Notes under the pieces: generated by a model
Told to the model about the DNA's origin: nothing
Databases searched by the model: none
The model's input: the letters and a program-made list of their open reading frames with translations, nothing else
Shown: in pieces, positions 1 through 64,000 of the stretch
Layout of the letters: each line of letters starts with the position of its first letter
Numbering within the stretch: position 1 is the stretch's first letter
Virus record (IMG/VR): IMGVR_UViG_2061766007_000921
Reading direction: 5' to 3' (one strand)
Source: an uncultured virus (IMG/VR IMGVR_UViG_2061766007_000921)
Lineage: Duplodnaviria; Heunggongvirae; Uroviricota; Caudoviricetes
Length of the DNA: 64,000 nt
Made by a program: the position numbers and the translations under genes

Positions 1-729
1 TCTTGTTCCTTCATTAATTAACAAATCAATTGCATCAATATGATCATCAACAAAAATCCAATCTCTGATATTCATACCTGTTCCATACACAGGAATATTC
101 TTATTATTCATTAAACAAGATATTACTGTAGGAATAAGTTTTTCTTTGTGCTGTTTTGGTCCGTAATTATTTGAACAATGTGTAATTATTGTAGGAATAT
201 TAAATGATACACTATAAGCTCTTACAAAATAATCTGATGATGCTTTAGATGCAGAATATGGAGAATTTGGAGCATATACATTAGATTCTTTAAACTTCTC
301 TTCAGTTTCATTTTTCAATGAACCGAACACTTCATCTGTTGATATATGAAAAAACAATTTATCTGAAGTATTTTTATTCCAAGCTTTTCTTGCACACTCC
401 AAAAGATTTAATGTTCCAATAACATTTGTTTCTGCAAACACATATGGATTTGCCAATGAATTATCGACATGTGATTCAGCAGCAAAATTTATAATTGTAT
501 CAATATTGTGTTCTACAAGAATATCATATACTCCTTTATCGCAAATGTCTCCTTTTATAAATTTTGCATTTTTGTATCTATCAAGAGCACTTTCAATATT
601 ACTGAGTTTACCACAATATGTAAGATTATCATATCCAATAATATTACAATCTTTATATTTCTTTGCGAAATATTCAAAAGCATTGCTGCCTATAAATCCA
701 CAGCATCCAGTTATAAACACATTTTTCAT
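1..729 (-). CDS. rfbB: dTDP-glucose 4,6-dehydratase (runs off window edge)
   Basis: Manual translation MKNVFITGCCGFIGSN...FAAESHVD...HISTDEVFG...YSASK; ATG overlaps the rfbD TGA. Confidence 0.93.
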   Translation of the reverse strand, partial: MKNVFITGCCGFIGSNAFEYFAKKYKDCNIIGYDNLTYCGKLSNIESALDRYKNAKFIKGDICDKGVYDILVEHNIDTIINFAAESHVDNSLANPYVFAETNVIGTLNLLECARKAWNKNTSDKLFFHISTDEVFGSLKNETEEKFKESNVYAPNSPYSASKASSDYFVRAYSVSFNIPTIITHCSNNYGPKQHKEKLIPTVISCLMNNKNIPVYGTGMNIRDWIFVDDHIDAIDLLINEGTR

Positions 730-1718
730 TTATCTAAAGTATTAATTATTTTGCAAATAACATCTTTCAATGAATCTTTCCAATATCTAAACTCATATCC
801 TGTTGACTTAATGTTAGTTTTGTCAAACATACTAATACACGGACGATGTACAACTGGTTTATTATTTGAACTCATCATATTCAGTATATCAGATTCAGGA
901 ATTGGACGAATAACAGGATTTTCATTAAAAATAAAAATACCTTCTTGTTTTGCTTCTTTGATGTATAATTCTACTATAGCTTTTGCAAAATCAAACCAAG
1001 ATATAGCACCGTCATTACTAAAATGATAAATTCCTGATTTTAATTCTGGATTATCGTGTGATAATCTGTTTTTTGATACAATTGTACCAATTATAAATTC
1101 AGCAAGATCATGAGCATTTGTAGGAGATCCAATCTGATCATAAACAACATTTAAATCTTTATCTGCTAAAAATTGTTTAATTATTGATTTAACAAAGTTG
1201 TTTCCATATTCAGAATATAACCAACTTGTACGAATAATCATATATTGTAGATTGGTTTGATCTGCTACTTCTATTATATTTTTTTCTCCTGCAAGTTTTG
1301 TTTTTCCATAGTTGTTTAAAGGATCTACACCGTCCATAGTTTCTTTTAATGTTCTCATTAATCCAGGAAAAACATAATCTGTAGAAATATGAATCAATGT
1401 AATTTTATATTTTTCACACATATGTGCTAAATATAAAGGAGCAATCCCATTAACTTTTATCGCATTTCCTTGTTCAACTGTTGGATCTTCTGCTCCATTA
1501 ACATTTGTATATGCTGCACAATTTATCAAATAATCAAATTTCCATCCAGTGGTTTCATACAAATAATTATCAATCTTTTCTATATCTGTAATGTCTAATT
1601 CTTCATGTGTCAAAAATACAGCTTCAACATTTTTATTAGATGGTTTCTGTAACTCATCTTTAATGCATTTTGCTAATTGACCATTTGCTCCGGTAACAAG
1701 AATTTTTATTTTACTCAT
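726..1718 (-). CDS. rfbD: dTDP-4-dehydrorhamnose reductase
   Basis: ILVTGANGQL, NCAAYTNV, HISTDYVF, YGKTK, DQIGSPT. Confidence 0.93.
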   Translation of the reverse strand: MSKIKILVTGANGQLAKCIKDELQKPSNKNVEAVFLTHEELDITDIEKIDNYLYETTGWKFDYLINCAAYTNVNGAEDPTVEQGNAIKVNGIAPLYLAHMCEKYKITLIHISTDYVFPGLMRTLKETMDGVDPLNNYGKTKLAGEKNIIEVADQTNLQYMIIRTSWLYSEYGNNFVKSIIKQFLADKDLNVVYDQIGSPTNAHDLAEFIIGTIVSKNRLSHDNPELKSGIYHFSNDGAISWFDFAKAIVELYIKEAKQEGIFIFNENPVIRPIPESDILNMMSSNNKPVVHRPCISMFDKTNIKSTGYEFRYWKDSLKDVICKIINTLDK

Positions 1719-2304
1719 AATAATTTATATCAAATTTAAATAATTCAGTTTCAGGAAGTTCTTCAAGTTTAACTCTTGCCATATCTTTATCAGATAAAAT
1801 TATATCTGCAGGATCAATAAATTTCATTCCCTCTGGTGAATCATTCCAGCTTGGAATAGAAAAAAATGACATTCCACTTTCTGACTCTTTATTATATAAA
1901 TTATCACATTTATATTGAAATAACGCATCTGGTGAAATGACTACAAATCCATGAGCAAATCCTCTTGGAATAAAAAGCTGATTATGATTATCTTCACTAA
2001 GAACAACAGATACAAACTTTCCAAAATTTGGAGAACCTAGTCTTATATCTACTGCATAATCTATAACATATCCTTTAACTGCTCTTACTAATTTAGATTG
2101 TGCATAAGGAGCTTTTTGCCAATGAAGGCCGCGCATTGTTCCGTATTTAGAATAAGACTGATTGTCTTGAACAAATGTAGTGTCACAAACTTTTTCTCTA
2201 AATTCTTTGTCATTGAAGGATTCATAAAAATATCCACGAGAATCATAGTGAATATCTGGAACAATAATTTTAACTTCCGGTAAAGTTGTATCTTTAATTT
2301 GCAT
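1711..2304 (-). CDS. rfbC: dTDP-4-dehydrorhamnose 3,5-epimerase
   Basis: DSRGYFYE, FVQDNQS, RGLH, GFAHGF, YKCDN. Confidence 0.95.
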   Translation of the reverse strand: MQIKDTTLPEVKIIVPDIHYDSRGYFYESFNDKEFREKVCDTTFVQDNQSYSKYGTMRGLHWQKAPYAQSKLVRAVKGYVIDYAVDIRLGSPNFGKFVSVVLSEDNHNQLFIPRGFAHGFVVISPDALFQYKCDNLYNKESESGMSFFSIPSWNDSPEGMKFIDPADIILSDKDMARVKLEELPETELFKFDINYYE

Positions 2305-2410
2305 CAAATAAATAGATAAATTTTTGTTTAGAAATTATATCATTTTAAAAATAATTGGATATAAAATATTGAGAAAGTTAATAACAAATATTCTAAAATG
2401 TATTAAATCA

Positions 2411-2995
2411 ATGAGTAAAGAATCAATTAAAAAGTGTTGTATTGTTTCGTGTTTATGTTTATTGATGCTTCCTGGTGGAATTCACATTTGTAAAGGTATA
2501 GAAAATTACAGAGACAATGAAGATTTGCCAGCAAACTATGAAGAAAAGGTTGAAGCGGTAAAAGGTTATATTGCATATGCTATTAAAAATCAAAATTACA
2601 AATACAAAGATTTACAAGTATCTCCTGAAGCATTTGTAATTGAATCTATAAAAAATGATTTTGATCTTCCTTTAATGTTGGCACAAGCACACCAAGAAAG
2701 TTGTTTTGGAATGTCTGCAAGAGCAAGAAAAACAAATTCTGTATTTGCTATAGGTTCACATGATGACGGAACGAACAAAAGATTTTATGACACACAAGAT
2801 GAAAGTATTGCTGAATATATTAATTTATTAAAAAATCATTATCTTGTGAATGGAAAAACTGAATTAGATTTGTTGAAAACAAATGGTTTTGTAGATTGTA
2901 AAAATAACAGATACGCTTCAGATGAAAACTATGAAGCAAACATAAGAAGACTTAGAAACAAAATTATTAAAATGTATCCTGTATTAGCAGATTAA
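2411..2995 (+). CDS. Glucosaminidase/lysozyme-like peptidoglycan hydrolase with N-terminal hydrophobic anchor
   Basis: LAQAHQES, NSVFAIG, YASDENY motifs; the only credible plus-strand gene. Confidence 0.7.
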   Translation: MSKESIKKCCIVSCLCLLMLPGGIHICKGIENYRDNEDLPANYEEKVEAVKGYIAYAIKNQNYKYKDLQVSPEAFVIESIKNDFDLPLMLAQAHQESCFGMSARARKTNSVFAIGSHDDGTNKRFYDTQDESIAEYINLLKNHYLVNGKTELDLLKTNGFVDCKNNRYASDENYEANIRRLRNKIIKMYPVLAD

Positions 2996-3012
2996 TAAAC
3001 ATATATAAATTA

Positions 3013-3044
3013 AGAAAGCCGCTAGAATTTCTAACGGCTTTTAT
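3013..3044. terminator. Bidirectional intrinsic terminator
   Basis: AAAGCCG-TAGAA..TTCTA-CGGCTTTT between convergent genes. Confidence 0.7.
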
Positions 3045-3049
3045 TTTTA

Positions 3050-4846
3050 TTATGCATTCAAATCAGGTGGTGGTGCTTGAGGAAGTTCTCCACCTACTTC
3101 TAATTCTCCACCTCCACCAAGGTCTCCTCCTGGTTCTCCTCCGCCAAGGTCTCCTCCACCTCCGAAGTCTCCACCTCCACTGAAGTCTCCACCTCCGCCA
3201 AGGTCAAATCCGCCTCCACCAAGGTCTCCTCCCATTCCACCTTGTTCTGCTTGTTCTGCTTGTGCTTCTTCAAGTTTCTTCTTATCTTCATCAAGAAGTT
3301 TCTTATTAAGTGTCCAATCATCATCAGTAAAGTTCAAATACTTCTGAAGTAAGAATCTCATACTAAATACTGGAGTTTGATCTTGATTTTGCAAACTTGC
3401 AAGTGTTTGAATAAGTTGAGTACCTTGTTCAAGAATAGCTTTTTCCTTTGCAAGTGCAAATACATTTTCTTCAGTATATGTTAATCCAAGAGCATTCTTA
3501 AGAACATTGTTTTCTGCATGTGCTTTGTTGTGAAGACAAAATTGTGTCCAAGTAGGTTTAATAAGAATCTCTTTAATAATATCTCTAATTCGTTGAATAA
3601 ACAAACTAAATTTATATTCTTCATGTGTCATTGTGCTGTTATCAGGAACAATTGATGATTCTTGTCCGTCAAACAACATATTAAATCTATCTTTAGGAAG
3701 TCTTGTTTCAATTAAAAATCTTTGCCAGAACCATTTAAGAGATTCTACAGAGTTCATATCATGACCTTCAACTCCTAATTCTGAAATTTCTGTCTGTGTA
3801 CCTTCTTTACTTGGGAATATAAAAGTTTTTGCAAATGAGAATTTTGGTTGTCCATTGACTGTAATTTCACCAGACATATTATCAATTACAATCTCTTCTT
3901 TATATCTGGCTTCAAGTTCACGAAGACGTGTTCTCATTTTTTGTTCTGACTGTGTACCTGCAGGAACAACAATTTTTACTCTCTTTTGTGCATTCTGTAA
4001 GTTCCAAATAATTCTTGAATTCTCAAGAGTACGAAGCATATTGAAAGTTCTAATAAGGTGTTCACAATATGACAAGTGTGAAATAAAATTGTTCTTTGCC
4101 CAAGAAATATAAATTACATTAGTGTCAAGAAGAACACGCTCATTTTGTGCATCTCCTTTGTTCTGAATCCATACTTTATATTCTCTTCCTTGCAAATCTT
4201 TTTTAATTGCAGGTTGCAATGTAATAGGGTCAAGTTCTTGGAATCCTACAATATCTTTTGCAATTGTATTATCTTGATTGCTATCATAAATTATTTCAAA
4301 TGCAAGAAATCCATCAATAAGAAACTTTTTAACATAATGCCAAGCATCATTAGATTCATTAAAATGGAACAAATGGTATATTCTTCTATATGCACTATTA
4401 ATTTCATCTACAATTTGTTTACCTGATTCTGCTTTAAGAATTGATTTTAATCGTTTAGTATTTGGATATGCAAAATAATGCATATCATCATTTACAATAG
4501 TTTCATCAGCAATAGTATCAAGAACATAATTAATCTCACCTTGTAAAGCAAACTTTCTTAAAAAGTCTCTTCTCATTTGATAAGATTGGTCGAAAAATGC
4601 TATATAGTCATTTTGTCCTGCAATATTAGAGTGCTTTCTGAACTCATAATCGTCATTTAAAGTAGTTCCATTAAATGCATCATTGAGAGCAGTCTCCTCT
4701 GCTCCAACACCTCTCATTTGTTTAATAAGAGAACTGTTCCATCTAACACCAAGTGCACTTAATGACAGCAAATTACTTTCTAATCTACGATTAGGTCTTG
4801 CTTCATTTGAACTTGTTAATGACTTGAGTATATATCTTTTAGGCAT
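3050..4846 (-). CDS. T4 gp20-like portal protein
   Basis: IADETIV, FLIDG, ELDP, N.LR.LE.S.II, P..EG..TEI..L motifs; Gly-rich acidic tail. Confidence 0.85.
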   Translation of the reverse strand: MPKRYILKSLTSSNEARPNRRLESNLLSLSALGVRWNSSLIKQMRGVGAEETALNDAFNGTTLNDDYEFRKHSNIAGQNDYIAFFDQSYQMRRDFLRKFALQGEINYVLDTIADETIVNDDMHYFAYPNTKRLKSILKAESGKQIVDEINSAYRRIYHLFHFNESNDAWHYVKKFLIDGFLAFEIIYDSNQDNTIAKDIVGFQELDPITLQPAIKKDLQGREYKVWIQNKGDAQNERVLLDTNVIYISWAKNNFISHLSYCEHLIRTFNMLRTLENSRIIWNLQNAQKRVKIVVPAGTQSEQKMRTRLRELEARYKEEIVIDNMSGEITVNGQPKFSFAKTFIFPSKEGTQTEISELGVEGHDMNSVESLKWFWQRFLIETRLPKDRFNMLFDGQESSIVPDNSTMTHEEYKFSLFIQRIRDIIKEILIKPTWTQFCLHNKAHAENNVLKNALGLTYTEENVFALAKEKAILEQGTQLIQTLASLQNQDQTPVFSMRFLLQKYLNFTDDDWTLNKKLLDEDKKKLEEAQAEQAEQGGMGGDLGGGGFDLGGGGDFSGGGDFGGGGDLGGGEPGGDLGGGGELEVGGELPQAPPPDLNA

Positions 4847-4867
4847 TAAAATTTACAATACATTTTA

Positions 4868-5515
4868 TTATTTATTTGCTAGAATTTCACTTTGAACTTT
4901 AGCCAAATCTGCACCACGAATTGATTCACCGAATGATAAAAATGGAATATATTTCCAAACATCATATTCAATCAACCGTATGTTTACAATATTTTTTATT
5001 AAATATCTTCTATAAATAGAATTCAAATCAATTGACAATTTATTTTTAATCAAAACAAAAAATTGTTTTCTTGATTCTTCATCATATAATATTTTTGCAA
5101 GCTGTTCATTAACTGCATATGTATTATTTGTAACTGCTCTTGACAAAGTATCTTTGTAAAACTGTGAAAAATTATCATATATAAAATCTAACACAGCTGC
5201 TCGATAACTACCTATCAAAAAATTAAAATTTAATCCATATACATAATCATTATCAAAATTAGTACAAAGCAAAACAGGAACTACATCTTTATATTTGTAA
5301 TTCCCTGTGGTGTCATATAATTCTGTTAAATATGCAAATGTATAAAATACTGATGGAACGAATCCTTTCATTTGTGATTCCATATCCATACCAGTAATTT
5401 GTTTTGACTTTTCAACTCCTGTAAGCACTTTATCAAGAGTATCAACAACCAAATACTCATATGCAAGAGACTCCATCTCTTTTTTATTTGATGATTTGTA
5501 TATTTCTAAAAACAT
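4868..5515 (-). CDS. T4 gp2-like DNA end protector
   Basis: FYTFAY...D.VP.L...GLNFNFL...RRYL pattern; next to portal and gp4. Confidence 0.55.
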   Translation of the reverse strand: MFLEIYKSSNKKEMESLAYEYLVVDTLDKVLTGVEKSKQITGMDMESQMKGFVPSVFYTFAYLTELYDTTGNYKYKDVVPVLLCTNFDNDYVYGLNFNFLIGSYRAAVLDFIYDNFSQFYKDTLSRAVTNNTYAVNEQLAKILYDEESRKQFFVLIKNKLSIDLNSIYRRYLIKNIVNIRLIEYDVWKYIPFLSFGESIRGADLAKVQSEILANK

Positions 5516-6255
5516 TATGCAGTATTTCTATATTTTTTGTATATTTCCTTTACAAGGCCAGCAAATGTATATCCTAACTCTTCTAATCGTTTATTAAGAG
5601 TATTTGCAGTTTTTCCAGTATTATACATATTTAAATCATACATCTGATTTGCTACTATATATGGAACATATGTATATGGTGAAAACATTACTTGTGGATC
5701 AGCAAGTCTTGGACGAATTCCATTTATAAGCAAAACATAAGAATAAAACCAATCATCTTCAAATGTATGAATAATATCATCTGTTAAAATATTTTCCCAA
5801 TCTTTTAAAAATTCTGGTTTATATAATGAAGCTCCTCCGTACATTAGCATTGCTCCCCAATATGTATGATAAGTTGTAGTTATTGGTCTAGTAGGATCTT
5901 TTTTAAATGAATTTATCATTCCTTCTACATAAAATTCAGGATACAAAATATCATCATCTGCAGTAATAATTATATCATTTGGATGTTTTTTGATAATAGG
6001 TAAAAACTTCTTAAAACACTTTATATTTTCTCCTTCAACCCAATTTATTTCAAATTGTCCTTTGAATTCATCTTCAAGAAGTTTTATATTATCAGGAATA
6101 CTATCTTTGTTATTATCAAATTCTGCAAGTGATAAATTTAAATATACTTTATCTGGAGAAAGAGTCTGTATACATAAACTTTTTATTCCAGGAGCAATAT
6201 CATACTGCATTTTTCCTTTCCAAGATGTAAATGATACTATTATCTTTTCACTCAT
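5515..6255 (-). CDS. GT-A fold glycosyltransferase
   Basis: IVSFTSW, KKFLP, IITADDDILYP. Confidence 0.75.
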   Translation of the reverse strand: MSEKIIVSFTSWKGKMQYDIAPGIKSLCIQTLSPDKVYLNLSLAEFDNNKDSIPDNIKLLEDEFKGQFEINWVEGENIKCFKKFLPIIKKHPNDIIITADDDILYPEFYVEGMINSFKKDPTRPITTTYHTYWGAMLMYGGASLYKPEFLKDWENILTDDIIHTFEDDWFYSYVLLINGIRPRLADPQVMFSPYTYVPYIVANQMYDLNMYNTGKTANTLNKRLEELGYTFAGLVKEIYKKYRNTA

Positions 6256-6839
6256 TATAAAATTCCCATTTTCTTTAATGTAACTTCTGTAAATACTTTA
6301 AACTCTAATCCACGTTCTGAACACCACTGAACTGCTGCTTCCCATTTTTTAATATTTTGCATATATGTCTTTGCAGCTTCATTAAATCGTTTTTGTTCTT
6401 GAAGCTTTGCTCCTACTGGAGGTGGAACTGGTTTTTCTGTTTGATACAGCGGTTTTATTTCAATCAACATCTTTTTTACCTTTGTTCCGTCTTCATCATC
6501 GTCATCTCTAACACATAAATAAAAATCAGGATAATAATTATGAATTGGCCAATTCTTTGGATCCATTGGACTAACATTAAATTTTCTACAAGCATCAAGA
6601 TCTACTGCAGCAGGATTACGGTATTGAATACATGCAGTTTCACAACCCCACTCAATTACAGCAGGATTGTCATCACACCAACGAGCAAATTGTGCTTCCC
6701 ACTCAGAACGATATATTATTTCTCCACCTACAACTTTATCTGGATGTGTAGGAACATAAACACCCTGATGAGGTTTTCCGCTTTTTTCCTCATTCATCAT
6801 ATTTGGTCTATGTGTCTTTTTATATGTTTTGGTATCCAT
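6255..6839 (-). CDS. T4 gp4-like head completion nuclease (TnsA-like)
   Basis: YRSEWE, WGCE, YYPDF, IEIKP, N.KKWEAA, F.VFTE. Confidence 0.85.
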   Translation of the reverse strand: MDTKTYKKTHRPNMMNEEKSGKPHQGVYVPTHPDKVVGGEIIYRSEWEAQFARWCDDNPAVIEWGCETACIQYRNPAAVDLDACRKFNVSPMDPKNWPIHNYYPDFYLCVRDDDDEDGTKVKKMLIEIKPLYQTEKPVPPPVGAKLQEQKRFNEAAKTYMQNIKKWEAAVQWCSERGLEFKVFTEVTLKKMGIL

Positions 6840-7785
6840 AAATTACATTTAATTTCTTAAATTCTTCAGGAACACTATCCCACTGATTTTCTTCTATCAA
6901 TTTATCTTTAAACCATATTACAGTATTCCAAAATATTTCTTTCATTACACGTCCTGTCACCTCTTCACCATTATATACTTCAAATAGAACATCGTCACTA
7001 TAAAAAAGTGCTGCTTCAAATGCAAATTTTGCTGCAATATATTGTGCAAAATAATTTTGAGATACATCACTATCATAAATAGGATGTTTTTCATATTGAA
7101 ACAATAACACTAAAATATGTTCATCTGGTGATATATGAAGTTTTGCTCCGTATGACATTACATTTCTCCAAAACAACAAATCACCTGTTTCTTGCATTAC
7201 ATATTTAGGATGATATTTATCATAAAATGATTTTCTTAATATACTAGCATTGTTATGCCAAGGATAATATGTTGCATCTCTTTGCCATGCTAAATTGAAA
7301 GCATATGCTGGAAATTTATTGAACAGCTCAATAGATTCTTTACATTTCTGAGCATGAAAAAGTTCAGATGTTATTTTCAAATTGATTGGAACTTTATTGT
7401 TTTCATCTAAAAATAGCATTCTGATTCCACAACAATGTGCATCAATATCAGGATGCTCATCCATAAATTGAACGTGTGTAATCAAATAATCATCAAATAA
7501 AATATCATCATGATCTATTCTGCATAAATATTCTCCTTGTGCAAGTTCATATGACATATTATGAGCATCTGCATAAGCAATTCTATTTTCTTTTTCACAT
7601 CTATACAATTTAAATCTTGAATCAACTGCACAAAATTCATTTTGTATAATATCATATGTATCATCAGTAGACATATCATCTACTATAATAACCTCAAAAT
7701 CTTGATATACTTGATTTTTTATAGAATACAATGTACGTCTTATAGTATAACTAGAATTATATGTTGCTATACATATGCTTACCAT
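6820..7785 (-). CDS. Glycosyltransferase family 2
   Basis: VSICIATYN, VDDMSTD, IDHDD. Confidence 0.88.
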   Translation of the reverse strand: MVSICIATYNSSYTIRRTLYSIKNQVYQDFEVIIVDDMSTDDTYDIIQNEFCAVDSRFKLYRCEKENRIAYADAHNMSYELAQGEYLCRIDHDDILFDDYLITHVQFMDEHPDIDAHCCGIRMLFLDENNKVPINLKITSELFHAQKCKESIELFNKFPAYAFNLAWQRDATYYPWHNNASILRKSFYDKYHPKYVMQETGDLLFWRNVMSYGAKLHISPDEHILVLLFQYEKHPIYDSDVSQNYFAQYIAAKFAFEAALFYSDDVLFEVYNGEEVTGRVMKEIFWNTVIWFKDKLIEENQWDSVPEEFKKLNVIYGYQNI

Positions 7786-7796
7786 AGCAAAAACAA

Positions 7797-8960
7797 TTAT
7801 TTTAAATCTAAAATATAATATGTTTCTGCTCTTTTATCAGAATATTTCAAATATGCATTCCAAACTTCTGTACGATTTCTAGCAAAAACTACTCTATTTC
7901 CTGTTTCTATTCCATATTCTAAAAATATAGCAAACATTGAATCATCAATATGATCATCTGTAATTATAAATGTATGATTTGTGCATCCTCTCATAAGAGA
8001 GATTAATTGTGACATAAAAGCATACACTTGTTTATCTGAATTTGTAAACTCTATTACATCATATGTATCAATAATATCTTTCCATGAAGTTGCTAAATTA
8101 TAATTACAACTTGAATCGATAAAAAATGATTCTACATATTTTTCAATAGGATAATGAGATACATTGTCACACAAAAATACATTTGCTGTATTTAATGTAG
8201 GTGTTCCATCTGGCCAGCCGCGAGAAGCCTTTTTAATCCATTCATCAAATGATTTTGTATAATAATGTTTAATATATCCGCACTTATATCTTGGAGGAAA
8301 ATGTGTATGTGATTGATAATCAACTTTATGATATCCTCCAATATTATAAACTACAGGATTTGAACACATTGGAATATGTGATCCGTTAAACCAAACATCT
8401 TTGAAACGATCATAACCACCTCTCAATATTGATTTAATAAACACATTTTCCTTAAACATTATTAAAGGACGAACTGGCTCTGTAAATCTTTCTTGTACTG
8501 TTCCTTCTGTTTTATGATATTGTCCACCAGTTCCATACACAATCCAATTAAATGATACACAATCTTCTTCAATTGTTGCCAAAAAATCTTTTATATTAAA
8601 ATACAAAGGTATTTCAAGAAACTCATCAGCATCAAAATATGCACACCATTTATAATTTCCTTCATGACAGAACATTGAATAAAATTGTACTTGAAATGAA
8701 TTGAAATTATGACATGGAAATATTTCTACAGTTCCAGCTTCAATATATTCTTTTAAAACATCTGAAAGAGATTCATCAGGATTATTGTCACATATTATAA
8801 GTTTATCAAACCCCATATTAAGGTAGTGATTAACATACTCTATCATATAATCATTTTCACCTCTGGCACATGTGCATACAATATATTTTTCTGCATCTGC
8901 TGGATCTTTATGAAAATATACATCTATTTCATCTGTAATAAAATGATAATACTCGTCCAT
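7797..8960 (-). CDS. Glycosyltransferase (GT2-like/GT92-like)
   Basis: EYVNHYL.MGFD, DNN, FDADEFL, KSILR, HYYTKS. Confidence 0.75.
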   Translation of the reverse strand: MDEYYHFITDEIDVYFHKDPADAEKYIVCTCARGENDYMIEYVNHYLNMGFDKLIICDNNPDESLSDVLKEYIEAGTVEIFPCHNFNSFQVQFYSMFCHEGNYKWCAYFDADEFLEIPLYFNIKDFLATIEEDCVSFNWIVYGTGGQYHKTEGTVQERFTEPVRPLIMFKENVFIKSILRGGYDRFKDVWFNGSHIPMCSNPVVYNIGGYHKVDYQSHTHFPPRYKCGYIKHYYTKSFDEWIKKASRGWPDGTPTLNTANVFLCDNVSHYPIEKYVESFFIDSSCNYNLATSWKDIIDTYDVIEFTNSDKQVYAFMSQLISLMRGCTNHTFIITDDHIDDSMFAIFLEYGIETGNRVVFARNRTEVWNAYLKYSDKRAETYYILDLK

Positions 8961-9091
8961 TAAATTATTTTTTATTTTAATCCAGAAATAAGTTCTTCTA
9001 CCCTTATTCTGTTATTGATTCCATATATTATAGAATCTATAGTTTTTATTGTTTCTTGCATGTANNNNNNNNNNTTCCATTAAATTGTTTT

Positions 9092-9538
9092 TTATTTTAA
9101 TCCAGAAATAAGTTCTTCTACCCTTATTCTGTTGTTGATTCCATATATTATAGAATCTATAGTTTTTATTGTTTCTTGCATGTATTTAGCATGATTATCC
9201 AATAACTCTATATTATATTTTTCTTGTCCAAGATCTGCATCAATTTGAGCATTTATTGCAGCATCTGATGAATATCTTATTTGTGAAGATACTTTATAAT
9301 AATTGTATTTTGCTGCATATTTGCTTTTATAATCTTTAACAAGAGATGATATTTTTCCAAGTAATATAAAATAATAATCAAGAGCATCTTGTCTCTTTGC
9401 ATATACTACATTTTGAAGATCTGGTAAATCTGCAAACTTCTTCATCTTGGAATTCATCTCTGTTACAAGAGCTGACCAAGTTTTTTGATGAGTAGAAATA
9501 TAATCTTCTAGTGTTGATATGTTGTTTTGCTCTTCCAT
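9092..9538 (-). CDS. uvsY: UvsY-like recombination mediator
   Basis: Helical 148 aa, IDADL...TIK.ID...I.N.I; directly after uvsX. Confidence 0.65.
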   Translation of the reverse strand: MEEQNNISTLEDYISTHQKTWSALVTEMNSKMKKFADLPDLQNVVYAKRQDALDYYFILLGKISSLVKDYKSKYAAKYNYYKVSSQIRYSSDAAINAQIDADLGQEKYNIELLDNHAKYMQETIKTIDSIIYGINNRIRVEELISGLK

Positions 9539-9551
9539 TTTATTAAATTAT

Positions 9552-10790
9552 TTAAATTGATTCCATTGAATCAACAAGTTCATCAATATCTGTATTTTCA
9601 TCTTGAGAAGGAAGTTCAAAATTAGGACGAATTACTTCATCATCAATTCTGTGAAGAATTTCATTTGTTAATACTCGTGATGTAAATAATTCTGAAATTG
9701 GAACTTCTTCACCCAAATGAGAAACAACTATTTTTCTATTCTTTTGAATACCTGCAATTTTTGGATATGCATATTTTGTTTCACCATTGAACTCAAATGT
9801 TTTTACAGATTCTTTTTCTTTATCTGAAAGCTTATCATATTCTTTTTGTGTAAGAATGATTCCTTCCATAATTCCTGAATTTTCCCAAGTTAAATATGCT
9901 TCAAGTCCAACATACGGATTAGGAGCTTTGAAAAATGGAATTTGGAACTTAACTTTTTGAGGAATTGTAAATCTACTCTTTTCAGGTCTTGCTGTAACAA
10001 TAACACCAGTTTTTGTAAACTCGCCTACTTTATTTTCAGCAATCTTTTCAGATTCTTTATCATCAAGTTTTGCAGTTGATAAAAGCAAAGTAATAGATGC
10101 ATTAAATGCAATACCAGAACCTCCACTGACTACTGCTTTAGAAAACAAATCTTGTGTCATATATATATGAGAAGTAACTATAAATGGAGCTTGAGCTTTT
10201 GCAAGAGCAGTAGCATTTGTTCTAAACAAAGCTTTAACGTCCTGAGCTTTTGTCATGTCTCTTTTACCTGTTGACTCAATAGTATCATTCAATTCCTTTG
10301 TTGATGTTAAATTACCAAGAGAATCCAAAACAAACATAAGTTTAGGACGATCTTTTTTTGAAATACTATTTACTTTTTTCAGTAAATTTGCCATAAATGA
10401 ACTTACTTCTGAAATAGTAGTCACTTGTTTAATTATAAATTTAGATGCATTGCATCCTAGACGTTCTATAAAATCTTTATCAATAGCACCCTCAGAATCC
10501 ATATATACTGGAGTATATCCTTTTTTCTGTGCTTCTCTGCAAGCAGAAACGGCAAGATAAGATTTTCCAGTTCCTGGTGCACCTGCCAAACAAAGTACTC
10601 TTCCGCTAGGAATTCCTTTAAATAAAGAACCTGTTAAACATGCATTTAAAATATAACTTCCGGTATTAATATAATCATCAATTGTTGCAGTTGTACTTTC
10701 TGCTAAAATTTCTGCTGAATCATCTACAGATTTTACTAAATCAAATATAGAATCTCCTTCTTTTACATTAAATGTTTCTTTTTTTGCCAT
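9552..10790 (-). CDS. uvsX: UvsX/RecA-like recombinase
   Basis: TGSYILN, GAPGTGKS, DSEG, VLDSLG, SGG. Confidence 0.9.
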   Translation of the reverse strand: MAKKETFNVKEGDSIFDLVKSVDDSAEILAESTTATIDDYINTGSYILNACLTGSLFKGIPSGRVLCLAGAPGTGKSYLAVSACREAQKKGYTPVYMDSEGAIDKDFIERLGCNASKFIIKQVTTISEVSSFMANLLKKVNSISKKDRPKLMFVLDSLGNLTSTKELNDTIESTGKRDMTKAQDVKALFRTNATALAKAQAPFIVTSHIYMTQDLFSKAVVSGGSGIAFNASITLLLSTAKLDDKESEKIAENKVGEFTKTGVIVTARPEKSRFTIPQKVKFQIPFFKAPNPYVGLEAYLTWENSGIMEGIILTQKEYDKLSDKEKESVKTFEFNGETKYAYPKIAGIQKNRKIVVSHLGEEVPISELFTSRVLTNEILHRIDDEVIRPNFELPSQDENTDIDELVDSMESI

Positions 10791-10800
10791 ATCACTATAA

Positions 10801-11867
10801 TTATTTCTTAGATATTTTATCTAAAATTTCTTCAATTGTCCATCCTTCTATCCAATTCAATTTATGGTCTTTTGCATAAGTTCTTTTACGAACATCTTCG
10901 TCAGTCCATATTTTGACAGCTCTATTATAATATGATGAAGTTTCTGATTTTTCTTTCATATAAAGAAGCCTATTTATATCTTCTTTATTATTTTTATCAA
11001 ATGGATGTTTTCCGTGAACCCACATTCCATTAAATTCAATATACAAATTTAAAGATGGAATATAAAAATCACAATGAAAAGGATATTGTTCAGAAATATA
11101 TTCTCTTTTTACATCTTTAAACTTATCAAGAAGTATATGATATAATTCATTTTCTTTTTTAGAACCGCTGTATCCTTTTTCCTTTTCTTGTGCAATTTTT
11201 GTTTTTTCTACACAATCTGCAGAAGTAAGATAATATTCTGTTCCAAAATGATTTATGCAAGTTTGTTTTGATTTTTCTTTAAATATTTCGGTTTGTGTTA
11301 TATAATCTGCTCCGTATTTTTCTTTGCAAGTCTGTTTTGATTTTTCTTTAAATTCTTCAGTTTTAAAATATGATTCTTCACCATATTTTTCTAAACTTTT
11401 TTGTTTTGTTAATTCTTTATATTCTTCTCTTTTTGTAGGATGTTCTACTCCGTATTTTTTTAAAGATGTATTTTTTATTTTTTCTTTACATTCTTTAGTT
11501 TTAGCATATGATGATACATTGTATCTTTTGATGCAAGTCTCTTTATGTTGTTGTCTCGTATTCGGATCATTTGCAGAACACTTTGCAGAACAATGCATTG
11601 AAAATCCATGTCCTTTTATAAACTTTACATTTTTTCCACATATTATACATGTTGGCCTTATTTCTAAATTATGTTTTAATCTATAAAGTGTTTCATATAT
11701 AGATGTAGAATCTGAATATCTTTTGCTTAAGTAATTAAAAATTTCCAAATGAGAATTTTTCCACTTATCAGAAAATAAATTAGAATTTAATTTATTACTT
11801 TTATTATANNNNNNNNNNNNNCTATATCTTTGCCGCAGTGTAAATTAAGATCATCAAAGTATTTCAT
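10801..11867 (-). CDS. Putative homing endonuclease (KYG repeats plus Vsr/PD-(D/E)xK domain); 5' end spans an N gap
   Basis: CxxC, repeated KKYG/EKYG, CDFYIP..NLYIEFNG.W.H; probable ATG at 11867. Confidence 0.65.
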
Positions 11868-11941
11868 ATTTGTATATTACTTTATATATTTATTTCAAAC
11901 AAACGACAAAAAATCAATTATACTCTCCGGGCTGAAATAAA

Positions 11942-12739
11942 CTAAATTGTTTTACTGCTTTCTATTTCTCTATCTATATCATTAACAAAATCATCTAACA
12001 TTTTTCTGTCATTTTCTGAAAATGCTAAAGATAACAAATATATAAAATCATCATAGCAATTATAATTTCCTTCTAGAAAATAATCTGCAGCCCAACGTGC
12101 TTTATGAATTTGAAATACATTGCTAGACAATTCATACATATTTCCAGGAAACATTTCAGCGTACCATCTATTAGTTAATTCAGGAAAGTTTGTACCTTTA
12201 TCTAAATATAAAAACGGACAATTTATCCAATAAAATGTACCCGGAAAATGCCATTTATATTTTGTAGGAATTTCAGATCCTCTCATTACGAGATAACTAT
12301 AAAATACAGTTATTTCTGTAGTTAAATTTGTTTTAATTTCTTCAATATCTCGTAAATTGAAATAATACATTGCACAAGTCCAGTACTTAAGATTTTCATT
12401 AAAATCATTAGTAAATCCTTTGCTGTGTCCAAAAAATGTTAGTGAATCTGATGTACTTATAGTATCTATGATTTCCTTTTTAAATGCCAAAGCTTCACGG
12501 TAATAATAATCATTTTTATATACCTTAAAAGTAAGAATTTTAGTATACTTAAATATTTCTATAAATTTAATTTTTAATGATTGTATATACTCATAGTCTT
12601 CTGTATTATCAACAGACAATACTATAAGCACTTCATCAAAAATATTATTAAATCTTTTTAAACACGCAAAATGATAATCATATATTAATGGAAACTCTTG
12701 TTTTGGTGCATAAAAATAATATACAAATTTAAGTTTCAT
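11942..12739 (-). CDS. Hypothetical, probable glycosyltransferase-like; paralog of next gene
   Basis: Shared GHxKG, FPGTFYWIN and R.YAE.FPG motifs. Confidence 0.55.
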   Translation of the reverse strand: MKLKFVYYFYAPKQEFPLIYDYHFACLKRFNNIFDEVLIVLSVDNTEDYEYIQSLKIKFIEIFKYTKILTFKVYKNDYYYREALAFKKEIIDTISTSDSLTFFGHSKGFTNDFNENLKYWTCAMYYFNLRDIEEIKTNLTTEITVFYSYLVMRGSEIPTKYKWHFPGTFYWINCPFLYLDKGTNFPELTNRWYAEMFPGNMYELSSNVFQIHKARWAADYFLEGNYNCYDDFIYLLSLAFSENDRKMLDDFVNDIDREIESSKTI

Positions 12740-13520
12740 TTACTTTATTATCAATGTATTTTACAAAATTATTAAATCCGTTTAATTGTTCTTCGCTGTA
12801 TATAATTTTTTTACTTTCTGTAAAACCTTTATATAAATCTGGATTTCCGAGTAATACATATTTTCCAGGAAATGTTACGCGAGGAACCCAACTACTGTTA
12901 GAATTTATATCAACAATATTTCCTGGAAATAATTCAGCATATGATCTATTGCCGACATTAATATTTGGTACTTCACGAATTTCTTGTACCAATTGCATTG
13001 GATTTATCCAATAAAATGTACCAGGAAAATACCATTCATATCTGTTTGGAATATTATTGCAACAAACAAAAAATCCATGAAATATTGACATATCAACAAC
13101 CATACATTTCTTTAGCAAATCTATATCAAACAAATTGAAATAATACATTGCCAATACCCACTCTTTTAAATGTTCATTCCAAGGATGTGTTATTCCTTTA
13201 CCGTGTCCAAATAATACAAGTTTGTCTTCTATATCTAATTTATCAATTATTTCAGATTTAAATGCAGATACTTCTCGTAAATCATAATCATTTTGTATTA
13301 CATGAAAAGAAACATTTTTTGTAAATCCTATATCTAAAAATTTCTTTTCTACTTTATTGATTGTATCTTCATCAGATAAATCATCTGTTGCTAACACAAT
13401 ATCGTATTCATCAAAAACTTTTGCATAATATTCTAAACAAGCAAAATGATATTTGTATTGTATAGAATTCATGCAATCTTTTGAAATATACAAATAATAT
13501 ACTAATTTAAGTCCTATCAT
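12729..13520 (-). CDS. Hypothetical, probable glycosyltransferase-like; paralog of previous gene
   Basis: Same motifs; tandem duplicate. Confidence 0.55.
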   Translation of the reverse strand: MIGLKLVYYLYISKDCMNSIQYKYHFACLEYYAKVFDEYDIVLATDDLSDEDTINKVEKKFLDIGFTKNVSFHVIQNDYDLREVSAFKSEIIDKLDIEDKLVLFGHGKGITHPWNEHLKEWVLAMYYFNLFDIDLLKKCMVVDMSIFHGFFVCCNNIPNRYEWYFPGTFYWINPMQLVQEIREVPNINVGNRSYAELFPGNIVDINSNSSWVPRVTFPGKYVLLGNPDLYKGFTESKKIIYSEEQLNGFNNFVKYIDNKVNET

Positions 13521-14539
13521 TATTTCCAGTATGAATACATTCCTTTATTAATTTCATATGAAGGCCACTTGAATCTTTCTCTTAATTCTAATGTTTTTGC
13601 CCACTCCCACATATCTACTAGTCCATCATGTAAATCTTTATCTTCTGAATAATCAAGCAATTCTACAGATTTTTCATATGATGGAACTGCATGTTTAACT
13701 TCATATCTTGCTTCTTTATATACAACAGGAGTAGGACCTATAACTGATTGAATTATTGATGCTGCTTCTTTTATTGTGTGTTCAGCAATACCTCCAACAT
13801 TTATAATTTGTTTGCTTGCTTCTTTATATGTTGCTGCTGCCCAAAGACAAGGAGTCACATTTTCAATATTGCTAAATGCTCTTGTTTGCTGTCCAGAACC
13901 ATATATTGTAAGTGGTTCATTATTAAGTTTTTGGTACATCCAAATTCCAAGAACATTTCTGTATCTATCAAATATATTTTGACCAACTCCGTAAACATTA
14001 TGAGGTCTAATAATACACCAATCTAAACCATGTTGAATACCAGCAGATTGAATATCAAGTTCACAAGCATATTTTGAAATTGCATAAGGATCAAGAGGAT
14101 GAGGAATTAAATCTTCTGTAAATCGCTTTCCTAATTTTCCATCTCCATATACACTCATAGATGATGTATAAACAAGTCTTTTAACATCATATTCTATGCA
14201 ACAATTAATAATGTTTGCAGTTGATAATGAATTATTGCTCCAATTAAATTTTCTAATAAATGGCGAAAGACCTTCAGCAGCATATGCTGCTAAATGAAAA
14301 ACATATACAGGTTTATATGTCTTAAATATGTCTATCAGTTTTTCATCTTCTACATCTATTTGATAAAATATAAATTTATCCTTTCCAAAATAGTTATATA
14401 CTGCATCAATGTTTTCCTTTAATCCGCCAAATAAATTATCTATTCCAATTACAGTATATTCAGGAAATTTTGTAAGAATATGTGTTGCAAGATTCATTCC
14501 CAGCAAGCCTGCTACTCCTGTTATAACAACCGATTTCAT
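13520..14539 (-). CDS. NAD-dependent sugar epimerase/dehydratase
   Basis: ITGVAGLLG, HLAA, YAISK, RPHNVYG. Confidence 0.9.
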   Translation of the reverse strand: MKSVVITGVAGLLGMNLATHILTKFPEYTVIGIDNLFGGLKENIDAVYNYFGKDKFIFYQIDVEDEKLIDIFKTYKPVYVFHLAAYAAEGLSPFIRKFNWSNNSLSTANIINCCIEYDVKRLVYTSSMSVYGDGKLGKRFTEDLIPHPLDPYAISKYACELDIQSAGIQHGLDWCIIRPHNVYGVGQNIFDRYRNVLGIWMYQKLNNEPLTIYGSGQQTRAFSNIENVTPCLWAAATYKEASKQIINVGGIAEHTIKEAASIIQSVIGPTPVVYKEARYEVKHAVPSYEKSVELLDYSEDKDLHDGLVDMWEWAKTLELRERFKWPSYEINKGMYSYWK

Positions 14540-14542
14540 AAA

Positions 14543-15004
14543 TTATTTAAGATATATTATTCTTTGGTTAGATGAACCTCTAAATGCAAGACTTGTATCT
14601 CTTAAATAATATTTGTATGGTCCATCTACCATAACATCACATAAACTTAATATTTTATCTTTCCATTTGTCTTTTACAGCTTCTTCATAAATTTCAGAAG
14701 AATAAATCCATATATCTTTTTTAGGATATTTAAGTTTTACTATTTTAAGCAAAATATAAAGCTGTATTAAACTTTTTTTATTTTGCAACAATGGATCTCC
14801 TCCTGAAATAGTAAGTCCTTGTATATAATTTGGCTTAAGTGCTTCTAAGACTTCTTTTAATATTTTAGTTTTTCCTTGATTGTAATCCCATGTTTCAGGA
14901 TTATGACAACCTTTACAATGCCTGCTACAACCTGCTACCCACAGTGTTGCTCTAAATCCTGTTCCATTGTTTATATCTGGACTTGTAACTTTAATATATC
15001 TCAT
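14543..15004 (-). CDS. nrdG: Anaerobic ribonucleotide reductase activase
   Basis: NGTGFR, CSRHCKGC, SGGDP, FRGSSNQ. Confidence 0.95.
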   Translation of the reverse strand: MRYIKVTSPDINNGTGFRATLWVAGCSRHCKGCHNPETWDYNQGKTKILKEVLEALKPNYIQGLTISGGDPLLQNKKSLIQLYILLKIVKLKYPKKDIWIYSSEIYEEAVKDKWKDKILSLCDVMVDGPYKYYLRDTSLAFRGSSNQRIIYLK

Positions 15005-15011
15005 ATTATAA

Positions 15012-17252
15012 TTAATTCTGTATATGTTTAACTCTCTGTTCAGTTTCTTGTATTTTACCTTTATTAAATGCAGTTTTATAACTACCTGTAAGATATCCAG
15101 TTACACGACGAAGTCTTGAAATATTATCACTTCCGCATTTAGGGCATGTTTCACCAATTTCATCTTGATAACCACAATCTTCACAAGTGTCAAGAGGGAA
15201 ATTCATGGCAAAATAAGGAATATCTTTATCCATTGCATAATTTACAAGTTCTTCAAGAGCTTCAATATTGTGCTTTGAAGTTGAAGGAAGTTCTACATAA
15301 GTAATAGTTCCTGCATTTCCTTTATTTGCCCACTGTGATTCAATATCGATCTTTTCAAATGGATTCATCTCTTTCCAAACAGGAACATGAATAGAATTAG
15401 TAAAATAATCTCTATCTGAAACATCAGGAATTATTCCATATTTCTTTCTAAAGTTTTTAAGTGCAGTATAACAAAGATTTTCAGCAGGAGTAAAATATAC
15501 ACCAAAATTCAATTTGTATTTTTCTTTGAATTCTTTGCAGCGAGTAAGATAAAGATTTACAACTTTATCTGTAAGTTCCTTTCCTTCACCAACATAATGG
15601 TCTTCATTTAATAATGCATGAGTAGTTTCATTCATTCCGAGAAGGCCGATAGTTAATGTTCCATGTTTAAGTGCTGATACAATTCCTTCTTCTGGATTAT
15701 AACCTGCCATTACATTGTTTTCATACATAAACTTGGCAGATTCCATTGGTTGTTTACAAATCCAATTGAATCTTTCAATTAACATATCTTTTGCTTCAGA
15801 TATTTTAGTATCAAGCATTTCCATAAAATATCTTACAAGTGTTTCATTATCATATGATTCAGGATTTTCTTTTTCACATTTTTCTTTTGCTTCCATTGCT
15901 ATAGTAGGAAGAATAATAGTGACAGGACAAATATTTCCACGACCATCCTTTTGCTGTCCTAAACCATTGATATCCATACCGTTAACAGTTCTACAGCCCA
16001 TCGTAGCATAATATGTAAGAATATTGTTCTTATCATATCCAGCATTCATTGTTGTATCAACATTACAATAGTTAGGATAAATTCTTTGTGCTGATGATTT
16101 AAGAGCAAGTTTGAACAAATCATAATTAGGAGAATCTGGTTCTCTATTAACTCCTTTCATACATTGGAATATTCCGCAAGGGAAAATAGAAGTTCTTCCA
16201 AACTTACCAAGTCCTTCAATAGAAACTTCAAGAAGAGCACGAGTAACCATTCTTCCTTCAGGAAGAGTGCAAGTTCCATAATTCAAACTTGTAAATGGAA
16301 GTTGATTTCCTGAACGAGATTGAAGTGTATTCAAATTATGATACATTCCTTCAACTGCTTGATGACATTCTTTTAATGTCATATCTAAAGCAAATTTATA
16401 TACTTCTTTCTCTGATTTATAATAATCATCTTCTATTGAAACATCCTTAGGATCAGCATTAAGATAATCAACTTGATTACCTTCAATATCTTTAAGATAT
16501 TTTAATCCTTCAAGATAATGTTTAAAGAAACTTTTTCTTACATAAGGAACCATTGTCCAATCTATATGAGAAGCGGATACTCCTCCAAATTGTTGTAAAG
16601 ATTGTAGTTGAAAGATAACTGCTACCAGCTGCATTGCAGTATTTATAGAATTTGCAGGACGGACATCAGTTTGACGAGTTTTAAATCCATTAGCAAGCAA
16701 ATCATCAAATGGAATAGTCAAACAGTTGTGCATTCCTGCTGCATATGAATCAAGATCATGAATATAAATTCTATTGTTCAAATGATTTTCTCTTGCCATT
16801 TCGGACATGCAATTATAGAGTGCAAAATCCTTCATTATTACTCTTGTTGCTTCTCCTACACGGCCGCCGAAAGATTTTTCATCTACATTAGCATTTTGAT
16901 TTTGAACATTTTTTGCTTCAAGTTTTTCACGTATTCCTTTCATTATTTTTGATTTCTGGTCACGAATACGTGTTCTTTTATCTCTATAAAGAATAAAAGA
17001 CTTTGCAACTTCAAATTTATTCTTCTTAATTAAATAACGTTCTATTAAGTCTTGTATTTCTTCTATTGACAAAGTCTCTTGGTCTTCTGGAAGTGATGAC
17101 TGATATTTTTCTATTTCTTCATCAAGACCTTCAATAAATTTATCTGACACTGCTTGTTCACAAGATTTAAATGCTTCTTTAACTGCAATATGAATCTTTT
17201 CTAACTGATACAGTTCAGTCTTGCCATCTCTTTTAACTACTTTCTTTATCAT
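15012..17252 (-). CDS. nrdD: Anaerobic (class III) ribonucleotide reductase with ATP cone
   Basis: VVKRDG, IHDLD, MGCRT, TPAENL, RRVTGYL. Confidence 0.97.
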   Translation of the reverse strand: MIKKVVKRDGKTELYQLEKIHIAVKEAFKSCEQAVSDKFIEGLDEEIEKYQSSLPEDQETLSIEEIQDLIERYLIKKNKFEVAKSFILYRDKRTRIRDQKSKIMKGIREKLEAKNVQNQNANVDEKSFGGRVGEATRVIMKDFALYNCMSEMARENHLNNRIYIHDLDSYAAGMHNCLTIPFDDLLANGFKTRQTDVRPANSINTAMQLVAVIFQLQSLQQFGGVSASHIDWTMVPYVRKSFFKHYLEGLKYLKDIEGNQVDYLNADPKDVSIEDDYYKSEKEVYKFALDMTLKECHQAVEGMYHNLNTLQSRSGNQLPFTSLNYGTCTLPEGRMVTRALLEVSIEGLGKFGRTSIFPCGIFQCMKGVNREPDSPNYDLFKLALKSSAQRIYPNYCNVDTTMNAGYDKNNILTYYATMGCRTVNGMDINGLGQQKDGRGNICPVTIILPTIAMEAKEKCEKENPESYDNETLVRYFMEMLDTKISEAKDMLIERFNWICKQPMESAKFMYENNVMAGYNPEEGIVSALKHGTLTIGLLGMNETTHALLNEDHYVGEGKELTDKVVNLYLTRCKEFKEKYKLNFGVYFTPAENLCYTALKNFRKKYGIIPDVSDRDYFTNSIHVPVWKEMNPFEKIDIESQWANKGNAGTITYVELPSTSKHNIEALEELVNYAMDKDIPYFAMNFPLDTCEDCGYQDEIGETCPKCGSDNISRLRRVTGYLTGSYKTAFNKGKIQETEQRVKHIQN

Positions 17253-17303
17253 TTATTGCATTATTATTTTTTCTACTTGAGTTCGTAGTAAATTATTTAT
17301 TAC

Positions 17304-19214
17304 TTATAAAATTATATCATCTATTTTCTGAGCTAACTCAGTTAGTTCAACAGAATCTCCCGGATTATTTTCTAAATGTTGCTTTATTGAATCATAAATG
17401 TAACAAAATATTTCTTCATCTTTACGATTAGATTCTTCTTCTAAGAATGTTTTTAAATTAGATATTGAAAAATTATAACAAACTGGTGACCATCCAAGTT
17501 TCATTTCTTCTCTATCAGCACAAACATTATTTGTAATCTTTGATGATTCTTCCATCAAATCATGATAGTTATTCCACCAATTATCATCAAAATTAAGATT
17601 TCCAAAATTAGATTCACCTTCATTAAAATTAGTATTTTCAAACAAATAATTTCTACCAATGACAGGCATTATAGGAAATCCATTTATATTCAGAACATTA
17701 AGCAAATGATTGTCTTCTGGAAATTTATGATACATTTCAGGTGTCATATATTTCTCAAAATCTTTAAAATGACCAATCTTATACAATGTTCCATATCCAC
17801 AAAATGCATATCCTCCTTGGCAAAAACAATTAGTAAAACATGCAACTGGATATTTTCTCTTATAAAAATTATAAGATTTCAACATTGTCTCAATATAAGT
17901 TGGTTTATAAATTACATCATCATCAATGCACAATACAACATCATTTGTTCTATTATTTTTTAATCCTTCTGTAATTACTTTAACATGTTTTTTCCAAGAT
18001 TTTAAATCAGCATCATCATACCAATTTATAAAAACATTTGTAAACTTAGACAACAGGTCTTTCAAATTATTTGGTATGTTTGGATTTTCAAAAATATCAT
18101 AATAGTTCTGGTAATCAAAATCAGTTTTTGCAAGATTTACATAAACTATATCAGGAGGCATAGTATTATATAGTATACTTTCAAGAACAGGTGCAACATT
18201 TTCTATTCTTTTATACCAACTTGATATTGTTACTATAACTCTATTTCCTGCTCCTACTAAATCTTCTTTGTTTGAAGTTCTTTCTTTGTCTAATCCAAGA
18301 GATTTAAAATCTACATCATTTACATTACCTTGTAAATAATGTTCATGAAAACTATCAAATGCATATTTCATTGCCGGAAATGGTTTAGGATTAAGTTTCT
18401 TTTGCTGTTCTACAAATTCATATAATATACCCCAAAAGCTTGGAACAAATGCAGTTGGTTGATTTTTAAAATATAATCTATCCAATGTCTTATTCATTGA
18501 ATACAAAGTAATATCTCTTAAATATGCTATTTTTGTTTTGTCTTCTGGTATATTTTCACTTGTACGGTAAACTGCTCCGTAGTCGCTGAACGGACAAACA
18601 TCATTATACAACATTTCTTCATCAGGGGGAAGATGAAATATTTCAGGTAATAACATATGACCTGATATTGCAAACAAAATACTTATAAATGTATCTTCAA
18701 GACATTCATAAAGAATTTCATATGTTAAATATTTCTTATAATCTTTTGGAAAACAATCTTTCCAATACAATGTTGCTGGTCCATTAAACATCCATAAATT
18801 ATGAACTAATTGAATCTTGTTCAATGTTACAGGATATTTCTTACCATAAAAACAATATGACACATACATCTTTTCTATAAAATCTTTAGGATATATGTGG
18901 TCATCATCTATGCTTATAATCAAATCCTCAGAATCTACAATTTCCAATGTGTGGAGATGCTTTTTCCATGCCTTATAATTTTCTATAAACCAATATATTT
19001 CTATCATTGGAGAATGATTGGATATTAGTTCCAAGAGATCTTTAGGCAAATCTTCTTCGCAGTTTGGAAAATCTTCAGTACACAAGTTTACAATAATTTT
19101 GTATGGTTGTATAGTCTGTTCAAGAATACTTTCAAGAACAGATTTTACATTTTTAATACGCTTATGCCAGCTTGTTATAGTAATATATAATTTCTCTTTA
19201 ATTATCATGTTCAT
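17304..19214 (-). CDS. Glycosyltransferase with two tandem GT-A domains
   Basis: Two copies of ITI.SW.KRI.NV..VLESIL, K.WKKH and IDDD.IY. Confidence 0.75.
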   Translation of the reverse strand: MNMIIKEKLYITITSWHKRIKNVKSVLESILEQTIQPYKIIVNLCTEDFPNCEEDLPKDLLELISNHSPMIEIYWFIENYKAWKKHLHTLEIVDSEDLIISIDDDHIYPKDFIEKMYVSYCFYGKKYPVTLNKIQLVHNLWMFNGPATLYWKDCFPKDYKKYLTYEILYECLEDTFISILFAISGHMLLPEIFHLPPDEEMLYNDVCPFSDYGAVYRTSENIPEDKTKIAYLRDITLYSMNKTLDRLYFKNQPTAFVPSFWGILYEFVEQQKKLNPKPFPAMKYAFDSFHEHYLQGNVNDVDFKSLGLDKERTSNKEDLVGAGNRVIVTISSWYKRIENVAPVLESILYNTMPPDIVYVNLAKTDFDYQNYYDIFENPNIPNNLKDLLSKFTNVFINWYDDADLKSWKKHVKVITEGLKNNRTNDVVLCIDDDVIYKPTYIETMLKSYNFYKRKYPVACFTNCFCQGGYAFCGYGTLYKIGHFKDFEKYMTPEMYHKFPEDNHLLNVLNINGFPIMPVIGRNYLFENTNFNEGESNFGNLNFDDNWWNNYHDLMEESSKITNNVCADREEMKLGWSPVCYNFSISNLKTFLEEESNRKDEEIFCYIYDSIKQHLENNPGDSVELTELAQKIDDIIL

Positions 19215-20046
19215 TTATCATTTTTTGAAAATAATTTACAGTGTTTCTGAATACTTCGATACAATTTAAATATTCAGGTTTATGAAATTTTTCATATGCA
19301 ATTAAAAATGAATTTAATTTATAAGTTGCAGCATCAAGTTGAAATTTATTTTCATCAATCACAGAATTATATAATTCTGAAAAATATGCAGAATCTGGTC
19401 TATGAATTTGATACATTAATTGCACAGGACAAGTTTTTATTATTGCTCCATAGGATAACACATTCCACCAAAATAAAATATCACCATTTTTAGTATATTT
19501 AAATTTTGGTTTAAATTTATCATAAAAGCTTTTTCTTAAACAAGAAGTTTGATTAAACCAAGCATCATAAATATCTTTATATGTTAACAATGCATCATTA
19601 TTAAAATTCTTTGAATCTCTTATCATTCTTTCTTGTGTTATAAATTCAATAACACTTGGCTTCCAATCTATTAATTGATAAAATACAGGATAAGTAGAAA
19701 CAGCATCACAGTCAATATTATTATTCATATAATCAATATAATATTGAATATAATTTTGTTTCATGATATCATCTTGGTCAAACCTAAACAGTAAATCACC
19801 TGTAGCATATTCATATGACTTATTGTGTGAATCTACATACGGATTATTTTTATCTGTGCAATTAACAAATACTTTAAATCTATTGTCTTTTTTAGCAAAT
19901 GACAATAGTATATTTACTGTATTGTCTGTAGAGTGATCATCTACTAATATGCATTCAAAATCTGAATATGATTGATTTTGTATAGATTTAAGAGTATTAT
20001 ATAAATACTCTTCTCCATTATAAGTTGCAATACAAATGCTAACCAA
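19198..20046 (-). CDS. Glycosyltransferase family 2 (paralog of 6820..7785)
   Basis: VSICIATYN, VDDHSTD, FDQDD; TTG start. Confidence 0.85.
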   Translation of the reverse strand: MVSICIATYNGEEYLYNTLKSIQNQSYSDFECILVDDHSTDNTVNILLSFAKKDNRFKVFVNCTDKNNPYVDSHNKSYEYATGDLLFRFDQDDIMKQNYIQYYIDYMNNNIDCDAVSTYPVFYQLIDWKPSVIEFITQERMIRDSKNFNNDALLTYKDIYDAWFNQTSCLRKSFYDKFKPKFKYTKNGDILFWWNVLSYGAIIKTCPVQLMYQIHRPDSAYFSELYNSVIDENKFQLDAATYKLNSFLIAYEKFHKPEYLNCIEVFRNTVNYFQKMINEHDN

Positions 20047-20082
20047 ATTAAAATCAAATATTTTTAAATTATATCTAAAATA

Positions 20083-20111
20083 AAAAAAAGAGGCCAGAGG
20101 CCTCTTTTTTT
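20083..20111 (-). terminator. Intrinsic terminator
   Basis: AAAAAAAGAGGCC..GGCCTCTTTTTT. Confidence 0.75.
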
Positions 20112-20127
20112 CATTATTACTGACGGT

Positions 20128-20349
20128 TTAGTCTGCTATATTAAATGTTGCTTTGATAAAATCTTCTGCTGCTTCAATACAGTCTTTTTCATAACCTACG
20201 TGAAGAACTGTCTTTTTGCCTTTCCATATTTGAACAAATTCATATATGTTGTCTATACGATTGGTTATTTCAAACAAGTATTCTCCTACAGTAACGTGAT
20301 GATTAGATTTTAAACATTTAACAATCATTGTATATTGTCTCTTATTCAT
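20128..20349 (-). CDS. Hypothetical protein
   Basis: 73-aa ORF in operon orientation. Confidence 0.55.
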   Translation of the reverse strand: MNKRQYTMIVKCLKSNHHVTVGEYLFEITNRIDNIYEFVQIWKGKKTVLHVGYEKDCIEAAEDFIKATFNIAD

Positions 20350-20368
20350 ATAATGTAATCATTTATTT

Positions 20369-23300
20369 TTATTGTATATAATAAGCTAAGTTATCAATTG
20401 CTGGACCTGATCCAACATATACAGTTTCTGTAAGAAGATCTTTAAGCATTGCAGTTTCAGTTCCTCCAACAATTCCATATACTGGAACAATATCATGAAT
20501 TAAATTATTTGATTTATCATATATCTTCAATTCATAGAATGCAGGTCTATACTCAGGAATGTATTCATCTATACTTGTTGCATATGGAGTAGCTACATGA
20601 TATGATGTGAATATTCTAGTAGGCAAGTTAGCAGTCTTTTCATTGTCAATTGACCAATCAAGCAATGTTGCTTGTGAACCAGACTCTTCACCATATTTTA
20701 CAGCAGTTACTTTATTATTTGCAGTATGACAAATATCTACAATAATTCTTTCACCGTGATAAGGAGCTATAAGAGCAGATGGAGTATTTGTTGCATCAAG
20801 AGCTTCAAACCATGTTGCTACTCCTTGTTCTCCGTCTTTAACAGATGTTGCTTCTCCTAAACGATACAAGAATCTATTAGTTGCAAATCCAGGGTTGGTA
20901 CCATTTCCTGCACCGAATATGCTGTAGTCAATTACTCCTGTAATGTTTTCATCTGTCATTCCGTCAGATGATATTGCACCACCAAATATAGGAACAATTC
21001 CATAAGGAGATGCATTAAATACTCTCATATCTAATACATATCTGTAATTAGCTTTAAGGAATACGTCATTCAATTCGAAGCATCCATAAGTGCCAGATCC
21101 AGAGAATGTTACATATTTCAATCTCTTAGTTTCTGCAGTTTGTGAATACTCAGGAGTTGTTGCAAATCCACCCCAGCTGTAAGGTACATTATCATAGTTC
21201 TTAGCATTACCGCATCCACTGAATGTCTTTTGAGCATTCTTAATAGGATGAGCAAAACTACAACCATAGAATGTCTTCCATAATCCAGGCAATTCTGATA
21301 TAAGTGAAGTACATCCATAGAACATGTTCTTCAATGATGTTATTTCAACATCTTCATCAGGGAACAAGAATTGTACATCTTCTTCAGAACCTATTGATGA
21401 AAGCATCAAGCAATTTGCAAATGTTTCAGTAAAGCTAGCAGCTTTAGTGTTATTTACAAAGAATGATGAAGGAATAGTAGTAATATTCGAATTCTTAAAT
21501 GTCTTGTTGAATGATGTCAAGTTAACACAATTCTCAAACATTGGAGTATTAGGAATCTGCTCTATAGTTGAGTTTTCAAACAATGAATCAGCACTTGTGC
21601 AATTTACGCAATTCTTGTAAATGTTACCTACACAAAGAATCTTTGAGAAGTTCTTATTTGCAAAATTGAATCTTGGCATTGTGCTAAATACAGCTGCTCC
21701 TGATGATTGATATGCAACCAATCCGCCTCTTGTAGTAGAAACAAATGAATCACTGAATCCTTGTCCTGTTCCTGTACCGAAGCAAGGTTTCATTTCAGTT
21801 CCTGCTTCAGGTATTACATGGAACCAGCGGATGTTTTGAGTATTTGATGAATATTCTACACCATTGATTCTTTGAGTTTCATTGGTAATAGTAATTTCAT
21901 ACTCTTTTTCATTTGTCTTATAAGTATGGTAGATTGTCATTTCAACACCATCTGAACTTGCTACTGCATCAAGATGTGCATTTGAAGTTTGTTCATCTGC
22001 ATCACCCCAATCAATTATAATAGGACCAACTGTCTTGTAGTAAAGTCTTACTGTAGTATAGTTATTTTGTCCTGTTACAACAGTCATGTGAAGTTCTGTA
22101 TTGTCATACAATGCAACATTTCCTAAGTAATCTCTAGAAATTGCAATTGTATACTCAAATGGAGTAGCACCAGAACCTGTAGTAATAGTTCCAGAATATT
22201 GACTATATCTACCTCCAGTCAATACTTTGTTGTATGAATCATCCAATTCTGTAATTGTGATTTCATGTGTAGTATTAGCAAGAAGCTTGATAGTTGCAGG
22301 GTTTCCATCAGTTCCAACTACTACATTGTTATATTCACCATTAGTAAGGCTTCGTATAACTTCATTTTGGAATGAGTAAATTGCAAGATTTCTGTCAGTT
22401 ACATTTGCACCACTGTTGATTACTCTAATGTTTGCAGTAATAGGAACAAAGAATGTAAATGTTCTTTCAATATCAGTTGCAACTGTAGCAGGAAGTTCTT
22501 CCATGATAATAGGAGCAGGCTGATTGTACTTATTAGCCATTTCAGTTTGAGCGTGTGCTTCAATCTTAATCTTCTTAAGTCCAAAGTAACCTTTACCTGC
22601 TTCCGACTCATCTGGAGCATATTTGTTAGTTACAAGAGTAATAACACCTGCATTATCACTTGCAGTATATACGTAGTAGTCATTGCTATCACCATCAACA
22701 TTAATCTTAACATATCCAGGAAGTCTTACTCCGTTTTCATCTTGTAAGTAAATTACTCTAGATACAATGTTATTAACGTGGATAGGAATAGTTCTGTAAA
22801 TAGAAGGAAGATTATGAGATGCAACTTTGATAGCAGAATTTTCTCTCTTAGATACTTCTGCTGCAGTTATTGTAAGTTGTTTGGTCTGATCTGAATACTC
22901 ATAGTAGTTAAGTCCATAAGGTCTCAGATATTGACCATTAGTTACAGTAATATCAACTGCATCATCAGCAGTTCCTTCAGGTAAGAATGCTACAGTAAAT
23001 GTTGCAGAATCACCTTCATAGATTTCAACACCAGCATTGTAATCAATTTCATTTCCTGTTGAGTCAAAAATCTTGATTGATTCAAGAGTTGCAGTAGGAC
23101 GAACTGACAATGTATGTTTCTTAGTTGAATCTTTGATAGAAGTTGCAGAAATTTCATAGTAGTTCTGACCAGTAGTAGAACCTTGATATGAAACTTCAAC
23201 TGATTCAGCTGTAATATTTCTTGTTTGAAGAGGAAGACCAATATTCCAGGTTACTCCCTTATCTTCAGGAAGAACGAAGTCATCAGGTAAATAAGAAACT

Positions 23301-26300
23301 TTATAAGTGTACCACTGATTAGGAGCAATTGTTTCATTTCCTGAAATTACAATTCCACTTAATCCAGTAGTATGTGCAACATTTATTGTAAGGTTGCAAC
23401 CTTGTTCACGGAATTTAGCTTCAAGTCCACTCTTATAACCGTTAGATACTACAAGTCCAGGACCAATAGATACAGTACCTTCAAGATAAGGAAGAACTAA
23501 TGAATAAGTTCCATCATCTGCGATACCTCTCATAGAAAGAATCTTGTTCCAGATTTCATAGTCTCTTTGAGTTTGGATACTCCAGTTAATTCCATTAATA
23601 CGCAATCTTGAAACTTTGTTATTAGCAGTGTTCAAAATATTGTAAAGCAACAACCAAGTATTGATGTTAGGACAATCTTCAATCCATACAGTTGAAAGAT
23701 TTGAATAGTTGACAAATGATATATTGTTGTTTGTCAAGTAATTCATCTTAACAAGTTTAACCATTGCAATTGCTGCAGGATATGCTACTCTCTTAAGGTT
23801 TGCACCTTCTGTTGAGAAGTCAATATCAGTAAGAGCAGTATCAGTTGCAAGAACAGTTTCAATTGAAGTAATCTGTGAAATACCATTGAGAAGTCTAAGT
23901 TTTCTACATCCACGAACATCAATATTCTTCAATGAAGTGTTAGTAGCACCAACTGTCAAGTTTTCAAGGTTTTCATTGTAGTAAGGTGATGCTGCACCAA
24001 GCAACAAATCAGTAATCTTACTTGCATTACCAATTGCAATTGAATCTGCGTATTTGTCTGCCATTTGTCCAAATGAAAGAATATATGGAGCACCGTAAAT
24101 AATAGTTTCAGTATTATTAAATCTTGAATCAAATCCAATAGGTGCTACTACATAAGGTTTATTCTTTTCTGCACGAACGTAAGCATCAATTGATCCAAAT
24201 CTTACGCGTAAGTACATATCAGCATAAGGAGTAATGGTAAAATCAGGATTAGGCTCAATAGATGACCAGTTAGCAGGAGTATAAAGACGCATTGTAGCAT
24301 ATGAATCTTTATATGTACTACCAACATTGTATCTTGAGTCCATATAGATAAATCTGTTAGTTAACCACCATTTTCTATGTTCTGCACGTGAACCTTGGCA
24401 CTCATAAAGATAACCACCTTCTTGGATAGTTACTCCATTAATACCGTTTTGGTCTTTCTGTGAGAAATCAATATAACCTACAGTTGCAGGATCAATATAT
24501 TTGAATTTAGCATCAAGGTTATAAAGTACCTCAGGCCACAAATCAGATTGTGTTTCATTGAAGTATTTGATACATGTAGGATAGTCAAGTCCGTGTGCAC
24601 GCATGTTAGAATAAACATTTGTAATTTCAGGACCATAAGAATCCTTGAAGTTCAGCCAAAGTACTGATTCTGTACCGTTGTATGCATAACCTGTACCAAC
24701 TTTATCTGTTGATTCTACATTAGGTTCATAACGGATATAACCAGTATTGTTCAATGACATGATAGTATCATTATCATAGAATATAGGATAGTAAATATAT
24801 TCTGCATCAATAGGTACCCAATAAAGAGGAATCTTTACAGTTCCTGTAGTTGGTGTTGAACCGCCACCGTCATCAATTGGAGTAGGAATTGAACCGTTGT
24901 TTGATTCTCCAATAGAAGGAGTGTTGAAACGACAAACTGTAGTAAATCCATCTTTAACACGTCCAATTGAAACTGTATTAGTAGAATCAACTACTGGATT
25001 CTCATAATTACTCATGTGGTCAATTACAAGAGATTGGTCAATAGTTTGAGCACCAGTTGCAGTAGCAAGTGAACCGATATTTCTCATCAAGTAAATATCA
25101 AAGTCTTTGCCAGCTTTAAATGAAATACCAAAGTCAGGACCAGGTGTTACATCTTGGCACTTAAATACTACAAATCCCTTAGAAGGAATGCTGTTTCCAG
25201 CAGGAATTTGCCATGCATCTGAACGACCATCTCCTTCAGGAAGAAGTCCTTCATTATAACCAGAATCTTGTGGAGATTTAAGCAACCACAATCCGCTAAT
25301 ATCTACTGTTGCATTTGTAGGATTGTAAAGCTCAATCTGACGATATGCAATTTCATTAATTACAACATGATCTGTAATTTCAGTACCCGGATCAATGTCT
25401 TCAGGAACATAGCCTGAATTATCCATACTGACTTTAAACAGATTCTTATAATTATTTACCATTGCAGCAGGATCTGTAATATCGTCATCGCAGCATACCC
25501 AGAATACATTTGCAGATTTATCTACAAGAAGTCCTTCAGGATTAGATTCAGTAATGTTGAGCATGAATTTTTCAACAAAAGTTCCAGTTAATCCGTTTGC
25601 AGAAATAGAAACTTTTGATATGCTCTTTTCTTCACTATTAAGTGCCCAAACATTTTCACCATCATAAGCAACATCTGCTACTTCAGCGATGTATTGAGTA
25701 AGATCTGCAAATTCAGTAAGTGAAGTTGCTACAGATGGAGTAGCGCCCGTTAAATCTGCAAGATAAATCTTACCAGTAACTTGTTTTCCAACAAAGAACA
25801 AATTATCTTTATAGTAGCAGAATCCTTCCATAGATTCAATTACATCAAGTTTTGCTACAATTTCAAGTCTATTTCCATTCAACTTATAAACGTAAGCATA
25901 AACATCAGCGGTATCAAGATCTTTCTTCTTTGTCTTCTGAACACCTTTACTCATGATAGGTGCATTTGCTACACCATTAGTAGTAGGTTCAAATGTTTCT
26001 TCACCAGTAACATTATCAGTATATACAGGATACTTGTCTGTAGACTTAATATTAAGCTGTCTGTATTCACTCATAATGTAGATATTTCCATTATTGTCTT
26101 TAGTAATAGCTTCTAAGTCAGTATTAGGAACAATATCAGGAACATTATCAGTAACATCTTCAAAGACTTTTTCTCCATTATTTCCAATTGCTTGCATCCA
26201 AGTCTTTCCTGTAGTAGATGATACACCAAGGAATCTTACATCAGGATCATAATTTTCTATAGTTCTTGCTGTAACTTCTCCGGTAAGAGTAATATCATAA

Positions 26301-29300
26301 ATAACACCTGTATCAGATACAGCAATAAATCCTGTATTAGTATTATTGTATATCAATCCTGAAAGTTCATTACCACGACATGTGTATTTTGTTATATCCA
26401 TGAGTTCAGTAATATCATACTTAGGAGTCATATCTGTAGTATTATCCAATCCTGGAGTACCTGTATCAAATATTCTCCATGATAATGCACCATCAAATAT
26501 TCTTCCATAAGAACGATATTCAGTATGATCTGCAGAACTACCTTCAAGATTCATATATTCTCTATCTACAACATATACAGTATTACCTGTAGTAACATCA
26601 GTTCCCTCAATATAAGTTCCTGTTGCGGGAGCTTCAGCATAAGCAATCTTAGGTGAATTATCAAGTTCATCTACAAGATTGTTATTGTTGTCATAAAGTC
26701 TTAATACAAATCCAGCTTTAGGTCCAAGACCTCCTGGCATAGTATTAGGAGTAACACCGTCATTGAATACAACTACAAAATATCCATGAGCAGGAACGAT
26801 TGCATTGTTGTCAAATGTTACACTCTTGCTATTTACAGGATCATCTACACTGTTAAGCTGTTTTGACTTAGGATTTCCATTCTTGTCAACTTCACCAGTC
26901 AAATAGTAGAATGAATCACATCCAACATCACCTTTTCTTAATGTCCAACCTTCAAGATTTATAGCAGCATTTGTTGGATTATAAAGCTCTACACCTTTCT
27001 GTGTTGGATAATCAAGTGACAATGCATTAGGTGATACTTCATTGATACACAAGTGATTGATAACTTCATTTGTATATCCAATTGAAGGAACTGCAAATTC
27101 TACCCAAGTTTCTCCACCGTCAGTTTGGCGTCCCCATGAACCAGGGAATCCATTTGTTCCATCAGTGTAAAGATTATTAGTAATAGTGTCAATAACATTT
27201 CCATTATTATCCTCAAGAGTGAAAGTCCAAGCTTTGCTTCCTGACAAACCGTAAGTAGGTCCCTTTGTTCCATCACCACCGTCTTTAGCCTTAATAAACT
27301 CAAGAACAGTATATCCCTTTGCAGGAATTGTAGTGCCGCCAACAAATGAGCTTGTTACTGTCCAATCTGTTCTAGGTGCGCCAGCCTCATCTATACCCTT
27401 GATAGTATAACCAGTAATATCAATAGGAGAATTAGTTGTATTGTAAAGCTCCATCTTCTTACCACCAGGATAAATCTCATTTATGCAAACAGTTGAAGGT
27501 GCAGCTCCAAGAATTCTTGGCGCAGAGAACAATCTATTAGCATAAGGATTAGTGGCTGAATTAATAGCAGCAATCTCATATTTGTAAACACCTTTATATC
27601 CTGCAGCATTTGCTTCCTCTTCTGTTGAGAATGCAGTTGCAGGTTTTACGCGTGATGCGCCAGGTTCATAACCCCAAGATGCAAACATCATATTCTTAGC
27701 TCTCTGGTCAACACAAGCAAAGAATTCTGACAATACATAATACGCAGTTGTCATATCAATGTTCATGTGATTAGGCAATTCATATTTGAATTTTGCTAAT
27801 CTATATTCAGCAGTATCATAATTGTATATTATAGTATTATAAGTTGCTGCTGCAGGAAGTTTATAATTTGCATCAAGAGTTGCTGCTAATACCCAAGTTG
27901 AAGTTGCAGTATCAAATTTATAAACGTTCTTATACTCAGGCTCAGTATCTTTATTGATATAATACCATTTTGTATAATCAATATCTCCAGTATCTTGTTC
28001 ATATTTCTTGTCAACATACCAAGAATTAGTTTCATTGTTGTATCTTGCAATGTATCCAAAATATAAATATGAATCGTCTGGACCATATTCACCTGTTCCC
28101 TCATCAACTATTACAAGAGGTTCAAGAATATATCCCTTGCTATAGTCAAAATTAGTAACAAGGTCATTATTCATTTCTTCAAGAGTTCCGTTATAAGTGT
28201 TGAATGTTTCAACATCTGCGTCTCCTGAATTAAGTTTAAGCAATGTATCATTCCATGCAGTAGGAACTTTGTAATTCATAGAAGCATCAACATAACCATC
28301 TCTATCAGTACTTGATACCCATTTCATAAATTCTTTCCAGTGCATAGGATTCTTACCGTCCTCAAGATCTGCTGCATAATTATCATTATCAGGATGTCTT
28401 GCTTCAAATGAACCTAACCATTCCATTCCGTATTCCTCTGAAGGATTGCTGAATGTTTGGTCAGTTACATATTTGAATTTAGAAATAGAAGCAGAGTTGT
28501 TTGTGAATTCCCAGCATTCTACTGGAGGTTCATAAAGCAATCTATCTTCTTTAGAAGCAGCATCATAATAATCTTCATCGAATTCCAAGAATGGCATTCC
28601 AGTTTGAGGATTAATCATGTCAGTAATATCAACAAATCCGAAGAGTCCTTCTTCACCTTTATCATAGTTGAAGTTGTACTTACCAAGGAATGAATATTCA
28701 TCTTCATAAGTTTTTCTCCAGAAGATTGCAGTAGGATAACCATCAACAGTAGTACGAATATTTACTTTATTCATTGTTCCTACTGAATCAAATTGTGATT
28801 TCTGAGGAGGTGTTAAGAAGTTTCTTCCAAGAGACTTAAGAATATAATCAGCATATTTAGCAAGTCCGGTGTTGTGGGTACTTGATGCCTCAGCAAAGTC
28901 TGCTTTCATACAGAATTTCTTACCAGCCAATGAAGTGATAGTATCTACTGATGTATTCTCCATATCACTTGCTGAGTAATCCTTAAGTTTATATTTAGCA
29001 GTATAACTATCTTTATAAGTAATTGCCTCTGCTAAACGATTGTTCTTACCTGCTTCAGAAGCTCCTTCACCAGTTTGTCCAACATTAGAACCAGTAGTGT
29101 TCAAGAACAACATAGTAGGTTTTCTAGATCCAAGAAGTGCATTGTAATTTGCTAAAGTAAGATCTTTTCCGTCAAGAAGTTTCTTCTGAGGTTTGAATGT
29201 AAGTTTATAGTTTTTACGAGGATAATACTGTGAAGAAGTACCCTGAACTGTCATCTGTGCATTGTATGCTACGAATGAACGAACGAATGGATAATTTTCT

Positions 29301-32128
29301 CTTGCTTCTTCATCAAGCTGTTCACAGTTATAAATTACTGTATATCCTCTCTTATCTTTCTTTCCAGTAGGAAGAATATGTTCAAGGTTTGCAAATCCTG
29401 TAGTAGTATCAGTAACATCGCATTCACAAGTTACGAACATACAAGGCATCTTGCTAAGTAATTTACCGTAATCAATATCAGTACCTGAAGTAGTAAGGAT
29501 ATTGTTTCTCAAGTACAATCTAAGACGTTCTGAAGGATCTTGTGTATCTGCTACATAGTTTCCAACAAGTGCTCTATCATAAAGAGCTTTCTTATATGAA
29601 CGAATACTATAAATATCTACAGTTGCTTTATCTGAACCAATTGTAATAAATGCAGGTTCTCCCTGAACGAATGCCTGGTTGCTAATATAATTCTGTACTG
29701 ATGTGCAAATACCGTTAATGTAAACCTTAACAAATCTCCACCATCCTTCACTTACAGATTCTTTAGTAATATAAGCTTTTGCTTCAGGATCCCAGATGCT
29801 TACATTGTGAGTTGATTTACCAGAATCATCTGAATTAAGAGGAGTAATTACGAATGAAATTCTTACTCTTTCATTTTCCTTGAAAGGAACTTTAATACGT
29901 GAATCTGCTGAATCAGACAATGAGAACTGAGTTGAAGTAAAGTATGCACAGTTAGCAGTAATTTCAATACCTGTATTAGTAGTATTATCCATGCAAGAAA
30001 TTACTGTAGTAGTTGAATCTGACAAGTTACTTGTTGAGAAGTCAAACTCAATTACCTGACCAGTTGTACGGTAGTCATTATCGAATGGTGCATAAGGAAT
30101 AACACATTTTGCTCCACCTGCTACTCTGAGTGAAGTAACATTACCGTTTACATTCCAACCAGAGTTTGCATTCCAAGCAAAACCTGTAAGAGATGCGTTA
30201 TAATTTCCAATTTCTGAATGCCAAACTTCTCTTACTTCTGGAGATTCATCATTTGATCTATTCTTTGCAGTAAAGAACATATCTGAACCTTCTTCTGCTT
30301 CAAGTGAATATGCAGCTTTTGCTACATTGAATACATATTCAGTAGATCTAATTGTTGAACTTCCATTATTATATTCTACATCAATATACAATGAATATTT
30401 TCCAAAGCTATCAAATGTATATGTCCAAACTTTTTTACCAGTTCCAGATGACAATGTATTAACAACTCTTTCTATATTATTGTTAAGATCTTTTACAATA
30501 AGTTTAATTGTAGAAGATGGATAAACTTGATAATTAATTGCTACATATTCATATTGTACTGATGAATATTCATTATCACTATCAGGAACTTCTGTTGTTG
30601 AAGTTGCAATGATAGGAGTACTATCACTAGCATTGTACCAAATAACTTCAATCTTGATAGTATCAGTATTAATTAATGTATCTGATTCTACAATGTAAGT
30701 AGTTGCCCAAATAGAAATATGATGTACACCATGTTCTCTTGGATCTCCATTGCTCTTAACAGGTTGAATTGTAATTACATTAGTACCAGATCCAGTAGGA
30801 AGTGTATAAGCTTCTACTGCATCTTCATCATCTATTGTATAATATACTTTGGCTTCACCAGATGCTGCAACAGTAACAGGAATTTCAAGTGATTTTGTAA
30901 GTTGAGTAGGAGTAGATACGTATGAAGTTGCAATTGATACAGAAATCATAGATATCTTTACTTGCTCTTCTGCAGAATTTCCTGAAATATCAGTAGCAAC
31001 AATTTTAATTGTATGTTCTGAACCGTTCAGTCTTCCTGCAGGAACAGTATAAGAATTATAAACATTCTTACTGTCATTTTCATCATCATAAGAAGCTTGT
31101 CTTATTGAACCTGAATCAAACTGTACACCATCAATAAAATACTTAACTGTACCAATTTTACCAGTTTGTTGGTATACTTTTTCAAATTGTCCAGTCTTTT
31201 TATTAAATGAGGTATAAGTATTTGCTGATGAAAATGCAAATTCAATTGTATATGAATTTCCTTTTGCTACAGATGCTGTTGTTTTACCACCTTTAATATA
31301 AATAGCGCTTTCAACTTTTACATCAGATGAACCGCCACCACCACCACCTGCTCCTGAAATAGGAACATATGTTCTGTCGTCGAGACCTTCAAACTCTCTT
31401 GCCCAACGATACATTGTATTTGTATCATCTTCAATGTAAAGTTTGTTTTCATCTCCAATTTCTGGGAATTCTGCTGAAGAGTCTTTAGTAATTACATTGT
31501 CTACATAATTATCAATATACTCTTTGTCATAATACTGTGACATAACAGCATCAATTCCTTGTGCTGCTTCCAGCAATTGTTCCATTTTTTCATCATCGCT
31601 AAAGATTTCTGCTAAAGCTCTGATGTTTTCTAATTCTGAACCTGCTACATATCTTTCATCACTTTGTGCAGTTGTAAGATAATTTGTACTTACATCTTGT
31701 CTCAAAGTATTAACCATTGTACTTGCATCATTTCTAACAAGTGAAATTATAACATCAATGTTCTTTTCACCGCTAGTTCCTACATGTACAAATGTGTCAT
31801 CAGCATATTCAATAATTGAATCTCTTTGATCATTAATCTCTCTGAAGTAATCGCTGTAGATGTTCTTCACAATTTGCTCTAAGGTATCACCTTCATTTAC
31901 ACGACCAATTGTAGTTAGCTCATCTCCATTAGAGATAGTAACAGAAAATGATCTGTTGAAAATAATGTCTGAAGCCTTGATTGAGCCCATTGGAATATCA
32001 CCTTTATACAATGTGCCATATCCTGATGAATCGATAACGAAGTATACCATATCAGGATTCTTAACAGCTAAAGCATTGTAAGCATCAGGAGTACCAAAGC
32101 CATAATCAACACGTTTTTTCTTAGCCAT
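20369..32128 (-). CDS. Giant 3919-aa multidomain, probably virion/tail protein (CotH-kinase-like core, lamin-tail domains, beta-propeller, LRR/Ig-like regions)
   Basis: Uninterrupted ORF; QGTSSQYYPRKNYK, DQRAKNMM, FYDNDT; three INE...ELYN repeats. Confidence 0.7.
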   Translation of the reverse strand: MAKKKRVDYGFGTPDAYNALAVKNPDMVYFVIDSSGYGTLYKGDIPMGSIKASDIIFNRSFSVTISNGDELTTIGRVNEGDTLEQIVKNIYSDYFREINDQRDSIIEYADDTFVHVGTSGEKNIDVIISLVRNDASTMVNTLRQDVSTNYLTTAQSDERYVAGSELENIRALAEIFSDDEKMEQLLEAAQGIDAVMSQYYDKEYIDNYVDNVITKDSSAEFPEIGDENKLYIEDDTNTMYRWAREFEGLDDRTYVPISGAGGGGGGSSDVKVESAIYIKGGKTTASVAKGNSYTIEFAFSSANTYTSFNKKTGQFEKVYQQTGKIGTVKYFIDGVQFDSGSIRQASYDDENDSKNVYNSYTVPAGRLNGSEHTIKIVATDISGNSAEEQVKISMISVSIATSYVSTPTQLTKSLEIPVTVAASGEAKVYYTIDDEDAVEAYTLPTGSGTNVITIQPVKSNGDPREHGVHHISIWATTYIVESDTLINTDTIKIEVIWYNASDSTPIIATSTTEVPDSDNEYSSVQYEYVAINYQVYPSSTIKLIVKDLNNNIERVVNTLSSGTGKKVWTYTFDSFGKYSLYIDVEYNNGSSTIRSTEYVFNVAKAAYSLEAEEGSDMFFTAKNRSNDESPEVREVWHSEIGNYNASLTGFAWNANSGWNVNGNVTSLRVAGGAKCVIPYAPFDNDYRTTGQVIEFDFSTSNLSDSTTTVISCMDNTTNTGIEITANCAYFTSTQFSLSDSADSRIKVPFKENERVRISFVITPLNSDDSGKSTHNVSIWDPEAKAYITKESVSEGWWRFVKVYINGICTSVQNYISNQAFVQGEPAFITIGSDKATVDIYSIRSYKKALYDRALVGNYVADTQDPSERLRLYLRNNILTTSGTDIDYGKLLSKMPCMFVTCECDVTDTTTGFANLEHILPTGKKDKRGYTVIYNCEQLDEEARENYPFVRSFVAYNAQMTVQGTSSQYYPRKNYKLTFKPQKKLLDGKDLTLANYNALLGSRKPTMLFLNTTGSNVGQTGEGASEAGKNNRLAEAITYKDSYTAKYKLKDYSASDMENTSVDTITSLAGKKFCMKADFAEASSTHNTGLAKYADYILKSLGRNFLTPPQKSQFDSVGTMNKVNIRTTVDGYPTAIFWRKTYEDEYSFLGKYNFNYDKGEEGLFGFVDITDMINPQTGMPFLEFDEDYYDAASKEDRLLYEPPVECWEFTNNSASISKFKYVTDQTFSNPSEEYGMEWLGSFEARHPDNDNYAADLEDGKNPMHWKEFMKWVSSTDRDGYVDASMNYKVPTAWNDTLLKLNSGDADVETFNTYNGTLEEMNNDLVTNFDYSKGYILEPLVIVDEGTGEYGPDDSYLYFGYIARYNNETNSWYVDKKYEQDTGDIDYTKWYYINKDTEPEYKNVYKFDTATSTWVLAATLDANYKLPAAATYNTIIYNYDTAEYRLAKFKYELPNHMNIDMTTAYYVLSEFFACVDQRAKNMMFASWGYEPGASRVKPATAFSTEEEANAAGYKGVYKYEIAAINSATNPYANRLFSAPRILGAAPSTVCINEIYPGGKKMELYNTTNSPIDITGYTIKGIDEAGAPRTDWTVTSSFVGGTTIPAKGYTVLEFIKAKDGGDGTKGPTYGLSGSKAWTFTLEDNNGNVIDTITNNLYTDGTNGFPGSWGRQTDGGETWVEFAVPSIGYTNEVINHLCINEVSPNALSLDYPTQKGVELYNPTNAAINLEGWTLRKGDVGCDSFYYLTGEVDKNGNPKSKQLNSVDDPVNSKSVTFDNNAIVPAHGYFVVVFNDGVTPNTMPGGLGPKAGFVLRLYDNNNNLVDELDNSPKIAYAEAPATGTYIEGTDVTTGNTVYVVDREYMNLEGSSADHTEYRSYGRIFDGALSWRIFDTGTPGLDNTTDMTPKYDITELMDITKYTCRGNELSGLIYNNTNTGFIAVSDTGVIYDITLTGEVTARTIENYDPDVRFLGVSSTTGKTWMQAIGNNGEKVFEDVTDNVPDIVPNTDLEAITKDNNGNIYIMSEYRQLNIKSTDKYPVYTDNVTGEETFEPTTNGVANAPIMSKGVQKTKKKDLDTADVYAYVYKLNGNRLEIVAKLDVIESMEGFCYYKDNLFFVGKQVTGKIYLADLTGATPSVATSLTEFADLTQYIAEVADVAYDGENVWALNSEEKSISKVSISANGLTGTFVEKFMLNITESNPEGLLVDKSANVFWVCCDDDITDPAAMVNNYKNLFKVSMDNSGYVPEDIDPGTEITDHVVINEIAYRQIELYNPTNATVDISGLWLLKSPQDSGYNEGLLPEGDGRSDAWQIPAGNSIPSKGFVVFKCQDVTPGPDFGISFKAGKDFDIYLMRNIGSLATATGAQTIDQSLVIDHMSNYENPVVDSTNTVSIGRVKDGFTTVCRFNTPSIGESNNGSIPTPIDDGGGSTPTTGTVKIPLYWVPIDAEYIYYPIFYDNDTIMSLNNTGYIRYEPNVESTDKVGTGYAYNGTESVLWLNFKDSYGPEITNVYSNMRAHGLDYPTCIKYFNETQSDLWPEVLYNLDAKFKYIDPATVGYIDFSQKDQNGINGVTIQEGGYLYECQGSRAEHRKWWLTNRFIYMDSRYNVGSTYKDSYATMRLYTPANWSSIEPNPDFTITPYADMYLRVRFGSIDAYVRAEKNKPYVVAPIGFDSRFNNTETIIYGAPYILSFGQMADKYADSIAIGNASKITDLLLGAASPYYNENLENLTVGATNTSLKNIDVRGCRKLRLLNGISQITSIETVLATDTALTDIDFSTEGANLKRVAYPAAIAMVKLVKMNYLTNNNISFVNYSNLSTVWIEDCPNINTWLLLYNILNTANNKVSRLRINGINWSIQTQRDYEIWNKILSMRGIADDGTYSLVLPYLEGTVSIGPGLVVSNGYKSGLEAKFREQGCNLTINVAHTTGLSGIVISGNETIAPNQWYTYKVSYLPDDFVLPEDKGVTWNIGLPLQTRNITAESVEVSYQGSTTGQNYYEISATSIKDSTKKHTLSVRPTATLESIKIFDSTGNEIDYNAGVEIYEGDSATFTVAFLPEGTADDAVDITVTNGQYLRPYGLNYYEYSDQTKQLTITAAEVSKRENSAIKVASHNLPSIYRTIPIHVNNIVSRVIYLQDENGVRLPGYVKINVDGDSNDYYVYTASDNAGVITLVTNKYAPDESEAGKGYFGLKKIKIEAHAQTEMANKYNQPAPIIMEELPATVATDIERTFTFFVPITANIRVINSGANVTDRNLAIYSFQNEVIRSLTNGEYNNVVVGTDGNPATIKLLANTTHEITITELDDSYNKVLTGGRYSQYSGTITTGSGATPFEYTIAISRDYLGNVALYDNTELHMTVVTGQNNYTTVRLYYKTVGPIIIDWGDADEQTSNAHLDAVASSDGVEMTIYHTYKTNEKEYEITITNETQRINGVEYSSNTQNIRWFHVIPEAGTEMKPCFGTGTGQGFSDSFVSTTRGGLVAYQSSGAAVFSTMPRFNFANKNFSKILCVGNIYKNCVNCTSADSLFENSTIEQIPNTPMFENCVNLTSFNKTFKNSNITTIPSSFFVNNTKAASFTETFANCLMLSSIGSEEDVQFLFPDEDVEITSLKNMFYGCTSLISELPGLWKTFYGCSFAHPIKNAQKTFSGCGNAKNYDNVPYSWGGFATTPEYSQTAETKRLKYVTFSGSGTYGCFELNDVFLKANYRYVLDMRVFNASPYGIVPIFGGAISSDGMTDENITGVIDYSIFGAGNGTNPGFATNRFLYRLGEATSVKDGEQGVATWFEALDATNTPSALIAPYHGERIIVDICHTANNKVTAVKYGEESGSQATLLDWSIDNEKTANLPTRIFTSYHVATPYATSIDEYIPEYRPAFYELKIYDKSNNLIHDIVPVYGIVGGTETAMLKDLLTETVYVGSGPAIDNLAYYIQ

Positions 32129-32240
32129 AGTATATTATTATCTTTTTAATTCTAAATTTTTTTATTTATTTTCAATATGCTAAAAATAAAATAAAAAAGG
32201 AAGTACTAAGTACTTCCCAAAAGATAATAAATTAAGCCAA

Positions 32241-32993
32241 TTAATCACTAGTTGAATCTATAAATTCTGCAAACTTTTTACAAATAAAAAGATATTCATC
32301 AGGTGTTCCAGCAAATACTACATCTTCTCTATTGCATTTTAATACATAAGCATCATTTATATAATTAAACAATGGAGAAATATAATAATTATAATCATCT
32401 TGTTTTGCAACTTTATGATATAGATTACTATATAATACAGCTGATTTAAAAATATACAATCCAGTTGATACCCAAGGACCTACCTTTTTCTTTTCAGCTG
32501 TCATTATAATTTCATCAGACATTGGTGCTGATGTGCGAGCAAATGAATATTTCTTTTCATCTGCATTGTAATCACAATAAGCATCAAACAATGCATTGTA
32601 TTTAAAATCAGGAAGTTTCAAAGAATATCTAAATGTATCAATATTAAATATTACTAGTTCTTCATCAGATATATCCAAACCTGTAATATCTAATCCCTTT
32701 TGAACAGTTTCTGCTTGTCCTTTAGTAGTTGATTCTAATTTTACTACAGTGTAATCTTTAATCACAAGATCTCTACAATGTTGTCTAACAAAATCTTCTA
32801 CTTGAAATTCTTGTCCGTTATAATTTTCTTTTATAATAAAAACAAATTTTGCAGTAGAATAATATTGTTTAAATGAATCTAAGCATTCATCAAAAATAGT
32901 TCTTCCTGCATAAGGAAGCATAAATTTTGGAACTGTATATCCTTTATTAAAAAATCTGGAACTATCTCCAGCCATTGGTATGATTATAATCAT
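32241..32993 (-). CDS. Sugar nucleotidyltransferase-like capsule protein
   Basis: IIPMAG.SSRF, GQAETV, NIDT, GTPDEY. Confidence 0.75.
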   Translation of the reverse strand: MIIIIPMAGDSSRFFNKGYTVPKFMLPYAGRTIFDECLDSFKQYYSTAKFVFIIKENYNGQEFQVEDFVRQHCRDLVIKDYTVVKLESTTKGQAETVQKGLDITGLDISDEELVIFNIDTFRYSLKLPDFKYNALFDAYCDYNADEKKYSFARTSAPMSDEIIMTAEKKKVGPWVSTGLYIFKSAVLYSNLYHKVAKQDDYNYYISPLFNYINDAYVLKCNREDVVFAGTPDEYLFICKKFAEFIDSTSD

Positions 32994-34090
32994 AATAAAA
33001 TATTATGTTTCATAAAATAAAGCCGATAAGCATTAACTAAAAACTTTTCTTGATGATCTGGTCTATCTTTATGAAGAGGAATCATTGATAAAAACATATG
33101 AATCATTATGTCATAATAATATCTTTCATAAGATATAAATACTTTTTTAAACTCATCTTGAATTCTTTTTTGCATTTCTGTAAGCTTTATATAGTAATTG
33201 TATTCATTATCTTTTACCTTGTTTATGTAAAAATTTTTATCACATACAATATTATCATATAATCCTATAACAGAATGAGCCAATTTTCCAACATCATATT
33301 TAATATCACCAATTGTTGTACATTCATTTGTAGTCAACATTCCTCTTGGGTCAATCAACACTATATCGAATCCAGTAGTTCTATTAAGAGATACATTACT
33401 ATTTGCATATGTAAAGCATGAATCTGTAAATGATTCATTGTCAAGAGAAGTACATCCAAGATACGGAACAAGCATATTAGAAAAACATAAATCACCGTGT
33501 ATTAAATGACTTATATCATATTTGTTTACTTCAACATATGAATCATTGATTAATTCTCTAATAGATGGAGCGGATTTACAATTTATTTTATATGGAACGT
33601 CAAGATCCAATGATGTTTCATTTAATCTTTGTAATGTTTTTACAGTATACATAGATTCAATTAGCATCTTTTTATAATCTGTCAAATTTACCGCTTTAGA
33701 AGAATCTGAAAGAAAATCATCAAATAAATTTTTAAAATTCTTAAACATTATAGCAAATGCTTCTACTATGTAATTTCTATCAAAATCTGTACCGTCATCA
33801 TTATTTAAAAATATATTTTGACATGTAGTTCCGTTTATATAACTAATATTGTATTTTGAATATTTTTCAAATTCTACAAAATTCTTAACATATGGTAAAT
33901 GTACATGGTTTGCAGTAAATATAGATTTAAAATAATATGCATGAGTAAACCATTTATATTCTGCTTTGATTTTATCCTTTAATTCACTGCTCTTTATTAC
34001 ATATCGTCTGTTTGCAAGATCTGTAGGATCATACATAACTTGCAAATCATTAAAGTGTCTTGAATTAAATGTATCAGTTAATCCTAGCAT
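32990..34090 (-). CDS. APH/choline-kinase-like capsule biosynthesis protein
   Basis: HGDLCFSN, IDPRG, YDVGKL, LSMIPLH. Confidence 0.75.
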   Translation of the reverse strand: MLGLTDTFNSRHFNDLQVMYDPTDLANRRYVIKSSELKDKIKAEYKWFTHAYYFKSIFTANHVHLPYVKNFVEFEKYSKYNISYINGTTCQNIFLNNDDGTDFDRNYIVEAFAIMFKNFKNLFDDFLSDSSKAVNLTDYKKMLIESMYTVKTLQRLNETSLDLDVPYKINCKSAPSIRELINDSYVEVNKYDISHLIHGDLCFSNMLVPYLGCTSLDNESFTDSCFTYANSNVSLNRTTGFDIVLIDPRGMLTTNECTTIGDIKYDVGKLAHSVIGLYDNIVCDKNFYINKVKDNEYNYYIKLTEMQKRIQDEFKKVFISYERYYYDIMIHMFLSMIPLHKDRPDHQEKFLVNAYRLYFMKHNILL

Positions 34091-34491
34091 TACAATTTAG
34101 AACTTTCTTCCTTTAAAAGTTTTTTAATTTCTTCTTCTGATAATGACACAAATTCGCTTGGACGAATACACTTGTCATCAACATAAAAACCATCAAATCC
34201 TGCCCAAGGTTTACCAAGAATTATCTGGTCATACGGTATATCATATTTATGCAGAAAATTTAATATCTTTGGTAATGTATGAACATTTATTTCTCCAATA
34301 TTGTTATTATATGTTCTCATATTACGAGATGAGTAAATAACAATATCATAACCAATAGATTTATATTCTCTTAATTTTGATACAACTGAATTTATAGGAA
34401 CAGAATTGTCATAATCTCCTTTATGTGTTTTAGAGATTGTATCATCTAAATCAATAACAATCTTCTTTTTACAAGTTTCTTCATTTGTCAT
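34090..34491 (-). CDS. HAD-IIIC capsule biosynthesis phosphatase (EcbF/BcbF-like)
   Basis: DLDDTI, SSRNM, GKPW, YVDDK.IRPSEF. Confidence 0.85.
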   Translation of the reverse strand: MTNEETCKKKIVIDLDDTISKTHKGDYDNSVPINSVVSKLREYKSIGYDIVIYSSRNMRTYNNNIGEINVHTLPKILNFLHKYDIPYDQIILGKPWAGFDGFYVDDKCIRPSEFVSLSEEEIKKLLKEESSKL

Positions 34492-34526
34492 TTTAACTAT
34501 ACATATATTACAAATATTTTATAACA

Positions 34527-34556
34527 AAAAGGCAGGAATTATTCCTGCCTTCTTTT
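34527..34556. terminator. Intrinsic terminator
   Basis: AAGGCAGGAAT-ATTCCTGCCTT. Confidence 0.7.
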
Positions 34557-34576
34557 AAACAATTATTATTTAATTG

Positions 34577-36571
34577 TTAAATTGCTTGATTTTTAAACAA
34601 TGCATTAAGACGATCTTCAGAAAAAGATTCATAATCACCGTATTCATATGCTTCCAATGCAGATAAAAGCAAAGCCAAACGTCTGATTGTTATAAACGCA
34701 TCATGTAAGAATTCAAATCTTCTATAAGAACCATAATCTGCTGAATTAGCAAATGTATTTTTTAGTTTTTCTCTAGTAACGCCATCAGTACTGTAATCTT
34801 TAGAATGCAAAACTGCATCTCTATTACTTACATTTATACTTTTAATATCATTAAAATCTTTTATAGCATTATTACATTCTTTAATAACATCAGATACATC
34901 ACATTGTGCAAATTTTTCATATATTAAATCCAATAAATCTCCTGAAATTGTATTATTATTATAAAATGATACCATTTTTCTTCTAACCTTTTCAGCGCCT
35001 ATTGTTACACTATTTTTTACATTTTTAGCAAGCTGCGCAATTAGTCCTCTATCATATCTCATAAGATTTATATTTTTATACATATTATCATCTATAAGAT
35101 ATTTAATATATTTCTTATACAAAGGAGAATTGATAAAGTTTTTTGTTTTTGTAATATACATTCCAAATACATTAGATGCTCTACCAGACTGTACATCATA
35201 TCTTTTTTGTTTATCTCCAAGATAAGTAAATTCATAATCTCCCAATTTAGATGATTTGCAAATATAACATCTTACACACTCACTTGGAGCATATTTAAGC
35301 ATTGAAATTTCAAAATGTTTTCTAATATAATAAACACTTTTATATATCAAGCTGTAATCATATGGGAGAGAAGTATCAACATGTGCAGCCTTTAATGATT
35401 TTTGAAGACCTTCTTTTTCTTGTTCTGTTAAAGTTGAAGAAGAACTTAATCGTCTCAATGCTTTATTGTTGTCGAGAATTGTTTGAATAGCTGAATCATC
35501 TGCATATAGTAATTTAGAATCTGCCCATTGTTCTGATTTATCTGCTCCAGTAATAATAAATTTTATAACATTGTTTTTATCACATAATATCGAAAGTCCA
35601 AAACTATTCATATCTGCTCGTTTCTTGTGTTCACTAAATACATTATTAAGACCATAACAAGGAAATATTGAAAGATCTGATAATGATGACCAAAGTATAG
35701 GAATTTCTTTAATTTTGGCTAAAGCATTTTTATTTTCTGGCATAGAAAACAATTGTTTCAATATATCACTGTTAAATGCCTCATTTAACATATTTTGATT
35801 TTTGTAAACAATAGATTCTTTTACTAGTTGATCTACCTTTTTGTTTGGTTTAAAATAACTAGCATTTAATATATCATTTGTTGATATATCATCTTTTCCT
35901 ATATACAAAACTGATTTTCCCAATTTTTTTATTCCATTTGTAAAATCAGTAAGATTATCACACATTACAATTTCTAATGTTCCATCTATAGATGTTGCAA
36001 TATTCTTCAATGATTTTAAATTAGGAAGTCTGAACAATGAATAATTACCTTCAACCTCTTCAGGAAATCCATCAGGAAGGGTTTCAAATTTACAATTTCT
36101 AACGGTAAAATTTCCTGGAATATTTATACCACCTTCAGTAACTGCATATATTTTATTAAAATATATATATTCTGGAAATTCTTTTAATCCTGAAATATGT
36201 ACATTACCATATGCATCTATAGTTCCGTCATTATTGATAACTGCAATTGATCCCCAACCTCTAGTTCTAGCCTTATCACGTTCATCTTCTTTGTACATAC
36301 CTTTAAACATTCCAGAGTTTCTTATCCATTCCATTATTTTATCTTCATATGAACGCAAATCCAATCCGCAAGTTTCAGCTCTTTTAATATTTACATTATT
36401 TAATAATGAATCAAATGAGTCATCAGAAACAGTTGAAAGATCGTTTAAATCATCTGTTGAAGAAATAGGATCTTCTTCATCATAACTGTCATAATTCAAG
36501 TCATCAAGAAAATCTTCATTTATATGAAGATTTTCTTGATTCTTGGTATTTTTAATATTAATGTATTTCAT
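34577..36571 (-). CDS. Hypothetical; paralog of the C-terminal half of 36588..41201
   Basis: Shared EDFLDDLNYD, LPDGFPE.V.GNY, LNEAF.S.IL..LF.MPENK, CDKNNVIK, SPLY. Confidence 0.75.
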   Translation of the reverse strand: MKYINIKNTKNQENLHINEDFLDDLNYDSYDEEDPISSTDDLNDLSTVSDDSFDSLLNNVNIKRAETCGLDLRSYEDKIMEWIRNSGMFKGMYKEDERDKARTRGWGSIAVINNDGTIDAYGNVHISGLKEFPEYIYFNKIYAVTEGGINIPGNFTVRNCKFETLPDGFPEEVEGNYSLFRLPNLKSLKNIATSIDGTLEIVMCDNLTDFTNGIKKLGKSVLYIGKDDISTNDILNASYFKPNKKVDQLVKESIVYKNQNMLNEAFNSDILKQLFSMPENKNALAKIKEIPILWSSLSDLSIFPCYGLNNVFSEHKKRADMNSFGLSILCDKNNVIKFIITGADKSEQWADSKLLYADDSAIQTILDNNKALRRLSSSSTLTEQEKEGLQKSLKAAHVDTSLPYDYSLIYKSVYYIRKHFEISMLKYAPSECVRCYICKSSKLGDYEFTYLGDKQKRYDVQSGRASNVFGMYITKTKNFINSPLYKKYIKYLIDDNMYKNINLMRYDRGLIAQLAKNVKNSVTIGAEKVRRKMVSFYNNNTISGDLLDLIYEKFAQCDVSDVIKECNNAIKDFNDIKSINVSNRDAVLHSKDYSTDGVTREKLKNTFANSADYGSYRRFEFLHDAFITIRRLALLLSALEAYEYGDYESFSEDRLNALFKNQAI

Positions 36572-36587
36572 ATTAAGCAAAGTTTAA

Positions 36588-39500
36588 TTAAACAAATTCT
36601 TTTTTTACAAGTTCATCAATATATTTCTTGTTTCCATTTTCAAATGACATAATTGCAGAAAGCATAGTTGCAAGTTTTTCTGCAGCACTTAAATAGTATT
36701 TAACAAAATTAATATCATATGAATCCCTTAAATCTCCATAAGTATCAATTGCAGCAGTGTATGAAATATCAGGCTTTGCAAAAAAGATATTTATGTCATT
36801 CATTAATTTGCTTCTTCTATATGAACCATCTCTGTAAGAAGAATATCCATCAACATCATTGACATTTTCACGTGCATCTTTTAAGCTTTTAATAATTTCA
36901 AGATTTTTAGAAGCTTTAAGAATGAATGTACGATACTGAGTACTCTTCAAACAATCATTAAGTGCATCAATCTCCAATGGATCTAATAATTTTTCATTAT
37001 ACATATTTGAAATTTTCTTACGTATAATATCTGCTGTTGTTTTTGCAGAATTTATCATTTCTTTTATTGTACCAATTGCAGATGTAAAATCAGATTTTTC
37101 ATTAAATATATTTGCTGCAATTTCATCAGTAACAATATATTTAAAATATCTTCTATACAATGGAGATTTATCTGTTGCATTTTTAGCAGACAAATACATT
37201 CCTTTAACAGCTTCTTTACGTTTCTCTTGAAGGTCTCTTCTTCTTTCAATTTGAGATGCATATGAGAAATTCTTATATAATGAAGGATCATTTAATGTAG
37301 TATCTTTTATATCATTTGTACCTTTGATTATATAAGCATTTTCACAAAATTCTGGAACAAGATACAAATGCGCCATCATCATATCATTTTGGATATTTCT
37401 GATAGAACCGTCCATTATTCTTGCTACGACATCTTTTTTGTCATATTTTACATTTGCATCTTCAAGTTCTTTAATAGCATTACTGTCTTTATATTTAAGT
37501 GCATTATAACCAACTTTAAGTCTATAGTTAAGAAGATCTTTAAGATCAGGATCTACATATAACCAAGAATTTCCTTTCCAACGAACTTCTCTTCCCTTAT
37601 CATCAGTATATGTATCTCTGTTGTTTCCTGTTCCTATAATTTTAATAACATTATTTTTATCACACCAAATAGTAATGCCATAATCTCTATATTGTTTATT
37701 GACTACTCTACGAAGTGCTAATGAACGTTGGACATTATTTCCACGGTTATCACTTCCATAGCAAGGAAGAACAATATCATCAGGAATTTCTGACCAGAAT
37801 ATATTAATATCCTTTATAGCATTAAGAACTTTTTTATTTTCTGGCATATTAAATAATTTTCTAAGAATATTACTCTTGAATGCTTCATTTAATACATTTT
37901 TAGCATTAAACTGTCTTCCTTCATCCAAACGTTGTTGAATTGTATAATCTATAGATTCTTTAATTTTTCTTGCAGATCTAGAATAAATTGAAGTATTTAA
38001 AATAGCTTCATCATCAATTCCGTTATCTGATAATACTGCTCCATAAAGAGTTTTAATAAAATTAGTAGTATCTTTAAGATTTCTACACATTTGAATAATC
38101 AGTGAACCTCCAATTGTATAAGGAGTATTCTTAAGAGATCTAAGTTGATTAAGTTTAACTAACTTATAATTTCCATCTACATATTCTGGAAAACCATCAG
38201 GAAGTTCTGTGTATGTTCCAAGTGTTGCTGTAAAGGAACCAACTACTTTATTGCTGCCATTATAAGAAGCATAAGTATCACATGATTTTATATTTCTAAA
38301 GTAAATATAATCTGGAATATTACCTGATACTACAAGTTCTCCATAAACATCTATTGAATAATCATCATTAATTACTGCTACAGGAAAATATGAAGGATAC
38401 AATCTTCTGCGTTTTGCAAATGAAGCCATATCATCATTTCCAAGCTCATCATATGTATATACTGTACGAATATTTACATTTGCTTCTGATGATAACCACT
38501 GTGCTATTCTATCAACATATTTTGAAAGATCTAAACAACTTGAAACTACTCTAGAAATAGGTTGTATACTATCAAGAAGATCATCAATACGTTCTTCATC
38601 AGATGCTGCATTTAATCTATCAGTGTTATCATTAAATGAAGGATCATCATAGTTTAAATCATCAAGAAAATCTTCATATAATTTGTTATTCAAGCATCTT
38701 CTTTTTGGAGAAGATTCTATAAGAACAACATCATTATCTATTTTTTTATTATCTTTTAACATTTTATCTGTTGTATTTGTTTCTTTTTTTGATTCTTCAA
38801 GTTCAATGAATGACATTCCTTTATTAAAATCACTTTGTGTTATATAAATTACTTGTTCTGCTTCTGTCCAATATGGAAGATCTTGTGGTTGACTATTGTC
38901 AATGATCATCCATATTACTTTGTTTTCAAATCCTAAATCTTCAGGATCTATTCCACGTAATCCATAATAACAATCACTATCTGTCATTATTACTGCAACA
39001 TTAAAGAACTTGTCATCATCTATTGCATCTTCAAGATATTTAAATATTTCTTGATAAGAAGTACCTCCAGATTGTACATTTTTAAATTCTATTTTATCTG
39101 GAAGTTCTTCTGCAGAATATGTTGTAACATTGTATATTCCATCACAGAACTGTACGAGCTCAATTTCATATGCTCCTACTTCCATGCAAATATTGTTTAT
39201 TTCTGCAAGACATTGTTTTAAGTCATTTGGATTGCAGAACATACTTCCTGAAGTATCAACAAACAACATAAATCTGGTTGCAGTTTCACCTTCATAATCA
39301 CTTATATGATAATAAGCATCTCTTGCGAGTCCCTTCTTTGAATATCCAATATCTTTAAGTTTTGAAAAATATCCTACGAGATAATCTTTAAGTACTTCTT
39401 TCCAATCAATTCTTGGTTTAAGCATTTCTTCAATATCTCCTAAGATTCCAGAAATTCCTTTACCTGGTCTTCCAGTTTTAGAACCTCCGTTTCTTAAAGA

Positions 39501-41201
39501 TACTTCATCAAGTTTACGTGCTAATTTATCAAGCTTTCCTTTATCTTTAAATGGACTATCAAGTTTATCAATAATATTTACACCTGCAGTCTTAGCAATC
39601 TCATCAACAGAATTATCTGAAATTGTATGTACATCACTTCCAAAATTTCCATCTCCTGCAAATCCTCCATCTGCAGTTCCAACTTTTACTCCCTTTCCAG
39701 AATTAATAAGATCATTAAGAGCTTCTTTAGCTTCTTCTGGAGTCATCAATGTATTAGGATCTAAATCATTTGTAACATCATCATATGAACCTTGTCCGGA
39801 AGTGCTGTCATAATCATCTGATGAACCGGATCTTGTTGATATTTTGTTTTTATATGTTCCAGGAATATCAAATCCTCCATTTCCTGAAGAATTGTTTGAA
39901 CTGTCTTCACCTTGTCCTGAGTTTGCACTACCTTGACCTTGGCCATTTGATTGAGAAGAATCTCCTGAATCACCACTACCTGAATTACCACCTTGCTGAC
40001 TGCTCTGATTGCTTTGCTGTCCACCTTGGCTACTTTGGCCACCTTGTTGACCACCTTGCTGACCGCTTTGCTGTCCACTCTGTTGACCACCTTGCTGTCC
40101 TTGTTGATTGGATTGATTATTTTTCAGATTAACAGGTGTATTTGGATCTTGCTCACCTTCATCAGATGATCCATTTTGATTAACTGGAAATTTTGGAGTA
40201 ATTGGAGTAAGAGGTTCATCTACTGGCTCCAAACGAGGTCCTTGTTGTCCTCCACCATTTCCTCCTCCACCTTGAAGAAGTGTTTGTATAATTTTCATCG
40301 CAGCATCATATCCAAGTCCATATCCAGCATTATAGTCTTTTGACTTTCCTGGAATAAGAGCTTCATACAGCATGCTTAATGTAGATGCATAAAAACTATC
40401 AGATATTTGTATTGACTCTATTAATCCCTTTGCTCGAAGGTCTCTTATTGCATCTTCCCAACCATCTTTGTATCCCTCCTTCATGTCAGCATTCATAGGA
40501 ATTTGTTGCTGAGGAGGTTTTTGTTTTTTATTAGGTTTTTGTACGTTATCTAATTTATCATAAATAACTTCCCAAATATCATCTTTATAATCTTTATTAA
40601 TACATCCGCCACACTTTTCAGTAATTCCGTTGAATATTTGTTTTACTTCACCGTTTTTATCATATATAGTATCTCCTTTGGCCTTTGCAGATCTTTCATC
40701 TCTTGGATCTGGAAATGTATGCTCTATTATCCAGTTTATTTCATAATCTTGTGCTATATTAGCTTTATAATGATCTGAAAAATGAGTAGGATCTGCAGCT
40801 TCTCTTTCAAGATGTTTAAATACATTATGATATACTTCATGAAGAATAACAAATGCTACTCCAAGAGGAGTGTTTCCACATAGTGAAACAAGTTTCATTA
40901 CAAAACCAGGATTAATCATAACACATGCGCCATTTGTGCACATAGTATCACATTGGAATGTATAAATTATAGGCAATGCATCAAGAAAACCTGCAATAGC
41001 GCGATCTGTAAGCTGATAAAGAAGAGTACATGCATGATTTACATATGACACAACAAGACGTGTATTGTAAGGAGTTCCATCAGGACCTATTACAATATCC
41101 ATCTTTGTAAATGAAGTGTTACGTTCTCCCCAATTGTCATAAGGATATTGTGCATCTTCATTTAAAACATTTTTAGAGCTTTCACATATAAGATTCATCA
41201 T
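36588..41201 (-). CDS. HExxH metallopeptidase-like (DUF2201-type) plus vWA domain protein with Q/G-rich linker
   Basis: ILHEVYH, N.A.D..IN, VDTSGSM, GGTSY, MTD. Confidence 0.8.
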   Translation of the reverse strand: MMNLICESSKNVLNEDAQYPYDNWGERNTSFTKMDIVIGPDGTPYNTRLVVSYVNHACTLLYQLTDRAIAGFLDALPIIYTFQCDTMCTNGACVMINPGFVMKLVSLCGNTPLGVAFVILHEVYHNVFKHLEREAADPTHFSDHYKANIAQDYEINWIIEHTFPDPRDERSAKAKGDTIYDKNGEVKQIFNGITEKCGGCINKDYKDDIWEVIYDKLDNVQKPNKKQKPPQQQIPMNADMKEGYKDGWEDAIRDLRAKGLIESIQISDSFYASTLSMLYEALIPGKSKDYNAGYGLGYDAAMKIIQTLLQGGGGNGGGQQGPRLEPVDEPLTPITPKFPVNQNGSSDEGEQDPNTPVNLKNNQSNQQGQQGGQQSGQQSGQQGGQQGGQSSQGGQQSNQSSQQGGNSGSGDSGDSSQSNGQGQGSANSGQGEDSSNNSSGNGGFDIPGTYKNKISTRSGSSDDYDSTSGQGSYDDVTNDLDPNTLMTPEEAKEALNDLINSGKGVKVGTADGGFAGDGNFGSDVHTISDNSVDEIAKTAGVNIIDKLDSPFKDKGKLDKLARKLDEVSLRNGGSKTGRPGKGISGILGDIEEMLKPRIDWKEVLKDYLVGYFSKLKDIGYSKKGLARDAYYHISDYEGETATRFMLFVDTSGSMFCNPNDLKQCLAEINNICMEVGAYEIELVQFCDGIYNVTTYSAEELPDKIEFKNVQSGGTSYQEIFKYLEDAIDDDKFFNVAVIMTDSDCYYGLRGIDPEDLGFENKVIWMIIDNSQPQDLPYWTEAEQVIYITQSDFNKGMSFIELEESKKETNTTDKMLKDNKKIDNDVVLIESSPKRRCLNNKLYEDFLDDLNYDDPSFNDNTDRLNAASDEERIDDLLDSIQPISRVVSSCLDLSKYVDRIAQWLSSEANVNIRTVYTYDELGNDDMASFAKRRRLYPSYFPVAVINDDYSIDVYGELVVSGNIPDYIYFRNIKSCDTYASYNGSNKVVGSFTATLGTYTELPDGFPEYVDGNYKLVKLNQLRSLKNTPYTIGGSLIIQMCRNLKDTTNFIKTLYGAVLSDNGIDDEAILNTSIYSRSARKIKESIDYTIQQRLDEGRQFNAKNVLNEAFKSNILRKLFNMPENKKVLNAIKDINIFWSEIPDDIVLPCYGSDNRGNNVQRSLALRRVVNKQYRDYGITIWCDKNNVIKIIGTGNNRDTYTDDKGREVRWKGNSWLYVDPDLKDLLNYRLKVGYNALKYKDSNAIKELEDANVKYDKKDVVARIMDGSIRNIQNDMMMAHLYLVPEFCENAYIIKGTNDIKDTTLNDPSLYKNFSYASQIERRRDLQEKRKEAVKGMYLSAKNATDKSPLYRRYFKYIVTDEIAANIFNEKSDFTSAIGTIKEMINSAKTTADIIRKKISNMYNEKLLDPLEIDALNDCLKSTQYRTFILKASKNLEIIKSLKDARENVNDVDGYSSYRDGSYRRSKLMNDINIFFAKPDISYTAAIDTYGDLRDSYDINFVKYYLSAAEKLATMLSAIMSFENGNKKYIDELVKKEFV

Positions 41202-41222
41202 ATTGTACTAATTGGTTATTCT

Positions 41223-43361
41223 TTAACGCATGCTGCTAATAGTATTACGTGTTTGACGTCTTCTCTTTTCTAATATAAGTAATCCAGCTTTATATTTTTC
41301 TTTAACTTCTGGCAAGTTCATATTTACATAGAAAGGTTTTTCTTTCATACCTTTAATAATAGAACTTATTGCTTGATTTAATATAACATCTCCAGAAGCT
41401 CCTGAATTTTCATCCATCAAATCTACACATCTTACAACATATTCACATAGATTCTTAAATTGATCTGGTGTTACTTCTGGATTAGGTTCAGTTATATCCG
41501 GATGGCAAGCAAATATTTTAGCAATTGCTCTATCAAGAATTAAATTCAATGCACTATTACCAAATGGAATTTCAGCAGTTGCACCATCTTCCCAAACACT
41601 TTCAGCAATATCTGTGCTGAATATACCATCAAATGAATAGAATTCTGCATATGCACGTGATGCTTCTACACCTACATTAGCATTAATAATTTTTCTCTTT
41701 TCATCTTGTGACAATTTTGTAGGTCTATTTCCAAATCCGTTTAATTTGTTCATTCTTGAAACAAATGAGTTTGGATCATTTTCTGCAGCAATTGCATCTT
41801 CAGTATCACGAATTGCTTTTGATGCATTAGCCCAGCTACGAGGATTAGCAAATTTAGAACTTGCTACTTTATCTTTTTTATCTTCTTTATATCTCAATGA
41901 TACATTATTCCAACACTCTTGATGTGCAGTCAAAAATCTAATAATATCTTCATCTATACGAGGTCTGTTTGTTCCTTTCATAGGTTTCTTTGCCCATCTC
42001 AACCAATCTTTAAATGTAGGAACAAAGAATACATGCTGGAATCTATCTGTTTGTGCATCATCCCATTGGAAACTATCTGCAGCTCTTGATGCAAGTACTT
42101 GAGGAGGGTTAGCAGCTGCTACCATCATCCATTTTGATCCAATTACATAATCATTGAATTGTCTACTTTGAACAAGTGTCATAATAACATTCAAAACATC
42201 TGGTGAAATTCTTGATAACTCATCAAAGAAAATTACTCCTCCATTTCCATTACCTGATCCATCACCACCATTTGCAATATCATCAAGTTGTTCATCTGTA
42301 ATTCCAAGTTCTACTGCAGCTTCATCACCAGGTTTATATGCAGGAAGCCATGTTTTCATTACATCTACACCACCAGATTTTCTATATTTAACAGTTTCGC
42401 CTTTAGAATTAACAACTTCAAGTTCTTGGTTAGAATTTGCAGGAAATGTAAAATCATCTTTTCTCATTGACATTGCATTAATTGATATAAGATTAACATC
42501 ACCAAGAACTTCTTGTGCTGTTTCTACAAGTTGTTCAACTATCTGTGTTTTTCCAATACCAGGAGATCCCCAAATGCAATAAGGAATAGGAATACTACTT
42601 GAACCGAGCTTAGCTGCTCCTGCTTGTATTGCAGCAAATTGGTCAACTAATTTTCTAACAATTTCTTGTGCACTGTAATTTTCCCAAGCTTTGCTTTCAA
42701 TTGTATATCTTTCAGAAGGAGTTGCATCTTCATAAAGTTTTTCACGTCTTGACTTTCTGCTTGATTCATTAACCATTCTCATAAAATCTTTATATAATTC
42801 TGATTTTCTGTAAATAGTTCCTCTTCTGTTTATATGTCCTTCATAAAGTCTTTCGCGTCTATTTCTTCTTGAAGAATATGATTCATCAAGTTCTTCATCT
42901 TCTATTCCGTTTTCCTCTTTATAAATTTCAATTTCTTGTCTTAGAAAATCATTGCAATCTTGAATATAATTTTCATCTTCCTCACCTTCATCTTCAATAA
43001 CATTTGCAGAAATTCCCAAATCTTCTGCAGCATTTGCTAAAGATTCAGATGGATAAAATGAAACACCTTCTACATCTTGAGCCACAGTCATTGTATTGAT
43101 AGGAGAATTAACAGGAACAAACATTCCTTTAATTTTCATTATAACATATTTTCCTTTTTTAATAATGTTATCCCACAATGATGCTGCAAACTTCTTAAGT
43201 CTATCTAAAACAGCTTCATCAATATGATCTAATTGTGAAACTTTTCTTCTGGATACATTTTTAATATTTCCATTAACTTTTATAGTATAAGTATCAGCAA
43301 GAAGATTTTCATCAAGAATATTACATTCAACCAATTGATTGTTTAATCTATACTTTGCCAT
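41223..43361 (-). CDS. MoxR-like AAA+ ATPase
   Basis: WGSPGIGKT, FFDELSR, AAAN, DRF, NPRSW. Confidence 0.85.
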   Translation of the reverse strand: MAKYRLNNQLVECNILDENLLADTYTIKVNGNIKNVSRRKVSQLDHIDEAVLDRLKKFAASLWDNIIKKGKYVIMKIKGMFVPVNSPINTMTVAQDVEGVSFYPSESLANAAEDLGISANVIEDEGEEDENYIQDCNDFLRQEIEIYKEENGIEDEELDESYSSRRNRRERLYEGHINRRGTIYRKSELYKDFMRMVNESSRKSRREKLYEDATPSERYTIESKAWENYSAQEIVRKLVDQFAAIQAGAAKLGSSSIPIPYCIWGSPGIGKTQIVEQLVETAQEVLGDVNLISINAMSMRKDDFTFPANSNQELEVVNSKGETVKYRKSGGVDVMKTWLPAYKPGDEAAVELGITDEQLDDIANGGDGSGNGNGGVIFFDELSRISPDVLNVIMTLVQSRQFNDYVIGSKWMMVAAANPPQVLASRAADSFQWDDAQTDRFQHVFFVPTFKDWLRWAKKPMKGTNRPRIDEDIIRFLTAHQECWNNVSLRYKEDKKDKVASSKFANPRSWANASKAIRDTEDAIAAENDPNSFVSRMNKLNGFGNRPTKLSQDEKRKIINANVGVEASRAYAEFYSFDGIFSTDIAESVWEDGATAEIPFGNSALNLILDRAIAKIFACHPDITEPNPEVTPDQFKNLCEYVVRCVDLMDENSGASGDVILNQAISSIIKGMKEKPFYVNMNLPEVKEKYKAGLLILEKRRRQTRNTISSMR

Positions 43362-43429
43362 ATAATATGTTTTAATTTAATTTTCAGATAATATTTTAGT
43401 ATTTATTTTTAATTTATACACTGTAAAAT

Positions 43430-43459
43430 AAAAAAGAGAGAACAATTGTTCTCTCTTTT
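43430..43459. terminator. Intrinsic terminator
   Basis: AAAAGAGAGAAC-AATT-GTTCTCTCTTTT. Confidence 0.75.
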
Positions 43460-43478
43460 AATGAATAAAAAATTCAAA

Positions 43479-43874
43479 TTAAACTTCTTCACTGCAAAGG
43501 AAATTGCTAATCATAGATTTCTCATTGATACTAATACCTGAATTTTCAGGATTATTAAGAATTGCATTATACAACTCATCCCAAGATAAAAATTTTGTAG
43601 GAGAATCACAATCACCAAGAACATATTCATCAATCAACGGAGAAATAATAGAAACAATTTCACTTTCTTGTTCTGGTGTAAGAGTCTCAACATTATAATT
43701 CTTTTGCTTGATTACTTCTGTAGCAAGACTACGTTTCTTCTCTTCAAGTTCTGCAGAACATTTATTGAAATCTACTATTAAGCGTATGTATTTTCTTAAT
43801 GCTTCATTTGAAAGTACTCCTACTTTAGTATCCTTAAGAGAATTTCCAAGTGCGATAAGCTCATAAATTTTCAT
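43479..43874 (-). CDS. Hypothetical protein
   Basis: 131-aa ORF. Confidence 0.6.
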   Translation of the reverse strand: MKIYELIALGNSLKDTKVGVLSNEALRKYIRLIVDFNKCSAELEEKKRSLATEVIKQKNYNVETLTPEQESEIVSIISPLIDEYVLGDCDSPTKFLSWDELYNAILNNPENSGISINEKSMISNFLCSEEV

Positions 43875-43920
43875 ATATTATTCAATTAAATTTAAAAATT
43901 ATATATCAATCAATTGTATT

Positions 43921-44370
43921 TTATTCTCGCACAATAAAATCTGCAGCCCAAGTTGCAATTGGTCCTAAAGTCTTATATCTGCATTTATAACCCATACCTT
44001 CTACTAATCCTTTAGCAGATTCAAATACCTCATTTGATTTAAATTTTCCAAGAGGGCTAACATCAATATCAATAAACTGAGGTTTTGGAAGACCTGCATC
44101 ACGCATTGTATTAGCAGTTTCAATACTCTTCCAAACTTCATTCATAAGTCTTACAGCACGTACTTTCTCTCTTTCAGTTTTTTCTCTCTGAAATATGATG
44201 TGACCACCCTTTCCAGGATTATAGAGAACTACTGCTGTTGCATATACTGTTCCTGTACGAAAGTTTTGACTATCAGTACCAACAAATATACTAACATCTG
44301 GATGTGAAGAAATATAGTTCTTCACATAATCAATTAATTCAATTTTTTCTCCTCTAGTAGTTCTAAACAT
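43921..44370 (-). CDS. RNase H-like YkuK/DUF458 family protein
   Basis: VGTDSQ, GKGG, RL..EV..S, IDIDV, AAD. Confidence 0.8.
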   Translation of the reverse strand: MFRTTRGEKIELIDYVKNYISSHPDVSIFVGTDSQNFRTGTVYATAVVLYNPGKGGHIIFQREKTEREKVRAVRLMNEVWKSIETANTMRDAGLPKPQFIDIDVSPLGKFKSNEVFESAKGLVEGMGYKCRYKTLGPIATWAADFIVRE

Positions 44371-44569
44371 AGTTAATAAATTTTAAATATTTTATAAAAG
44401 AAAATGGAGTCTTTGAGTACTCCTTCAAAAACTCCATTTTTCTTCGGTTTCGGTCGTACTTCTTTTTATTCCGAACGATTCTAACCTGTTGGAATCCGTA
44501 ATCTTTCCTTGCAGAACGTTTTATCGCCTTTATATAATCTTGTTCAAAATTATGTGCTTTTGTTTTCAT
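44363..44569 (-). CDS. Small basic protein, ArfA/BrfA-like ribosome rescue candidate
   Basis: RIVRNKKKYDRNRRK; 16-bp hairpin plus U-tract inside the ORF. Confidence 0.5.
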   Translation of the reverse strand: MKTKAHNFEQDYIKAIKRSARKDYGFQQVRIVRNKKKYDRNRRKMEFLKEYSKTPFSFIKYLKFINYV

Positions 44570-44606
44570 TCTACAACAATTTTAAAAATTCATATTATTT
44601 ATCAAT

Positions 44607-44701
44607 TGGCGGAGTGAAAGGGACTCGAACCCTTACGCCAGATTACTCCGACTACTCGCAGATTAGCAATCTGCTGCCTTACCAGTTAGGCTTACCACTC
44701 C
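44607..44701 (-). tRNA. tRNA-Ser(GCT)
   Basis: Cloverleaf, long variable arm, encoded CCA. Confidence 0.92.
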
Positions 44702-44711
44702 ATATTAAAAA

Positions 44712-45008
44712 AGAACAAACTTTACTACATCAGAAACTTGATATAACCTCGGCTTTCGGAGCACCCTATTACCTCGATAGGATTCTACACGAGGATTGCT
44801 CTACCATTGTCTCTTAGGACGGTTTTACACCTCAGAGGTTTCTGCATCAATTACAACTTATTTTTTATACTTGTAATTTTAATATCATTAGACAACCCAT
44901 TACTATTATTCATGGTATCATATTCCATATACTACTGTACACTCGTATATCCGTTTCTCTAACTCAATTAGCAAGGTTCTGTAAAATTTATCAGAACAAG
45001 TTTGTTCT
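44712..45008 (-). ncRNA. ~297-nt structured RNA directly downstream of rsr
   Basis: 11-bp terminal stem AGAACAAACTT/AAGTTTGTTCT; internal helices and a pseudoknot. Confidence 0.6.
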
Positions 45009-45028
45009 AACTTTTTAAAGGTGGTCAA

Positions 45029-46690
45029 TTAAATGACCACCTTGGTTATTTCATCTATGACAGATGAAGCATTGAACTCGTTTGCAGAAATAGTGTCATA
45101 CAAAGTAGGACCATATCCGAACATGTAGAATACCTTACCGTCATTCTTCAATGGAGTAGTTCCATAAGAAGCAAGGTCAATTCCGTATACGTAAGGGCTG
45201 CAAACATCGTGAACATAAGTCTTGTATGCAGAACTAGTCAAACGACCGTTTACCTCATTGTCAGAAATAAACACGATTCTGTCATACTTCTTCTTGTCAC
45301 GAGTGATCAAGTTGAATGCTGCTGCAGGGTTAGTTCCACCGAACTCATCAGTACCAATCTTGTCAGCAAGAGAGAACACGTTCTCATTCTTGTTGTAAGT
45401 AAAGTAAGATGCGCTAGTACCGAACTTTACAATATCTGCATTGCATGACTTTGCAATAGTTGCAGCAATCAAACCTGCCTTGTAAGAACACTGACGGTGA
45501 CGTGTCTCATACCAGCTTCTAGACTGCTTGTAGTCAGGACGAGTATTGTAGAATACACCAGATCCCATAGAACCTGAGCAGTCTACAATAATGCAAGTCT
45601 TGCCGGTAAAGATGCTTCCAAGGTTTGGAATAGACTTTGTGTAACCGTCAATAAGAGCCTGCATTACTGAATTTGCGTAATCCATATTAGAAAACTCATC
45701 CTTGATGACATCATGTGCAACATCAAAGTATACAGGAAGAATAAGAGCCTGACGGATCTTCTTCTCATCTGTAATAAGCTTGATCCACATATCAATGGTT
45801 TCCTTACGAGGATTCTGCATGATATTACGGATATTTCTCAATGCAGCAAGCATACCAAGACGTCCATCCTTAAGAAGAGACTCCCAGTTATCTGCCTTAG
45901 CCTCAGCAAGAACCTTTTCAGCTTCTGCCTTAGAAAGCTTACCAGCACGAACCGCCTTAGCAACCTCCTGGCCAGCTTCTGACTGTGCAGACTCCCAAGT
46001 ATCTGCAGTGATAGTGATACCCTTCATAAGAGCATCAAGAGTCTTCATCTTCTTACCGTCTACAGTAATCTCTGAAACAGAGAGAGCAGACTTAGGGTGA
46101 GCAAGATTTGCAATGTCAATGACACTCTTGCTGTACTTACCAATAAGATAAGTATCCATCTTCTCGATTGCAGATGCAAATCCCTTCTTCATTGCATTTG
46201 ACATAGGAGACTTAGTAAGAGTGCAATATGCATCCTTGATCTCAGTCATGTCATCTGGACGAAAAATACATCCACCTCTCTTCATCTTCTTGTCAAAAAG
46301 ACCATAGAATCTCTTTGCATAATCCTTACCTGCAATGAAAGGTGCTACAATAGCAGCTGCAAGATGGTTAATGGTACGCATACCCTCACCGATGCAACGA
46401 GACCATACAATAGCCTGACATACAAAATAAGGATCATCAACTGCGATCTTTTCAATAAGATCACGAAGATCTCTCATAGTTTCATTCTCAGAACGATAAA
46501 ACTGAGGCTCAATCTTTAAAGTGTTGAGCATAGAAACAAGACGAAGCTTATCATTGATAGAATAAGCCGCATGACCCTGACGGTTAACAGTATCTTCCTT
46601 AGGAATGGTGTTAACCTCAATTACTCGCTCCTTGGTTGCAAGGCCGCCGAGTGCGCTCTTAAGCTGAGCGTTTCTTTCCTTCATCTTCAT
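45029..46690 (-). CDS. rsr: TROVE-domain Ro60/Rsr RNA-binding protein
   Basis: VNRQGHAAY, GMRT, RPDD, TWE, ALRNIRN, vWA DCSGSM...GGT...ISDNE. Confidence 0.9.
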   Translation of the reverse strand: MKMKERNAQLKSALGGLATKERVIEVNTIPKEDTVNRQGHAAYSINDKLRLVSMLNTLKIEPQFYRSENETMRDLRDLIEKIAVDDPYFVCQAIVWSRCIGEGMRTINHLAAAIVAPFIAGKDYAKRFYGLFDKKMKRGGCIFRPDDMTEIKDAYCTLTKSPMSNAMKKGFASAIEKMDTYLIGKYSKSVIDIANLAHPKSALSVSEITVDGKKMKTLDALMKGITITADTWESAQSEAGQEVAKAVRAGKLSKAEAEKVLAEAKADNWESLLKDGRLGMLAALRNIRNIMQNPRKETIDMWIKLITDEKKIRQALILPVYFDVAHDVIKDEFSNMDYANSVMQALIDGYTKSIPNLGSIFTGKTCIIVDCSGSMGSGVFYNTRPDYKQSRSWYETRHRQCSYKAGLIAATIAKSCNADIVKFGTSASYFTYNKNENVFSLADKIGTDEFGGTNPAAAFNLITRDKKKYDRIVFISDNEVNGRLTSSAYKTYVHDVCSPYVYGIDLASYGTTPLKNDGKVFYMFGYGPTLYDTISANEFNASSVIDEITKVVI

Positions 46691-46750
46691 AGTTTTGTTG
46701 TTTTTGTTTGACTATTAATTATTATTAAAGAATATTGTTAATTGCAAGTA

Positions 46751-46781
46751 CAAATATAATAATTTTATTTTAACCTGCAAA
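46751..46781 (-). promoter_or_regulatory. Bacteroidota-type promoter for rsr
   Basis: TTTG-N19-TATATTTG. Confidence 0.8.
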
Positions 46782-46801
46782 ATTTTTTACAACAAATTAA
46801 A

Positions 46802-46933
46802 TATACAGAGAAAATTATAAGAATTCATTTTTTAAATGTAATGTAAGAATTGAACTTACTACCCCAAAATTAATAGTTTTGTGCTCTACCATATGAGCTA
46901 ATTACGAAGAACCTCTTATGTGGCTGCTGTATA
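46802..46933 (-). ncRNA. Y-RNA-like 1 (module on acceptor stem; tRNA-like head, ATT loop)
   Basis: TATACAG/CTGTATA ends, CAGCCA..GTTCTTCG, then D, anticodon and T arms, then TTCTC. Confidence 0.75.
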
Positions 46934-46938
46934 ATTTG

Positions 46939-47012
46939 TAGGCTCGGGGAGACTCGAACTCCCAAGATTATGATCCTAAGTCATACGCGTCTGCCAGTTG
47001 CGCCACGAACCC
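46939..47012 (-). tRNA. tRNA-Leu(TAG), short variable loop
   Basis: Cloverleaf, loop CTTAGGA. Confidence 0.85.
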
Positions 47013-47019
47013 ATTATAG

Positions 47020-47091
47020 TTGAAGTATCCTGATTCGAACAGGAATTACAAGTGCCAAAAACTTGTGTGCTAACCATTGCACCATACTTCA
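47020..47091 (-). tRNA. tRNA-Gln(TTG)
   Basis: Cloverleaf. Confidence 0.88.
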
Positions 47092-47097
47092 ATATTG

Positions 47098-47169
47098 TTG
47101 TGGTCCAGGAAATCGAATCCCAATCCTCAGATCCAGAGTCCGATGTAATAACCATTATACGAGACCACA
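47098..47169 (-). tRNA. tRNA-Gln(CTG)
   Basis: Cloverleaf. Confidence 0.85.
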
Positions 47170-47179
47170 ATTTAATTTG

Positions 47180-47251
47180 CAGGCCCTCTAAGATTCGAAC
47201 TCAGATCCTATGGTTTTGGAGACCAAGATTTTACCGTTAAACTAAAGACCC
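47180..47251 (-). tRNA. tRNA-Trp(CCA)
   Basis: Cloverleaf. Confidence 0.88.
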
Positions 47252-47263
47252 ATTAATTATTAG

Positions 47264-47335
47264 AGCAGCTTAGCAGAATCGAACTGCCATCTCGGCCTTG
47301 GCAAGGCCATATAATAACCGTTATACGAAAGCTGC
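47264..47335 (-). tRNA. tRNA-Gly(GCC)
   Basis: Cloverleaf. Confidence 0.9.
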
Positions 47336-47337
47336 AT

Positions 47338-47418
47338 ATATGCTGAACGCTCTCACCGGTGCTTAAGCTACCCGACGATTGTCGCCGAGACAAGATTTGA
47401 ACTTGTACCTTTCAGACT
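47338..47418 (-). ncRNA. Circularly permuted tRNA-like gene opened at the anticodon loop
   Basis: CTGAA, T arm, CTCGGCG-ACAAT-CGTCGGG, D arm, TTCAG. Confidence 0.75.
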
Positions 47419-47420
47419 TG

Positions 47421-47493
47421 AGGGCACGACCGGATTCGAACCGGCATAATACAGTTTTGCAGACTGCTACCTAACCACTCGGAACACATGCCC
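47421..47493 (-). tRNA. tRNA-Cys(GCA)
   Basis: Cloverleaf. Confidence 0.9.
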
Positions 47494-47503
47494 ATTGAAA
47501 TTG

Positions 47504-47578
47504 TCGGGTAGAGCGGACTCGAACCACCATTATCGTGCCTCCTATGCACGCAACCTCAGCCAATTGGTTTACTACCCG
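47504..47578 (-). tRNA. tRNA-Pro(AGG), atypical
   Basis: CGTGC-ATAGGAG-GCACG; Pro-like acceptor. Confidence 0.7.
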
Positions 47579-48438
47579 ATATTATCATATAAATTATTAT
47601 AAAAATATCTACCATACTTGTCAATGACATATTTAAGATATGGTTGTATTTTTGTTCTATCTATAAATTCTACATTATCAACTTGTTCTAATTTTGCTTT
47701 ATTTTTTGGAGTGTAAAACCCTTTTATTTCTACAAGTTTACCATCTACTATAAAATCTGGATAAAACTTGCATATTTCATTTTCAAACGTATATTCAATA
47801 TAATCTTTATTTCTTTCTATTGAAATATTATGTTCTAAACAATATATTACATATGCTAATTCCCATGAACTATCACACCAAATGCCTTTATAATATCCTC
47901 TTTTATAATTTGTATGTGTAGTTTCAGGATTTAAACCTCCAAAATTATTGCATTTAGCCAATTCAGATAATTTTATATGTTTTGTTTTGTCTGAACATTC
48001 TCTAGAACAATATATAGAAGATTTATAATCTTTATATGTATAGTCTTTTCCACAACAAGTACAAGTTAATATCTTTAACTTTTTATAAGGATGCTTAATA
48101 TTCTTGCCAATCAAAGATATTGATTGTTTTTCTCTTAACTTTTTTATATCAGAATTTTTTAAAGTTAATCTATTAGAGCATAATCTTGAACAACATCTTT
48201 TATATTTTCCTGTTTCTAATTGTCTATCTGAAACAACAATTGTATAAGATGATCCACATACTTCACAAATTAAAGTTCTTTCTTTTACACCTGCATTTTT
48301 TGTTCTTCCTGATGATCTTTTTTTATTGAGTTCATCATATTTAGGATTTTTCTTACAAGTTAAATAATGTGAACCTAATTGTCTACCTTCTTCAAATTCT
48401 TGACCACAATATTTACATATATGTTTTTTCTCTTCCAC
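47572..48438 (-). CDS. Putative homing endonuclease (Zn fingers plus PD-(D/E)xK)
   Basis: CxxC repeats, DSSWE, FYPDF, VEIKG; inserted in the tRNA array. Confidence 0.7.
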   Translation of the reverse strand: MEEKKHICKYCGQEFEEGRQLGSHYLTCKKNPKYDELNKKRSSGRTKNAGVKERTLICEVCGSSYTIVVSDRQLETGKYKRCCSRLCSNRLTLKNSDIKKLREKQSISLIGKNIKHPYKKLKILTCTCCGKDYTYKDYKSSIYCSRECSDKTKHIKLSELAKCNNFGGLNPETTHTNYKRGYYKGIWCDSSWELAYVIYCLEHNISIERNKDYIEYTFENEICKFYPDFIVDGKLVEIKGFYTPKNKAKLEQVDNVEFIDRTKIQPYLKYVIDKYGRYFYNNLYDNIG

Positions 48439-48562
48439 AATAAATTAAATCAGTTTATATATTTATTAAAGAGCAAGAAAATAAAATCGAACTTATTCTT
48501 ATATATATTATATAATAAAATAAGTTACAAGATTAAAACCTGTAACTTATTAATTATTAATA

Positions 48563-48637
48563 TGGAGCGAGTAACCAGAATCGAACTGGCATCTTAAGAG
48601 TGGAAATCTCATGCACTAGCCGTTGTGCTATACTCGC
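48563..48637 (-). tRNA. tRNA-Gly(TCC)
   Basis: Cloverleaf with CCA. Confidence 0.92.
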
Positions 48638-48685
48638 AAATTATATAGGTGAATATCACCTATATATTATATCAACATTTATCTA

Positions 48686-49309
48686 TTAAGGCCACTCTCC
48701 AAGAGGTGCATTAAAACCAGAACCCTCAAATACAGGATTCTTATCTGATACTTTTCCAGTTACTGCATCAACATAAAGCTGAGCTTGACTATTTCCGAAA
48801 ATGTACTGTGGATTGGCATCAATAGGTCCAACTTCTTTTCTCAATACGCAATGTTTTGAATGAGGCTTTGGATAATTAACTTCTAAAATCTTCTTATATG
48901 CTTCTTTGAATGAAATTACAATTGCTTCAGCATTGAGAGGAAAATCTTCTACCCAAAATCCTTCTTTTACATCAATCTGATCACCTTCAAGAGTATGTGA
49001 AGTTAAAATAACATTAACATCAGCACTGTGTTCATCTTGATTAAATACTACTTGAAATACTGATGATACACCAGCAACAGTACCGTCACAATTTTCATCA
49101 TCAAGATAGTCTTTCAAAAGAACACAAGTCTCATACCATCTGTAATCAGAATTGTAATTGAGAAACATATACTCACGATCTACAGAAATTGTATTTTCTA
49201 CTACAAGTTCTCCAGTAGGTTCAACTGCAGGCTCTTTCTTGCAAGAAGTACATCCAACAATGAAACCAAGTGAGCATACAAGTAACAATGTAAAAATAAA
49301 CTTTTTCAT
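48686..49309 (-). CDS. Hypothetical lipoprotein
   Basis: Signal peptide with lipobox-like Cys. Confidence 0.7.
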   Translation of the reverse strand: MKKFIFTLLLVCSLGFIVGCTSCKKEPAVEPTGELVVENTISVDREYMFLNYNSDYRWYETCVLLKDYLDDENCDGTVAGVSSVFQVVFNQDEHSADVNVILTSHTLEGDQIDVKEGFWVEDFPLNAEAIVISFKEAYKKILEVNYPKPHSKHCVLRKEVGPIDANPQYIFGNSQAQLYVDAVTGKVSDKNPVFEGSGFNAPLGEWP

Positions 49310-49387
49310 TTTATGTAATTATTTTTAAAGTATTAGAAATTGTATCTATTACATTAAAAATTTATTACAAATATTTCAAATTTATTG

Positions 49388-49459
49388 TTCCAACGGACAA
49401 TTCCGAGATGTCGACCTGGAGGATATGAATCTCCTGCTCTGCCTCTGAGCTACGTTGGA
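49388..49459 (-). tRNA. tRNA with CAT anticodon (Met or Ile2), non-canonical T loop
   Basis: Loop TTCATAT; T loop CTCGGAA. Confidence 0.7.
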
Positions 49460-49469
49460 ATAAAATAAG

Positions 49470-49541
49470 TTGAGGTATCCTGATTCGAACAGGAATTACA
49501 GGTGCCAAAAACCTGTGTCCTAACCATTGGACGATACCTCA
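49470..49541 (-). tRNA. tRNA-Gln(TTG), second copy
   Basis: Paralog of 47020..47091 with compensatory changes. Confidence 0.88.
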
Positions 49542-49554
49542 ATATTATTAATTG

Positions 49555-49628
49555 ATCCGGAAATCAGACTTGAACTGACGACCTCTTCCTTACCAAGGAA
49601 GCGCGACTACCAACTGTGCTATTCCGGA
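49555..49628 (-). tRNA. tRNA-Thr(GGT)
   Basis: Cloverleaf. Confidence 0.9.
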
Positions 49629-49795
49629 ATATTGGAAAGTTTTCAGCATACCAGATATTCTGGTATTCCTCCTTCTAGAGGATTAAGGTACTTTCCTAGA
49701 CTCACTACCTTGGCGTTACTCAGTCACCTGTCTCTCCACGGACATCCACTTTACCTGAGAGCTCTGCATCTGTTGTGTGGACCAATACAGCATCG

Positions 49796-49870
49796 GGAGA
49801 ATAGTGGGAGTCGAACCCACTGCCTGAAGAGCCACAATCTTCCGCTCTGACCAGATAAGCTATATCCTCC
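49796..49870 (-). tRNA. tRNA-His(GTG)
   Basis: Cloverleaf, G-1:C73. Confidence 0.9.
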
Positions 49871-49877
49871 ATGTAAA

Positions 49878-50033
49878 AATAATGTAGTGCCGCGGCAAGG
49901 AACTATCCAGTATCACTGTTCTCGACCTCCCCTTAAGGATTATTTCAGACTCCACTCAGATGCTTTCAGTTGCTTTGCCACCTTAACGGTTGATGAGTTT
50001 CCTGAGGTACAACTTACTTTTTACTACATTATT
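49878..50033 (-). ncRNA. ~156-nt structured RNA with a 23S H97-like loop
   Basis: 11-bp terminal stem; ACT-GAAAGCATCTG-AGT. Confidence 0.55.
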
Positions 50034-50035
50034 TG

Positions 50036-50110
50036 TACCTCGGCTGCGATTCGAACGCAGGACCCACAGCTTAGAAGGCTGTTGCTTCTATCCAACTGAG
50101 CTACCGAGGC
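50036..50110 (-). tRNA. tRNA-Arg(TCT)
   Basis: Cloverleaf. Confidence 0.9.
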
Positions 50111-50118
50111 ATATTTAA

Positions 50119-50247
50119 ATACAGAGAAAGTTGTAAAGAATCAAAAAATGTAAATGTTGGATTTGAACCAACGACTTTCGGCTTGGAATGCTGACGAACT
50201 AACCACTGTTCAAATTTACGATGAACTTCTTTACTTGGCTGCTGTAT
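50119..50247 (-). ncRNA. Y-RNA-like 2 (module on acceptor stem; TCC loop)
   Basis: ATACAG/CTGTAT ends, CAGCCAA..GTTCATCG, tRNA arms, TTCTC. Confidence 0.75.
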
Positions 50248-50254
50248 ATTGTTG

Positions 50255-50400
50255 TGGCGGGTGAAGGACTCGAACCTCCAATCTTTTGTTCCAAATACAA
50301 ATGTGTTTACCGACGAAGTAACTCAATGATATGACTACCATATGATTACTCACAAGGAGAATGAAATCTTGAGTGTTTTCTAAAATTTCACTAACCCGCC
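50255..50400 (-). ncRNA. Y-RNA-like 3 (module inserted in the D loop of a Gln(TTG)-like tRNA)
   Basis: GGCGGGT/ACCCGCC acceptor; insert TTCTC...TAGTCA..GTTACTTCG. Confidence 0.7.
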
Positions 50401-50405
50401 ATTTG

Positions 50406-50478
50406 TGGAACTTACGAGAATCGAACTCGTACCTTAGGCTTGCAAAGCCCACGTGCTAACCGTTATCACTAAAGCCCC
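50406..50478 (-). tRNA. tRNA-Ala(TGC)
   Basis: Cloverleaf, G3.U70. Confidence 0.9.
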
Positions 50479-50490
50479 ATATAAAAATTA

Positions 50491-50638
50491 AACAAAAAAG
50501 ATAAAGAATTCTAAACAAAAGTATAAATCAAATGACAAATACCGGATTCGAACCGATAATTAAAAAATGGAAGTTTTTCGCGTTTTCCTATTACGCCAAT
50601 TCGCCGAAGTAACTTTTATTTTGGCTATTATCTTTGTT
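50491..50638 (-). ncRNA. Y-RNA-like 4 (module on acceptor stem; Gly(TCC)-like head)
   Basis: TAGCCAA..GTTACTTCG followed by a full cloverleaf. Confidence 0.72.
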
Positions 50639-50640
50639 AG

Positions 50641-50714
50641 AGCCAGCGACCGGAATCGAACCGACAACCTGCTGATTACAAATCAGCTGCAACTACCAAT
50701 TGTGCTACGCTGGC
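50641..50714 (-). tRNA. tRNA-Thr(TGT)
   Basis: Cloverleaf. Confidence 0.9.
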
Positions 50715-50720
50715 ATATAA

Positions 50721-50933
50721 AATAAAGCTTCCAACTCTCACAGAGCTCTTTACGGAATATTCTTCTCTGCTTCCGATTAACTTCACATAAGATATATGAT
50801 CACTAATCTTATACTTATATAATCTGCACTGGGACATCATCAATTTTAAATTTGGCCAAAACCGTGATGCATATTCTTGCAGCGAGTCTTTGCAAGGTCT
50901 TTTCAAACCTGAGTACCCTTCGGAAACTTTATT
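50721..50933 (-). ncRNA. ~213-nt structured RNA of unknown class
   Basis: 12-bp terminal stem AATAAAGTTTCC/GGAAGCTTTATT between tRNAs. Confidence 0.5.
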
Positions 50934-50936
50934 TTG

Positions 50937-51011
50937 TGGCTTCGACCGGATTCGAACCGATGACCTTCTGAATGTAAGTCAGATGCTCTAAACCATCTGC
51001 GCTACGAAGCC
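50937..51011 (-). tRNA. tRNA-Val(TAC)
   Basis: Cloverleaf. Confidence 0.9.
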
Positions 51012-51035
51012 ATTATAAATTATATCTAAAATTTG

Positions 51036-51110
51036 TCGGGCCGACCAGACTCGAACTGGCAATCTTTGCCGTGAAAGGGCAATGTCCTAAACCTATTAGA
51101 CGACGGCTCG
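51036..51110 (-). tRNA. tRNA-Glu(TTC)
   Basis: Cloverleaf. Confidence 0.88.
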
Positions 51111-51111
51111 A

Positions 51112-51347
51112 TGGCGGGGATAGAAGGATTTGAACCTACTATTCTGGATTGTGTCCCAGAAAATTACGAAGTAACTTTGACTTGACTACTTCCTATATTT
51201 TAATTTTTCCTCACATCACCCTGTCCAAGTGGAGCTAACAATACTTTAAGTCACTTGGTCAAGCAAAAACCAGGTTCTGTGAAGCCGCCTAGCAAAGAGA
51301 AAGTAGACAAAGAACAATGTAACCGACTTACCATGTCGAATATCCCC
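51112..51347 (-). ncRNA. Y-RNA-like 5 (YrlA-type: module replaces the anticodon arm; large apical insert; long variable arm; CCA)
   Basis: GGGGATA/TATCCCC-GCCA, D arm, TTTCTC...TAGTCAA..GTTACTTCG, T arm. Confidence 0.75.
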
Positions 51348-51352
51348 ATTTG

Positions 51353-51427
51353 TACTCCCAGTGGGACTCGAACCCACAATTTCAACCTTGAGAGGGTTGC
51401 GGCTTAAACCTGTTTGCCCATAGGAGC
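51353..51427 (-). tRNA. tRNA-Glu(CTC)
   Basis: Cloverleaf. Confidence 0.88.
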
Positions 51428-51437
51428 ATTTACTCTG

Positions 51438-51510
51438 TGGAGCAGGGTGGTAACGATCCACCTCCCTCGGATTTTCAGTCCGCTGCAATCACCTGATCTG
51501 CCACTGCTCC
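51438..51510 (-). tRNA. tRNA-Phe(GAA)
   Basis: Cloverleaf, atypical T loop ATCGTTA. Confidence 0.82.
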
Positions 51511-51518
51511 ATATATTG

Positions 51519-51592
51519 TCGGGATAGCGGGACTCGAACCCACGACCTCATGCTCCCAAAGCACGCATACTAGCCAACTGTACTATATCCCG
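51519..51592 (-). tRNA. tRNA-Pro(TGG)
   Basis: Cloverleaf. Confidence 0.92.
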
Positions 51593-51705
51593 ATAATAAT
51601 TGATTTAAATGTGCTGCTCAAATTCTATACACCAAACAGACAAACCATGATGTGTAGTCTGTTTCCAAACAGGACTTTAACCTGGACTCCTTTAAATCAT
51701 AAATT

Positions 51706-51791
51706 AAGTTGAGAAAATTGCCAAAGGAAAATTTTTCAAGTGTTCTGAGTTGCAATCGGAATTCGAAGTATCCTTTAACTGACTTCAACTT
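51706..51791 (-). ncRNA. Y-RNA-like 6 (minimal)
   Basis: AAGTTGA/TCAACTT ends, AGTCA..GATACTTCG, TTCTC. Confidence 0.65.
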
Positions 51792-51795
51792 TTAG

Positions 51796-51871
51796 CGGTG
51801 TAGAGGGGTGTCGATCCCCAATTTTTACTGACGTGACAGGCCAGTTCCTCCCCCGGAAGGCTCACTACACC
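51796..51871 (-). tRNA. tRNA-Asp(GTC), atypical D and T loops
   Basis: Loop CTGTCAC. Confidence 0.78.
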
Positions 51872-51880
51872 ATAATTTTG

Positions 51881-51955
51881 CGGTCCGTACGGGACTCGAA
51901 CCCGTGAACTCCACCGTGACAGGGTGGCATGATACACCTACTTCACCAACGAACC
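51881..51955 (-). tRNA. tRNA-Asp(GTC)
   Basis: Cloverleaf. Confidence 0.9.
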
Positions 51956-51962
51956 ATAATTA

Positions 51963-52047
51963 AAATTTAGAGAATAACAGAAAAAGTAAACAGTTTGAAA
52001 TGTTTCCCAGTAATTTCGAAGTAACTTTTTCTTTGGCTACTAAATTT
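51963..52047 (-). ncRNA. Y-RNA-like 7 (minimal)
   Basis: AAATTTAG/CTAAATTT ends, TAGCCAA..GTTACTTCG, TTCTC. Confidence 0.7.
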
Positions 52048-52048
52048 G

Positions 52049-52120
52049 CGGCTTGAGAGAATTACGATATCTCGACCCACGGCTTAACAGGCCGTTGCTC
52101 TGCCTCTGAGCTACCAAGCC
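52049..52120 (-). tRNA. tRNA-Asn(GTT), non-canonical T loop
   Basis: Cloverleaf; T loop ATCGTAA. Confidence 0.8.
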
Positions 52121-52237
52121 ATATTAAATATAATTTATGCTTCAGGTGGTTCTTCAGAGTGCCACTCCTTTGTGCTCTCCCTGAATTATGGTTGGCTAAT
52201 CTCCCACATAAATTATATATCAGTGTACACTGTAGTG

Positions 52238-52312
52238 TCTAGTAGGTGGGACTCGAACTCACATTATCCTGGCTCCAGACCAGGCAACCTCAGCCAATTG
52301 GTTTACTACTAG
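52238..52312 (-). tRNA. tRNA-Pro(TGG)-like with C33/A37
   Basis: Loop TCTGGAG; D arm identical to 47504..47578. Confidence 0.65.
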
Positions 52313-52322
52313 TTAAATTGTG

Positions 52323-52399
52323 TCGGGATGGAGGGATTTGAACCCCCGTGCAACCAGCTACCGTTTCAACAAGGTATAAGCTTGAGCGGATACATCCCG
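52323..52399 (-). ncRNA. Rearranged tRNA-like RNA, TAT anticodon loop
   Basis: Acceptor and T arm normal; D-loop-like AGCTGG lies 3' of the anticodon arm. Confidence 0.65.
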
Positions 52400-52404
52400 T
52401 AAAT

Positions 52405-52498
52405 AATTAAGTTTAGATAGAGTAGAAGTAAAAAGTTAATTGTGATTATCAGTCGGAATTAATAATAGAAGTAACTCGTTACATAGCCAAACTTAATT
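52405..52498 (-). ncRNA. Y-RNA-like 8 (minimal, divergent)
   Basis: AATTAAGTTT/AAACTTAATT ends, GGCTA..GTTACTTC. Confidence 0.55.
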
Positions 52499-52500
52499 TG

Positions 52501-52574
52501 TAGAGGGAGTGGGATTCGAACCCACAGGAATCGGTGTTTGAGACCGACGCGTCTACCGGTTGCGCCATCCCTCC
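52501..52574 (-). tRNA. tRNA-Leu(CAA), short variable loop
   Basis: Cloverleaf. Confidence 0.85.
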
Positions 52575-52678
52575 ATAAAGTGGAGGACCCATACCGTCAC
52601 GGCGGTATCCTCCAATAAAGTTTACAGATTCCAACATGTCAAAGAACCTGAGATTTAAGAATAAATCTAAAATCTTCG

Positions 52679-52753
52679 CGGGGATAGAGGGACTCGAACC
52701 CACAACCATCGGCTTAACAGGCCGCCGCTCTCAACCATTAAAGCTATATCCCC
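52679..52753 (-). tRNA. tRNA-Asn(GTT)
   Basis: Cloverleaf. Confidence 0.9.
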
Positions 52754-52787
52754 ATATTTCTAAAGAACTTGTTTTGAAATTATATTG

Positions 52788-52818
52788 CAAATATAAACAA
52801 AGTTTTTGAATCTGCAAA
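52788..52818 (-). promoter_or_regulatory. Bacteroidota-type promoter
   Basis: TTTG-N19-TATATTTG. Confidence 0.8.
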
Positions 52819-52837
52819 ATTTTTTCAAAAAATTTTG

Positions 52838-52913
52838 TACTGGGTACCGGATTCGAACCGGTGTCGACGGTGTGAAAGGCCGCCCGCCTCAACCACTAGC
52901 AGAATAACCCAGC
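52838..52913 (-). tRNA. tRNA-Glu(TTC)
   Basis: Cloverleaf. Confidence 0.82.
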
Positions 52914-53050
52914 ATATATTTCAAAATGTAGATGGTAATTGGGCTTTACCATATTTCAATTGCGCTCCTGCATTACCGGAAATTAGCAACAGTGTAATCT
53001 AACCTCGCCCTTGACTTATACGACTACATTTATATTTCAAATAACTATTG

Positions 53051-53125
53051 TGCTCCCGGTGGGATTCGAACCCACGTAGTCACTGCTTAAGAGGCAGGTA
53101 CCTAAAACCGCTCGGCCACAGAAGC
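53051..53125 (-). tRNA. tRNA-Lys(CTT)
   Basis: Cloverleaf. Confidence 0.88.
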
Positions 53126-53162
53126 ATATTTTAAATGAACTTTGTTTTTTTGTTTTACTATG

Positions 53163-53193
53163 CAAATATAAAAACTTTTTTTCTACCTGCAAA
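53163..53193 (-). promoter_or_regulatory. Bacteroidota-type promoter
   Basis: TTTG-N19-TATATTTG. Confidence 0.8.
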
Positions 53194-53211
53194 ATTTATT
53201 TTAAAAAATTT

Positions 53212-53280
53212 GAGCTCCTTATCTTTGTCAGATGAGGAGCTCTTTTTAAGGAGGTGTTTATAATGTTTAACTCATCTGAC
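53212..53280 (-). promoter_or_regulatory. Attenuator 1: terminator 53212-53242 and antiterminator strand 53271-53280
   Basis: GTCAGATGAG is the perfect complement of CTCATCTGAC in the terminator 5' arm. Confidence 0.75.
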
Positions 53281-53403
53281 TCTATTATGATTTTCGGGAT
53301 CTTGTGTAAATCTTGCTCCGCCTTCTACACACAATACAACATTCCAACCCTGATTCATATCAAGATTGAACTTACTGTTACTATGTATGTTAGATAAAAT
53401 CAT
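53272..53403 (-). CDS. Leader peptide 1 (43 aa)
   Basis: MILSNIHSNSKFNLDMNQGWNVVLCVEGGARFTQDPENHNRVR; stop lies inside the antiterminator. Confidence 0.7.
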   Translation of the reverse strand: MILSNIHSNSKFNLDMNQGWNVVLCVEGGARFTQDPENHNRVR

Positions 53404-53479
53404 TTGTCAAATAAGTTTGTTAAAAATTTAATTGTATATATTATATATTAAAGTTCTGCGAGAGATTTTTTATTTTTGT

Positions 53480-53824
53480 TTACAAACAAAAATTTATTAA
53501 AGGTTTTACATCAATTACACGTTCTTCTACTGGATAGTATGCAGGAAAAGTATAAGTGATTTTATAATCTTTAAACTCTTCTTCCCATTCAATATATTTC
53601 CAGTCTATATTATCAAATCGTGGAAGACCAAAATCTGCAGACTCTTCATAAAATTCTACAGTTTTGTTTTTGTTGTTAATATTAAATTCTCCTCCACCGT
53701 ATACATATTCATCATCAGATCTTAAATCTCTATGATAAGATACCATACCAAGTTTAAGACGTCCTATAGGATGTTTTTCATGCACTTGATCTTTTTTAAC
53801 AGCAATAATAAATTTATAAGCCAT
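53480..53824 (-). CDS. Hypothetical protein
   Basis: 114-aa ORF, YHRDL...GGG.F...S.DFG. Confidence 0.65.
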   Translation of the reverse strand: MAYKFIIAVKKDQVHEKHPIGRLKLGMVSYHRDLRSDDEYVYGGGEFNINNKNKTVEFYEESADFGLPRFDNIDWKYIEWEEEFKDYKITYTFPAYYPVEERVIDVKPLINFCL

Positions 53825-53868
53825 ATTTTAAGTTATTTGTTATTATGATACAAATATACAAATAATAT

Positions 53869-54435
53869 TTAATTTAACAAAAAATTTTTATAGTTTTTGT
53901 AAATATAAGGAACCAACTTATCTATATCTAAATTATCTTTTATTATAATTTTACAATTATCTGTTTCATATTTTTTATATGTCTTATCTGCAACGCATAA
54001 TATTTTTTTATATTCATTATTCAATGTGCAGAAATCTATAATATTGTTTTGTGTATATATAATATCTTTATATTTTTCCCAAGACTTTACATCTAAAATA
54101 AAACATATGTTTTCTTTTGTAAAATTATTTAATCGTCTAATAAAGTTTTCTTTAACTGACTCTTTAACATCATTATGAGGATATAATACATTAACATTAT
54201 TGTCTATACATAATCCATAAGTTTCTTTTGATTTAGAAAAATTATGTATATTGTATGTAAGCTCTTTTATATTTAACAAATCGATACTATTAAAATTGTT
54301 TATTAAATATATGAAATCATCTCCATTAATCATATTACCCATAAATGGATTTGGATATTTACAATTAAAAAAGATTTTGTATAAAAGCTGTCCAACACAT
54401 GAAGATGATACAATATTTGGTATTATGTTATTCAT
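53869..54435 (-). CDS. DUF1919-like protein
   Basis: IVSSSCVG...NPF...RRL; probable start 54435. Confidence 0.5.
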   Translation of the reverse strand: MNNIIPNIVSSSCVGQLLYKIFFNCKYPNPFMGNMINGDDFIYLINNFNSIDLLNIKELTYNIHNFSKSKETYGLCIDNNVNVLYPHNDVKESVKENFIRRLNNFTKENICFILDVKSWEKYKDIIYTQNNIIDFCTLNNEYKKILCVADKTYKKYETDNCKIIIKDNLDIDKLVPYIYKNYKNFLLN

Positions 54436-54448
54436 ATAAAATTTAAAA

Positions 54449-54946
54449 TTATCTTCTTCCTGGATGATTATTTGGAGGAGTTGGTCTATTAGATGGTCCA
54501 TTTGGCCTTGGTCTATTATTTGGAGCCGGACCAGGTCTAACATTTGGCCTTGGCCTTGGCTGAGGACGAGGAGCTACTCTATGTCTATAATAATATGGAT
54601 AATAATGATAATAATAATTATTGTAATAAGGATAATGATAACCATAAGGATACACAACAACTGAAGTAGTACTTGTAACTCTTTCAGATTCAACAATTTG
54701 TTCTACTCCTTCTACAACAACTAATTGATTATCAATATAATGCTCTGTTCCGTTTTGTTCAACAAAATATACAGAAGTCAATGTGTCTTGCAGCGGAACT
54801 TCTTTCAAAACTACATTGTTATAACTTCTTATCCTTTCTCCTGCAGGAGACAATACAGAAACATTTCCAAGAGTAATTACTCTATTTGAAACAGCACAAC
54901 TTGTAATAAAGCATACAAGCAAAATCATAAACAAAATTTTTTTCAT
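54449..54946 (-). CDS. Lipoprotein with Tyr-rich and Pro/Arg-rich tail
   Basis: ITSC lipobox; low-complexity C-terminus. Confidence 0.65.
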   Translation of the reverse strand: MKKILFMILLVCFITSCAVSNRVITLGNVSVLSPAGERIRSYNNVVLKEVPLQDTLTSVYFVEQNGTEHYIDNQLVVVEGVEQIVESERVTSTTSVVVYPYGYHYPYYNNYYYHYYPYYYRHRVAPRPQPRPRPNVRPGPAPNNRPRPNGPSNRPTPPNNHPGRR

Positions 54947-54964
54947 ATGTGTATTATTTAAATG

Positions 54965-55360
54965 TTATTCTTTAACCCAATATCCGTATAATGAACGATT
55001 TCCGCAATCCCAAATATCATAATACTTGTTATTTGCAACTGCAGTAAGATGACTAGCAAGACTTAGAACATAAGTACCAGTATATTTACTTGCAAACTCT
55101 TTAACAGTAGGTCTTTTGCTTCCCTTTAAGACTTTAATAGGTACCCATCGAAATCCTTTAGATTCAAGATATTTACCAATAACTTTTCTGTCATTTGGCA
55201 TCAACTGCATTTTTCTTGCAATTGGAATCAAATCATCAAATACTGTATACCAACTTGAATTTGTTGCTTTAACTACTGCTCGTACTGCACAATCTCCACA
55301 CTTATGTGTATTTGGTTGGAAATATTCAAAATTACTTTTTTCTTTATCAGTCTTCTTCAT
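54965..55360 (-). CDS. Hypothetical phage protein
   Basis: GDCAVRA...HLTAV...YD.WDC. Confidence 0.7.
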   Translation of the reverse strand: MKKTDKEKSNFEYFQPNTHKCGDCAVRAVVKATNSSWYTVFDDLIPIARKMQLMPNDRKVIGKYLESKGFRWVPIKVLKGSKRPTVKEFASKYTGTYVLSLASHLTAVANNKYYDIWDCGNRSLYGYWVKE

Positions 55361-55371
55361 ATCACGAATAT

Positions 55372-56157
55372 TTACTTTTGACCTATAAGTATTTTAACAA
55401 TATCCCAAAGTTCATCAGTCAAGGTAAACAAATATGGATCATTGTTAAAATGTTCATCATTTTCATCTTTAATAATTGGAATTCCAAACAACTTACTATC
55501 AAAATATGTTGTCTTGTATCCCTCTTCACTGTCATATTTATAAAGAAGATATTCTATGACTTCTCTATTAACATTACTAAAACTGTTTTTTAAAATGGAA
55601 TGTTCTTTAATTTCATTTTTTGAAATAGCATCTATAATTCTACGATATAGATATCCTACATTTCCATCATGAATGTCATATGGATTAATATCATAATCAC
55701 TTACAAGATTATGTTTTGGTTCTGCTTTTGCCCACTGATTTCCGCAGTCTTTACACTCATTAACTACATAAGTATCTAAATGACCTTCGATACTTCCGCT
55801 ATGTGTATAATTGCCGCTATTATAAAATAATCCACCTGAAAAACTTCCAGATCCTGAAGAATGCCCGTTAAGAGATCCTTGAATTCTAAGAAACTTATCA
55901 ATTCTATTTTTACTCTTACAAATAGGACAGACTTGATTTTTTTCTTTTACTTTGGCTCTGTCTTTATCATAATCTTTCCAAGCAAGCTCACGATAATAAT
56001 TATATTTTAATCTAAGAAAATCATCAATAATTATTTTCCTAACATCATAGACTTTCTGTCTATCACTTTTGATTTTAGCAATTCTTGCCTCTTCGAGTGC
56101 TTGACGTTCTGCTCTGCGTCTTTTTATTCCAAACAAATCAAATTTATACTTCTTCAT
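55372..56157 (-). CDS. Hypothetical Zn-ribbon protein
   Basis: CPIC...CKDCG; start approximate. Confidence 0.6.
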   Translation of the reverse strand: MKKYKFDLFGIKRRRAERQALEEARIAKIKSDRQKVYDVRKIIIDDFLRLKYNYYRELAWKDYDKDRAKVKEKNQVCPICKSKNRIDKFLRIQGSLNGHSSGSGSFSGGLFYNSGNYTHSGSIEGHLDTYVVNECKDCGNQWAKAEPKHNLVSDYDINPYDIHDGNVGYLYRRIIDAISKNEIKEHSILKNSFSNVNREVIEYLLYKYDSEEGYKTTYFDSKLFGIPIIKDENDEHFNNDPYLFTLTDELWDIVKILIGQK

Positions 56158-56182
56158 TTTGTCTTTATTTAAAAGATCATTA

Positions 56183-56377
56183 TTAATATTCGTCAGAATC
56201 AAGTTGTCTTTTAATATCTTGTTTTACAGTTCTTCTTGAAACAAAATGAACCATACCTTCCCACCAATTTTCAATCTTTCTTCCCTTTTTGGTGTGAAGA
56301 TGATAATCTGTTTTCCAACTTCCAGAAAAACTAGTAGTTCCACTAGATAATTTCTTTCCTAAATTGTATGGTTTCAT
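56183..56377 (-). CDS. Small hypothetical protein
   Basis: MKPYNLGKK...NWWE; starts just after the CUA tRNA. Confidence 0.55.
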   Translation of the reverse strand: MKPYNLGKKLSSGTTSFSGSWKTDYHLHTKKGRKIENWWEGMVHFVSRRTVKQDIKRQLDSDEY

Positions 56378-56381
56378 ATTG

Positions 56382-56453
56382 TGCTCCATGCAGGAATCGA
56401 ACCCGCTTATATTCGTTTTAGGGACGAGCGACCAACCAATGGCCCAATGGAGC
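56382..56453 (-). tRNA. tRNA with CTA anticodon (amber suppressor candidate, C33)
   Basis: CTCGT-CCCTAAA-ACGAA anticodon arm; normal acceptor, D and T arms. Confidence 0.65.
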
Positions 56454-56498
56454 ATTTTGGTAATTATTTTAAAGTCAATTACCAAAACTTTTCTAATA

Positions 56499-56529
56499 CA
56501 AATATAACAATATATTTTATATCTGCAAA
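56499..56529 (-). promoter_or_regulatory. Bacteroidota-type promoter ahead of the CUA tRNA
   Basis: TTTG-N19-TATATTTG. Confidence 0.8.
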
Positions 56530-56530
56530 A

Positions 56531-56842
56531 TTATTTTAACAATTGTTCATTTTTAAATAGTTCTCCAGAATCTTCAACTGCAATAGCAGTCAGTTTATTT
56601 TTGAGATCAGGCTCATAAAAGCAAGAATAATCTTTTTGCAATTCTTTCAACTTATTGTTCCAAAAATTTATATCAGTCTTTAAGAAAACTAGATATTCAT
56701 TTCTCCAAAACTTTTTCTTACATTTATGATCTATCAAATATTGTGCAACAGCATGACTTCCTTGAACTGCAGCATATATAGGCTTCAATTTTCTGTCACA
56801 AAGAACATAAAGTCTTCGCTCTTGTTTATTCTTCTATTTCAT
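56531..56842 (-). CDS. Pth2-like peptidyl-tRNA hydrolase domain protein with in-frame TAG at codon 3
   Basis: MK*KNKQERRLYVLCDRKL...AVQGSHAVA...FYEPDL...TAIA. Confidence 0.6.
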
Positions 56843-57203
56843 CGTTTTCCAAATTTAATTCAATTCCTTGTTCTTTACAATCTTTAAAAAATTCTTCTTT
56901 CATTTTTTCTTTCAATTCATCATGATTAACTTGTGAATCAAAATCAGAATGTTCTTCTCTAAGAAGTTTTATTTTTATTGAATTATCAAGCATTTCTCCA
57001 AATAAAGAATCCTGAGGCTCAAAATACGTCTGATCATAATCAAGAGCAATTTCTTGTTTATAATACATACTAAGTATTTTTACAAACTTTTCTAATGTAT
57101 CAATATCAGAAAACATTGTATTCTTTGGCTTTGATATATCTTGTTTTTTATTGTTTTTCATACATCTAAAAATATTTTTAAACCAGGCATTATTCATTTT
57201 CAT
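56826..57203 (-). CDS. Hypothetical protein
   Basis: ORF in operon. Confidence 0.55.
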   Translation of the reverse strand: MKMNNAWFKNIFRCMKNNKKQDISKPKNTMFSDIDTLEKFVKILSMYYKQEIALDYDQTYFEPQDSLFGEMLDNSIKIKLLREEHSDFDSQVNHDELKEKMKEEFFKDCKEQGIELNLENDEIEE

Positions 57204-57666
57204 CTGCAGCAAAATATTTTTTATGTAATTTGTTATAAAGACCAGGAGCAGTATCTTCATAACCGTCTACTGATACATATGTATATTTTGCTTGGTCAGT
57301 TTTTAACCAAGATTCAAAATTTGGATCACAAGTTGATTTAGTAATTTCTTTACCAGATGTTCTAAGTTCTTCATAAAGTTTATAAAGAATTCTAAGAATT
57401 ATACCGCGATAAAAACATCTAGTTTGTGCTACATATGGATGTAAATGAGATTTAAGATATTTCTCAGGAAGATTTACAGTTTTACGTTGAGGCTTTTCAT
57501 CTTTCTGAAGAGCTTCAAGCTTTTTAATTTCTTCCAAAATATTCAAAGTATCATTTTGATCCTTTGAATTTTCTAAAATTTCTGATTGATTATTTGTAGA
57601 AGAGACTTCTTCTTTAGAATTTGTTATATTTTTAACAATGTCATGTAGTTTTTGTAAAGTATTCAT
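57190..57666 (-). CDS. Hypothetical protein
   Basis: 158-aa ORF. Confidence 0.6.
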   Translation of the reverse strand: MNTLQKLHDIVKNITNSKEEVSSTNNQSEILENSKDQNDTLNILEEIKKLEALQKDEKPQRKTVNLPEKYLKSHLHPYVAQTRCFYRGIILRILYKLYEELRTSGKEITKSTCDPNFESWLKTDQAKYTYVSVDGYEDTAPGLYNKLHKKYFAADENE

Positions 57667-57813
57667 AATATTAATTGTATATTTTAAGTTAATTTTAAAT
57701 TGTTTTTAATAATAAATGTCACCAAAAATATACACAATATTATGGAGGTTTATACTTCCTAAAAATCTAGTAATGATAATTTGTTCTCATATAAAATAAT
57801 CAAATTTAAATAT

Positions 57814-58737
57814 TTATTCAAATATTATATCTAATGAGTCATCAATAGTTTTTGTAGTTTTCAAATATTCTATAAATTCTTTAAATTTTTCTCTTACAAA
57901 TTCTGGTTTATACTTTCCATCATCTCTAATTATATATGGAATATATCCTGTTTTTATTATTTCATTTATCTTTATATTATCTCTATTTTGTACTTGTTCA
58001 ACTGAATGATTTTCTTTTATCTTTTTATAATGCCAAGGTCCATTCCATAATATAGCAATTTTAAAATCATGTATAATAACATCTGCATCCCAATTGTTAA
58101 ACATAGGAATATTATGTTCTACTGATTTAAAATTCTTTTCACACAATTCACAAAAATATATTTCATTTTTTGATCTTCTACTATCTCCTTGTGATAATAT
58201 TGCTTTTCTTCCTCCTTCAGAAATCTTTTCTAAAGCGTCTTTAGACAAAAATTCATTTCTGTGTGCTTTGTAATATTGATAACATTTATCACTACAACAT
58301 ATTTTGCTTTTTGATAAGCGTGTAGTATATTCTGAATTACAAACTACACATTTATGAATTTTTAAATGTTTTTCTGCTTCCTTTGACGAAGATTCTCTTA
58401 TTTTTTGTAAAGTTTCTTCAGAATGAACTCTTGAATTTGCACATGCTCTAGAACAATATTTTCTATATTTTCCCTTTTCATATTCTTTGTCAGTCAATGA
58501 TAATGAAAATTCTTTACCGCATTTTGGACAAATGAACACTCTATCTTTTCTTGTTAATTCATCTAATTCCTTTTCTTTTCTTTTTCTATCTGCTATAATT
58601 TTGCATGTTCTTATTGCATTTTGCTTTAAATATTCTCTATTTTCAAATTCAGCACAAGGATTTAATGAACAAAACTTTATATGATTAGAAAGTCCATGTT
58701 CATTAAATTCTTTACCACAATACTTGCATATAGGCAT
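57814..58737 (-). CDS. Putative homing endonuclease (Zn fingers plus Vsr-like domain)
   Basis: CxxC repeats, CSRACANSR, SKNE, WDAD, WNGPWH. Confidence 0.7.
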   Translation of the reverse strand: MPICKYCGKEFNEHGLSNHIKFCSLNPCAEFENREYLKQNAIRTCKIIADRKRKEKELDELTRKDRVFICPKCGKEFSLSLTDKEYEKGKYRKYCSRACANSRVHSEETLQKIRESSSKEAEKHLKIHKCVVCNSEYTTRLSKSKICCSDKCYQYYKAHRNEFLSKDALEKISEGGRKAILSQGDSRRSKNEIYFCELCEKNFKSVEHNIPMFNNWDADVIIHDFKIAILWNGPWHYKKIKENHSVEQVQNRDNIKINEIIKTGYIPYIIRDDGKYKPEFVREKFKEFIEYLKTTKTIDDSLDIIFE

Positions 58738-58798
58738 AATAAAAACTAAGATAAATTTTTATATTTATCTTAGTTGCGATAGAAAAATTCGAGCTTTG

Positions 58799-58885
58799 TT
58801 GCGGAAGTAGGACTCGAACCTACGAGGGATTTATGAATACCATGAGCTTATGAGACTCACCTGATGCCGCTTCAGACATTCCGCA
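58799..58885 (-). tRNA. tRNA(CAT) with long variable region
   Basis: Loop CTCATAA; ~19-nt variable region. Confidence 0.7.
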
Positions 58886-58896
58886 ATATAAAATTG

Positions 58897-58982
58897 TAGC
58901 GGGTCTCGGAGTCGAACCGAGTATCTCAACGGGTTATGAGCCCGGAATGATTTTATCAAATTATCCGTTTCACTCCCCCGCA
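58897..58982 (-). tRNA. Initiator tRNA-fMet(CAT), enlarged D loop
   Basis: GGG/CCC anticodon stem, 1:72 mismatch. Confidence 0.75.
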
Positions 58983-59060
58983 ATATATTATATTTATATT
59001 TCAAATATCTTTTTAAAAAATCTGTATTGTCATAAGAGTAACGGCTCTTTACAGATTTTA

Positions 59061-59612
59061 AAGTCCCATAATAATCTCTCTACCGTCATAGGTATCCATT
59101 ATCTCCCCTGTACTTTGATGGACAAACATCAAAAAGTCATAGTAACTCAAACAGGTTCCTTCTTGTACTAAGGTTTACTCTCGCTTTGTGTTGGGTTTTA
59201 ATACCATTCCCAATCAGCTTCAACCGTTTCCTCATACATCGTTCCTCAATCCTACTGCTAAACTACATTACAGTCTTGCTCATGAGGCCGAGCCAGCTTT
59301 TAACTGATGTACTAACATTAAAAGCACTTGGACAAAGCTCCTCCGAATTTACGATCAGTTACGTGTCTTGCCAAAAACGAATACTTTACGATAGTATTAA
59401 AACGATTTTAAATTCATAAGAATCTGAAACTTATTTCTACTGTGGTTTACTATACTAGCCAACCTGCCCACAGAGATAAAATACAGTGCTTCGCATTACT
59501 AATAGCTTATCTTATGATTGGGTTTAGCACCTTAATTCCCGTCACCACCGTTACCCCCGGTTCTCATATACTGGGTTTCAATCCTTGTAAATCCCTCCTA
59601 ATGTTTGGGACA
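59061..59612 (-). ncRNA. ~550-nt large structured RNA (ROOL/GOLLD-class candidate)
   Basis: No credible ORF; GTCCCA/TGGGAC closing helix; several AGTA/GAA loop-E motifs. Confidence 0.6.
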
Positions 59613-59674
59613 TATAAAATCCGGAACGCCGTACTCTCAATAAGGTTTAATCCTATTCCAATGAACTTAAACTG

Positions 59675-59760
59675 CGGTGAGAGAGGGATTCGAACCCCCG
59701 GACCCAGAAAGGATCAACAGTTTTCAAGACTGCCGCTTTAGACCGCTCAGCCATCTCACC
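59675..59760 (-). tRNA. tRNA-Ser(TGA)
   Basis: Cloverleaf, long variable arm. Confidence 0.92.
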
Positions 59761-59768
59761 ATATAGTA

Positions 59769-59920
59769 AACAAAAGAGAAATCAGCGAAATCTGTGTTTT
59801 CAGTTTACAAATTACAAGTTTGTTGCTTTACCACTAAGCTAATCGTTCAAAATTAATGGCGAACAATGATGGAGTCGAACCATCGAAATCGAAGTAAGAT
59901 TTTGCTTGGCTACTTTTGTT
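59769..59920 (-). ncRNA. Y-RNA-like 9 (module at the variable loop of a permuted Thr(TGT)-like tRNA)
   Basis: TAGCCAA..TTACTTCG, T arm, ATTGTTC-GCCA, linker, GAACGAT, D arm, anticodon arm, TTTCTC. Confidence 0.75.
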
Positions 59921-59983
59921 ATTTTCAGTATTTTAATGAACTCTATTATAAATTATATATCAAAAACAAGTTTTGATTAATTG

Positions 59984-60075
59984 CGGTGAGTAGAGGGCAT
60001 GATCCCCAGCCAGATTCTGCATCCGACCGCATAGTTTTCAAGACTAGCTCCAACCCCGTGTTGAATTTACTCACC
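59984..60075 (-). tRNA. tRNA-Ser(TGA), atypical D and T arms
   Basis: Loop CTTGAAA, long variable arm, G73. Confidence 0.75.
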
Positions 60076-60098
60076 ATATTATAAAAATTATATTAAAC

Positions 60099-60514
60099 AT
60101 AGGCGTGTTGTTACACCAAATGCTCCAACGGCTAGTTTTACAAACATTCCAGCGAATCAATTAACCTAACGTTGATTCTGCTGTATATCGTTCTCATGAT
60201 ATAAAGCCAAGATTATCACGTAATCTCATAAGGTTAAGTGCACGTTCCTCCCGTACTGGGGCACCTTATTTGTTATACTTGTCTCCGACTCCCATAATAT
60301 CTTTCATGTATCTAAGGAACGGCATGCATTTCAGCACGTCTTTATGTTAGAACATTCCAGTATTGGTGCTTATGACTCCGTGTGGCGTCGCATAGCGTGT
60401 AGGTTCACTGCCATACTGTGCCCTTGGGACATCCTCTTCGCCGTGTGTACCTACGGCCTAGTCCCTTCCACTTGCAACTCATTAAAGCTGGCTACTTTCA
60501 AGCCTACTACCTAT
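60099..60514 (-). ncRNA. 416-nt RNA containing 23S L11-binding-domain and sarcin-ricin-loop mimics
   Basis: GTAGGCTTGAAAGTAGCCAGCTTTAA...GGTGTAACAACAC; GTGC-CCCAGTACGGGAGGAACGT-GCAC. Confidence 0.72.
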
Positions 60515-60549
60515 TATTTAATATATTTTCAATGAACTTTCAATTAAAA

Positions 60550-60780
60550 ATCAACCTTTTGTTGCATACCAACTGGCTCCATCCTTGACTGTCCGGCAAT
60601 GGTTCACCAGAATGTTTCGCAGGCGCGCTACACCTAATTCATCTTTTTTGTTCAGTTTGCACTACTGGGAAAGATGTCTCCGATTGAAAACCAAGTTTTT
60701 GAGATCTCCGTTTGGTAGCTACTCCTACATCAATCTCTCAATCAAATTACATCTGACGGGATTTGATACTCCGTTTTGAT
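60550..60780 (-). ncRNA. ~230-nt structured RNA of unknown class
   Basis: Non-coding, GC-enriched, several hairpins, ATCAA/TTGAT ends. Confidence 0.45.
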
Positions 60781-60789
60781 GCTTCCTAG

Positions 60790-60881
60790 TGGGAGCGGAG
60801 GGATTCGAACCCACTTACTCATAAACCATTACGCCGATTTGTTACGAGGACGATTTTACGGACCGTTGGCGTTACACTCCC
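60790..60881 (-). ncRNA. Pseudoknotted Tyr(GTA)-like tRNA (D loop relocated)
   Basis: ACGCC, anticodon arm, CTCGTAA..GGCGT-AATGG..TTATGAG, T arm. Confidence 0.7.
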
Positions 60882-60906
60882 ATATTCATTATTTCAAAAA
60901 ACTCTG

Positions 60907-60979
60907 TGGCCCCGGTGGGACTCGAACCCACAATCTCCACGCTTAAAAGGCGGGAGCTTTACCATTCAGCTACAAGGCC
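60907..60979 (-). tRNA. tRNA-Lys(TTT)
   Basis: Cloverleaf. Confidence 0.88.
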
Positions 60980-60988
60980 TTTACCTTG

Positions 60989-61060
60989 TGCCCCCATCCG
61001 GAATCGAACCGGAACCCCGTGATTAAAAGTCACGTTGACTAACCATTATCCTATAAGGGC
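60989..61060 (-). tRNA. tRNA-Lys(TTT)
   Basis: Cloverleaf. Confidence 0.88.
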
Positions 61061-61103
61061 AAGTTATTTTATTGTCTATACCCATAATAGGATATAGAAC
61101 TTA

Positions 61104-61130
61104 TCAACGTTTCTGTTTAATCTTTTTCAT
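61104..61130 (-). CDS. Possible Lys-rich leader peptide MKKIKQKR
   Basis: Between a promoter and two tRNA-Lys genes; followed by a hairpin. Confidence 0.4.
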   Translation of the reverse strand: MKKIKQKR

Positions 61131-61152
61131 TTTTTTCTTTAGTTTAACATTA

Positions 61153-61183
61153 CAAATATACAAACTTTTTTGTAACCTGCAAA
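61153..61183 (-). promoter_or_regulatory. Bacteroidota-type promoter
   Basis: TTTG-N19-TATATTTG. Confidence 0.8.
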
Positions 61184-61207
61184 ATTTATTTTAAAATTTT
61201 TTATTTG

Positions 61208-61283
61208 TGGTCTCCCTGAGACTCGAACTCAGAAACCTTCGCCGTATCAGAGCGCTGCGCTAAACCAATTGCGCCAGGAGACC
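61208..61283 (-). tRNA. tRNA-Ile(GAT)
   Basis: Cloverleaf. Confidence 0.88.
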
Positions 61284-61291
61284 ATATTATT

Positions 61292-61540
61292 TTATCCAAT
61301 AAGCATCAAATCATCATTTTCTAATGCTCTTCTTATCCATCTCATAAGTATAATTGCTTTATCATAATGAGGCATAAATGATGCACTTTCTCCACAATCT
61401 ACTTTATTTGATAAATCAATTTCAACCATATACTTAACACCATTGCAAGAAGTAATAATATATTCTGCAACTCCTCCGCTTCTAATGCAATCAAGATTAG
61501 CAGTTCCTTTTACTATTTCTGTAAGTGTTTCAGTAATCAT
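61292..61540 (-). CDS. Hypothetical protein
   Basis: 82-aa ORF, DKAIILMRWIRRA. Confidence 0.65.
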   Translation of the reverse strand: MITETLTEIVKGTANLDCIRSGGVAEYIITSCNGVKYMVEIDLSNKVDCGESASFMPHYDKAIILMRWIRRALENDDLMLIG

Positions 61541-61560
61541 AATTATTAATTTTATATTTG

Positions 61561-61625
61561 TACCTCGAGCGGGATTCGAACCCGCAATACACAGATCTTA
61601 AGTCTGTTGCCGTTACCAGTTAGAC
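61561..61625 (-). tRNA. tRNA-Leu(TAA), 5' end in gap, short variable loop
   Basis: D, anticodon and T arms visible. Confidence 0.78.
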
Positions 61626-61856
61626 NNNNNNNNNNNNNNNNNNNNNNNNNNNNNNNNNNNNNNNNNNNNNNNNNNNNNNNNNNNNNNNNNNNNNNNNNNN
61701 NNNNNNNNNNNNNNNNNNNNNNNNNNNNNNNNNNNNNNNNNNNNNNNNNNNNNNNNNNNNNNNNNNNNNNNNNNNNNNNNNNNNNNNNNNNNNNNNNNNN
61801 NNNCTCAAGGTTTCTGGTTTGATAGTCTTAACTCTCCTAAACCTTTTTTGAGTTTG

Positions 61857-61931
61857 TACCCCACCCCGGACTCGAACCGGGAAAAATATGAGCCTTAGTC
61901 ATACGCGTATGCCAAATTCCGCCAGCGGGGC
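61857..61931 (-). tRNA. tRNA-Leu(AAG), short variable loop
   Basis: TATGA-CTAAGGC-TCATA. Confidence 0.8.
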
Positions 61932-61938
61932 ATAATTG

Positions 61939-62077
61939 TGGAGGGGATTGGACTCGGACCAATGCGCCGTGCTTTCATGGCAATTCGAAGTAACTTTCAT
62001 ATTGGCTATTGTCTAACAAAGAAAATATACAAAAGCATAATTTCTAATACGTGCTCTACCAACTGAGCTACCCCTCC
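61939..62077 (-). ncRNA. Y-RNA-like 10 (YrlA-type: module in the anticodon arm)
   Basis: GGAGGGG/CCCCTCC, canonical D arm, TTTTCT...TAGCCAA..GTTACTTCG, T arm. Confidence 0.75.
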
Positions 62078-62191
62078 ATATTTCTTATTTCAATGAACAA
62101 ATTAAAACCTGGTTTTACTAAGAGTGGTTGTTATTACTACCAGGAAACCTTCCTCTTAGTTTAAGCTAAAGAAATTCTTTAGTTTGAGTGG

Positions 62192-62283
62192 TGGGAAGAG
62201 AGGGACTCGAACCCCCTTACTGCAAGGCCAATACGACAATTTGTGTTCAGGTTTGATTTACAGTCAAGTGTCGTTATCTTCCC
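62192..62283 (-). ncRNA. Pseudoknotted Tyr(GTA)-like tRNA (D loop relocated)
   Basis: ACGAC, anticodon arm, CTG..GTCGT-ATTGG..CAG, T arm. Confidence 0.7.
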
Positions 62284-62291
62284 AAAAAATA

Positions 62292-62888
62292 TCAATTTTT
62301 TGTATGATAAAATTCTCTCCAATTACTAAATGTTTTATCAACTGCGAGTGTTTTCAAATATTCAATATCATATTTGTCTGTTGTGTGTATTACTCTGTGA
62401 CAATTTGGACAAACAATTATTAAATTGTCAGCATCATTAGTTCCTCCTTTACTTTTTGGAACAATATGATGAATGTCACAAGAACTTTCATTCCAACCAC
62501 AAATTGAGCAAGAACATTTTGCTCTATACAATATTTTTGATACTGTCCTTGATGACAAGTCTAACAAAGATTGTACCTCTTCTTTAACATGCACTCTTTG
62601 TAATTTACAATCATTACAATGAATGTGTCTTCCTTTCTTTATTTGGCTCTTTCTTACAAATTCTTTTCCACATTTTTCACAAGTATAATGATATTCTTGA
62701 TTTTCGTAATAAACTTTAATGCCATTACGTATTTTATCAAGCCGCTCCTGTGTCATTGGTCTAGAATTTGCACAGCTCAAAGAACAACAATGTTTGTATC
62801 TTCCAGCTTTCCAATCAGCATCTGAACATGTTACTTCATATTCTTTTCCACATCTTTTACAAATACATATATGTGTTTGCTTTTCCAT
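62292..62888 (-). CDS. HNH endonuclease
   Basis: CSICG, DIHHIVP..KGGTN...NL..VCPNCH. Confidence 0.85.
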   Translation of the reverse strand: MEKQTHICICKRCGKEYEVTCSDADWKAGRYKHCCSLSCANSRPMTQERLDKIRNGIKVYYENQEYHYTCEKCGKEFVRKSQIKKGRHIHCNDCKLQRVHVKEEVQSLLDLSSRTVSKILYRAKCSCSICGWNESSCDIHHIVPKSKGGTNDADNLIIVCPNCHRVIHTTDKYDIEYLKTLAVDKTFSNWREFYHTKN

Positions 62889-62979
62889 AAAAAAATATAA
62901 ATTTATTTTTATATTTATTCTCAAAGCCTTATAAAAAATTCACTTTTTCTACAGTCACTCGCGATTTCAAAGAACTTAG

Positions 62980-63065
62980 TGGGGGAGGAGGGATTCGAAC
63001 CCCCTGAGTTTCTGATGTGCTTGATCTACAGTCAAGTGCCCGACCACCATCCGAGCAGCTCCCCC
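62980..63065 (-). tRNA. tRNA-Tyr(GTA)
   Basis: Cloverleaf, long variable arm. Confidence 0.88.
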
Positions 63066-63078
63066 ATTTTTAAAATTG

Positions 63079-63151
63079 TGCGTCCGTCGAGATTCGAACT
63101 CGAGACCCCAGCATTAAAAGTGCCGTGCTCTACCAGCTGAGCTACGAACGC
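63079..63151 (-). tRNA. tRNA-Lys(TTT)
   Basis: Cloverleaf. Confidence 0.92.
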
Positions 63152-63173
63152 ATAATTTCAAAGAACTTAATTT

Positions 63174-63253
63174 TGGTACATAGGTGGGACTCGAACCCAC
63201 GTGAGATGATCAAACTCGAACCTGACATAAGCGTGCACAAACTTCCTATGTAC
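63174..63253 (-). ncRNA. tRNA-like RNA with acceptor stem and two T loops, no anticodon arm
   Basis: GTACATAG/CTATGTAC-CA; GGTTCGAGT occurs twice. Confidence 0.6.
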
Positions 63254-63257
63254 TTTG

Positions 63258-63331
63258 TCGGGCGCCCCAGATTCGAACTGGAATTACATCGGTATCAGCG
63301 ATGCGTCCTCAACCTATTAGACGAGCCCCCG
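63258..63331 (-). tRNA. tRNA-Ile(GAT) with Glu-like D arm
   Basis: CATCG-CTGATAC-CGATG. Confidence 0.8.
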
Positions 63332-63367
63332 AATATTTAAAGAACTATTGTTTCTTGTTTTACATTG

Positions 63368-63398
63368 CAAATATAAAAACTTTTTTTCTACCTGCAAA
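63368..63398 (-). promoter_or_regulatory. Bacteroidota-type promoter
   Basis: TTTG-N19-TATATTTG. Confidence 0.8.
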
Positions 63399-63599
63399 AT
63401 TTATTTTAAAAATTTTATAAAATTGTTTTCTTTCCATTCATACAAGCAATATAATACAATATCTGAGTCTCTGTAAGATTATTAAACCATTCATCAAAAT
63501 ATTTGTAATACTTCTTAATTGTATTATAAGTAAATTCTTTATACAAATAATCTCTTAAATTTTGCCCCGCTTTCCATAATTATAAGTTTTTAATTGTTG

Positions 63600-63672
63600 T
63601 ACCCCCTAGAGGACTCGAACCCCTGCTGAAGCATCCGTAGTGCTTTGTGCTATCCAATTACACCAAGAGGGC
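63600..63672 (-). tRNA. tRNA-Arg(ACG)
   Basis: Cloverleaf. Confidence 0.9.
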
Positions 63673-63687
63673 AATTATATTAAAATT

Positions 63688-63770
63688 AAAACCTCCTTAT
63701 TCTTGTTGTTGAATGAGGAGGTTTTTGTATCTTTATATCTTGTTATCTTATACACATCTTCTCATTCAAC
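63688..63770 (-). promoter_or_regulatory. Attenuator 2: terminator 63688-63724 and antiterminator strand 63761-63770
   Basis: GTTGAATGAG is the perfect complement of CTCATTCAAC in the terminator 5' arm; U-tract follows. Confidence 0.8.
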
Positions 63771-63849
63771 TTTGTACACAGAGTTTTAAGCGATAATAAA
63801 TCGCTGCTGATTTAATAATGTTAATGGAATATGTGTTTCTTGTTATCAT
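63766..63849 (-). CDS. Leader peptide 2 (27 aa)
   Basis: MITRNTYSINIIKSAAIYYRLKLCVQS; stop lies inside the antiterminator. Confidence 0.72.
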   Translation of the reverse strand: MITRNTYSINIIKSAAIYYRLKLCVQS

Positions 63850-63867
63850 AATTATAAATTTTATATG

Positions 63868-63898
63868 CAAATATACAAAAAGATTTTTATCTTGCAAA
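63868..63898 (-). promoter_or_regulatory. Bacteroidota-type promoter driving leader peptide 2
   Basis: TTTG-N19-TATATTTG, 18 nt before the ATG. Confidence 0.8.
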
Positions 63899-63934
63899 TT
63901 ATTTATTAAAATTCTGTGAGAAATTTCTCACATT

Positions 63935-64000
63935 TTACAGTTGAACATCTTCTATATCAACACTGGTTGTAATAGTCTTAATTTTTGCTGCTGCAATATT
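63935..64000 (-). CDS. C-terminal fragment of an upstream gene
   Basis: ...NIAAAKIKTITTSVDIEDVQL*. Confidence 0.45.
   Translation of the reverse strand, partial: NIAAAKIKTITTSVDIEDVQL

Follow-up and report, generated by a model that had tools for sequence, protein, structure and literature searches.

The window analysed here, the whole stretch of 64,000 nucleotides, is AT-rich DNA of a large phage and encodes a portal protein, a UvsX-like recombinase, NrdD, HNH endonucleases and an ORF of 3,919 amino acids. The minus strand carries nearly all of the genes, including all but two of the 35 ORFs of at least 150 amino acids, and all 41 tRNAs found by ARAGORN. A promoter with TTTG at -33 and TATATTTG at -7 occurs eight times in the tRNA region, on the minus strand. 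In the accessible text of two papers, the Bacteroidetes sigma-A consensus is given as -33 TTTG / -7 TAnnTTTG (PMC7366714; PMC9723704). Since the promoters of the tRNA region match this consensus, the host of the phage is probably a member of the Bacteroidota. Seventeen DNA runs contain at least a quarter of the words sampled from a 4-kb stretch of the window; these are labelled bovine, goat, plain gut metagenome or just metagenome, and one is unlabelled. A megablast search of the window against phage records gave no match. When the Ro-like protein (45029-46690) was used as the query, 3 viral and 60 metagenome loci with 53-86% identity were recovered, and tRNA arrays are present in many of these.

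At 53.2 kb (locus B) the minus strand contains a short leader ORF followed by a hairpin. Leader ORF B (53272..53403, minus strand) has 43 codons followed by TGA and reads MILSNIHSNSKFNLDMNQGWNVVLCVEGGARFTQDPENHNRVR. It uses 19 of the 20 amino acids and lacks Tyr, as the first-pass annotation had stated. The start context of leader B ranks at the 91st percentile of 1,719 ATGs, which is at the median of 28 true gene starts. The minus-strand fold of the leader B region has an energy of -32.5 kcal/mol (z -2.42; 4/200 shuffles were as good), and a hairpin of 12 pairs including G.U (53341..53372, minus strand) belongs to this structured leader. The stop codon of the ORF (TGA, 53274-53272) lies inside segment A (53271..53280, minus strand; GUCAGAUGAG), the 5' strand of a putative antiterminator. 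As had been claimed, the strand that contains the stop pairs with the terminator: segment A is GTCAGATGAG (53280-53271), a 10-mer that is the perfect complement of CTCATCTGAC (53236-53227). This second strand, segment B (53227..53236, minus strand; CUCAUCUGAC), is common to the antiterminator (A:B) and to the left arm and loop of the terminator, since CTCATCTGAC covers the inner portion of the left arm of hairpin B and extends into its loop. The terminator-like hairpin B (53212..53242, minus strand) has 12 pairs and a C.A mismatch, an energy of -17.3 kcal/mol, and the layout GAGCUCCU-C-AUCU-GACAA-AGAU-A-AGGAGCUC. It is followed by the tail AAAUUUUUU, in which three A's stand between the stem and the U's, which agrees with the earlier remark that AAA offsets the U-tract. 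In the other terminators of the phage the U-run directly follows the stem. RNA contigs of run X19 covered next to nothing of 53203-53603, and none was listed across the hairpin; such contigs show neither ends nor levels.

Contigs from two other samples provided strain variants of locus B. In these the frame of leader B is kept, with one synonymous change (GGC>GGT) and one Val>Ala change (GTA>GCA). A third change falls in the spacer and turns the antisense ATG at 53263 into GTG. No change was found in the two variants in segment A, in segment B or in segment C, the 3' arm of the hairpin.

An 84-nt promoter module (53211-53128, minus strand; families D5 and D6) starts immediately after hairpin B. 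It contains a consensus Bacteroidota-type promoter (53193-53163), with TTTG at -33 (53193-53190) and TATATTTG at -7 (53170-53163), which stands between hairpin B and tRNA-Lys(CUU) (53050..53125, minus strand). This tRNA is the first gene of block B, which comprises 30 ARAGORN tRNAs down to 44607. The module is repeated, with an 88% identical copy at 63416-63333 and further copies elsewhere. The AAATTTTTTAAAATAAA tract is part of the module, and the same letters occur at 63416-63368 with no hairpin before them. Judged by these copies, the offset U-tract of hairpin B is a part of the promoter module. As a candidate intrinsic terminator, hairpin B has a U-run that is both offset by AAA and located inside the promoter module.

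The position of this promoter bears on what a switch at locus B could achieve. We found no promoter motif just upstream of leader B; the leader would be transcribed from the promoter at 53881, through the gene for a 114-amino-acid protein. Because the promoter module directly follows hairpin B, block B would be transcribed irrespective of read-through at the switch. Read-through at the 53.2-kb switch could therefore do no more than supplement the basal level set by this strong promoter, and the leverage of the switch at locus B would be weak. The first-pass annotation had raised the same caveat, and the promoter it placed just downstream is confirmed.

It had also been claimed that another attenuator shares this design, including the C.A mismatch, with compensatory changes in sequence. 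We found this element at 63849-63688 (locus A). Here, a Bacteroidota-type promoter motif (63868..63898, minus strand) precedes leader ORF A (63766..63849, minus strand), which has 27 codons followed by TGA and reads MITRNTYSINIIKSAAIYYRLKLCVQS. Its start context ranks at the 87th percentile of the 1,719 ATGs. Segment A of this locus (63761..63770, minus strand; GUUGAAUGAG) again holds the stop codon and is the complement of CUCAUUCAAC (63717-63708). In the window, the TGA lies inside GTTGAATGAG (63770-63761), and the complement CTCATTCAAC (63717-63708) is located in the hairpin at 63725-63688. In this terminator hairpin A (63688..63725, minus strand; -16.1 kcal/mol) the C.A mismatch recurs, and the U-tract is canonical. 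It ends 15 nt upstream of tRNA-Arg(ACG) (63672-63599), and there is no promoter motif between them. No promoter should stand between the terminator of an attenuator and its genes; one does at locus B and none does at locus A. Locus A, with its hairpin between a promoter and tRNA-Arg(ACG), is thus the cleaner test case.

When the two loci were compared, we found that the flanks CUCCUCAU and AUAAGGAG are identical and that three A:B pairs differ on both sides (C-G/U-A, A-U/G-C and G-C/A-U). Two of the B positions lie in the inner stem of the terminator, and there the right arm is compensated as well (AUCU/AGAU versus AUUC/GAAU). These changes were read directly from the sequences, with no count by a tool, because MAFFT set the two A segments out of register. 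The RNA design is thus shared by two leaders whose peptides, A and B, show no relationship. Because all three segments show compensating changes between the loci, we regard the alternative A:B pairing, as read from these two sequences, as real and not due to chance.

A sceptical reading would be that both hairpins derive from one terminator by divergence, and that the 10-mers, the ORFs and the codon bias described below are chance features selected post hoc from AT-rich DNA. The window does contain 86 perfect inverted repeats of at least 9 nt, several statistics were tried, and in a shuffle test of the upstream duplex locus B reached only z -2.4 (P 0.025), with z -4.9 for locus A. However, AT-only sequences account for most of these repeats, and no repeat other than those of loci A and B overlaps a terminator. 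Of 161 gene-strand hairpins with a U-rich tail, taken from 59 related loci and the window, only those of loci A and B have a complementary stretch as long as 10 nt upstream; two more have a 9-nt complement. A looser hairpin pattern supplied 112 viral loci that share the hairpin edges but are otherwise unrelated; in this set, which served as a control only, a 9-nt complement was never found (0/112). The position of the stop codons is also difficult to attribute to chance. Of all TGA triplets in the region (n=425, minus strand, 44-64 kb), 1.9% end an ATG-ORF of at least 27 codons and 0.47% one of at least 43 codons, and from these rates the joint chance of such ORF ends in both A segments is about 7 in 10,000. 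In addition, five compensating changes preserve both pairings, and the codon bias was found in both leaders under three nulls. We consider coincidence quite improbable.

A different possibility is that the plus strand is the functional one and that the hairpins are plus-strand terminators, or 5' structures linked to the small hydrophobic ORFs 53263-53397 and 63713-63796. Read on the plus strand, the two hairpins are fully paired, the C.A mismatch becoming G.U, with energies of -20.1 (B) and -21.4 (A) kcal/mol versus -17.3 and -16.1 on the minus strand. At hairpin B TTTTT follows directly. The mismatch stands at the same place in both copies, and AAGGAGGTG lies 6 nt before the ATG at 53263. However, all of the tRNAs and nearly all of the long ORFs are on the minus strand, and no Bacteroidota-type promoter was found on the plus strand at the two loci. 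The plus-strand ORFs differ in sequence and in position relative to the hairpin, and their start contexts are poor (62nd percentile at locus B, 6th at locus A). One strain has GTG in place of the ATG at 53263. As for the upstream motif, Bacteroidetes mRNAs are described as lacking Shine-Dalgarno sequences in the accessible text of one study (PMC6847099). The plus-strand fold of the leader B region is no better than its shuffles (-18.1 kcal/mol, z -0.17). Finally, segment A would be downstream of the terminator on the plus strand and therefore unable to affect termination. Of the explanations weighed here we hold this one to be the most improbable, at a very low likelihood.

On the minus strand, we modelled the nascent RNA by cutting it before the right arm of the terminator and representing the ribosome as a 30-nt mask. 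In the model with no ribosome, A:B made 10/10 pairs in both leaders. In leader B this was so even though the leader is structured and partly pairs with the start of segment A. A:B also formed with the A site at codons 2-37 of leader B and codons 2-22 of leader A. It was gone with the A site at codons 39-44 of leader B and codons 25-28 of leader A. When full-length RNA was folded to equilibrium, the terminator was always obtained, and there were no A:B pairs at 12/12 ribosome positions in leader B and 11/11 in leader A. Since equilibrium always favours the terminator, a switch would have to be kinetic. The equilibrium result counts against a thermodynamic switch but is not decisive, since the antiterminator of trp is likewise weaker than its terminator.

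The order of the parts suggests how such a switch might operate. RNA polymerase would transcribe the short ORF, then segment A with the stop codon, and then the hairpin, whose 5' half B has two possible partners, segment A and the 3' arm C of the hairpin itself. The A:B helix would be the first to form and would block the terminator, so that read-through would be the default. A ribosome at the last few codons or at the stop would cover A, B:C would then fold, and transcription would end. Since termination would require the ribosome to reach the end of the ORF in time, any slow codon would count. Slow decoding of the leader would thus allow transcription to continue into the tRNA genes, which would provide feedback on decoding capacity. 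From the anatomy and the models we infer leader translation, termination at the hairpin and a response to tRNA supply. The anatomy of leader, antiterminator and terminator, its duplication and the dependence on ribosome position in the nascent models all support the attenuator reading first proposed for this locus, whereas the equilibrium folds, which always give the terminator, do not. We therefore propose, with moderate confidence, that the element probably belongs to a paralogous pair of ribosome-dependent transcription attenuators located in the tRNA region of this large rumen phage.

The first-pass annotation had described leader B as a sensor for 19 amino acids ahead of a tRNA block whose decoders match its codons. 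We compared leader B with block B (53125-44607) and leader A with block A (63672-58798), using standard wobble and reading A34 as inosine. All of the decoders that had been listed for leader B are present in block B; the one for CCC, tRNA-Pro(AGG), requires putative A34-to-inosine editing. That 43 codons should use 19 amino acids is not significant (P 0.06). The statement that the leader lacks only Tyr, like its block, was a selective match because nine codons of leader B also lack a decoder in block B: ATG twice, ATT, ATA, TTA, TCT, CTT, GTT and GTC. By ARAGORN, block B is also without Ile and Met tRNAs and without decoders of TTA and TCT, all of which leader B uses.

Comparing leader codons with block anticodons, as had been suggested, gave a divided answer for leader B. 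It samples 20/24 anticodon species of its own block (null 14.7; P 0.012), whereas the fraction of its codons decodable by that block, 0.79 versus 0.68, falls short of significance (P 0.07). For leader A both measures exceed the null, with 7/7 species sampled (null 4.6; P 0.014) and a decodable fraction of 0.48 versus 0.28 (P 0.027). A match no better than that of other ORFs had been named as evidence against a sensor; we found that leader B samples more species than the starts of 102 ATG-ORFs (P 0.0098), and leader A likewise against 246 (P 0.020). With a GC-matched null the values were P 0.016 for leader B and P 0.013 for leader A. The contrast of own minus other block was P 0.012 and P 0.008, respectively, while the antisense ORF at locus B had no codon bias (contrast P 0.99). 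When A34 was allowed to read only U, coverage was 20/25 for leader B (P 0.028) and 6/8 for leader A (P 0.31), so that the match of leader A was no longer significant.

The tRNA list from ARAGORN is incomplete. Rfam adds tRNA-like genes, one of which (49388-49459) was read by eye as having the anticodon CAU, and ARAGORN at low thresholds left the extra Rfam tRNA-like hits unassigned. Adding tRNA-Ser(AGA) and the CAU-read tRNA to the inventory changed the codon tests little. The block boundaries, the wobble rule and the statistic were picked after inspection of the data. Because of this post hoc choice and the incomplete inventory the codon statistics are only suggestive. They suggest that each leader is biased toward the codons of its own tRNA block, and the reading of leader B as a pan-amino-acid sensor rests on modest statistics. 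Neither leader has a run of one regulatory codon. Four of the 27 codons of leader A are rarer than 2.1 per 1000, unlike the genes of the phage. The rare GCG and CGC codons are the arms of a small hairpin and therefore need not be sensors.

These results also bear on another explanation, in which hairpin B is an ordinary, possibly bidirectional, terminator at the end of an operon that insulates the upstream protein genes from a strong tRNA promoter. The 43-codon ORF would then be a small gene or spurious, and A:B would have a role other than control of the tRNA genes, such as 3'-end stability, processing or occlusion of the stop region. Hairpin B abuts the promoter module and closes the unit that starts at the promoter at 53881, and it is terminator-like on both strands. 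In several relatives a plain terminator with no strong upstream duplex lies just ahead of a tRNA (4-67 nt), which also speaks against the generality of attenuators at such sites. The non-significant amino-acid count and decodable fraction fit this explanation, as does the finding that at equilibrium the terminator fold prevailed whichever ribosome mask was applied. However, it leaves unexplained why the three-segment design appears again at 63.7 kb, with a promoter before it and a tRNA behind it, why the stop codon is inside segment A at both loci, and why the codon bias is specific to the block. Unrelated peptides with a kept RNA design are not what would be expected of paralogous small proteins, nor do the rare codons of leader A resemble those of the phage's genes. 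We consider an ordinary terminator rather unlikely, and we take the pair of ribosome-dependent attenuators as the preferred reading in what follows.

Leader-peptide attenuators are known for the amino-acid operons trp, his, leu, thr, ilv and pheA, and the multivalent thr and ilv leaders sense several amino acids. Like these, the phage elements have a predicted short leader ORF and a terminator whose 5' arm can pair alternatively with an upstream segment. The position of the stop codon is likewise such that a ribosome finishing the ORF would mask the antiterminator strand, and in the models slow decoding would favour read-through. However, the genes behind the switch are phage tRNA genes, not those of biosynthetic enzymes, and the phage leaders have no run of one regulatory codon. 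In addition, the phage elements have no clear 1:2 element, and therefore the models predict read-through rather than termination when the leader is not translated. At locus B, unlike in the amino-acid operons, a promoter intervenes between the terminator and the genes. In the accessible text of one study, clues for leader-peptide attenuation upstream of amino-acid operons are described in a Flavobacterium, and this type of control is considered likely in the host phylum (PMC9723704).

T-box riboswitches (RF00230) provide another comparison, in that they too form mutually exclusive terminator and antiterminator folds in a leader RNA and report on tRNA status. They differ in binding uncharged tRNA directly, in needing no ORF, and in having a conserved T-box sequence and a Stem I. 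At E values up to 1, no Rfam family matched 53195-53420 or 63680-63860, and only tRNA-type hits were found in 44000-64000. We rejected a T-box identity since no T-box covariance model matched in this search.

Phage tRNA arrays are usually regarded as constitutively expressed accessories. A full-text literature search, with subscription journals outside its scope, found no leader-peptide or attenuation control of phage tRNA genes or tRNA operons. If the attenuator reading is true, decoding capacity would here, for the first time, feed back directly on the transcription of tRNA genes, with classical leader-peptide logic applied to the decoders themselves. It would also offer a testable reason for the splitting of tRNA arrays into blocks by giant phages, and a ready-made sensor of ribosome speed in the Bacteroidota.

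Viral contigs were scanned for the promoter pattern, for the exact hairpin and for the neighbouring 114-amino-acid protein, and no relatives were recovered. Among the related loci searched, blastn and tblastn identified no orthologue of leader A or B, and the same was found for both antisense ORFs. Locus L175 was rejected as a relative, because its match was a spurious one of 22 residues and it has no tRNAs. We did find similarly built elements inside the tRNA arrays of seven contigs (L167, L115, L163, L168, L114, L124 and L176), with a small ORF and an upstream strand complementary to the 5' half of the terminator. The phages of these contigs share the Ro-like protein with the window at 53-66% identity. 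Their leaders have no sequence similarity to those of the window, and they differ from them in having amino-acid-specific codon runs matched to the next tRNAs.

One group of these is an Arg leader, MMNY(D/N)(N/D)ILRRRTWT, with the codons AGA CGA AGA, which was found in four loci (L167, L115, L163 and L168). In L167 the strand after the stop codon can pair either with the 5' part of the ORF or with the 5' half of the terminator (duplex -23.4 kcal/mol, z -6.4). When ribosome masks were applied, a stall at the Arg codons gave the antiterminator, while a ribosome at the stop codon, or none, gave the terminator. L167 thus has the full 1:2 / 2:3 / 3:4 set of a textbook switch in these models. A tRNA-Arg(UCU) begins 41 nt past its hairpin and is followed by Arg(ACG). 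For the Arg leader of L115 the model is less clear, and a cluster of Arg tRNAs lies about 1.3 kb downstream. The L167 Arg leader and the 63.7-kb copy are better test cases than the 53.2-kb element.

These leaders raise the possibility that large rumen phages meter their own tRNA production by ribosome-timed attenuators, each leader acting as a stopwatch of decoding speed over the codons of the downstream tRNAs. We offer this wider view tentatively, as possible rather than probable. Some leaders would be specific, with Arg-Arg-Arg before Arg tRNAs or a Gln-rich peptide before tRNA-Gln, and some would be broad, as at locus B. If host tRNAs were lost in the course of infection, or codons were mismatched, the corresponding tRNA block would be switched on.

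The Gln-rich leader, with 32-35 codons and the consensus M.K.QYTY..TLKQQDAL, was found in five loci (L114, L124, L115, L167 and L176). A TCCTGG core within the ORF paired with CCAGGA of the terminator in 4/4 nascent folds, L176 not being folded. This pairing core is conserved although the reading frame over it varies among the members. The next tRNA downstream is tRNA-Gln(UUG) in four of the five loci, the exception being L114, in whose leader one CAA is gone through a 3-nt deletion. In three phage records with a Gln-type leader we found one copy per record.

Among the elements examined, the clearest candidate for an attenuator was an arginine leader in related rumen phage loci (L167 13445-13692, L115 2648-2771, L163 5320 and L168 4389). 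This leader has 14 codons, three of them consecutive Arg codons, and in L167 is predicted to carry an RNA switch with alternative 1:2, 2:3 and 3:4 pairings of the leader RNA segments. There the predicted switch lies 41 nt upstream of tRNA-Arg(UCU), which is followed by tRNA-Arg(ACG).

We found that a second leader, rich in Gln codons, is conserved in five loci (L114 14624-14800, L124 15566-15750, L115 4953-5128, L167 17452-17630 and, on the minus strand, L176 1495-1673). It consists of 32-35 codons together with a terminator whose gene-strand form includes G.U pairs. The reading frame changes between members, yet the pairing core is retained. In four of the five loci the first tRNA downstream is tRNA-Gln(UUG).

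In the tRNA region of the window, a suppressor-type tRNA with anticodon CUA at 56381-56453, which ARAGORN labels tRNA-Pyl, has its own promoter (56529-56499) and is immediately preceded by an AT-rich hairpin of 11 bp. Suppressor tRNAs with CUA or UUA are also present in relatives. Adenine occupies position 34 in tRNA-Pro(AGG) (47503-47578), tRNA-Leu(AAG) (61856-61931), tRNA-Asn(AUU) (46835-46907) and tRNA-Ser(AGA) (61938-62077), the last of which contains a 48-nt intron. These A34 tRNAs match the codon usage of the phage, which strongly prefers U-ending codons (CCT 20.2 versus CCC 0.1 per 1000). tRNA-like genes with anticodon loops of 8 or 9 bases were observed in the window (52841-52910) and in L113 (9147-9223), L143 (8543-8614) and L144 (9572-9643); their four-letter "anticodons" are tcac, ttca and gatc, and such genes might represent tRNAs of the frameshift type, or degenerate ones. 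One further tRNA, at 49388-49459, was found by Rfam (40.4 bits) and not by ARAGORN; judging from its anticodon loop, it appears to have anticodon CAU and an A.C mismatch closing the stem.

Window positions 53871 and 61175 are joined in contigs from two other samples, skipping 7.3 kb. Both ends of the join fall in copies of the repeated promoter module (53881 and 61183). Recombination between these modules may have produced the join, or the repeat may have affected assembly. Three HNH endonuclease genes within the tRNA array (47572-48438, 57814-58737 and 62292-62924) have repeated segments in common. The tRNA region is interrupted by a run of 201 N (61607-61822), which cuts an Rfam tRNA match at 61569-61625; here 251 letters of one contig correspond to a skip of 178 in the window.

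Between tRNA-Met and tRNA-Ser, metatranscriptome contigs accumulate at 58817-59618, with a summed word depth of 145-600 in one run, contig depth being a poor measure. This segment has no ORF of at least 100 aa and no Rfam family, and may represent an abundant unknown RNA. The window also contains a gene for a Ro-like RNA-binding protein (45029-46690). Weak YrlA-like Rfam matches are located at 59825-59886 and 63127-63201.

What the first reader, a model, noticed from the sequence alone, without database searches (positions are those of the whole stretch)
60790..62283. Pseudoknotted tRNA architecture with the D loop moved into the variable arm
Seen in 60790..60881 and 62192..62283: acceptor 5' strand, TA, one D-stem strand, then directly the GTA anticodon arm. 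The partner D strand and GG-containing D loop come afterwards, enclosed by a variable-arm helix, then a normal T arm. Pairings covary (ACGCC/GGCGT vs ACGAC/GTCGT; CTCGTAA/TTATGAG vs CTG/CAG). A canonical tRNA-Tyr is also present. Inference: an L-shaped tRNA with rewired connectivity that tRNA scanners would miss, either a nuclease-resistant decoder or a decoy.
Basis: seen in the sequence. Interest (0 to 1): 0.78.

Follow-up and report, generated by a model that had tools for sequence, protein, structure and literature searches.

The report
Rewired, pseudoknotted tyrosine tRNA in phages
This giant phage carries two genes for a tyrosine tRNA whose D-arm half has been moved into the long side arm, forming a knot-like fold that gene finders miss; the same design is conserved in many phages, including the cultured gut phage crAss001.

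Summary
Window 60790-60881 (E1) and 62192-62283 (E2), minus strand, each encode a 92-nt RNA. It has a normal acceptor stem, GUA anticodon arm, T arm and A73, but no D hairpin. A 5-nt strand after U8-A9 pairs with a strand inside the loop of the variable-arm helix, giving an H-type pseudoknot. ARAGORN misses both.

They belong to a large family: 124 distinct members outside the window, from viral and metagenome contigs. The two crossing helices are 99.8% and 99.2% paired, with compensatory changes. A model built without the window scores E2 at 93 bits and E1 at 84 bits.

With the anticodon loop left free in the search, 103 of 103 members read GUA. All 68 viral loci lie in phage tRNA arrays, and 26 of 38 distinct arrays have no canonical tRNA-Tyr nearby. 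The same element sits unannotated in Bacteroides phage crAss001, which has no annotated tRNA-Tyr. Only 2 hits occur in 185,579 prokaryote genomes, both on array-bearing MAG contigs.

It is most likely a working tyrosine decoder. It may have been rebuilt to escape nucleases such as Septu/Retron-Eco7 PtuAB, which cut the tRNA-Tyr variable loop. Charging, fold and resistance are untested. My literature searches found no description of it.

The parts
62192..62283 (-). E2: whole 92-nt rewired tRNA-Tyr(GUA) gene, G1 at 62283 and A73 at 62192
   Evidence: Sequence. R2 model 93.0 bits. Rfam tRNA 31.6 bits with the D arm deleted.
62189..62191 (-). E2 genomically encoded CCA after A73
   Evidence: Sequence.
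62277..62283 (-). E2 acceptor 5' strand GGGAAGA, pairing with 62193-62199
   Evidence: Acceptor helix covaries at 7 of 7 pairs in the family.
62270..62274 (-). E2 D-like helix 5' strand ACGAC. It follows U8-A9 and runs straight into the anticodon stem, like canonical positions 22-25.
   Evidence: Pairs with 62233-62237. Helix is 99.8% paired in 124 relatives, with 3 of 5 pairs showing double changes.
62252..62268 (-). E2 anticodon arm CUUGA-CUGUAAA-UCAAA, with anticodon GUA at 62259-62261
   Evidence: 103 of 103 family members found with a free anticodon loop read GUA.
62248..62250 (-). E2 variable-arm helix 5' strand CUG
   Evidence: Pairs with 62220-62222. Family helix is 99.2% paired, with 2 of 4 pairs showing double changes.
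62233..62237 (-). E2 D-like helix 3' strand GUCGU, inside the variable-arm loop (like canonical 10-13)
62228..62232 (-). E2 A-U-U-G-G. A, U and GG were fixed by my search patterns. Proposed equivalents of A14 and G18-G19.
   Evidence: Sequence; alignments. The assignment is inferred.
62220..62222 (-). E2 variable-arm helix 3' strand CAG
62200..62216 (-). E2 T arm GGGGG-UUCGAGU-CCCUC
60790..60881 (-). E1: whole 92-nt rewired tRNA-Tyr(GUA) gene, G1 at 60881 and A73 at 60790. No CCA is encoded.
   Evidence: Sequence. R2 model 84.3 bits.
60868..60872 (-). E1 D-like helix 5' strand ACGCC
   Evidence: Pairs with 60831-60835.
60850..60866 (-). E1 anticodon arm ACGGU-CCGUAAA-AUCGU, with anticodon GUA at 60857-60859 and C instead of U at position 33
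   Evidence: C33 recurs in 4 of 42 distinct sequences (window plus viral and MAG loci) and 8 of 103 metagenome distinct members.
60842..60848 (-). E1 variable-arm helix 5' strand CUCGUAA
   Evidence: Pairs with 60818-60824. This helix is in the MFE fold.
60831..60835 (-). E1 D-like helix 3' strand GGCGU
60826..60830 (-). E1 A-A-U-G-G (proposed A14 / G18-G19 equivalents)
   Evidence: The assignment is inferred.
60818..60824 (-). E1 variable-arm helix 3' strand UUAUGAG
60798..60814 (-). E1 T arm GUGGG-UUCGAAU-CCCUC, with one U-U mismatch
62979..63065 (-). Canonical class II tRNA-Tyr(GUA) of the same array. Its T stem is identical to that of E2, and its anticodon stem differs by one base in the closing pair (G in place of A).
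   Evidence: ARAGORN; sequence.

Best explanation
E1 and E2 are two diverged copies (73% identical) of a conserved phage gene for a tyrosine tRNA whose core is wired differently from every described tRNA.

In canonical numbering, the 5' D-stem strand plus the first half of the D loop (about positions 10-21) has been taken out of its place between A9 and position 22. It now sits in the loop of the long variable arm.

The chain therefore runs as follows:
- acceptor strand, then U8-A9;
- a strand that behaves like 22-25, then a 26-like base;
- the anticodon arm;
- the variable-helix 5' strand and an A-rich linker (..AACAAAU..);
- a strand that behaves like 10-13;
- A (like A14), N, U, GG (like G18-G19) and a short linker;
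- the variable-helix 3' strand and UAR;
- the T arm, the acceptor strand and A73.

The D helix still forms, but between two distant strands, so it crosses the variable helix as an H-type pseudoknot. All the parts that build the L shape are kept, and only the backbone path changes: U8, the A14-like A, GG, a T loop matching the canonical consensus, and a D helix stacked on the anticodon stem.

I infer that the RNA is cut out of the array transcript, given CCA where needed, charged by the host tyrosyl-tRNA synthetase and used to read UAU/UAC. The expected synthetase identity elements are present: GUA anticodon, A73 and a long variable arm.

The most likely reason for the rebuild is escape from host defence nucleases that recognise and cut the variable loop of normal tRNA-Tyr. 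Septu and Retron-Eco7 PtuAB do this in E. coli.

Shown: the gene family, both helices, its restriction to Tyr, and its place in phage arrays.
Inferred: the 3D fold, charging, decoding and nuclease escape.

My odds: real conserved structured RNA gene 0.97; charged decoder about 0.6; nuclease escape as the selective reason about 0.35.
For: (1) Family and structure. Patterns taken from E1/E2 found 68 loci in IMG/VR.
- On 124 distinct members outside the window, the D-like helix is 99.8% paired. Pair types are GC 101/AU 15/CG 8, six types at the next pair, and CG 99/AU 14/UA 5/GC 4/UG 1.
- The variable helix is 99.2% paired (GC 111/CG 11/AU 1; CG 111/GC 5/UG 1).
- The whole structure is 97.8% paired against 71.1% in shuffles (0 of 500 reach it) and 32-55% when slid.
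- The smaller set A1 gives the same picture.
- An unguided MI/APC scan ranks exactly these pairs at the top.

(2) Independent scoring. Model R2, built without window sequences, gives 93.0 and 84.3 bits.

(3) Decoder-like features.
- With the anticodon loop unconstrained, 103 of 103 distinct metagenome members have GUA. The loop is CUGUAAA in 91.
- A73 is present in 102 of 103, and G1-C72 in 71 of 103.
- The acceptor and T stems covary while keeping the 7/5 geometry.

(4) Context.
- All 68 viral loci lie in arrays of 5-44 ARAGORN tRNAs.
- After dereplication to 38 distinct elements, 26 have no canonical tRNA-Tyr(GUA) within 10 kb. Tyr is the least often found amino acid among all 38 and in arrays of 10 or 15 tRNAs and more; in those of 20 or more it ties with Ser at 9 of 19.
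- In crAss001 the element (100% identical over 104 nt to the viral-contig copy L075) fills an unannotated gap between tRNA-Lys and tRNA-Phe. The RefSeq record has 25 tRNA features and none for Tyr.
- The crAss001 paper reports 25 tRNAs for 17 amino acids, found with ARAGORN (PMC6235969, passages read).

(5) Phage restriction. The same pattern hits only 2 contigs in 185,579 species genomes. Both carry many tRNA matches, with the listed ones dense over about 24-35 kb, like phage arrays.

(6) Known arms race on this very part of tRNA-Tyr.
- Septu and Retron-Eco7 PtuAB cut the variable loop at U47/C48.
- T5/SP15 phage tRNA-Tyr resists through its distinctive variable loop.
- Sources: PMC13096335 and PMC12673091, passages read.

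(7) A second rewired tRNA family, Ile(UAU), is present in this window and widely in viral contigs, which argues that the design works.
Against: - No read-level RNA data. RNA-library contigs from two studies span the crAss001 element, but contigs cannot show mature ends, strand or CCA, and they may derive from DNA.
- Charging, EF-Tu or ribosome use and the 3D fold are untested, and no RNA 3D tool was available.
- 12 of 38 distinct arrays, and this window, also keep a canonical tRNA-Tyr, often right next to the element. The element is therefore not simply a replacement, and that fits a decoy as well.
- After dereplication the Tyr deficit in large arrays is modest: Tyr 9/19, Ser 9/19, Cys 10/19.
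- E1 has C33 instead of the near-universal U33, a U-U mismatch in the T stem, and a 7-bp variable helix that leaves only 6-nt linkers. It may work less well.
- Several invariant positions were fixed by my search patterns, so their conservation is partly by ascertainment: UAAC, CU, AAAU, GUA.UGG and AGU.
- Whether the hosts (Bacteroides/Prevotella-type) carry a nuclease directed at tRNA-Tyr was not established.
Confidence: 0.55

Rival explanations
1. Decoy or sponge. The RNA keeps the surfaces that a tRNA-Tyr-directed host nuclease (or another tRNA-Tyr binder) recognises, but it is not cut or not used in translation. It titrates the enzyme and so protects host and canonical phage tRNA-Tyr.
For: It coexists with a canonical tRNA-Tyr in this window and in 12 of 38 distinct arrays, often adjacent. 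This window keeps two diverged copies. Over-expressed tRNA-Tyr is reported to neutralise PtuAB toxicity and weaken Septu (PMC12673091 and PMC13096335, passages).
Against: 26 of 38 distinct arrays, and crAss001, have no other tRNA-Tyr. A pure decoy would not explain why Tyr is the slot left empty. The family strictly keeps a full 7-nt anticodon loop with GUA and A37-A38, A73, and the 7/5 acceptor/T geometry. A translating tRNA needs these features; a variable-loop decoy need not.
Confidence: 0.2
2. Decoder with altered reading. The loosened or rebuilt core changes how the tRNA bends on the ribosome. The precedent is D-arm mutations such as the Hirsh suppressor (recalled, not from a call). A GUA tRNA could then also read UAA/UAG or otherwise recode.
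For: The window's phage carries a CUA suppressor tRNA. It is related to Lak phages, which are reported to recode a stop codon (recalled). Core rewiring is the kind of change that could alter decoding.
Against: Table-11 frames in the window are long and open. crAss001 is annotated with the standard code, to my recollection. No sequence feature points to stop reading. I did not analyse stop-codon usage.
Confidence: 0.05
3. A tRNA-shaped RNA with a role outside translation. It could be a partner of the phage Ro60/TROVE-like protein encoded beside the array (as bacterial Y RNAs carry tRNA-like modules), a primer, or a regulator.
For: A 553-aa ORF with a TROVE domain lies at 45032-46690, at the edge of the array. 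Bacterial Y RNAs are reported to mimic tRNAs (PMC4201824, abstract seen in the listing).
Against: The element has no extra Ro-binding stem and ends like a tRNA (A73, sometimes CCA). The Rfam gathering search found no Y RNA-like family. No product in the crAss001 feature tables I saw is named Ro or TROVE, yet the phage has the element. The anticodon is always GUA.
Confidence: 0.07
4. Decaying tRNA-Tyr pseudogenes or chance similarity.
For: tRNA finders reject them. E1 has C33 and a T-stem mismatch.
Against: There are 124 distinct relatives with 97.8% pairing and compensatory changes in all five helices. E1 and E2 are only 73% identical yet both keep every helix.
Confidence: 0.01

Closest known systems
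Canonical bacterial-type class II tRNA-Tyr(GUA), such as the one at window 62979-63065
   Same: GUA anticodon in a 7-nt loop, A73, mostly G1-C72, 7-bp acceptor stem, 5-bp T stem with a T loop matching the canonical consensus, and a helical long variable arm. E2 has the same T stem as the window's canonical copy, and its anticodon stem differs by one base.
   Different: There is no D hairpin. The D helix forms between a strand right after A9 and a strand inside the variable-arm loop, which makes a pseudoknot. The GG segment follows the distal strand.
T5/SP15 phage tRNA-Tyr that resists Retron-Eco7/Septu PtuAB (PMC11555353, PMC12673091, PMC13096335; passages read)
   Same: A phage-encoded tRNA-Tyr whose altered variable arm is the feature that matters in a host-phage conflict. 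It sits in a phage tRNA region next to homing endonuclease genes. An HNH ORF lies directly upstream of E2.
   Different: Those tRNAs are described as cloverleaf tRNAs with a longer variable loop. Here the backbone topology itself is changed. No link to PtuAB was tested here.
D-armless mitochondrial tRNAs, such as mt-tRNA-Ser(AGY) and nematode tRNA-Ser (review PMC7609411, passages read)
   Same: No D hairpin between the acceptor and anticodon stems.
   Different: Mitochondrial forms are described as losing the D domain and becoming flexible. Here a 5-bp D-like helix, a GG segment and a canonical-looking T loop are all kept, so a rigid canonical-like core is expected. The element is found in phages of bacteria, not organelles.
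Pseudoknotted tRNA-like structures of plant RNA viruses, such as the TYMV TLS (recalled, not from a call)
   Same: A viral RNA that reaches a tRNA shape by way of a pseudoknot.
   Different: There the pseudoknot builds the acceptor stem at the 3' end of a genomic RNA. Here it lies in the D/variable core of a free-standing gene within a tRNA array.
Permuted and split tRNA genes (Cyanidioschyzon, Nanoarchaeum; recalled) and allo-tRNAs with 8/4 or 9/3 stems (PMC5389517, abstract seen in the listing)
   Same: Natural departures from the standard tRNA gene layout, found by genome or metagenome mining.
   Different: Permuted and split genes are processed into a normal cloverleaf. Here both ends are normal and an internal segment is transposed, which no single circular permutation can undo. 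Allo-tRNAs change stem lengths, not connectivity.
Rewired tRNA-Ile(UAU)-like family in phages (this window 52323-52399; earlier scan note e1-6065237)
   Same: U8-A9, then a short strand, then directly the anticodon arm. The partner strand comes after the anticodon arm and is followed by UA..UGG. ARAGORN misses it as well.
   Different: It has a class I body with no variable helix, so the long-range helix (3 bp) is nested rather than pseudoknotted. I found no co-occurrence with the Tyr element in 68 viral loci.

Membership tests
tRNA (canonical cloverleaf, Rfam RF00005) | 7-bp acceptor stem with a discriminator base | tested here: met
   E1 and E2 pair at 7 of 7 positions and have A73. The helix covaries at 7 of 7 pairs.
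tRNA (canonical cloverleaf, Rfam RF00005) | 5-bp anticodon stem and 7-nt loop with U33 and a purine at 37 | tested here: met
   E2 has CUGUAAA. E1 has CCGUAAA with C33, a variant seen in 8 of 103 metagenome members.
tRNA (canonical cloverleaf, Rfam RF00005) | T arm with a GUUCRANYC-type loop | tested here: met
tRNA (canonical cloverleaf, Rfam RF00005) | D hairpin between positions 9 and 26 | tested here: not met
   Only 5 nt plus 1 nt lie between A9 and the anticodon stem. Rfam aligns E2 with the D arm deleted.
tRNA (canonical cloverleaf, Rfam RF00005) | Score at or above the Rfam gathering threshold (29 bits) | tested here: inconclusive
   E2 scores 31.6 bits, but only in the sensitive search and not in the standard one. 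E1 has no tRNA match; its best is tmRNA at 17.5 bits, below threshold.
tRNA (canonical cloverleaf, Rfam RF00005) | Mature CCA-ended, aminoacylated RNA used in translation | not testable with these tools
   Only RNA-library contigs were available.
Bacterial-type class II tRNA-Tyr | GUA anticodon | tested here: met
   E1 and E2. 103 of 103 family members found with a free anticodon loop.
Bacterial-type class II tRNA-Tyr | A73 discriminator and G1-C72. These identity elements are recalled from the literature; the review PMC9976931 was seen only in a search listing. | tested here: met
   E1 and E2 have A73 and G1-C72. In the family, A73 is present in 102 of 103 and G1-C72 in 71 of 103.
Bacterial-type class II tRNA-Tyr | Long variable arm with a helix | tested here: met
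   The variable helix is 99.2% paired with compensatory changes. Its loop is occupied by the D-like strand.
Bacterial-type class II tRNA-Tyr | Charged by TyrRS | not testable with these tools
   No assay was possible.
D-armless mitochondrial-type tRNA | Loss of the D domain and of the D-loop/T-loop contact elements | tested here: not met
   A 5-bp D-like helix is kept. UGG was fixed by the search patterns, and the T loop is only partly pattern-fixed.
Permuted or split tRNA gene | The pieces can be re-ordered by circularisation or trans-joining into a normal cloverleaf | tested here: not met
   Both acceptor strands are already at the two ends, and only an internal segment is displaced. No circular permutation restores the normal order. 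This follows by reasoning from the sequence.

The most novel reading that the evidence does not exclude
Phages have evolved a class of topologically rewired but fully working tRNAs. The segment carrying the 5' D strand and the GG half-loop is transposed to the 3' side of the anticodon arm. In class II tRNA-Tyr it lies inside the variable arm and makes a pseudoknotted core. In tRNA-Ile(UAU) it is nested. These tRNAs would be charged and would decode normally, yet be invisible or uncuttable to host immune nucleases that read the canonical D/variable surface of tRNA-Tyr (Septu/PtuAB-like). That would make this the first natural elongator tRNA with a pseudoknotted core, present in the cultured model phage crAss001.
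Probability: 0.35. Interest if true: 0.9.

Novelty: new variant of a known kind. Interest (0 to 1): 0.8.

Why it matters
- It would show that the tRNA L-shape can be built with a different backbone path. [quoted passage not shown]
- It adds a missing tRNA-Tyr gene to crAss001 and its relatives, and to many uncultured phage genomes where standard finders report none. That changes estimates of phage tRNA complements.
- It gives a concrete, testable candidate for structural escape from tRNA-Tyr-cutting defence systems.
- It offers a natural scaffold for orthogonal tRNA engineering.
- crAss001 grows in culture, so charging, structure and defence tests are directly feasible.

Tried and rejected
- No whole genome is held for this window, so other copies in the same genome could not be sought.
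- blastn of E2 against 50,697 phage records gave no match.
- Covariance model R1 found only ordinary tRNAs (27-28 bits) in Lak-A2, Lak-B1 and Lak-C1. The published Lak phages, which share weak DNA similarity with the window, seem to lack the element.
- RNA evidence: RNA-library contigs of runs X1-X3 (one study) and X5 (a second study) cover the crAss001 stretch 3600-4800 including the element, with no differences. Contigs show no ends, strand or CCA, and DNA carry-over cannot be excluded. I do not count this as proof of expression.
- Processing into a normal cloverleaf (intron, permuted gene) was considered and rejected, because no single excision or circular permutation restores the normal order.
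- Co-occurrence of the Tyr element with the Ile(UAU)-type element: 0 of 68 viral loci with a strict pattern.
- The bacterial Schlafen paper (PMC13056530) did not bear on tRNA-Tyr.
- A search for Septu in Bacteroides hosts gave nothing usable.
- Earlier-findings look-ups by sequence and by place returned nothing.
- The loose pattern returned mostly random hits without a T loop. These were set aside by requiring a GUUCRA T loop and at least 6 of 7 acceptor pairs.
- Ten literature searches were run; seven bore on novelty and found no description of this architecture. Subscription-only papers are not in the library.
Full report
**What the window is.** The 64-kb window is AT-rich (26-41% GC), and nearly all long ORFs are on the minus strand. 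It encodes a T4-like portal protein, anaerobic ribonucleotide reductase, a RecA-like ATPase and a 3919-aa protein. It shares weak DNA similarity with Prevotella Lak megaphages. No whole genome is held for it. From 44.6 to 63.7 kb it carries a minus-strand array of 41 ARAGORN tRNAs covering all 20 amino acids, plus a CUA suppressor. The finding's two elements lie inside this array.

**The observation.** Read on the minus strand, E1 (60881 to 60790) and E2 (62283 to 62192) are each 92 nt and have the same layout:
- a 7-bp acceptor stem;
- U8-A9;
- a 5-nt strand (ACGCC in E1, ACGAC in E2);
- one base, then a 5-bp stem with a 7-nt loop holding GUA (CCGUAAA, CUGUAAA);
- a 35-nt region;
- a normal T arm;
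- A73.

There is no D hairpin. Inside the 35-nt region sits the exact complement of the 5-nt strand (GGCGU, GUCGU). It is flanked by the two strands of another helix, CUCGUAA/UUAUGAG in E1 and CUG/CAG (plus two A-U pairs across a bulge) in E2. Because one strand of the first helix lies inside the loop of the second, the two helices cross and form an H-type pseudoknot. The anticodon arm sits in the first loop.

Single-sequence folding cannot show both helices at once. It finds the variable helix in E1 and the D-like helix in E2.

ARAGORN calls neither element. Rfam at its gathering threshold lists neither. The sensitive Rfam search matches E2 to tRNA at 31.6 bits with the D arm deleted, and does not match E1 to tRNA. 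A canonical tRNA-Tyr lies at 62979-63065.

**A large family.**
- Patterns derived from E1/E2 found relatives in IMG/VR. A 22-base pattern that left the D-like strands free except for two fixed letters each found 68 loci.
- The same 22-base pattern found only 2 contigs among 185,579 prokaryote species genomes. Both are MAG contigs with many tRNA matches, the listed ones dense over about 24-35 kb, which looks like mis-binned phage.
- In the curated phage collection the element is present in 31 records: crAss001, PhiCrAssBcn1-25, cr112_1, Kehishuvirus 'tikkala' and bajarodcaudo virus 1. No feature is annotated under the match in any of them.
- Lak-A2, Lak-B1 and Lak-C1 lack it.

**Test of the structure.**
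- On 33 distinct sequences (alignment A1), the D-like helix is 100% paired, with double changes in 3 of 5 pairs. The variable helix is 98.4% paired, with double changes in 2 of 4 pairs.
- I then aligned all 124 distinct members outside the window (alignment A2). Four of them have fewer than 6 acceptor pairs and were kept. Copies cut by contig ends were dropped by the extraction script.
- On A2 the whole pseudoknotted structure is 97.8% paired. Column shuffles give 71.1% (0 of 500 reach the observed value), and slid controls give 32-55%.
- The D-like helix is 99.8% paired. Pair 12-51 is GC 101, AU 15, CG 8. Pair 13-50 has six pair types. Pair 14-49 is CG 99, AU 14, UA 5, GC 4, UG 1.
- The variable helix is 99.2% paired. 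Pair 36-66 is GC 111, CG 11, AU 1. Pair 37-65 is CG 111, GC 5, UG 1.
- The two outer pairs of each of these helices never vary, but my patterns fixed them, so they say nothing either way.
- A mutual-information scan that knew nothing of my structure ranks the acceptor, anticodon, T, D-like and variable pairs at the top. It adds a weaker 15-33 pair (A-C 55, A-U 38, G-U 24, U-A 3), which looks like the 26-44 pair of normal tRNAs.
- A covariance model built from A2, with no window sequence in it, scores E2 at 93.0 bits and E1 at 84.3 bits. The next best hit in the window is 33.4 bits.
- E1 and E2 are only 73% identical. Each is closer to copies in other contigs (80% and 89%), so they are two old lineages kept in one phage.

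**How the wiring maps onto a normal tRNA (inference from the sequence).** The strand after A9 runs straight, through one base, into the anticodon stem, exactly as positions 22-25 and 26 do in a normal tRNA. Its partner runs away from the anticodon stem and is followed by A, N, U, G, G. This is the pattern of 10-13, A14, R15, Y16/17 and G18-G19. The simplest description is that segment 10-21 has been cut out from between 9 and 22 and pasted into the variable-arm loop.

In the known tRNA fold (recalled), U8 and A9 lie beside A14/A21 and the 12-23 pair. A direct 9-to-22 link is therefore plausible, and 11-nt and 6-11-nt linkers tie the transposed segment to the variable helix. All pieces of the core are kept: U8, the A14-like A, GG and the T loop. 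That is why I expect an L shape. This was not modelled.

**What it does.**

Arguments for a working tyrosine decoder:
- With the anticodon loop free, 103 of 103 distinct metagenome members read GUA. Of these, 91 have CUGUAAA, 102 have A73 and 71 have G1-C72.
- The 7/5 acceptor/T geometry is kept by covariation.
- All 68 viral loci lie in arrays of 5-44 tRNAs, and ARAGORN never calls the element. One neighbouring tRNA-His merely overlapped my padded interval.
- Without dereplication, in arrays of 20 or more tRNAs canonical Tyr is the rarest amino acid: 10 of 38, against 26-37 of 38 for the others apart from Cys at 15.
- After dereplication to 38 distinct elements, 26 have no canonical tRNA-Tyr within 10 kb. 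Tyr remains the least often found overall, though in the largest arrays the gap is small: Tyr 9/19, Ser 9/19, Cys 10/19.
- In crAss001 the element fills a 170-nt unannotated gap between tRNA-Lys and tRNA-Phe. The whole RefSeq record has 25 tRNA features, none for Tyr. Its authors found 25 tRNAs for 17 amino acids with ARAGORN (PMC6235969, passages).

Arguments against, or for a decoy:
- This window and 12 of 38 distinct arrays also keep a canonical tRNA-Tyr, often adjacent.
- E1 has C33 and a T-stem mismatch. C33 does recur, in 4 of 42 and 8 of 103 distinct members.

Why the tRNA would be rebuilt. Published work shows that Septu and Retron-Eco7 PtuAB stop phages by cutting tRNA-Tyr in its variable loop (U47/C48). 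It also shows that T5-like phage tRNA-Tyr escapes through a distinctive variable loop (PMC13096335, PMC12673091 and PMC11555353, passages read). A tRNA-Tyr whose variable loop is locked into a pseudoknot with the D strand is a plausible, more radical answer to the same pressure. Nothing here tests that. I could not establish that the relevant hosts carry such nucleases.

**RNA evidence.** RNA-library contigs from two studies cover the crAss001 element without differences. Contigs cannot show ends or CCA and may stem from DNA, so expression remains unproven.

**A second rewired tRNA.** Model R1 also picked out 52323-52399 (34.6 bits). This is a 77-nt gene with the following parts:
- a normal acceptor stem and T arm;
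- anticodon loop CUUAUAC (UAU, Ile);
- no D hairpin;
- a CCG/CGG helix that encloses the anticodon arm and is followed by UA..UGG.

Of the 92 distinct sequences, including the window's, 59 fit a strict layout. In those, the 3-bp helix pairs in 59 of 59, with five strand combinations. It is the same idea, with the distal strand plus GG placed after the anticodon arm, but without a variable helix and so without a pseudoknot. I found no co-occurrence of the two types in 68 viral loci.

**Novelty.** Ten full-text searches were run; the seven that bore on novelty found no description of this architecture. I also read passages of a review of non-canonical tRNAs (PMC7609411), which does not mention phages or pseudoknots. 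One paper's abstract states that all known bacterial tRNAs are canonical (PMC11551756, listing). Subscription journals are not covered. I class the element as a new variant of a known kind: a tRNA with a new core topology.

Noticed in passing
window 52323-52399 (-): A 77-nt tRNA-Ile(UAU)-like gene without a D hairpin. A CCG/CGG helix encloses the anticodon arm and is followed by UA..UGG. ARAGORN misses it.
   Followed up: partly
window 61939-62077 (-): tRNA gene with an insertion of about 78 nt in the anticodon region (Rfam tRNA 41.1 bits, full length). It is probably an intron-bearing tRNA. ARAGORN does not call it.
   Followed up: no
window 45032-46690 (-): 553-aa ORF with a TROVE (Ro60-like) domain at the edge of the tRNA array. 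An RNaseH-like ORF lies at 43924-44370. This may be a phage RNA quality-control module.
   Followed up: no
window 62295-62924 (-): HNH endonuclease ORF wedged between the canonical tRNA-Tyr and E2. Homing endonucleases next to tRNA-Tyr are reported to amplify that region in T6 (PMC13096335).
   Followed up: no
window 56381-56453 (-): tRNA with a CUA anticodon (ARAGORN calls it 'Pyl'), that is, an amber suppressor. It hints at stop-codon recoding, as reported for Lak-type phages (recalled).
   Followed up: no
window 63176-63252, 50255-50315, 52838-52913, 59786-59848 (-): Further tRNA-like stretches in gaps of the array. They get weak model or Rfam scores and ARAGORN does not call them. Some may be other non-canonical or decayed tRNAs.
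   Followed up: no
window 61626-61803: A run of N (masked stretch) that cuts a tRNA gene at 61569-61625.
   Followed up: no
L496 44979-45069 (crAss001 record 101478-101568): RefSeq annotates a 91-nt 'tRNA-OTHER' pseudogene with a 4-letter anticodon call (taat). It may be another non-standard tRNA in crAss001.
   Followed up: no
L200, L229, L245 and other viral loci: Where a canonical tRNA-Tyr is present, it often lies immediately next to the rewired one, and in L245 on both sides. This suggests origin by tandem duplication.
   Followed up: partly

Follow-up and report, generated by a model that had tools for sequence, protein, structure and literature searches.

The closest described counterparts of the locus considered here are the attenuators of the trp, his, leu, thr, ilv and phe operons, in which, as appears to be the case at this locus, a short leader ORF follows the promoter and its stop codon is the place where the antiterminator strand becomes masked. 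As at this locus also, the 1:2, 2:3 and 3:4 pairings exclude one another and the terminator lies just before the controlled gene. A second kind of terminator/antiterminator leader, the T-box riboswitch, reports the state of the tRNA pool. Among phages, lambda N/nut and the HK022 put RNA are cases in which a phage promoter is followed by a short early unit and a terminator that has to be overcome. The genomes of large phages can encode tRNAs by the dozen, and little has, to our knowledge, been described of how the expression of these tRNAs is controlled.

The general model of leader-peptide attenuation is treated in the part of PMC1183508 available here. The host of the phage in this study is probably a member of the Bacteroidota, and for the Bacteroidetes such attenuation appears as proposed or suspected only in the accessible parts of two sources (PMC9723704; PMC7366714). 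Attenuation of a component of the decoding machinery is on record for Escherichia coli pheST, described as "tRNA(Phe)-dependent attenuation" (Springer, 1985; Mechulam, 1987; both as cited in the accessible part of PMC4082710), and phage tRNAs have been tied to escape from tRNA-cutting defences (PMC11555353, in the part available). The unit described below, which stands at the head of a phage tRNA island, is on balance best read as a ribosome-dependent transcription attenuator, a reading made from sequence and predicted folding.

The Phage and Its tRNA Island

The DNA analyzed, referred to as the window, is a stretch of 64,000 nucleotides from an uncultured virus (IMG/VR record IMGVR_UViG_2061766007_000921), a rumen jumbo phage that occurs in bovine gut metagenomes. 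Every gene in the window is encoded on the minus strand, as are the elements of the leader unit given below, and the last 19 kb (63672–44607) form a tRNA island with 41 tRNAs according to ARAGORN. Interspersed with the tRNAs of the island are genes for HNH endonucleases as well as small ORFs. Relatives of the phage were retrieved through a Ro/TROVE-like protein and are phage contigs of 100–410 kb.

For the tRNA block that follows the leader (block A), ARAGORN with default settings reported Arg, Ile (two), Lys (three), Tyr, Leu(AAG), one Ser(TGA) and Met within 63672–58798. This agrees with much of the list in the first-pass annotation, which had in addition named a Leu(TAA), a second Ser(TGA) and two Tyr-like genes; these four were not found in 63672–58798 by ARAGORN at default settings, and Rfam together with relaxed ARAGORN settings gave extra tRNA-like calls that were weak only.

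Organization of the Leader Unit

The anatomy previously described for the head of the island, consisting of a promoter, a 27-codon ORF, a terminator and the first tRNA, was recovered on the minus strand when recomputed. The upstream protein gene ends at a stop codon at 63937–63935 (ORF list) and is followed by a predicted 7-bp terminator-like hairpin (63932–63915), the two together setting the leader unit apart from upstream transcription. A pattern scan places the promoter motif, TTTG-N-TAnnTTTG, at 63898–63868, with the −33 TTTG at 63898–63895 and the −7 element, TATATTTG, at 63875–63868. The sequence TTTG-N17-21-TAnnTTTG is what we take to be the Bacteroidota promoter consensus. It matches the window 12 times, against 4.0 ± 2.1 in shuffles, and eight of the 12 matches of the motif scan fall within the tRNA region in minus-strand orientation, at 46781, 52818, 53193, 53881, 56529, 61183, 63398 and 63898.

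The leader ORF, as given by the ORF list and its translation, occupies 63849–63766 and has 27 sense codons followed by TGA (MITRNTYSINIIKSAAIYYRLKLCVQS). Its ATG is at 63849, 19 nt past the −7 box, with the transcription start presumed, and its TGA is at 63768–63766; the sequence upstream is A/T-rich and without a Shine-Dalgarno element, resembling that of the real genes of the phage. Within the ORF, folding predicts a 6-bp hairpin over the GCG and CGC codons (63805–63789), which may be a pause hairpin. The frame extended to a TTG start, at 43 amino acids, has no protein homologue on record, a negative that says little because gene callers rarely call such short frames.

Downstream of the ORF is a predicted intrinsic terminator, a stem-loop of 15 pairs with an 8-nt loop at 63725–63688 (−16.1 kcal/mol alone by hairpin prediction), whose U-rich tail extends to 63682. 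A gap of 16 nt separates it from tRNA-Arg(ACG) (63672–63599; ARAGORN), the first gene past the terminator. In the motif scan of the window, no promoter motif was found between the terminator and tRNA-Arg(ACG).

The first-pass annotation had placed the whole block 63672–58799 under the control of the switch, and this is contradicted by promoters inside the block, at 63398 and 61183. These are of the same type as the promoter at 63898, so that block A is not one operon or transcription unit. The next such promoter (63398–63368; motif scan) feeds tRNA-Ile(GAT) directly through a 36-nt unstructured leader, and from each of the promoters at 52818, 53193 and 63398 a tRNA is reached after an unstructured stretch of about 35 nt. 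Between the terminator and the promoter at 63398 there is nothing but tRNA-Arg(ACG) and a 43-codon ORF, the latter being the last feature ahead of that promoter (63546–63415; ORF list). Differences between strains in this 43-codon ORF, read by eye from strain contigs, are a mixture of synonymous and non-synonymous changes. Given the promoters at 63398 and 61183, which supply the greater part of block A on their own and so restrict what the switch could govern by itself, read-through would do no more than add to their output. The leaders behind 61183 and 56529 were considered as further switches and rejected; both have hairpins, yet a U tract is missing and no complement could be seen.

Alternative Folding of the Leader

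Three segments of the transcript are concerned in alternative pairings. Segment 1, in codons 5–9 of the leader (63836–63823), pairs with 63766–63752 in the full-length MFE and, as modeled from this pairing, would act as an anti-antiterminator. Segment 2 (63770–63752) joins this partner of segment 1 to the antiterminator strand at 63770–63761, which contains the TGA, and is followed by a spacer up to the terminator (63751–63726) that is variable among strain contigs. Segment 3 (63717–63708) is the partner of the antiterminator strand and consists of 7 nt of the terminator 5′ arm and 3 loop nt. The claim that the strand carrying the TGA pairs perfectly over 10 nt with the 5′ arm of the terminator stands as regards the pairing itself, 63770–63761 being a perfect 10-nt complement of 63717–63708. 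It needs amending as regards the partner, which is the last seven nucleotides of the arm with three of the loop and not the entire arm.

When the 141 nt upstream were shuffled by dinucleotides, a complement of 10 nt was reached by one of 5000 shuffles, and the energy of the antiterminator duplex is −12.0 against −5.2 ± 1.6 in shuffles, with none of 1000 reaching −12.0. The antiterminator pairing is thus real and not a product of chance. When the transcript is folded as it grows, the first state is the 1:2 hairpin (63836–63823 with 63766–63752; −17.4 kcal/mol), the second is the 2:3 antiterminator (−24.0), which appears after the 5′ arm and loop have been made, and the third is the 1:2 hairpin together with the terminator (−33.8), which appears after the 3′ arm has been made. 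The antiterminator is the MFE of a transcript cut at 63703, and the leader as a whole folds with z = −4.6 (200 shuffles). Antiterminator and terminator are therefore mutually exclusive in folding, and the order in which the states succeed one another during co-transcriptional folding bears out the trp/his-type geometry proposed earlier for this leader.

These pairing statistics and growing-transcript folds need no translation, and they would be expected also of a terminator/antiterminator switch that is set without the ribosome, the short ORFs being incidental. The input of such a switch could be an RNA-binding protein of the phage or the host, a tRNA or small RNA, the speed of the polymerase, or a phage antitermination factor providing temporal control from early to later expression. 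The layout of promoter, short unit, terminator and genes is also that of the early-transcript terminators of phages that are overcome by antitermination. We regard this reading as rather unlikely, for reasons that include the absence of any Rfam family from the leader. No family, the T-box included, was detected in the leader (63673–63898) at E values up to 1 or at gathering score in a scan of the whole window, and none was detected in the leader of the relative L060 described below. The placement of the ORF argues against a ribosome-free switch as well. When the window leader is shuffled, an ATG ORF with 25 codons or more that stops at the antiterminator strand turns up in 701 of 20,000 cases (3.5%).

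Instances in Two Relatives

A comparable unit is present in the relative L060. Its 30-codon ORF (MAQFKNTYSNSFNTNTTSYYLDVPMEDGEK) comes after a tRNA-Met, and the hairpin with its U run lies between this ORF and tRNA-Thr(TGT), from which it is separated by 19 nt; the tRNAs past the terminator are Thr(TGT), Asn(GTT) and Lys(TTT), with Ser(GCT) further on. An 11-bp antiterminator strand in codons 25–29 pairs with the terminator hairpin, at its 5′ arm and the flank on that side, with a duplex energy of −18.1 kcal/mol that was reached by 0 of 2000 and 3 of 1000 shuffles. The full-length MFE of L060 retains the antiterminator, and there is no 1:2 competitor; with the MFE in the antiterminated form, the L060 terminator may seldom act. 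The alignment of the L060 and window leaders beats 1999 of 2000 shuffles (z = 3.8), and in the RNAalifold consensus the antiterminator helix of both occupies identical columns, with one compensatory pair. The two leader peptides share NTYS-x9-YY at equal spacing, and their C-terminal halves differ completely. The shared peptide motif and a common A-rich 9-mer were dropped as proof of homology, the 9-mer being expected by chance on our estimate, and homology rests instead on the shuffles of the global alignment.

A third unit is found in the relative G002, arranged as tRNA-Met, a 39-codon ORF, a strong terminator, 83 nt and tRNA-Glu. The last codons of the ORF contain a 10-bp complement whose duplex energy was reached by 10 of 500 and 83 of 3000 shuffles, which alone is not significant after 35 tests. 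The growing-transcript folds of G002 switch in the same order as those of the window, and a 1:2 pairing is present. From these comparisons the leader of L060 is detectably similar to that of the window, and the G002 unit appears to be an analogous instance. A sigma-70-like hexamer pair was seen by eye in the 83-nt gap between the G002 terminator and tRNA.

The stop codon lies inside the antiterminator strand in the window, 6 nt after it in L060 and 10 nt after it in G002, and a ribosome terminating at any of these stops would presumably cover the strand, going by the footprint size generally attributed to ribosomes. The frequency of such an ORF by chance is 730 of 20,000 shuffles (3.7%) in L060 and 576 of 20,000 (2.9%) in G002. 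In all three units, therefore, an ATG ORF of 27–39 codons takes up the leader and ends at the antiterminator strand or no more than 10 nt after it, each such ORF being found in about 3% of shuffles, which a switch that does not depend on the ribosome leaves to coincidence. In favor of such a switch, on the other hand, is that the leader peptides have little in common past NTYS-x9-YY.

Control Hairpins and Searches for Further Copies

The specificity of the arrangement was assessed with two scans. In the first, hairpins followed by a T-run no more than 30 nt upstream of 424 tRNAs in 1.18 Mb of relatives gave 18 distinct cases, among which those before tRNA-Arg (window) and tRNA-Thr (L060) alone have an upstream complement of the 5′ arm that is matched by at most 3 of 1000 shuffles. 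A hairpin before tRNA-Leu(CAA) in the window is marginal (33/1000), and the remaining 15 range from 219 to 845 of 1000. Eight hairpins in five further genomes (G004–G008) gave 125–942 of 1000. In the second scan, the region 31–150 nt upstream of 257 tRNA heads contained nine hairpins, eight of which score 122–314 of 500, the exception being G002. Across the 35 hairpins in total, an upstream complement of the 5′ arm is thus present in the window, L060 and G002 and, marginally, in one more, and is absent in 31. The DNA covered, about 1.8 Mb of relatives with roughly 480–520 tRNA genes, yielded only these three instances, a small number that speaks against the attenuator reading.

Among the candidates set aside was L029, where an ORF passes through the hairpin before the tRNA and the geometry is absent. 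Hairpins before tRNAs without the switch geometry were seen in L044, L045, L048, L059, L064, L104, L107 and L109. In L026, L027, L059 and L035 the hairpins directly before tRNAs are terminators after the TROVE gene, and such hairpins, which have no leader, can thus have other roles.

This last observation is in keeping with a different view of the locus, in which the unit is autonomous, being either a gene for a 27-aa protein or a small RNA of about 170 nt that has a promoter and a terminator to itself, with tRNA-Arg supplied by leak-through and nothing regulated; the hairpin might in addition serve to stabilise, or to mark, the RNA ends left by RNase P. Terminators on both sides of the unit would be expected of an autonomous gene, strong hairpins before tRNAs are gene terminators elsewhere (the four contigs just named), and the peptide motifs of the window and L060 stand at equal spacing. 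Such a unit would leave unexplained the complement of the terminator arm, which 31 control hairpins lack and one has marginally. It would also leave tRNA-Arg with no promoter motif, unlike the tRNAs at 52753, 53125 and 63331, which have a promoter motif of their own, and it sits poorly with peptides whose C-terminal halves are wholly different and which have no protein homologue on record. An autonomous gene is therefore an unlikely account of the locus.

Searches for additional copies were negative within their respective scopes. BLAST and nhmmer found no third sequence homologue of the leader in the DNA of the relatives, the next best matches having E values of 1.4–8.5, and relatives at 54–65% TROVE-protein identity contain no recognisable copy of the leader. 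Exact patterns searched in IMG/VR (a tRNA-Arg 33-mer, a terminator 30-mer and a three-motif gapped pattern) gave 0 matches each, as did the tRNA-Arg 33-mer as an exact pattern in metagenome contigs. No relatives were found through the 276-aa neighbour protein, and GenBank phages gave matches at the tRNA level only.

Variation Among Strains

Strain haplotypes were taken from contigs covering parts of 63200–64000, assembled from three DNA runs and one RNA-library run (X3, X4, X7 and X15), and the comparison is limited to the parts of the stretch that the contigs cover. The X3 contig differs from the window at four sites in the leader ORF, namely I11T, C24Y and two synonymous changes. X4 and X15 are identical to the window in leader and hairpin, the unit differing only in the spacer between terminator and tRNA. 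The X7 contig is short and diverged (109 nt), with 11 substitutions and 4 deletions, of which seven of the substitutions and all four deletions are in the spacer at 63751–63726, whose bordering positions 63752 and 63725 are also substituted. All X7 changes are confined to 63752–63725 or to codons 25–26, and there are none in 63724–63695 or in 63771–63753. Segment 2 is accordingly invariant across the four haplotypes except for its terminal base, 63752, in X7. In strain variants the second U run of the terminator tail is longer.

When rebuilt by coordinate, all four haplotypes keep the 27-codon frame, both pairing strands and the three folds. Conservation of the leader frame, the stop position and the pairing strands, which the first-pass annotation had made a point on which its proposal would stand or fall, is thereby found in four strain haplotypes and in the diverged L060, a small sample. 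The pattern among strains fits constraint on the elements, with divergence that is low. No indel falls inside the leader frame in the four haplotypes, whereas four deletions fall in the spacer, and a switch working without the ribosome would give no reason for the frame to be kept in this way.

Conservation of the elements while spacers vary also speaks against a chance constellation in A/T-rich intergenic DNA. Short ORFs are frequent in the window (P about 0.07 for 26 sense codons following an ATG), the A-rich 9-mer common to two leaders is of a kind that chance would supply, and 64 kb had been scanned for patterns beforehand, all of which would be compatible with coincidence. The complement (1/5000) and the placement of the ORF (3.5%) are jointly improbable, however, and the layout recurs in L060 and G002 while the controls are clean, so that coincidence appears very improbable as an explanation of the unit.

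The X15 contig, which comes from the RNA library, is 398 nt long with a depth of 3.6 and extends over 63830–63435, bridging the leader, the terminator and tRNA-Arg. It may represent read-through RNA or DNA carry-over, and contigs show neither ends nor levels; with DNA carry-over possible, the bridging is weak evidence.

Codon Content of the Leaders

A recount of the window leader gave the same codon counts as had been reported (Ile five times, Tyr three times, Ser three times, AAA twice, and CGC, TTA and CTC). The Arg codon CGC occurs in the leader a single time, and tandem repeats of any one amino acid are absent. Anticodons of block A read 14 of the 27 codons, and the 13 that they do not read are ATA, ACA (two), AGA, AAC (two), TCC, GCA, GCG, TGT, GTA, CAA and AGT. 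The match between leader and block had been central to the first-pass annotation, and in the window alone it is weak. Taken over 296 short ATG ORFs in the window, the share of codons so read averages 0.41, and 15.5% of these ORFs attain 14/27. The argument from the window's codons alone was rejected for this lack of significance against the window's short ORFs, and the weakness of this match would be expected if the ORF were incidental to a switch set without the ribosome.

The codon-match idea fares better only with the three leaders taken together, against a null that controls for composition, in which each leader was shuffled by dinucleotides and matches were counted as codons that the four following tRNAs read. 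There were 10 matches against 6.1 expected in the window (P = 0.050), 12 against 6.3 in L060 (P = 0.002) and 8 against 4.8 in G002 (P = 0.078), giving a Fisher combined value of 0.0007 for the three leaders. The combined value is 0.0002–0.009 across cut-offs from the next two to the next seven tRNAs and 0.14 with the first tRNA alone; these figures are to be read with a cut-off that was chosen post hoc and a tRNA order in G002 that assumes contig wrap-around. The window's own enrichment is marginal (P about 0.05–0.13). A null of random anticodon sets (P = 0.003 and 0.005) was discarded as confounded by A/T richness and replaced by the dinucleotide shuffles.

With the tRNA sets of the window and L060 exchanged, there were 12 matches of 55 in place of 22 of 55. 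The other two frames gave six and six matches in the window and five and four in L060, and one and five in G002, the last with a mis-specified tRNA set. The enrichment is thus frame-specific, which is not anticipated if the ORFs are incidental to a ribosome-free switch. Taken together, the pooled match offers moderate support for leaders that may be tuned to their tRNAs, and not proof.

Proposed Mechanism

On the ribosome-dependent reading favored here, the leader would be translated, the terminator would be functional, transcription and translation would be coupled in the host, and slow decoding would be the signal. Host RNA polymerase would start at the 63898 promoter and transcribe the 27-codon leader. 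A ribosome that reached the TGA would mask 63770–63761, allowing the terminator (63725–63688) to form and transcription to end 16 nt ahead of tRNA-Arg(ACG). Were the ribosome slowed earlier, 63770–63761 would be left free while its competitor, segment 1, would be occupied by the ribosome; the free strand could then pair with 63717–63708, blocking the terminator so that the polymerase continues. A polymerase reading through would cross tRNA-Arg and add to the transcription of the tRNAs behind it.

A more specific proposal is that the leaders are codon-matched sensors of decoding that raise the matching replacement tRNAs on demand. We put this forward tentatively, as a possibility that the pooled codon counts suggest. 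Equally tentative is the identity of the codons that the leaders might favor, which would be those for Ile, Lys, Tyr and Arg in the window, for Thr, Asn, Lys and Ser in L060, and for Glu, Ser and others in G002. That tRNAs supplied on demand would counter an anticodon-nuclease defence is speculation, and is compatible with an attenuator.

If the attenuator reading is correct, a ribosome-read switch before tRNA genes would put classical attenuation to a new use, and it would provide a compact, testable part for the Bacteroidota. As the product tRNA would itself directly determine the speed of decoding that is sensed, the supply of tRNA could be homeostatic, or on demand, with no protein regulator. 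Codon-matched sensors, if such they are, would place tRNA supply under direct feedback from its product and would be of benefit to the phage wherever the host supplies a poor pool or one that anticodon nucleases are cutting. No attenuator for tRNA genes of either a phage or a cell was found in the full-text literature, a scope outside which most subscription journals and the older papers on the tRNA regions of T4 and T5 fall.

Comparison With Known Systems

The unit differs from the attenuators of amino-acid operons in several respects. The genes under putative control are phage tRNA genes and not those of biosynthetic enzymes, there are no tandem regulatory codons but instead a mixture that includes codons for Ile, Tyr, Lys, Asn, Thr and Ser, and the L060 instance is without the 1:2 competitor. 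Compared with the T-box riboswitch, which binds tRNA directly and has a conserved T-box sequence and specifier loop, the window has an ORF overlapping the switch, and the leaders of the window and L060 contain no Rfam T-box. In the lambda N/nut and HK022 put systems it is the polymerase that is modified, and no complement of the terminator arm is needed, whereas this complement is the statistical standout of the present locus.

Attenuation of pheST would be the nearest precedent that acts on the decoding apparatus. It resembles the unit described here in that a leader-dependent attenuation controls a component of the decoding machinery and not amino-acid synthesis, and it differs in being cellular, in controlling a synthetase and in sensing a single amino acid; in the phage unit the products are tRNAs, and the feedback would be direct.

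Ro/TROVE-like protein and tRNA arrays

The tRNA island contains, at 45029-46690 on the minus strand, a gene for a 553-aa protein that matches phrog_850, "RNA-binding protein", is read as Ro/TROVE-like, and has its own promoter, at 46781. The collections searched contain over 60 contigs in which the protein is conserved, at 43-86% identity; many of these contigs carry a bovine-gut label, and in them tRNA arrays always adjoin its gene. Matches to the Y-RNA-like YrlA within the island of the window are weak, at 22-23 bits (59825-59886 and 63127-63201).

The tRNA arrays are heavily rearranged in the relatives. Scattered between the tRNA genes of the window are three genes that resemble those of HNH endonucleases (phrog_1271 and others; minus strand, 62292-62924, 57814-58737 and 47572-48438). 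Outside the island, a single ORF of 3919 aa occupies 20369-32128 on the minus strand, and two shorter ORFs, 1537 aa and 746 aa long, lie near it.

Promoters and hairpins ahead of tRNA genes

The promoter cassette, seen at 63357-63416 and at the other promoter copies, is a dispersed repeat. It is common to many contigs with unrelated flanks, and contig depth spikes at it in all four of the runs whose contigs were placed on this end of the window.

Two of these promoters precede further hairpins (both minus strand). Downstream of the promoter at 61183 (61183-61061) come a mini-ORF of 8 codons, MKKIKQKR, four of them for Lys, then a hairpin and two tRNA-Lys(TTT) genes. This hairpin has 9 bp (-11.3 kcal/mol, z -2.1) and is without a U tract, and no upstream complement to an arm of it was seen in the 61183-61061 leader. 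The promoter at 56529 (56529-56381) leads to an A/U-rich hairpin of 13 bp (z -3.4), which adjoins a tRNA of suppressor type whose anticodon is CTA; most of the long ORFs in the window stay the same if TAG is translated as Gln.

Another hairpin, at 52580-52613 on the minus strand (-17.0 kcal/mol), ends 6 nt from the start of tRNA-Leu(CAA); its complement further upstream is marginal, being matched by 33 of 1000 shuffles. The 5' arm of the hairpin is similar to the opening bases of the tRNA, and the 3' arm could therefore pair with either the 5' arm or the tRNA start.

Related phages

In one relative, G001, there is a tRNA-like gene whose anticodon is called as four bases (ttca), together with tRNAs of suppressor type whose anticodons are TTA and CTA (L001:9147-9223 (G001), G001:141349-141421 and G001:169864-169938). 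Another, the 410-kb phage contig G002 (= L110), is entered in the genome collection under a bacterial metagenome-assembled genome, the phage having probably been binned together with a bacterium.

In L060, a relative with a similar leader and terminator unit, a match resembling GOLLD RNA (RF02032) lies directly upstream of the tRNA-Met, leader and tRNA cluster (L060:740-1137). The match scores 50.9 bits (E 1.2e-11), short of the gathering score, which is 150. GOLLD RNAs occur in phage contexts near tRNAs.
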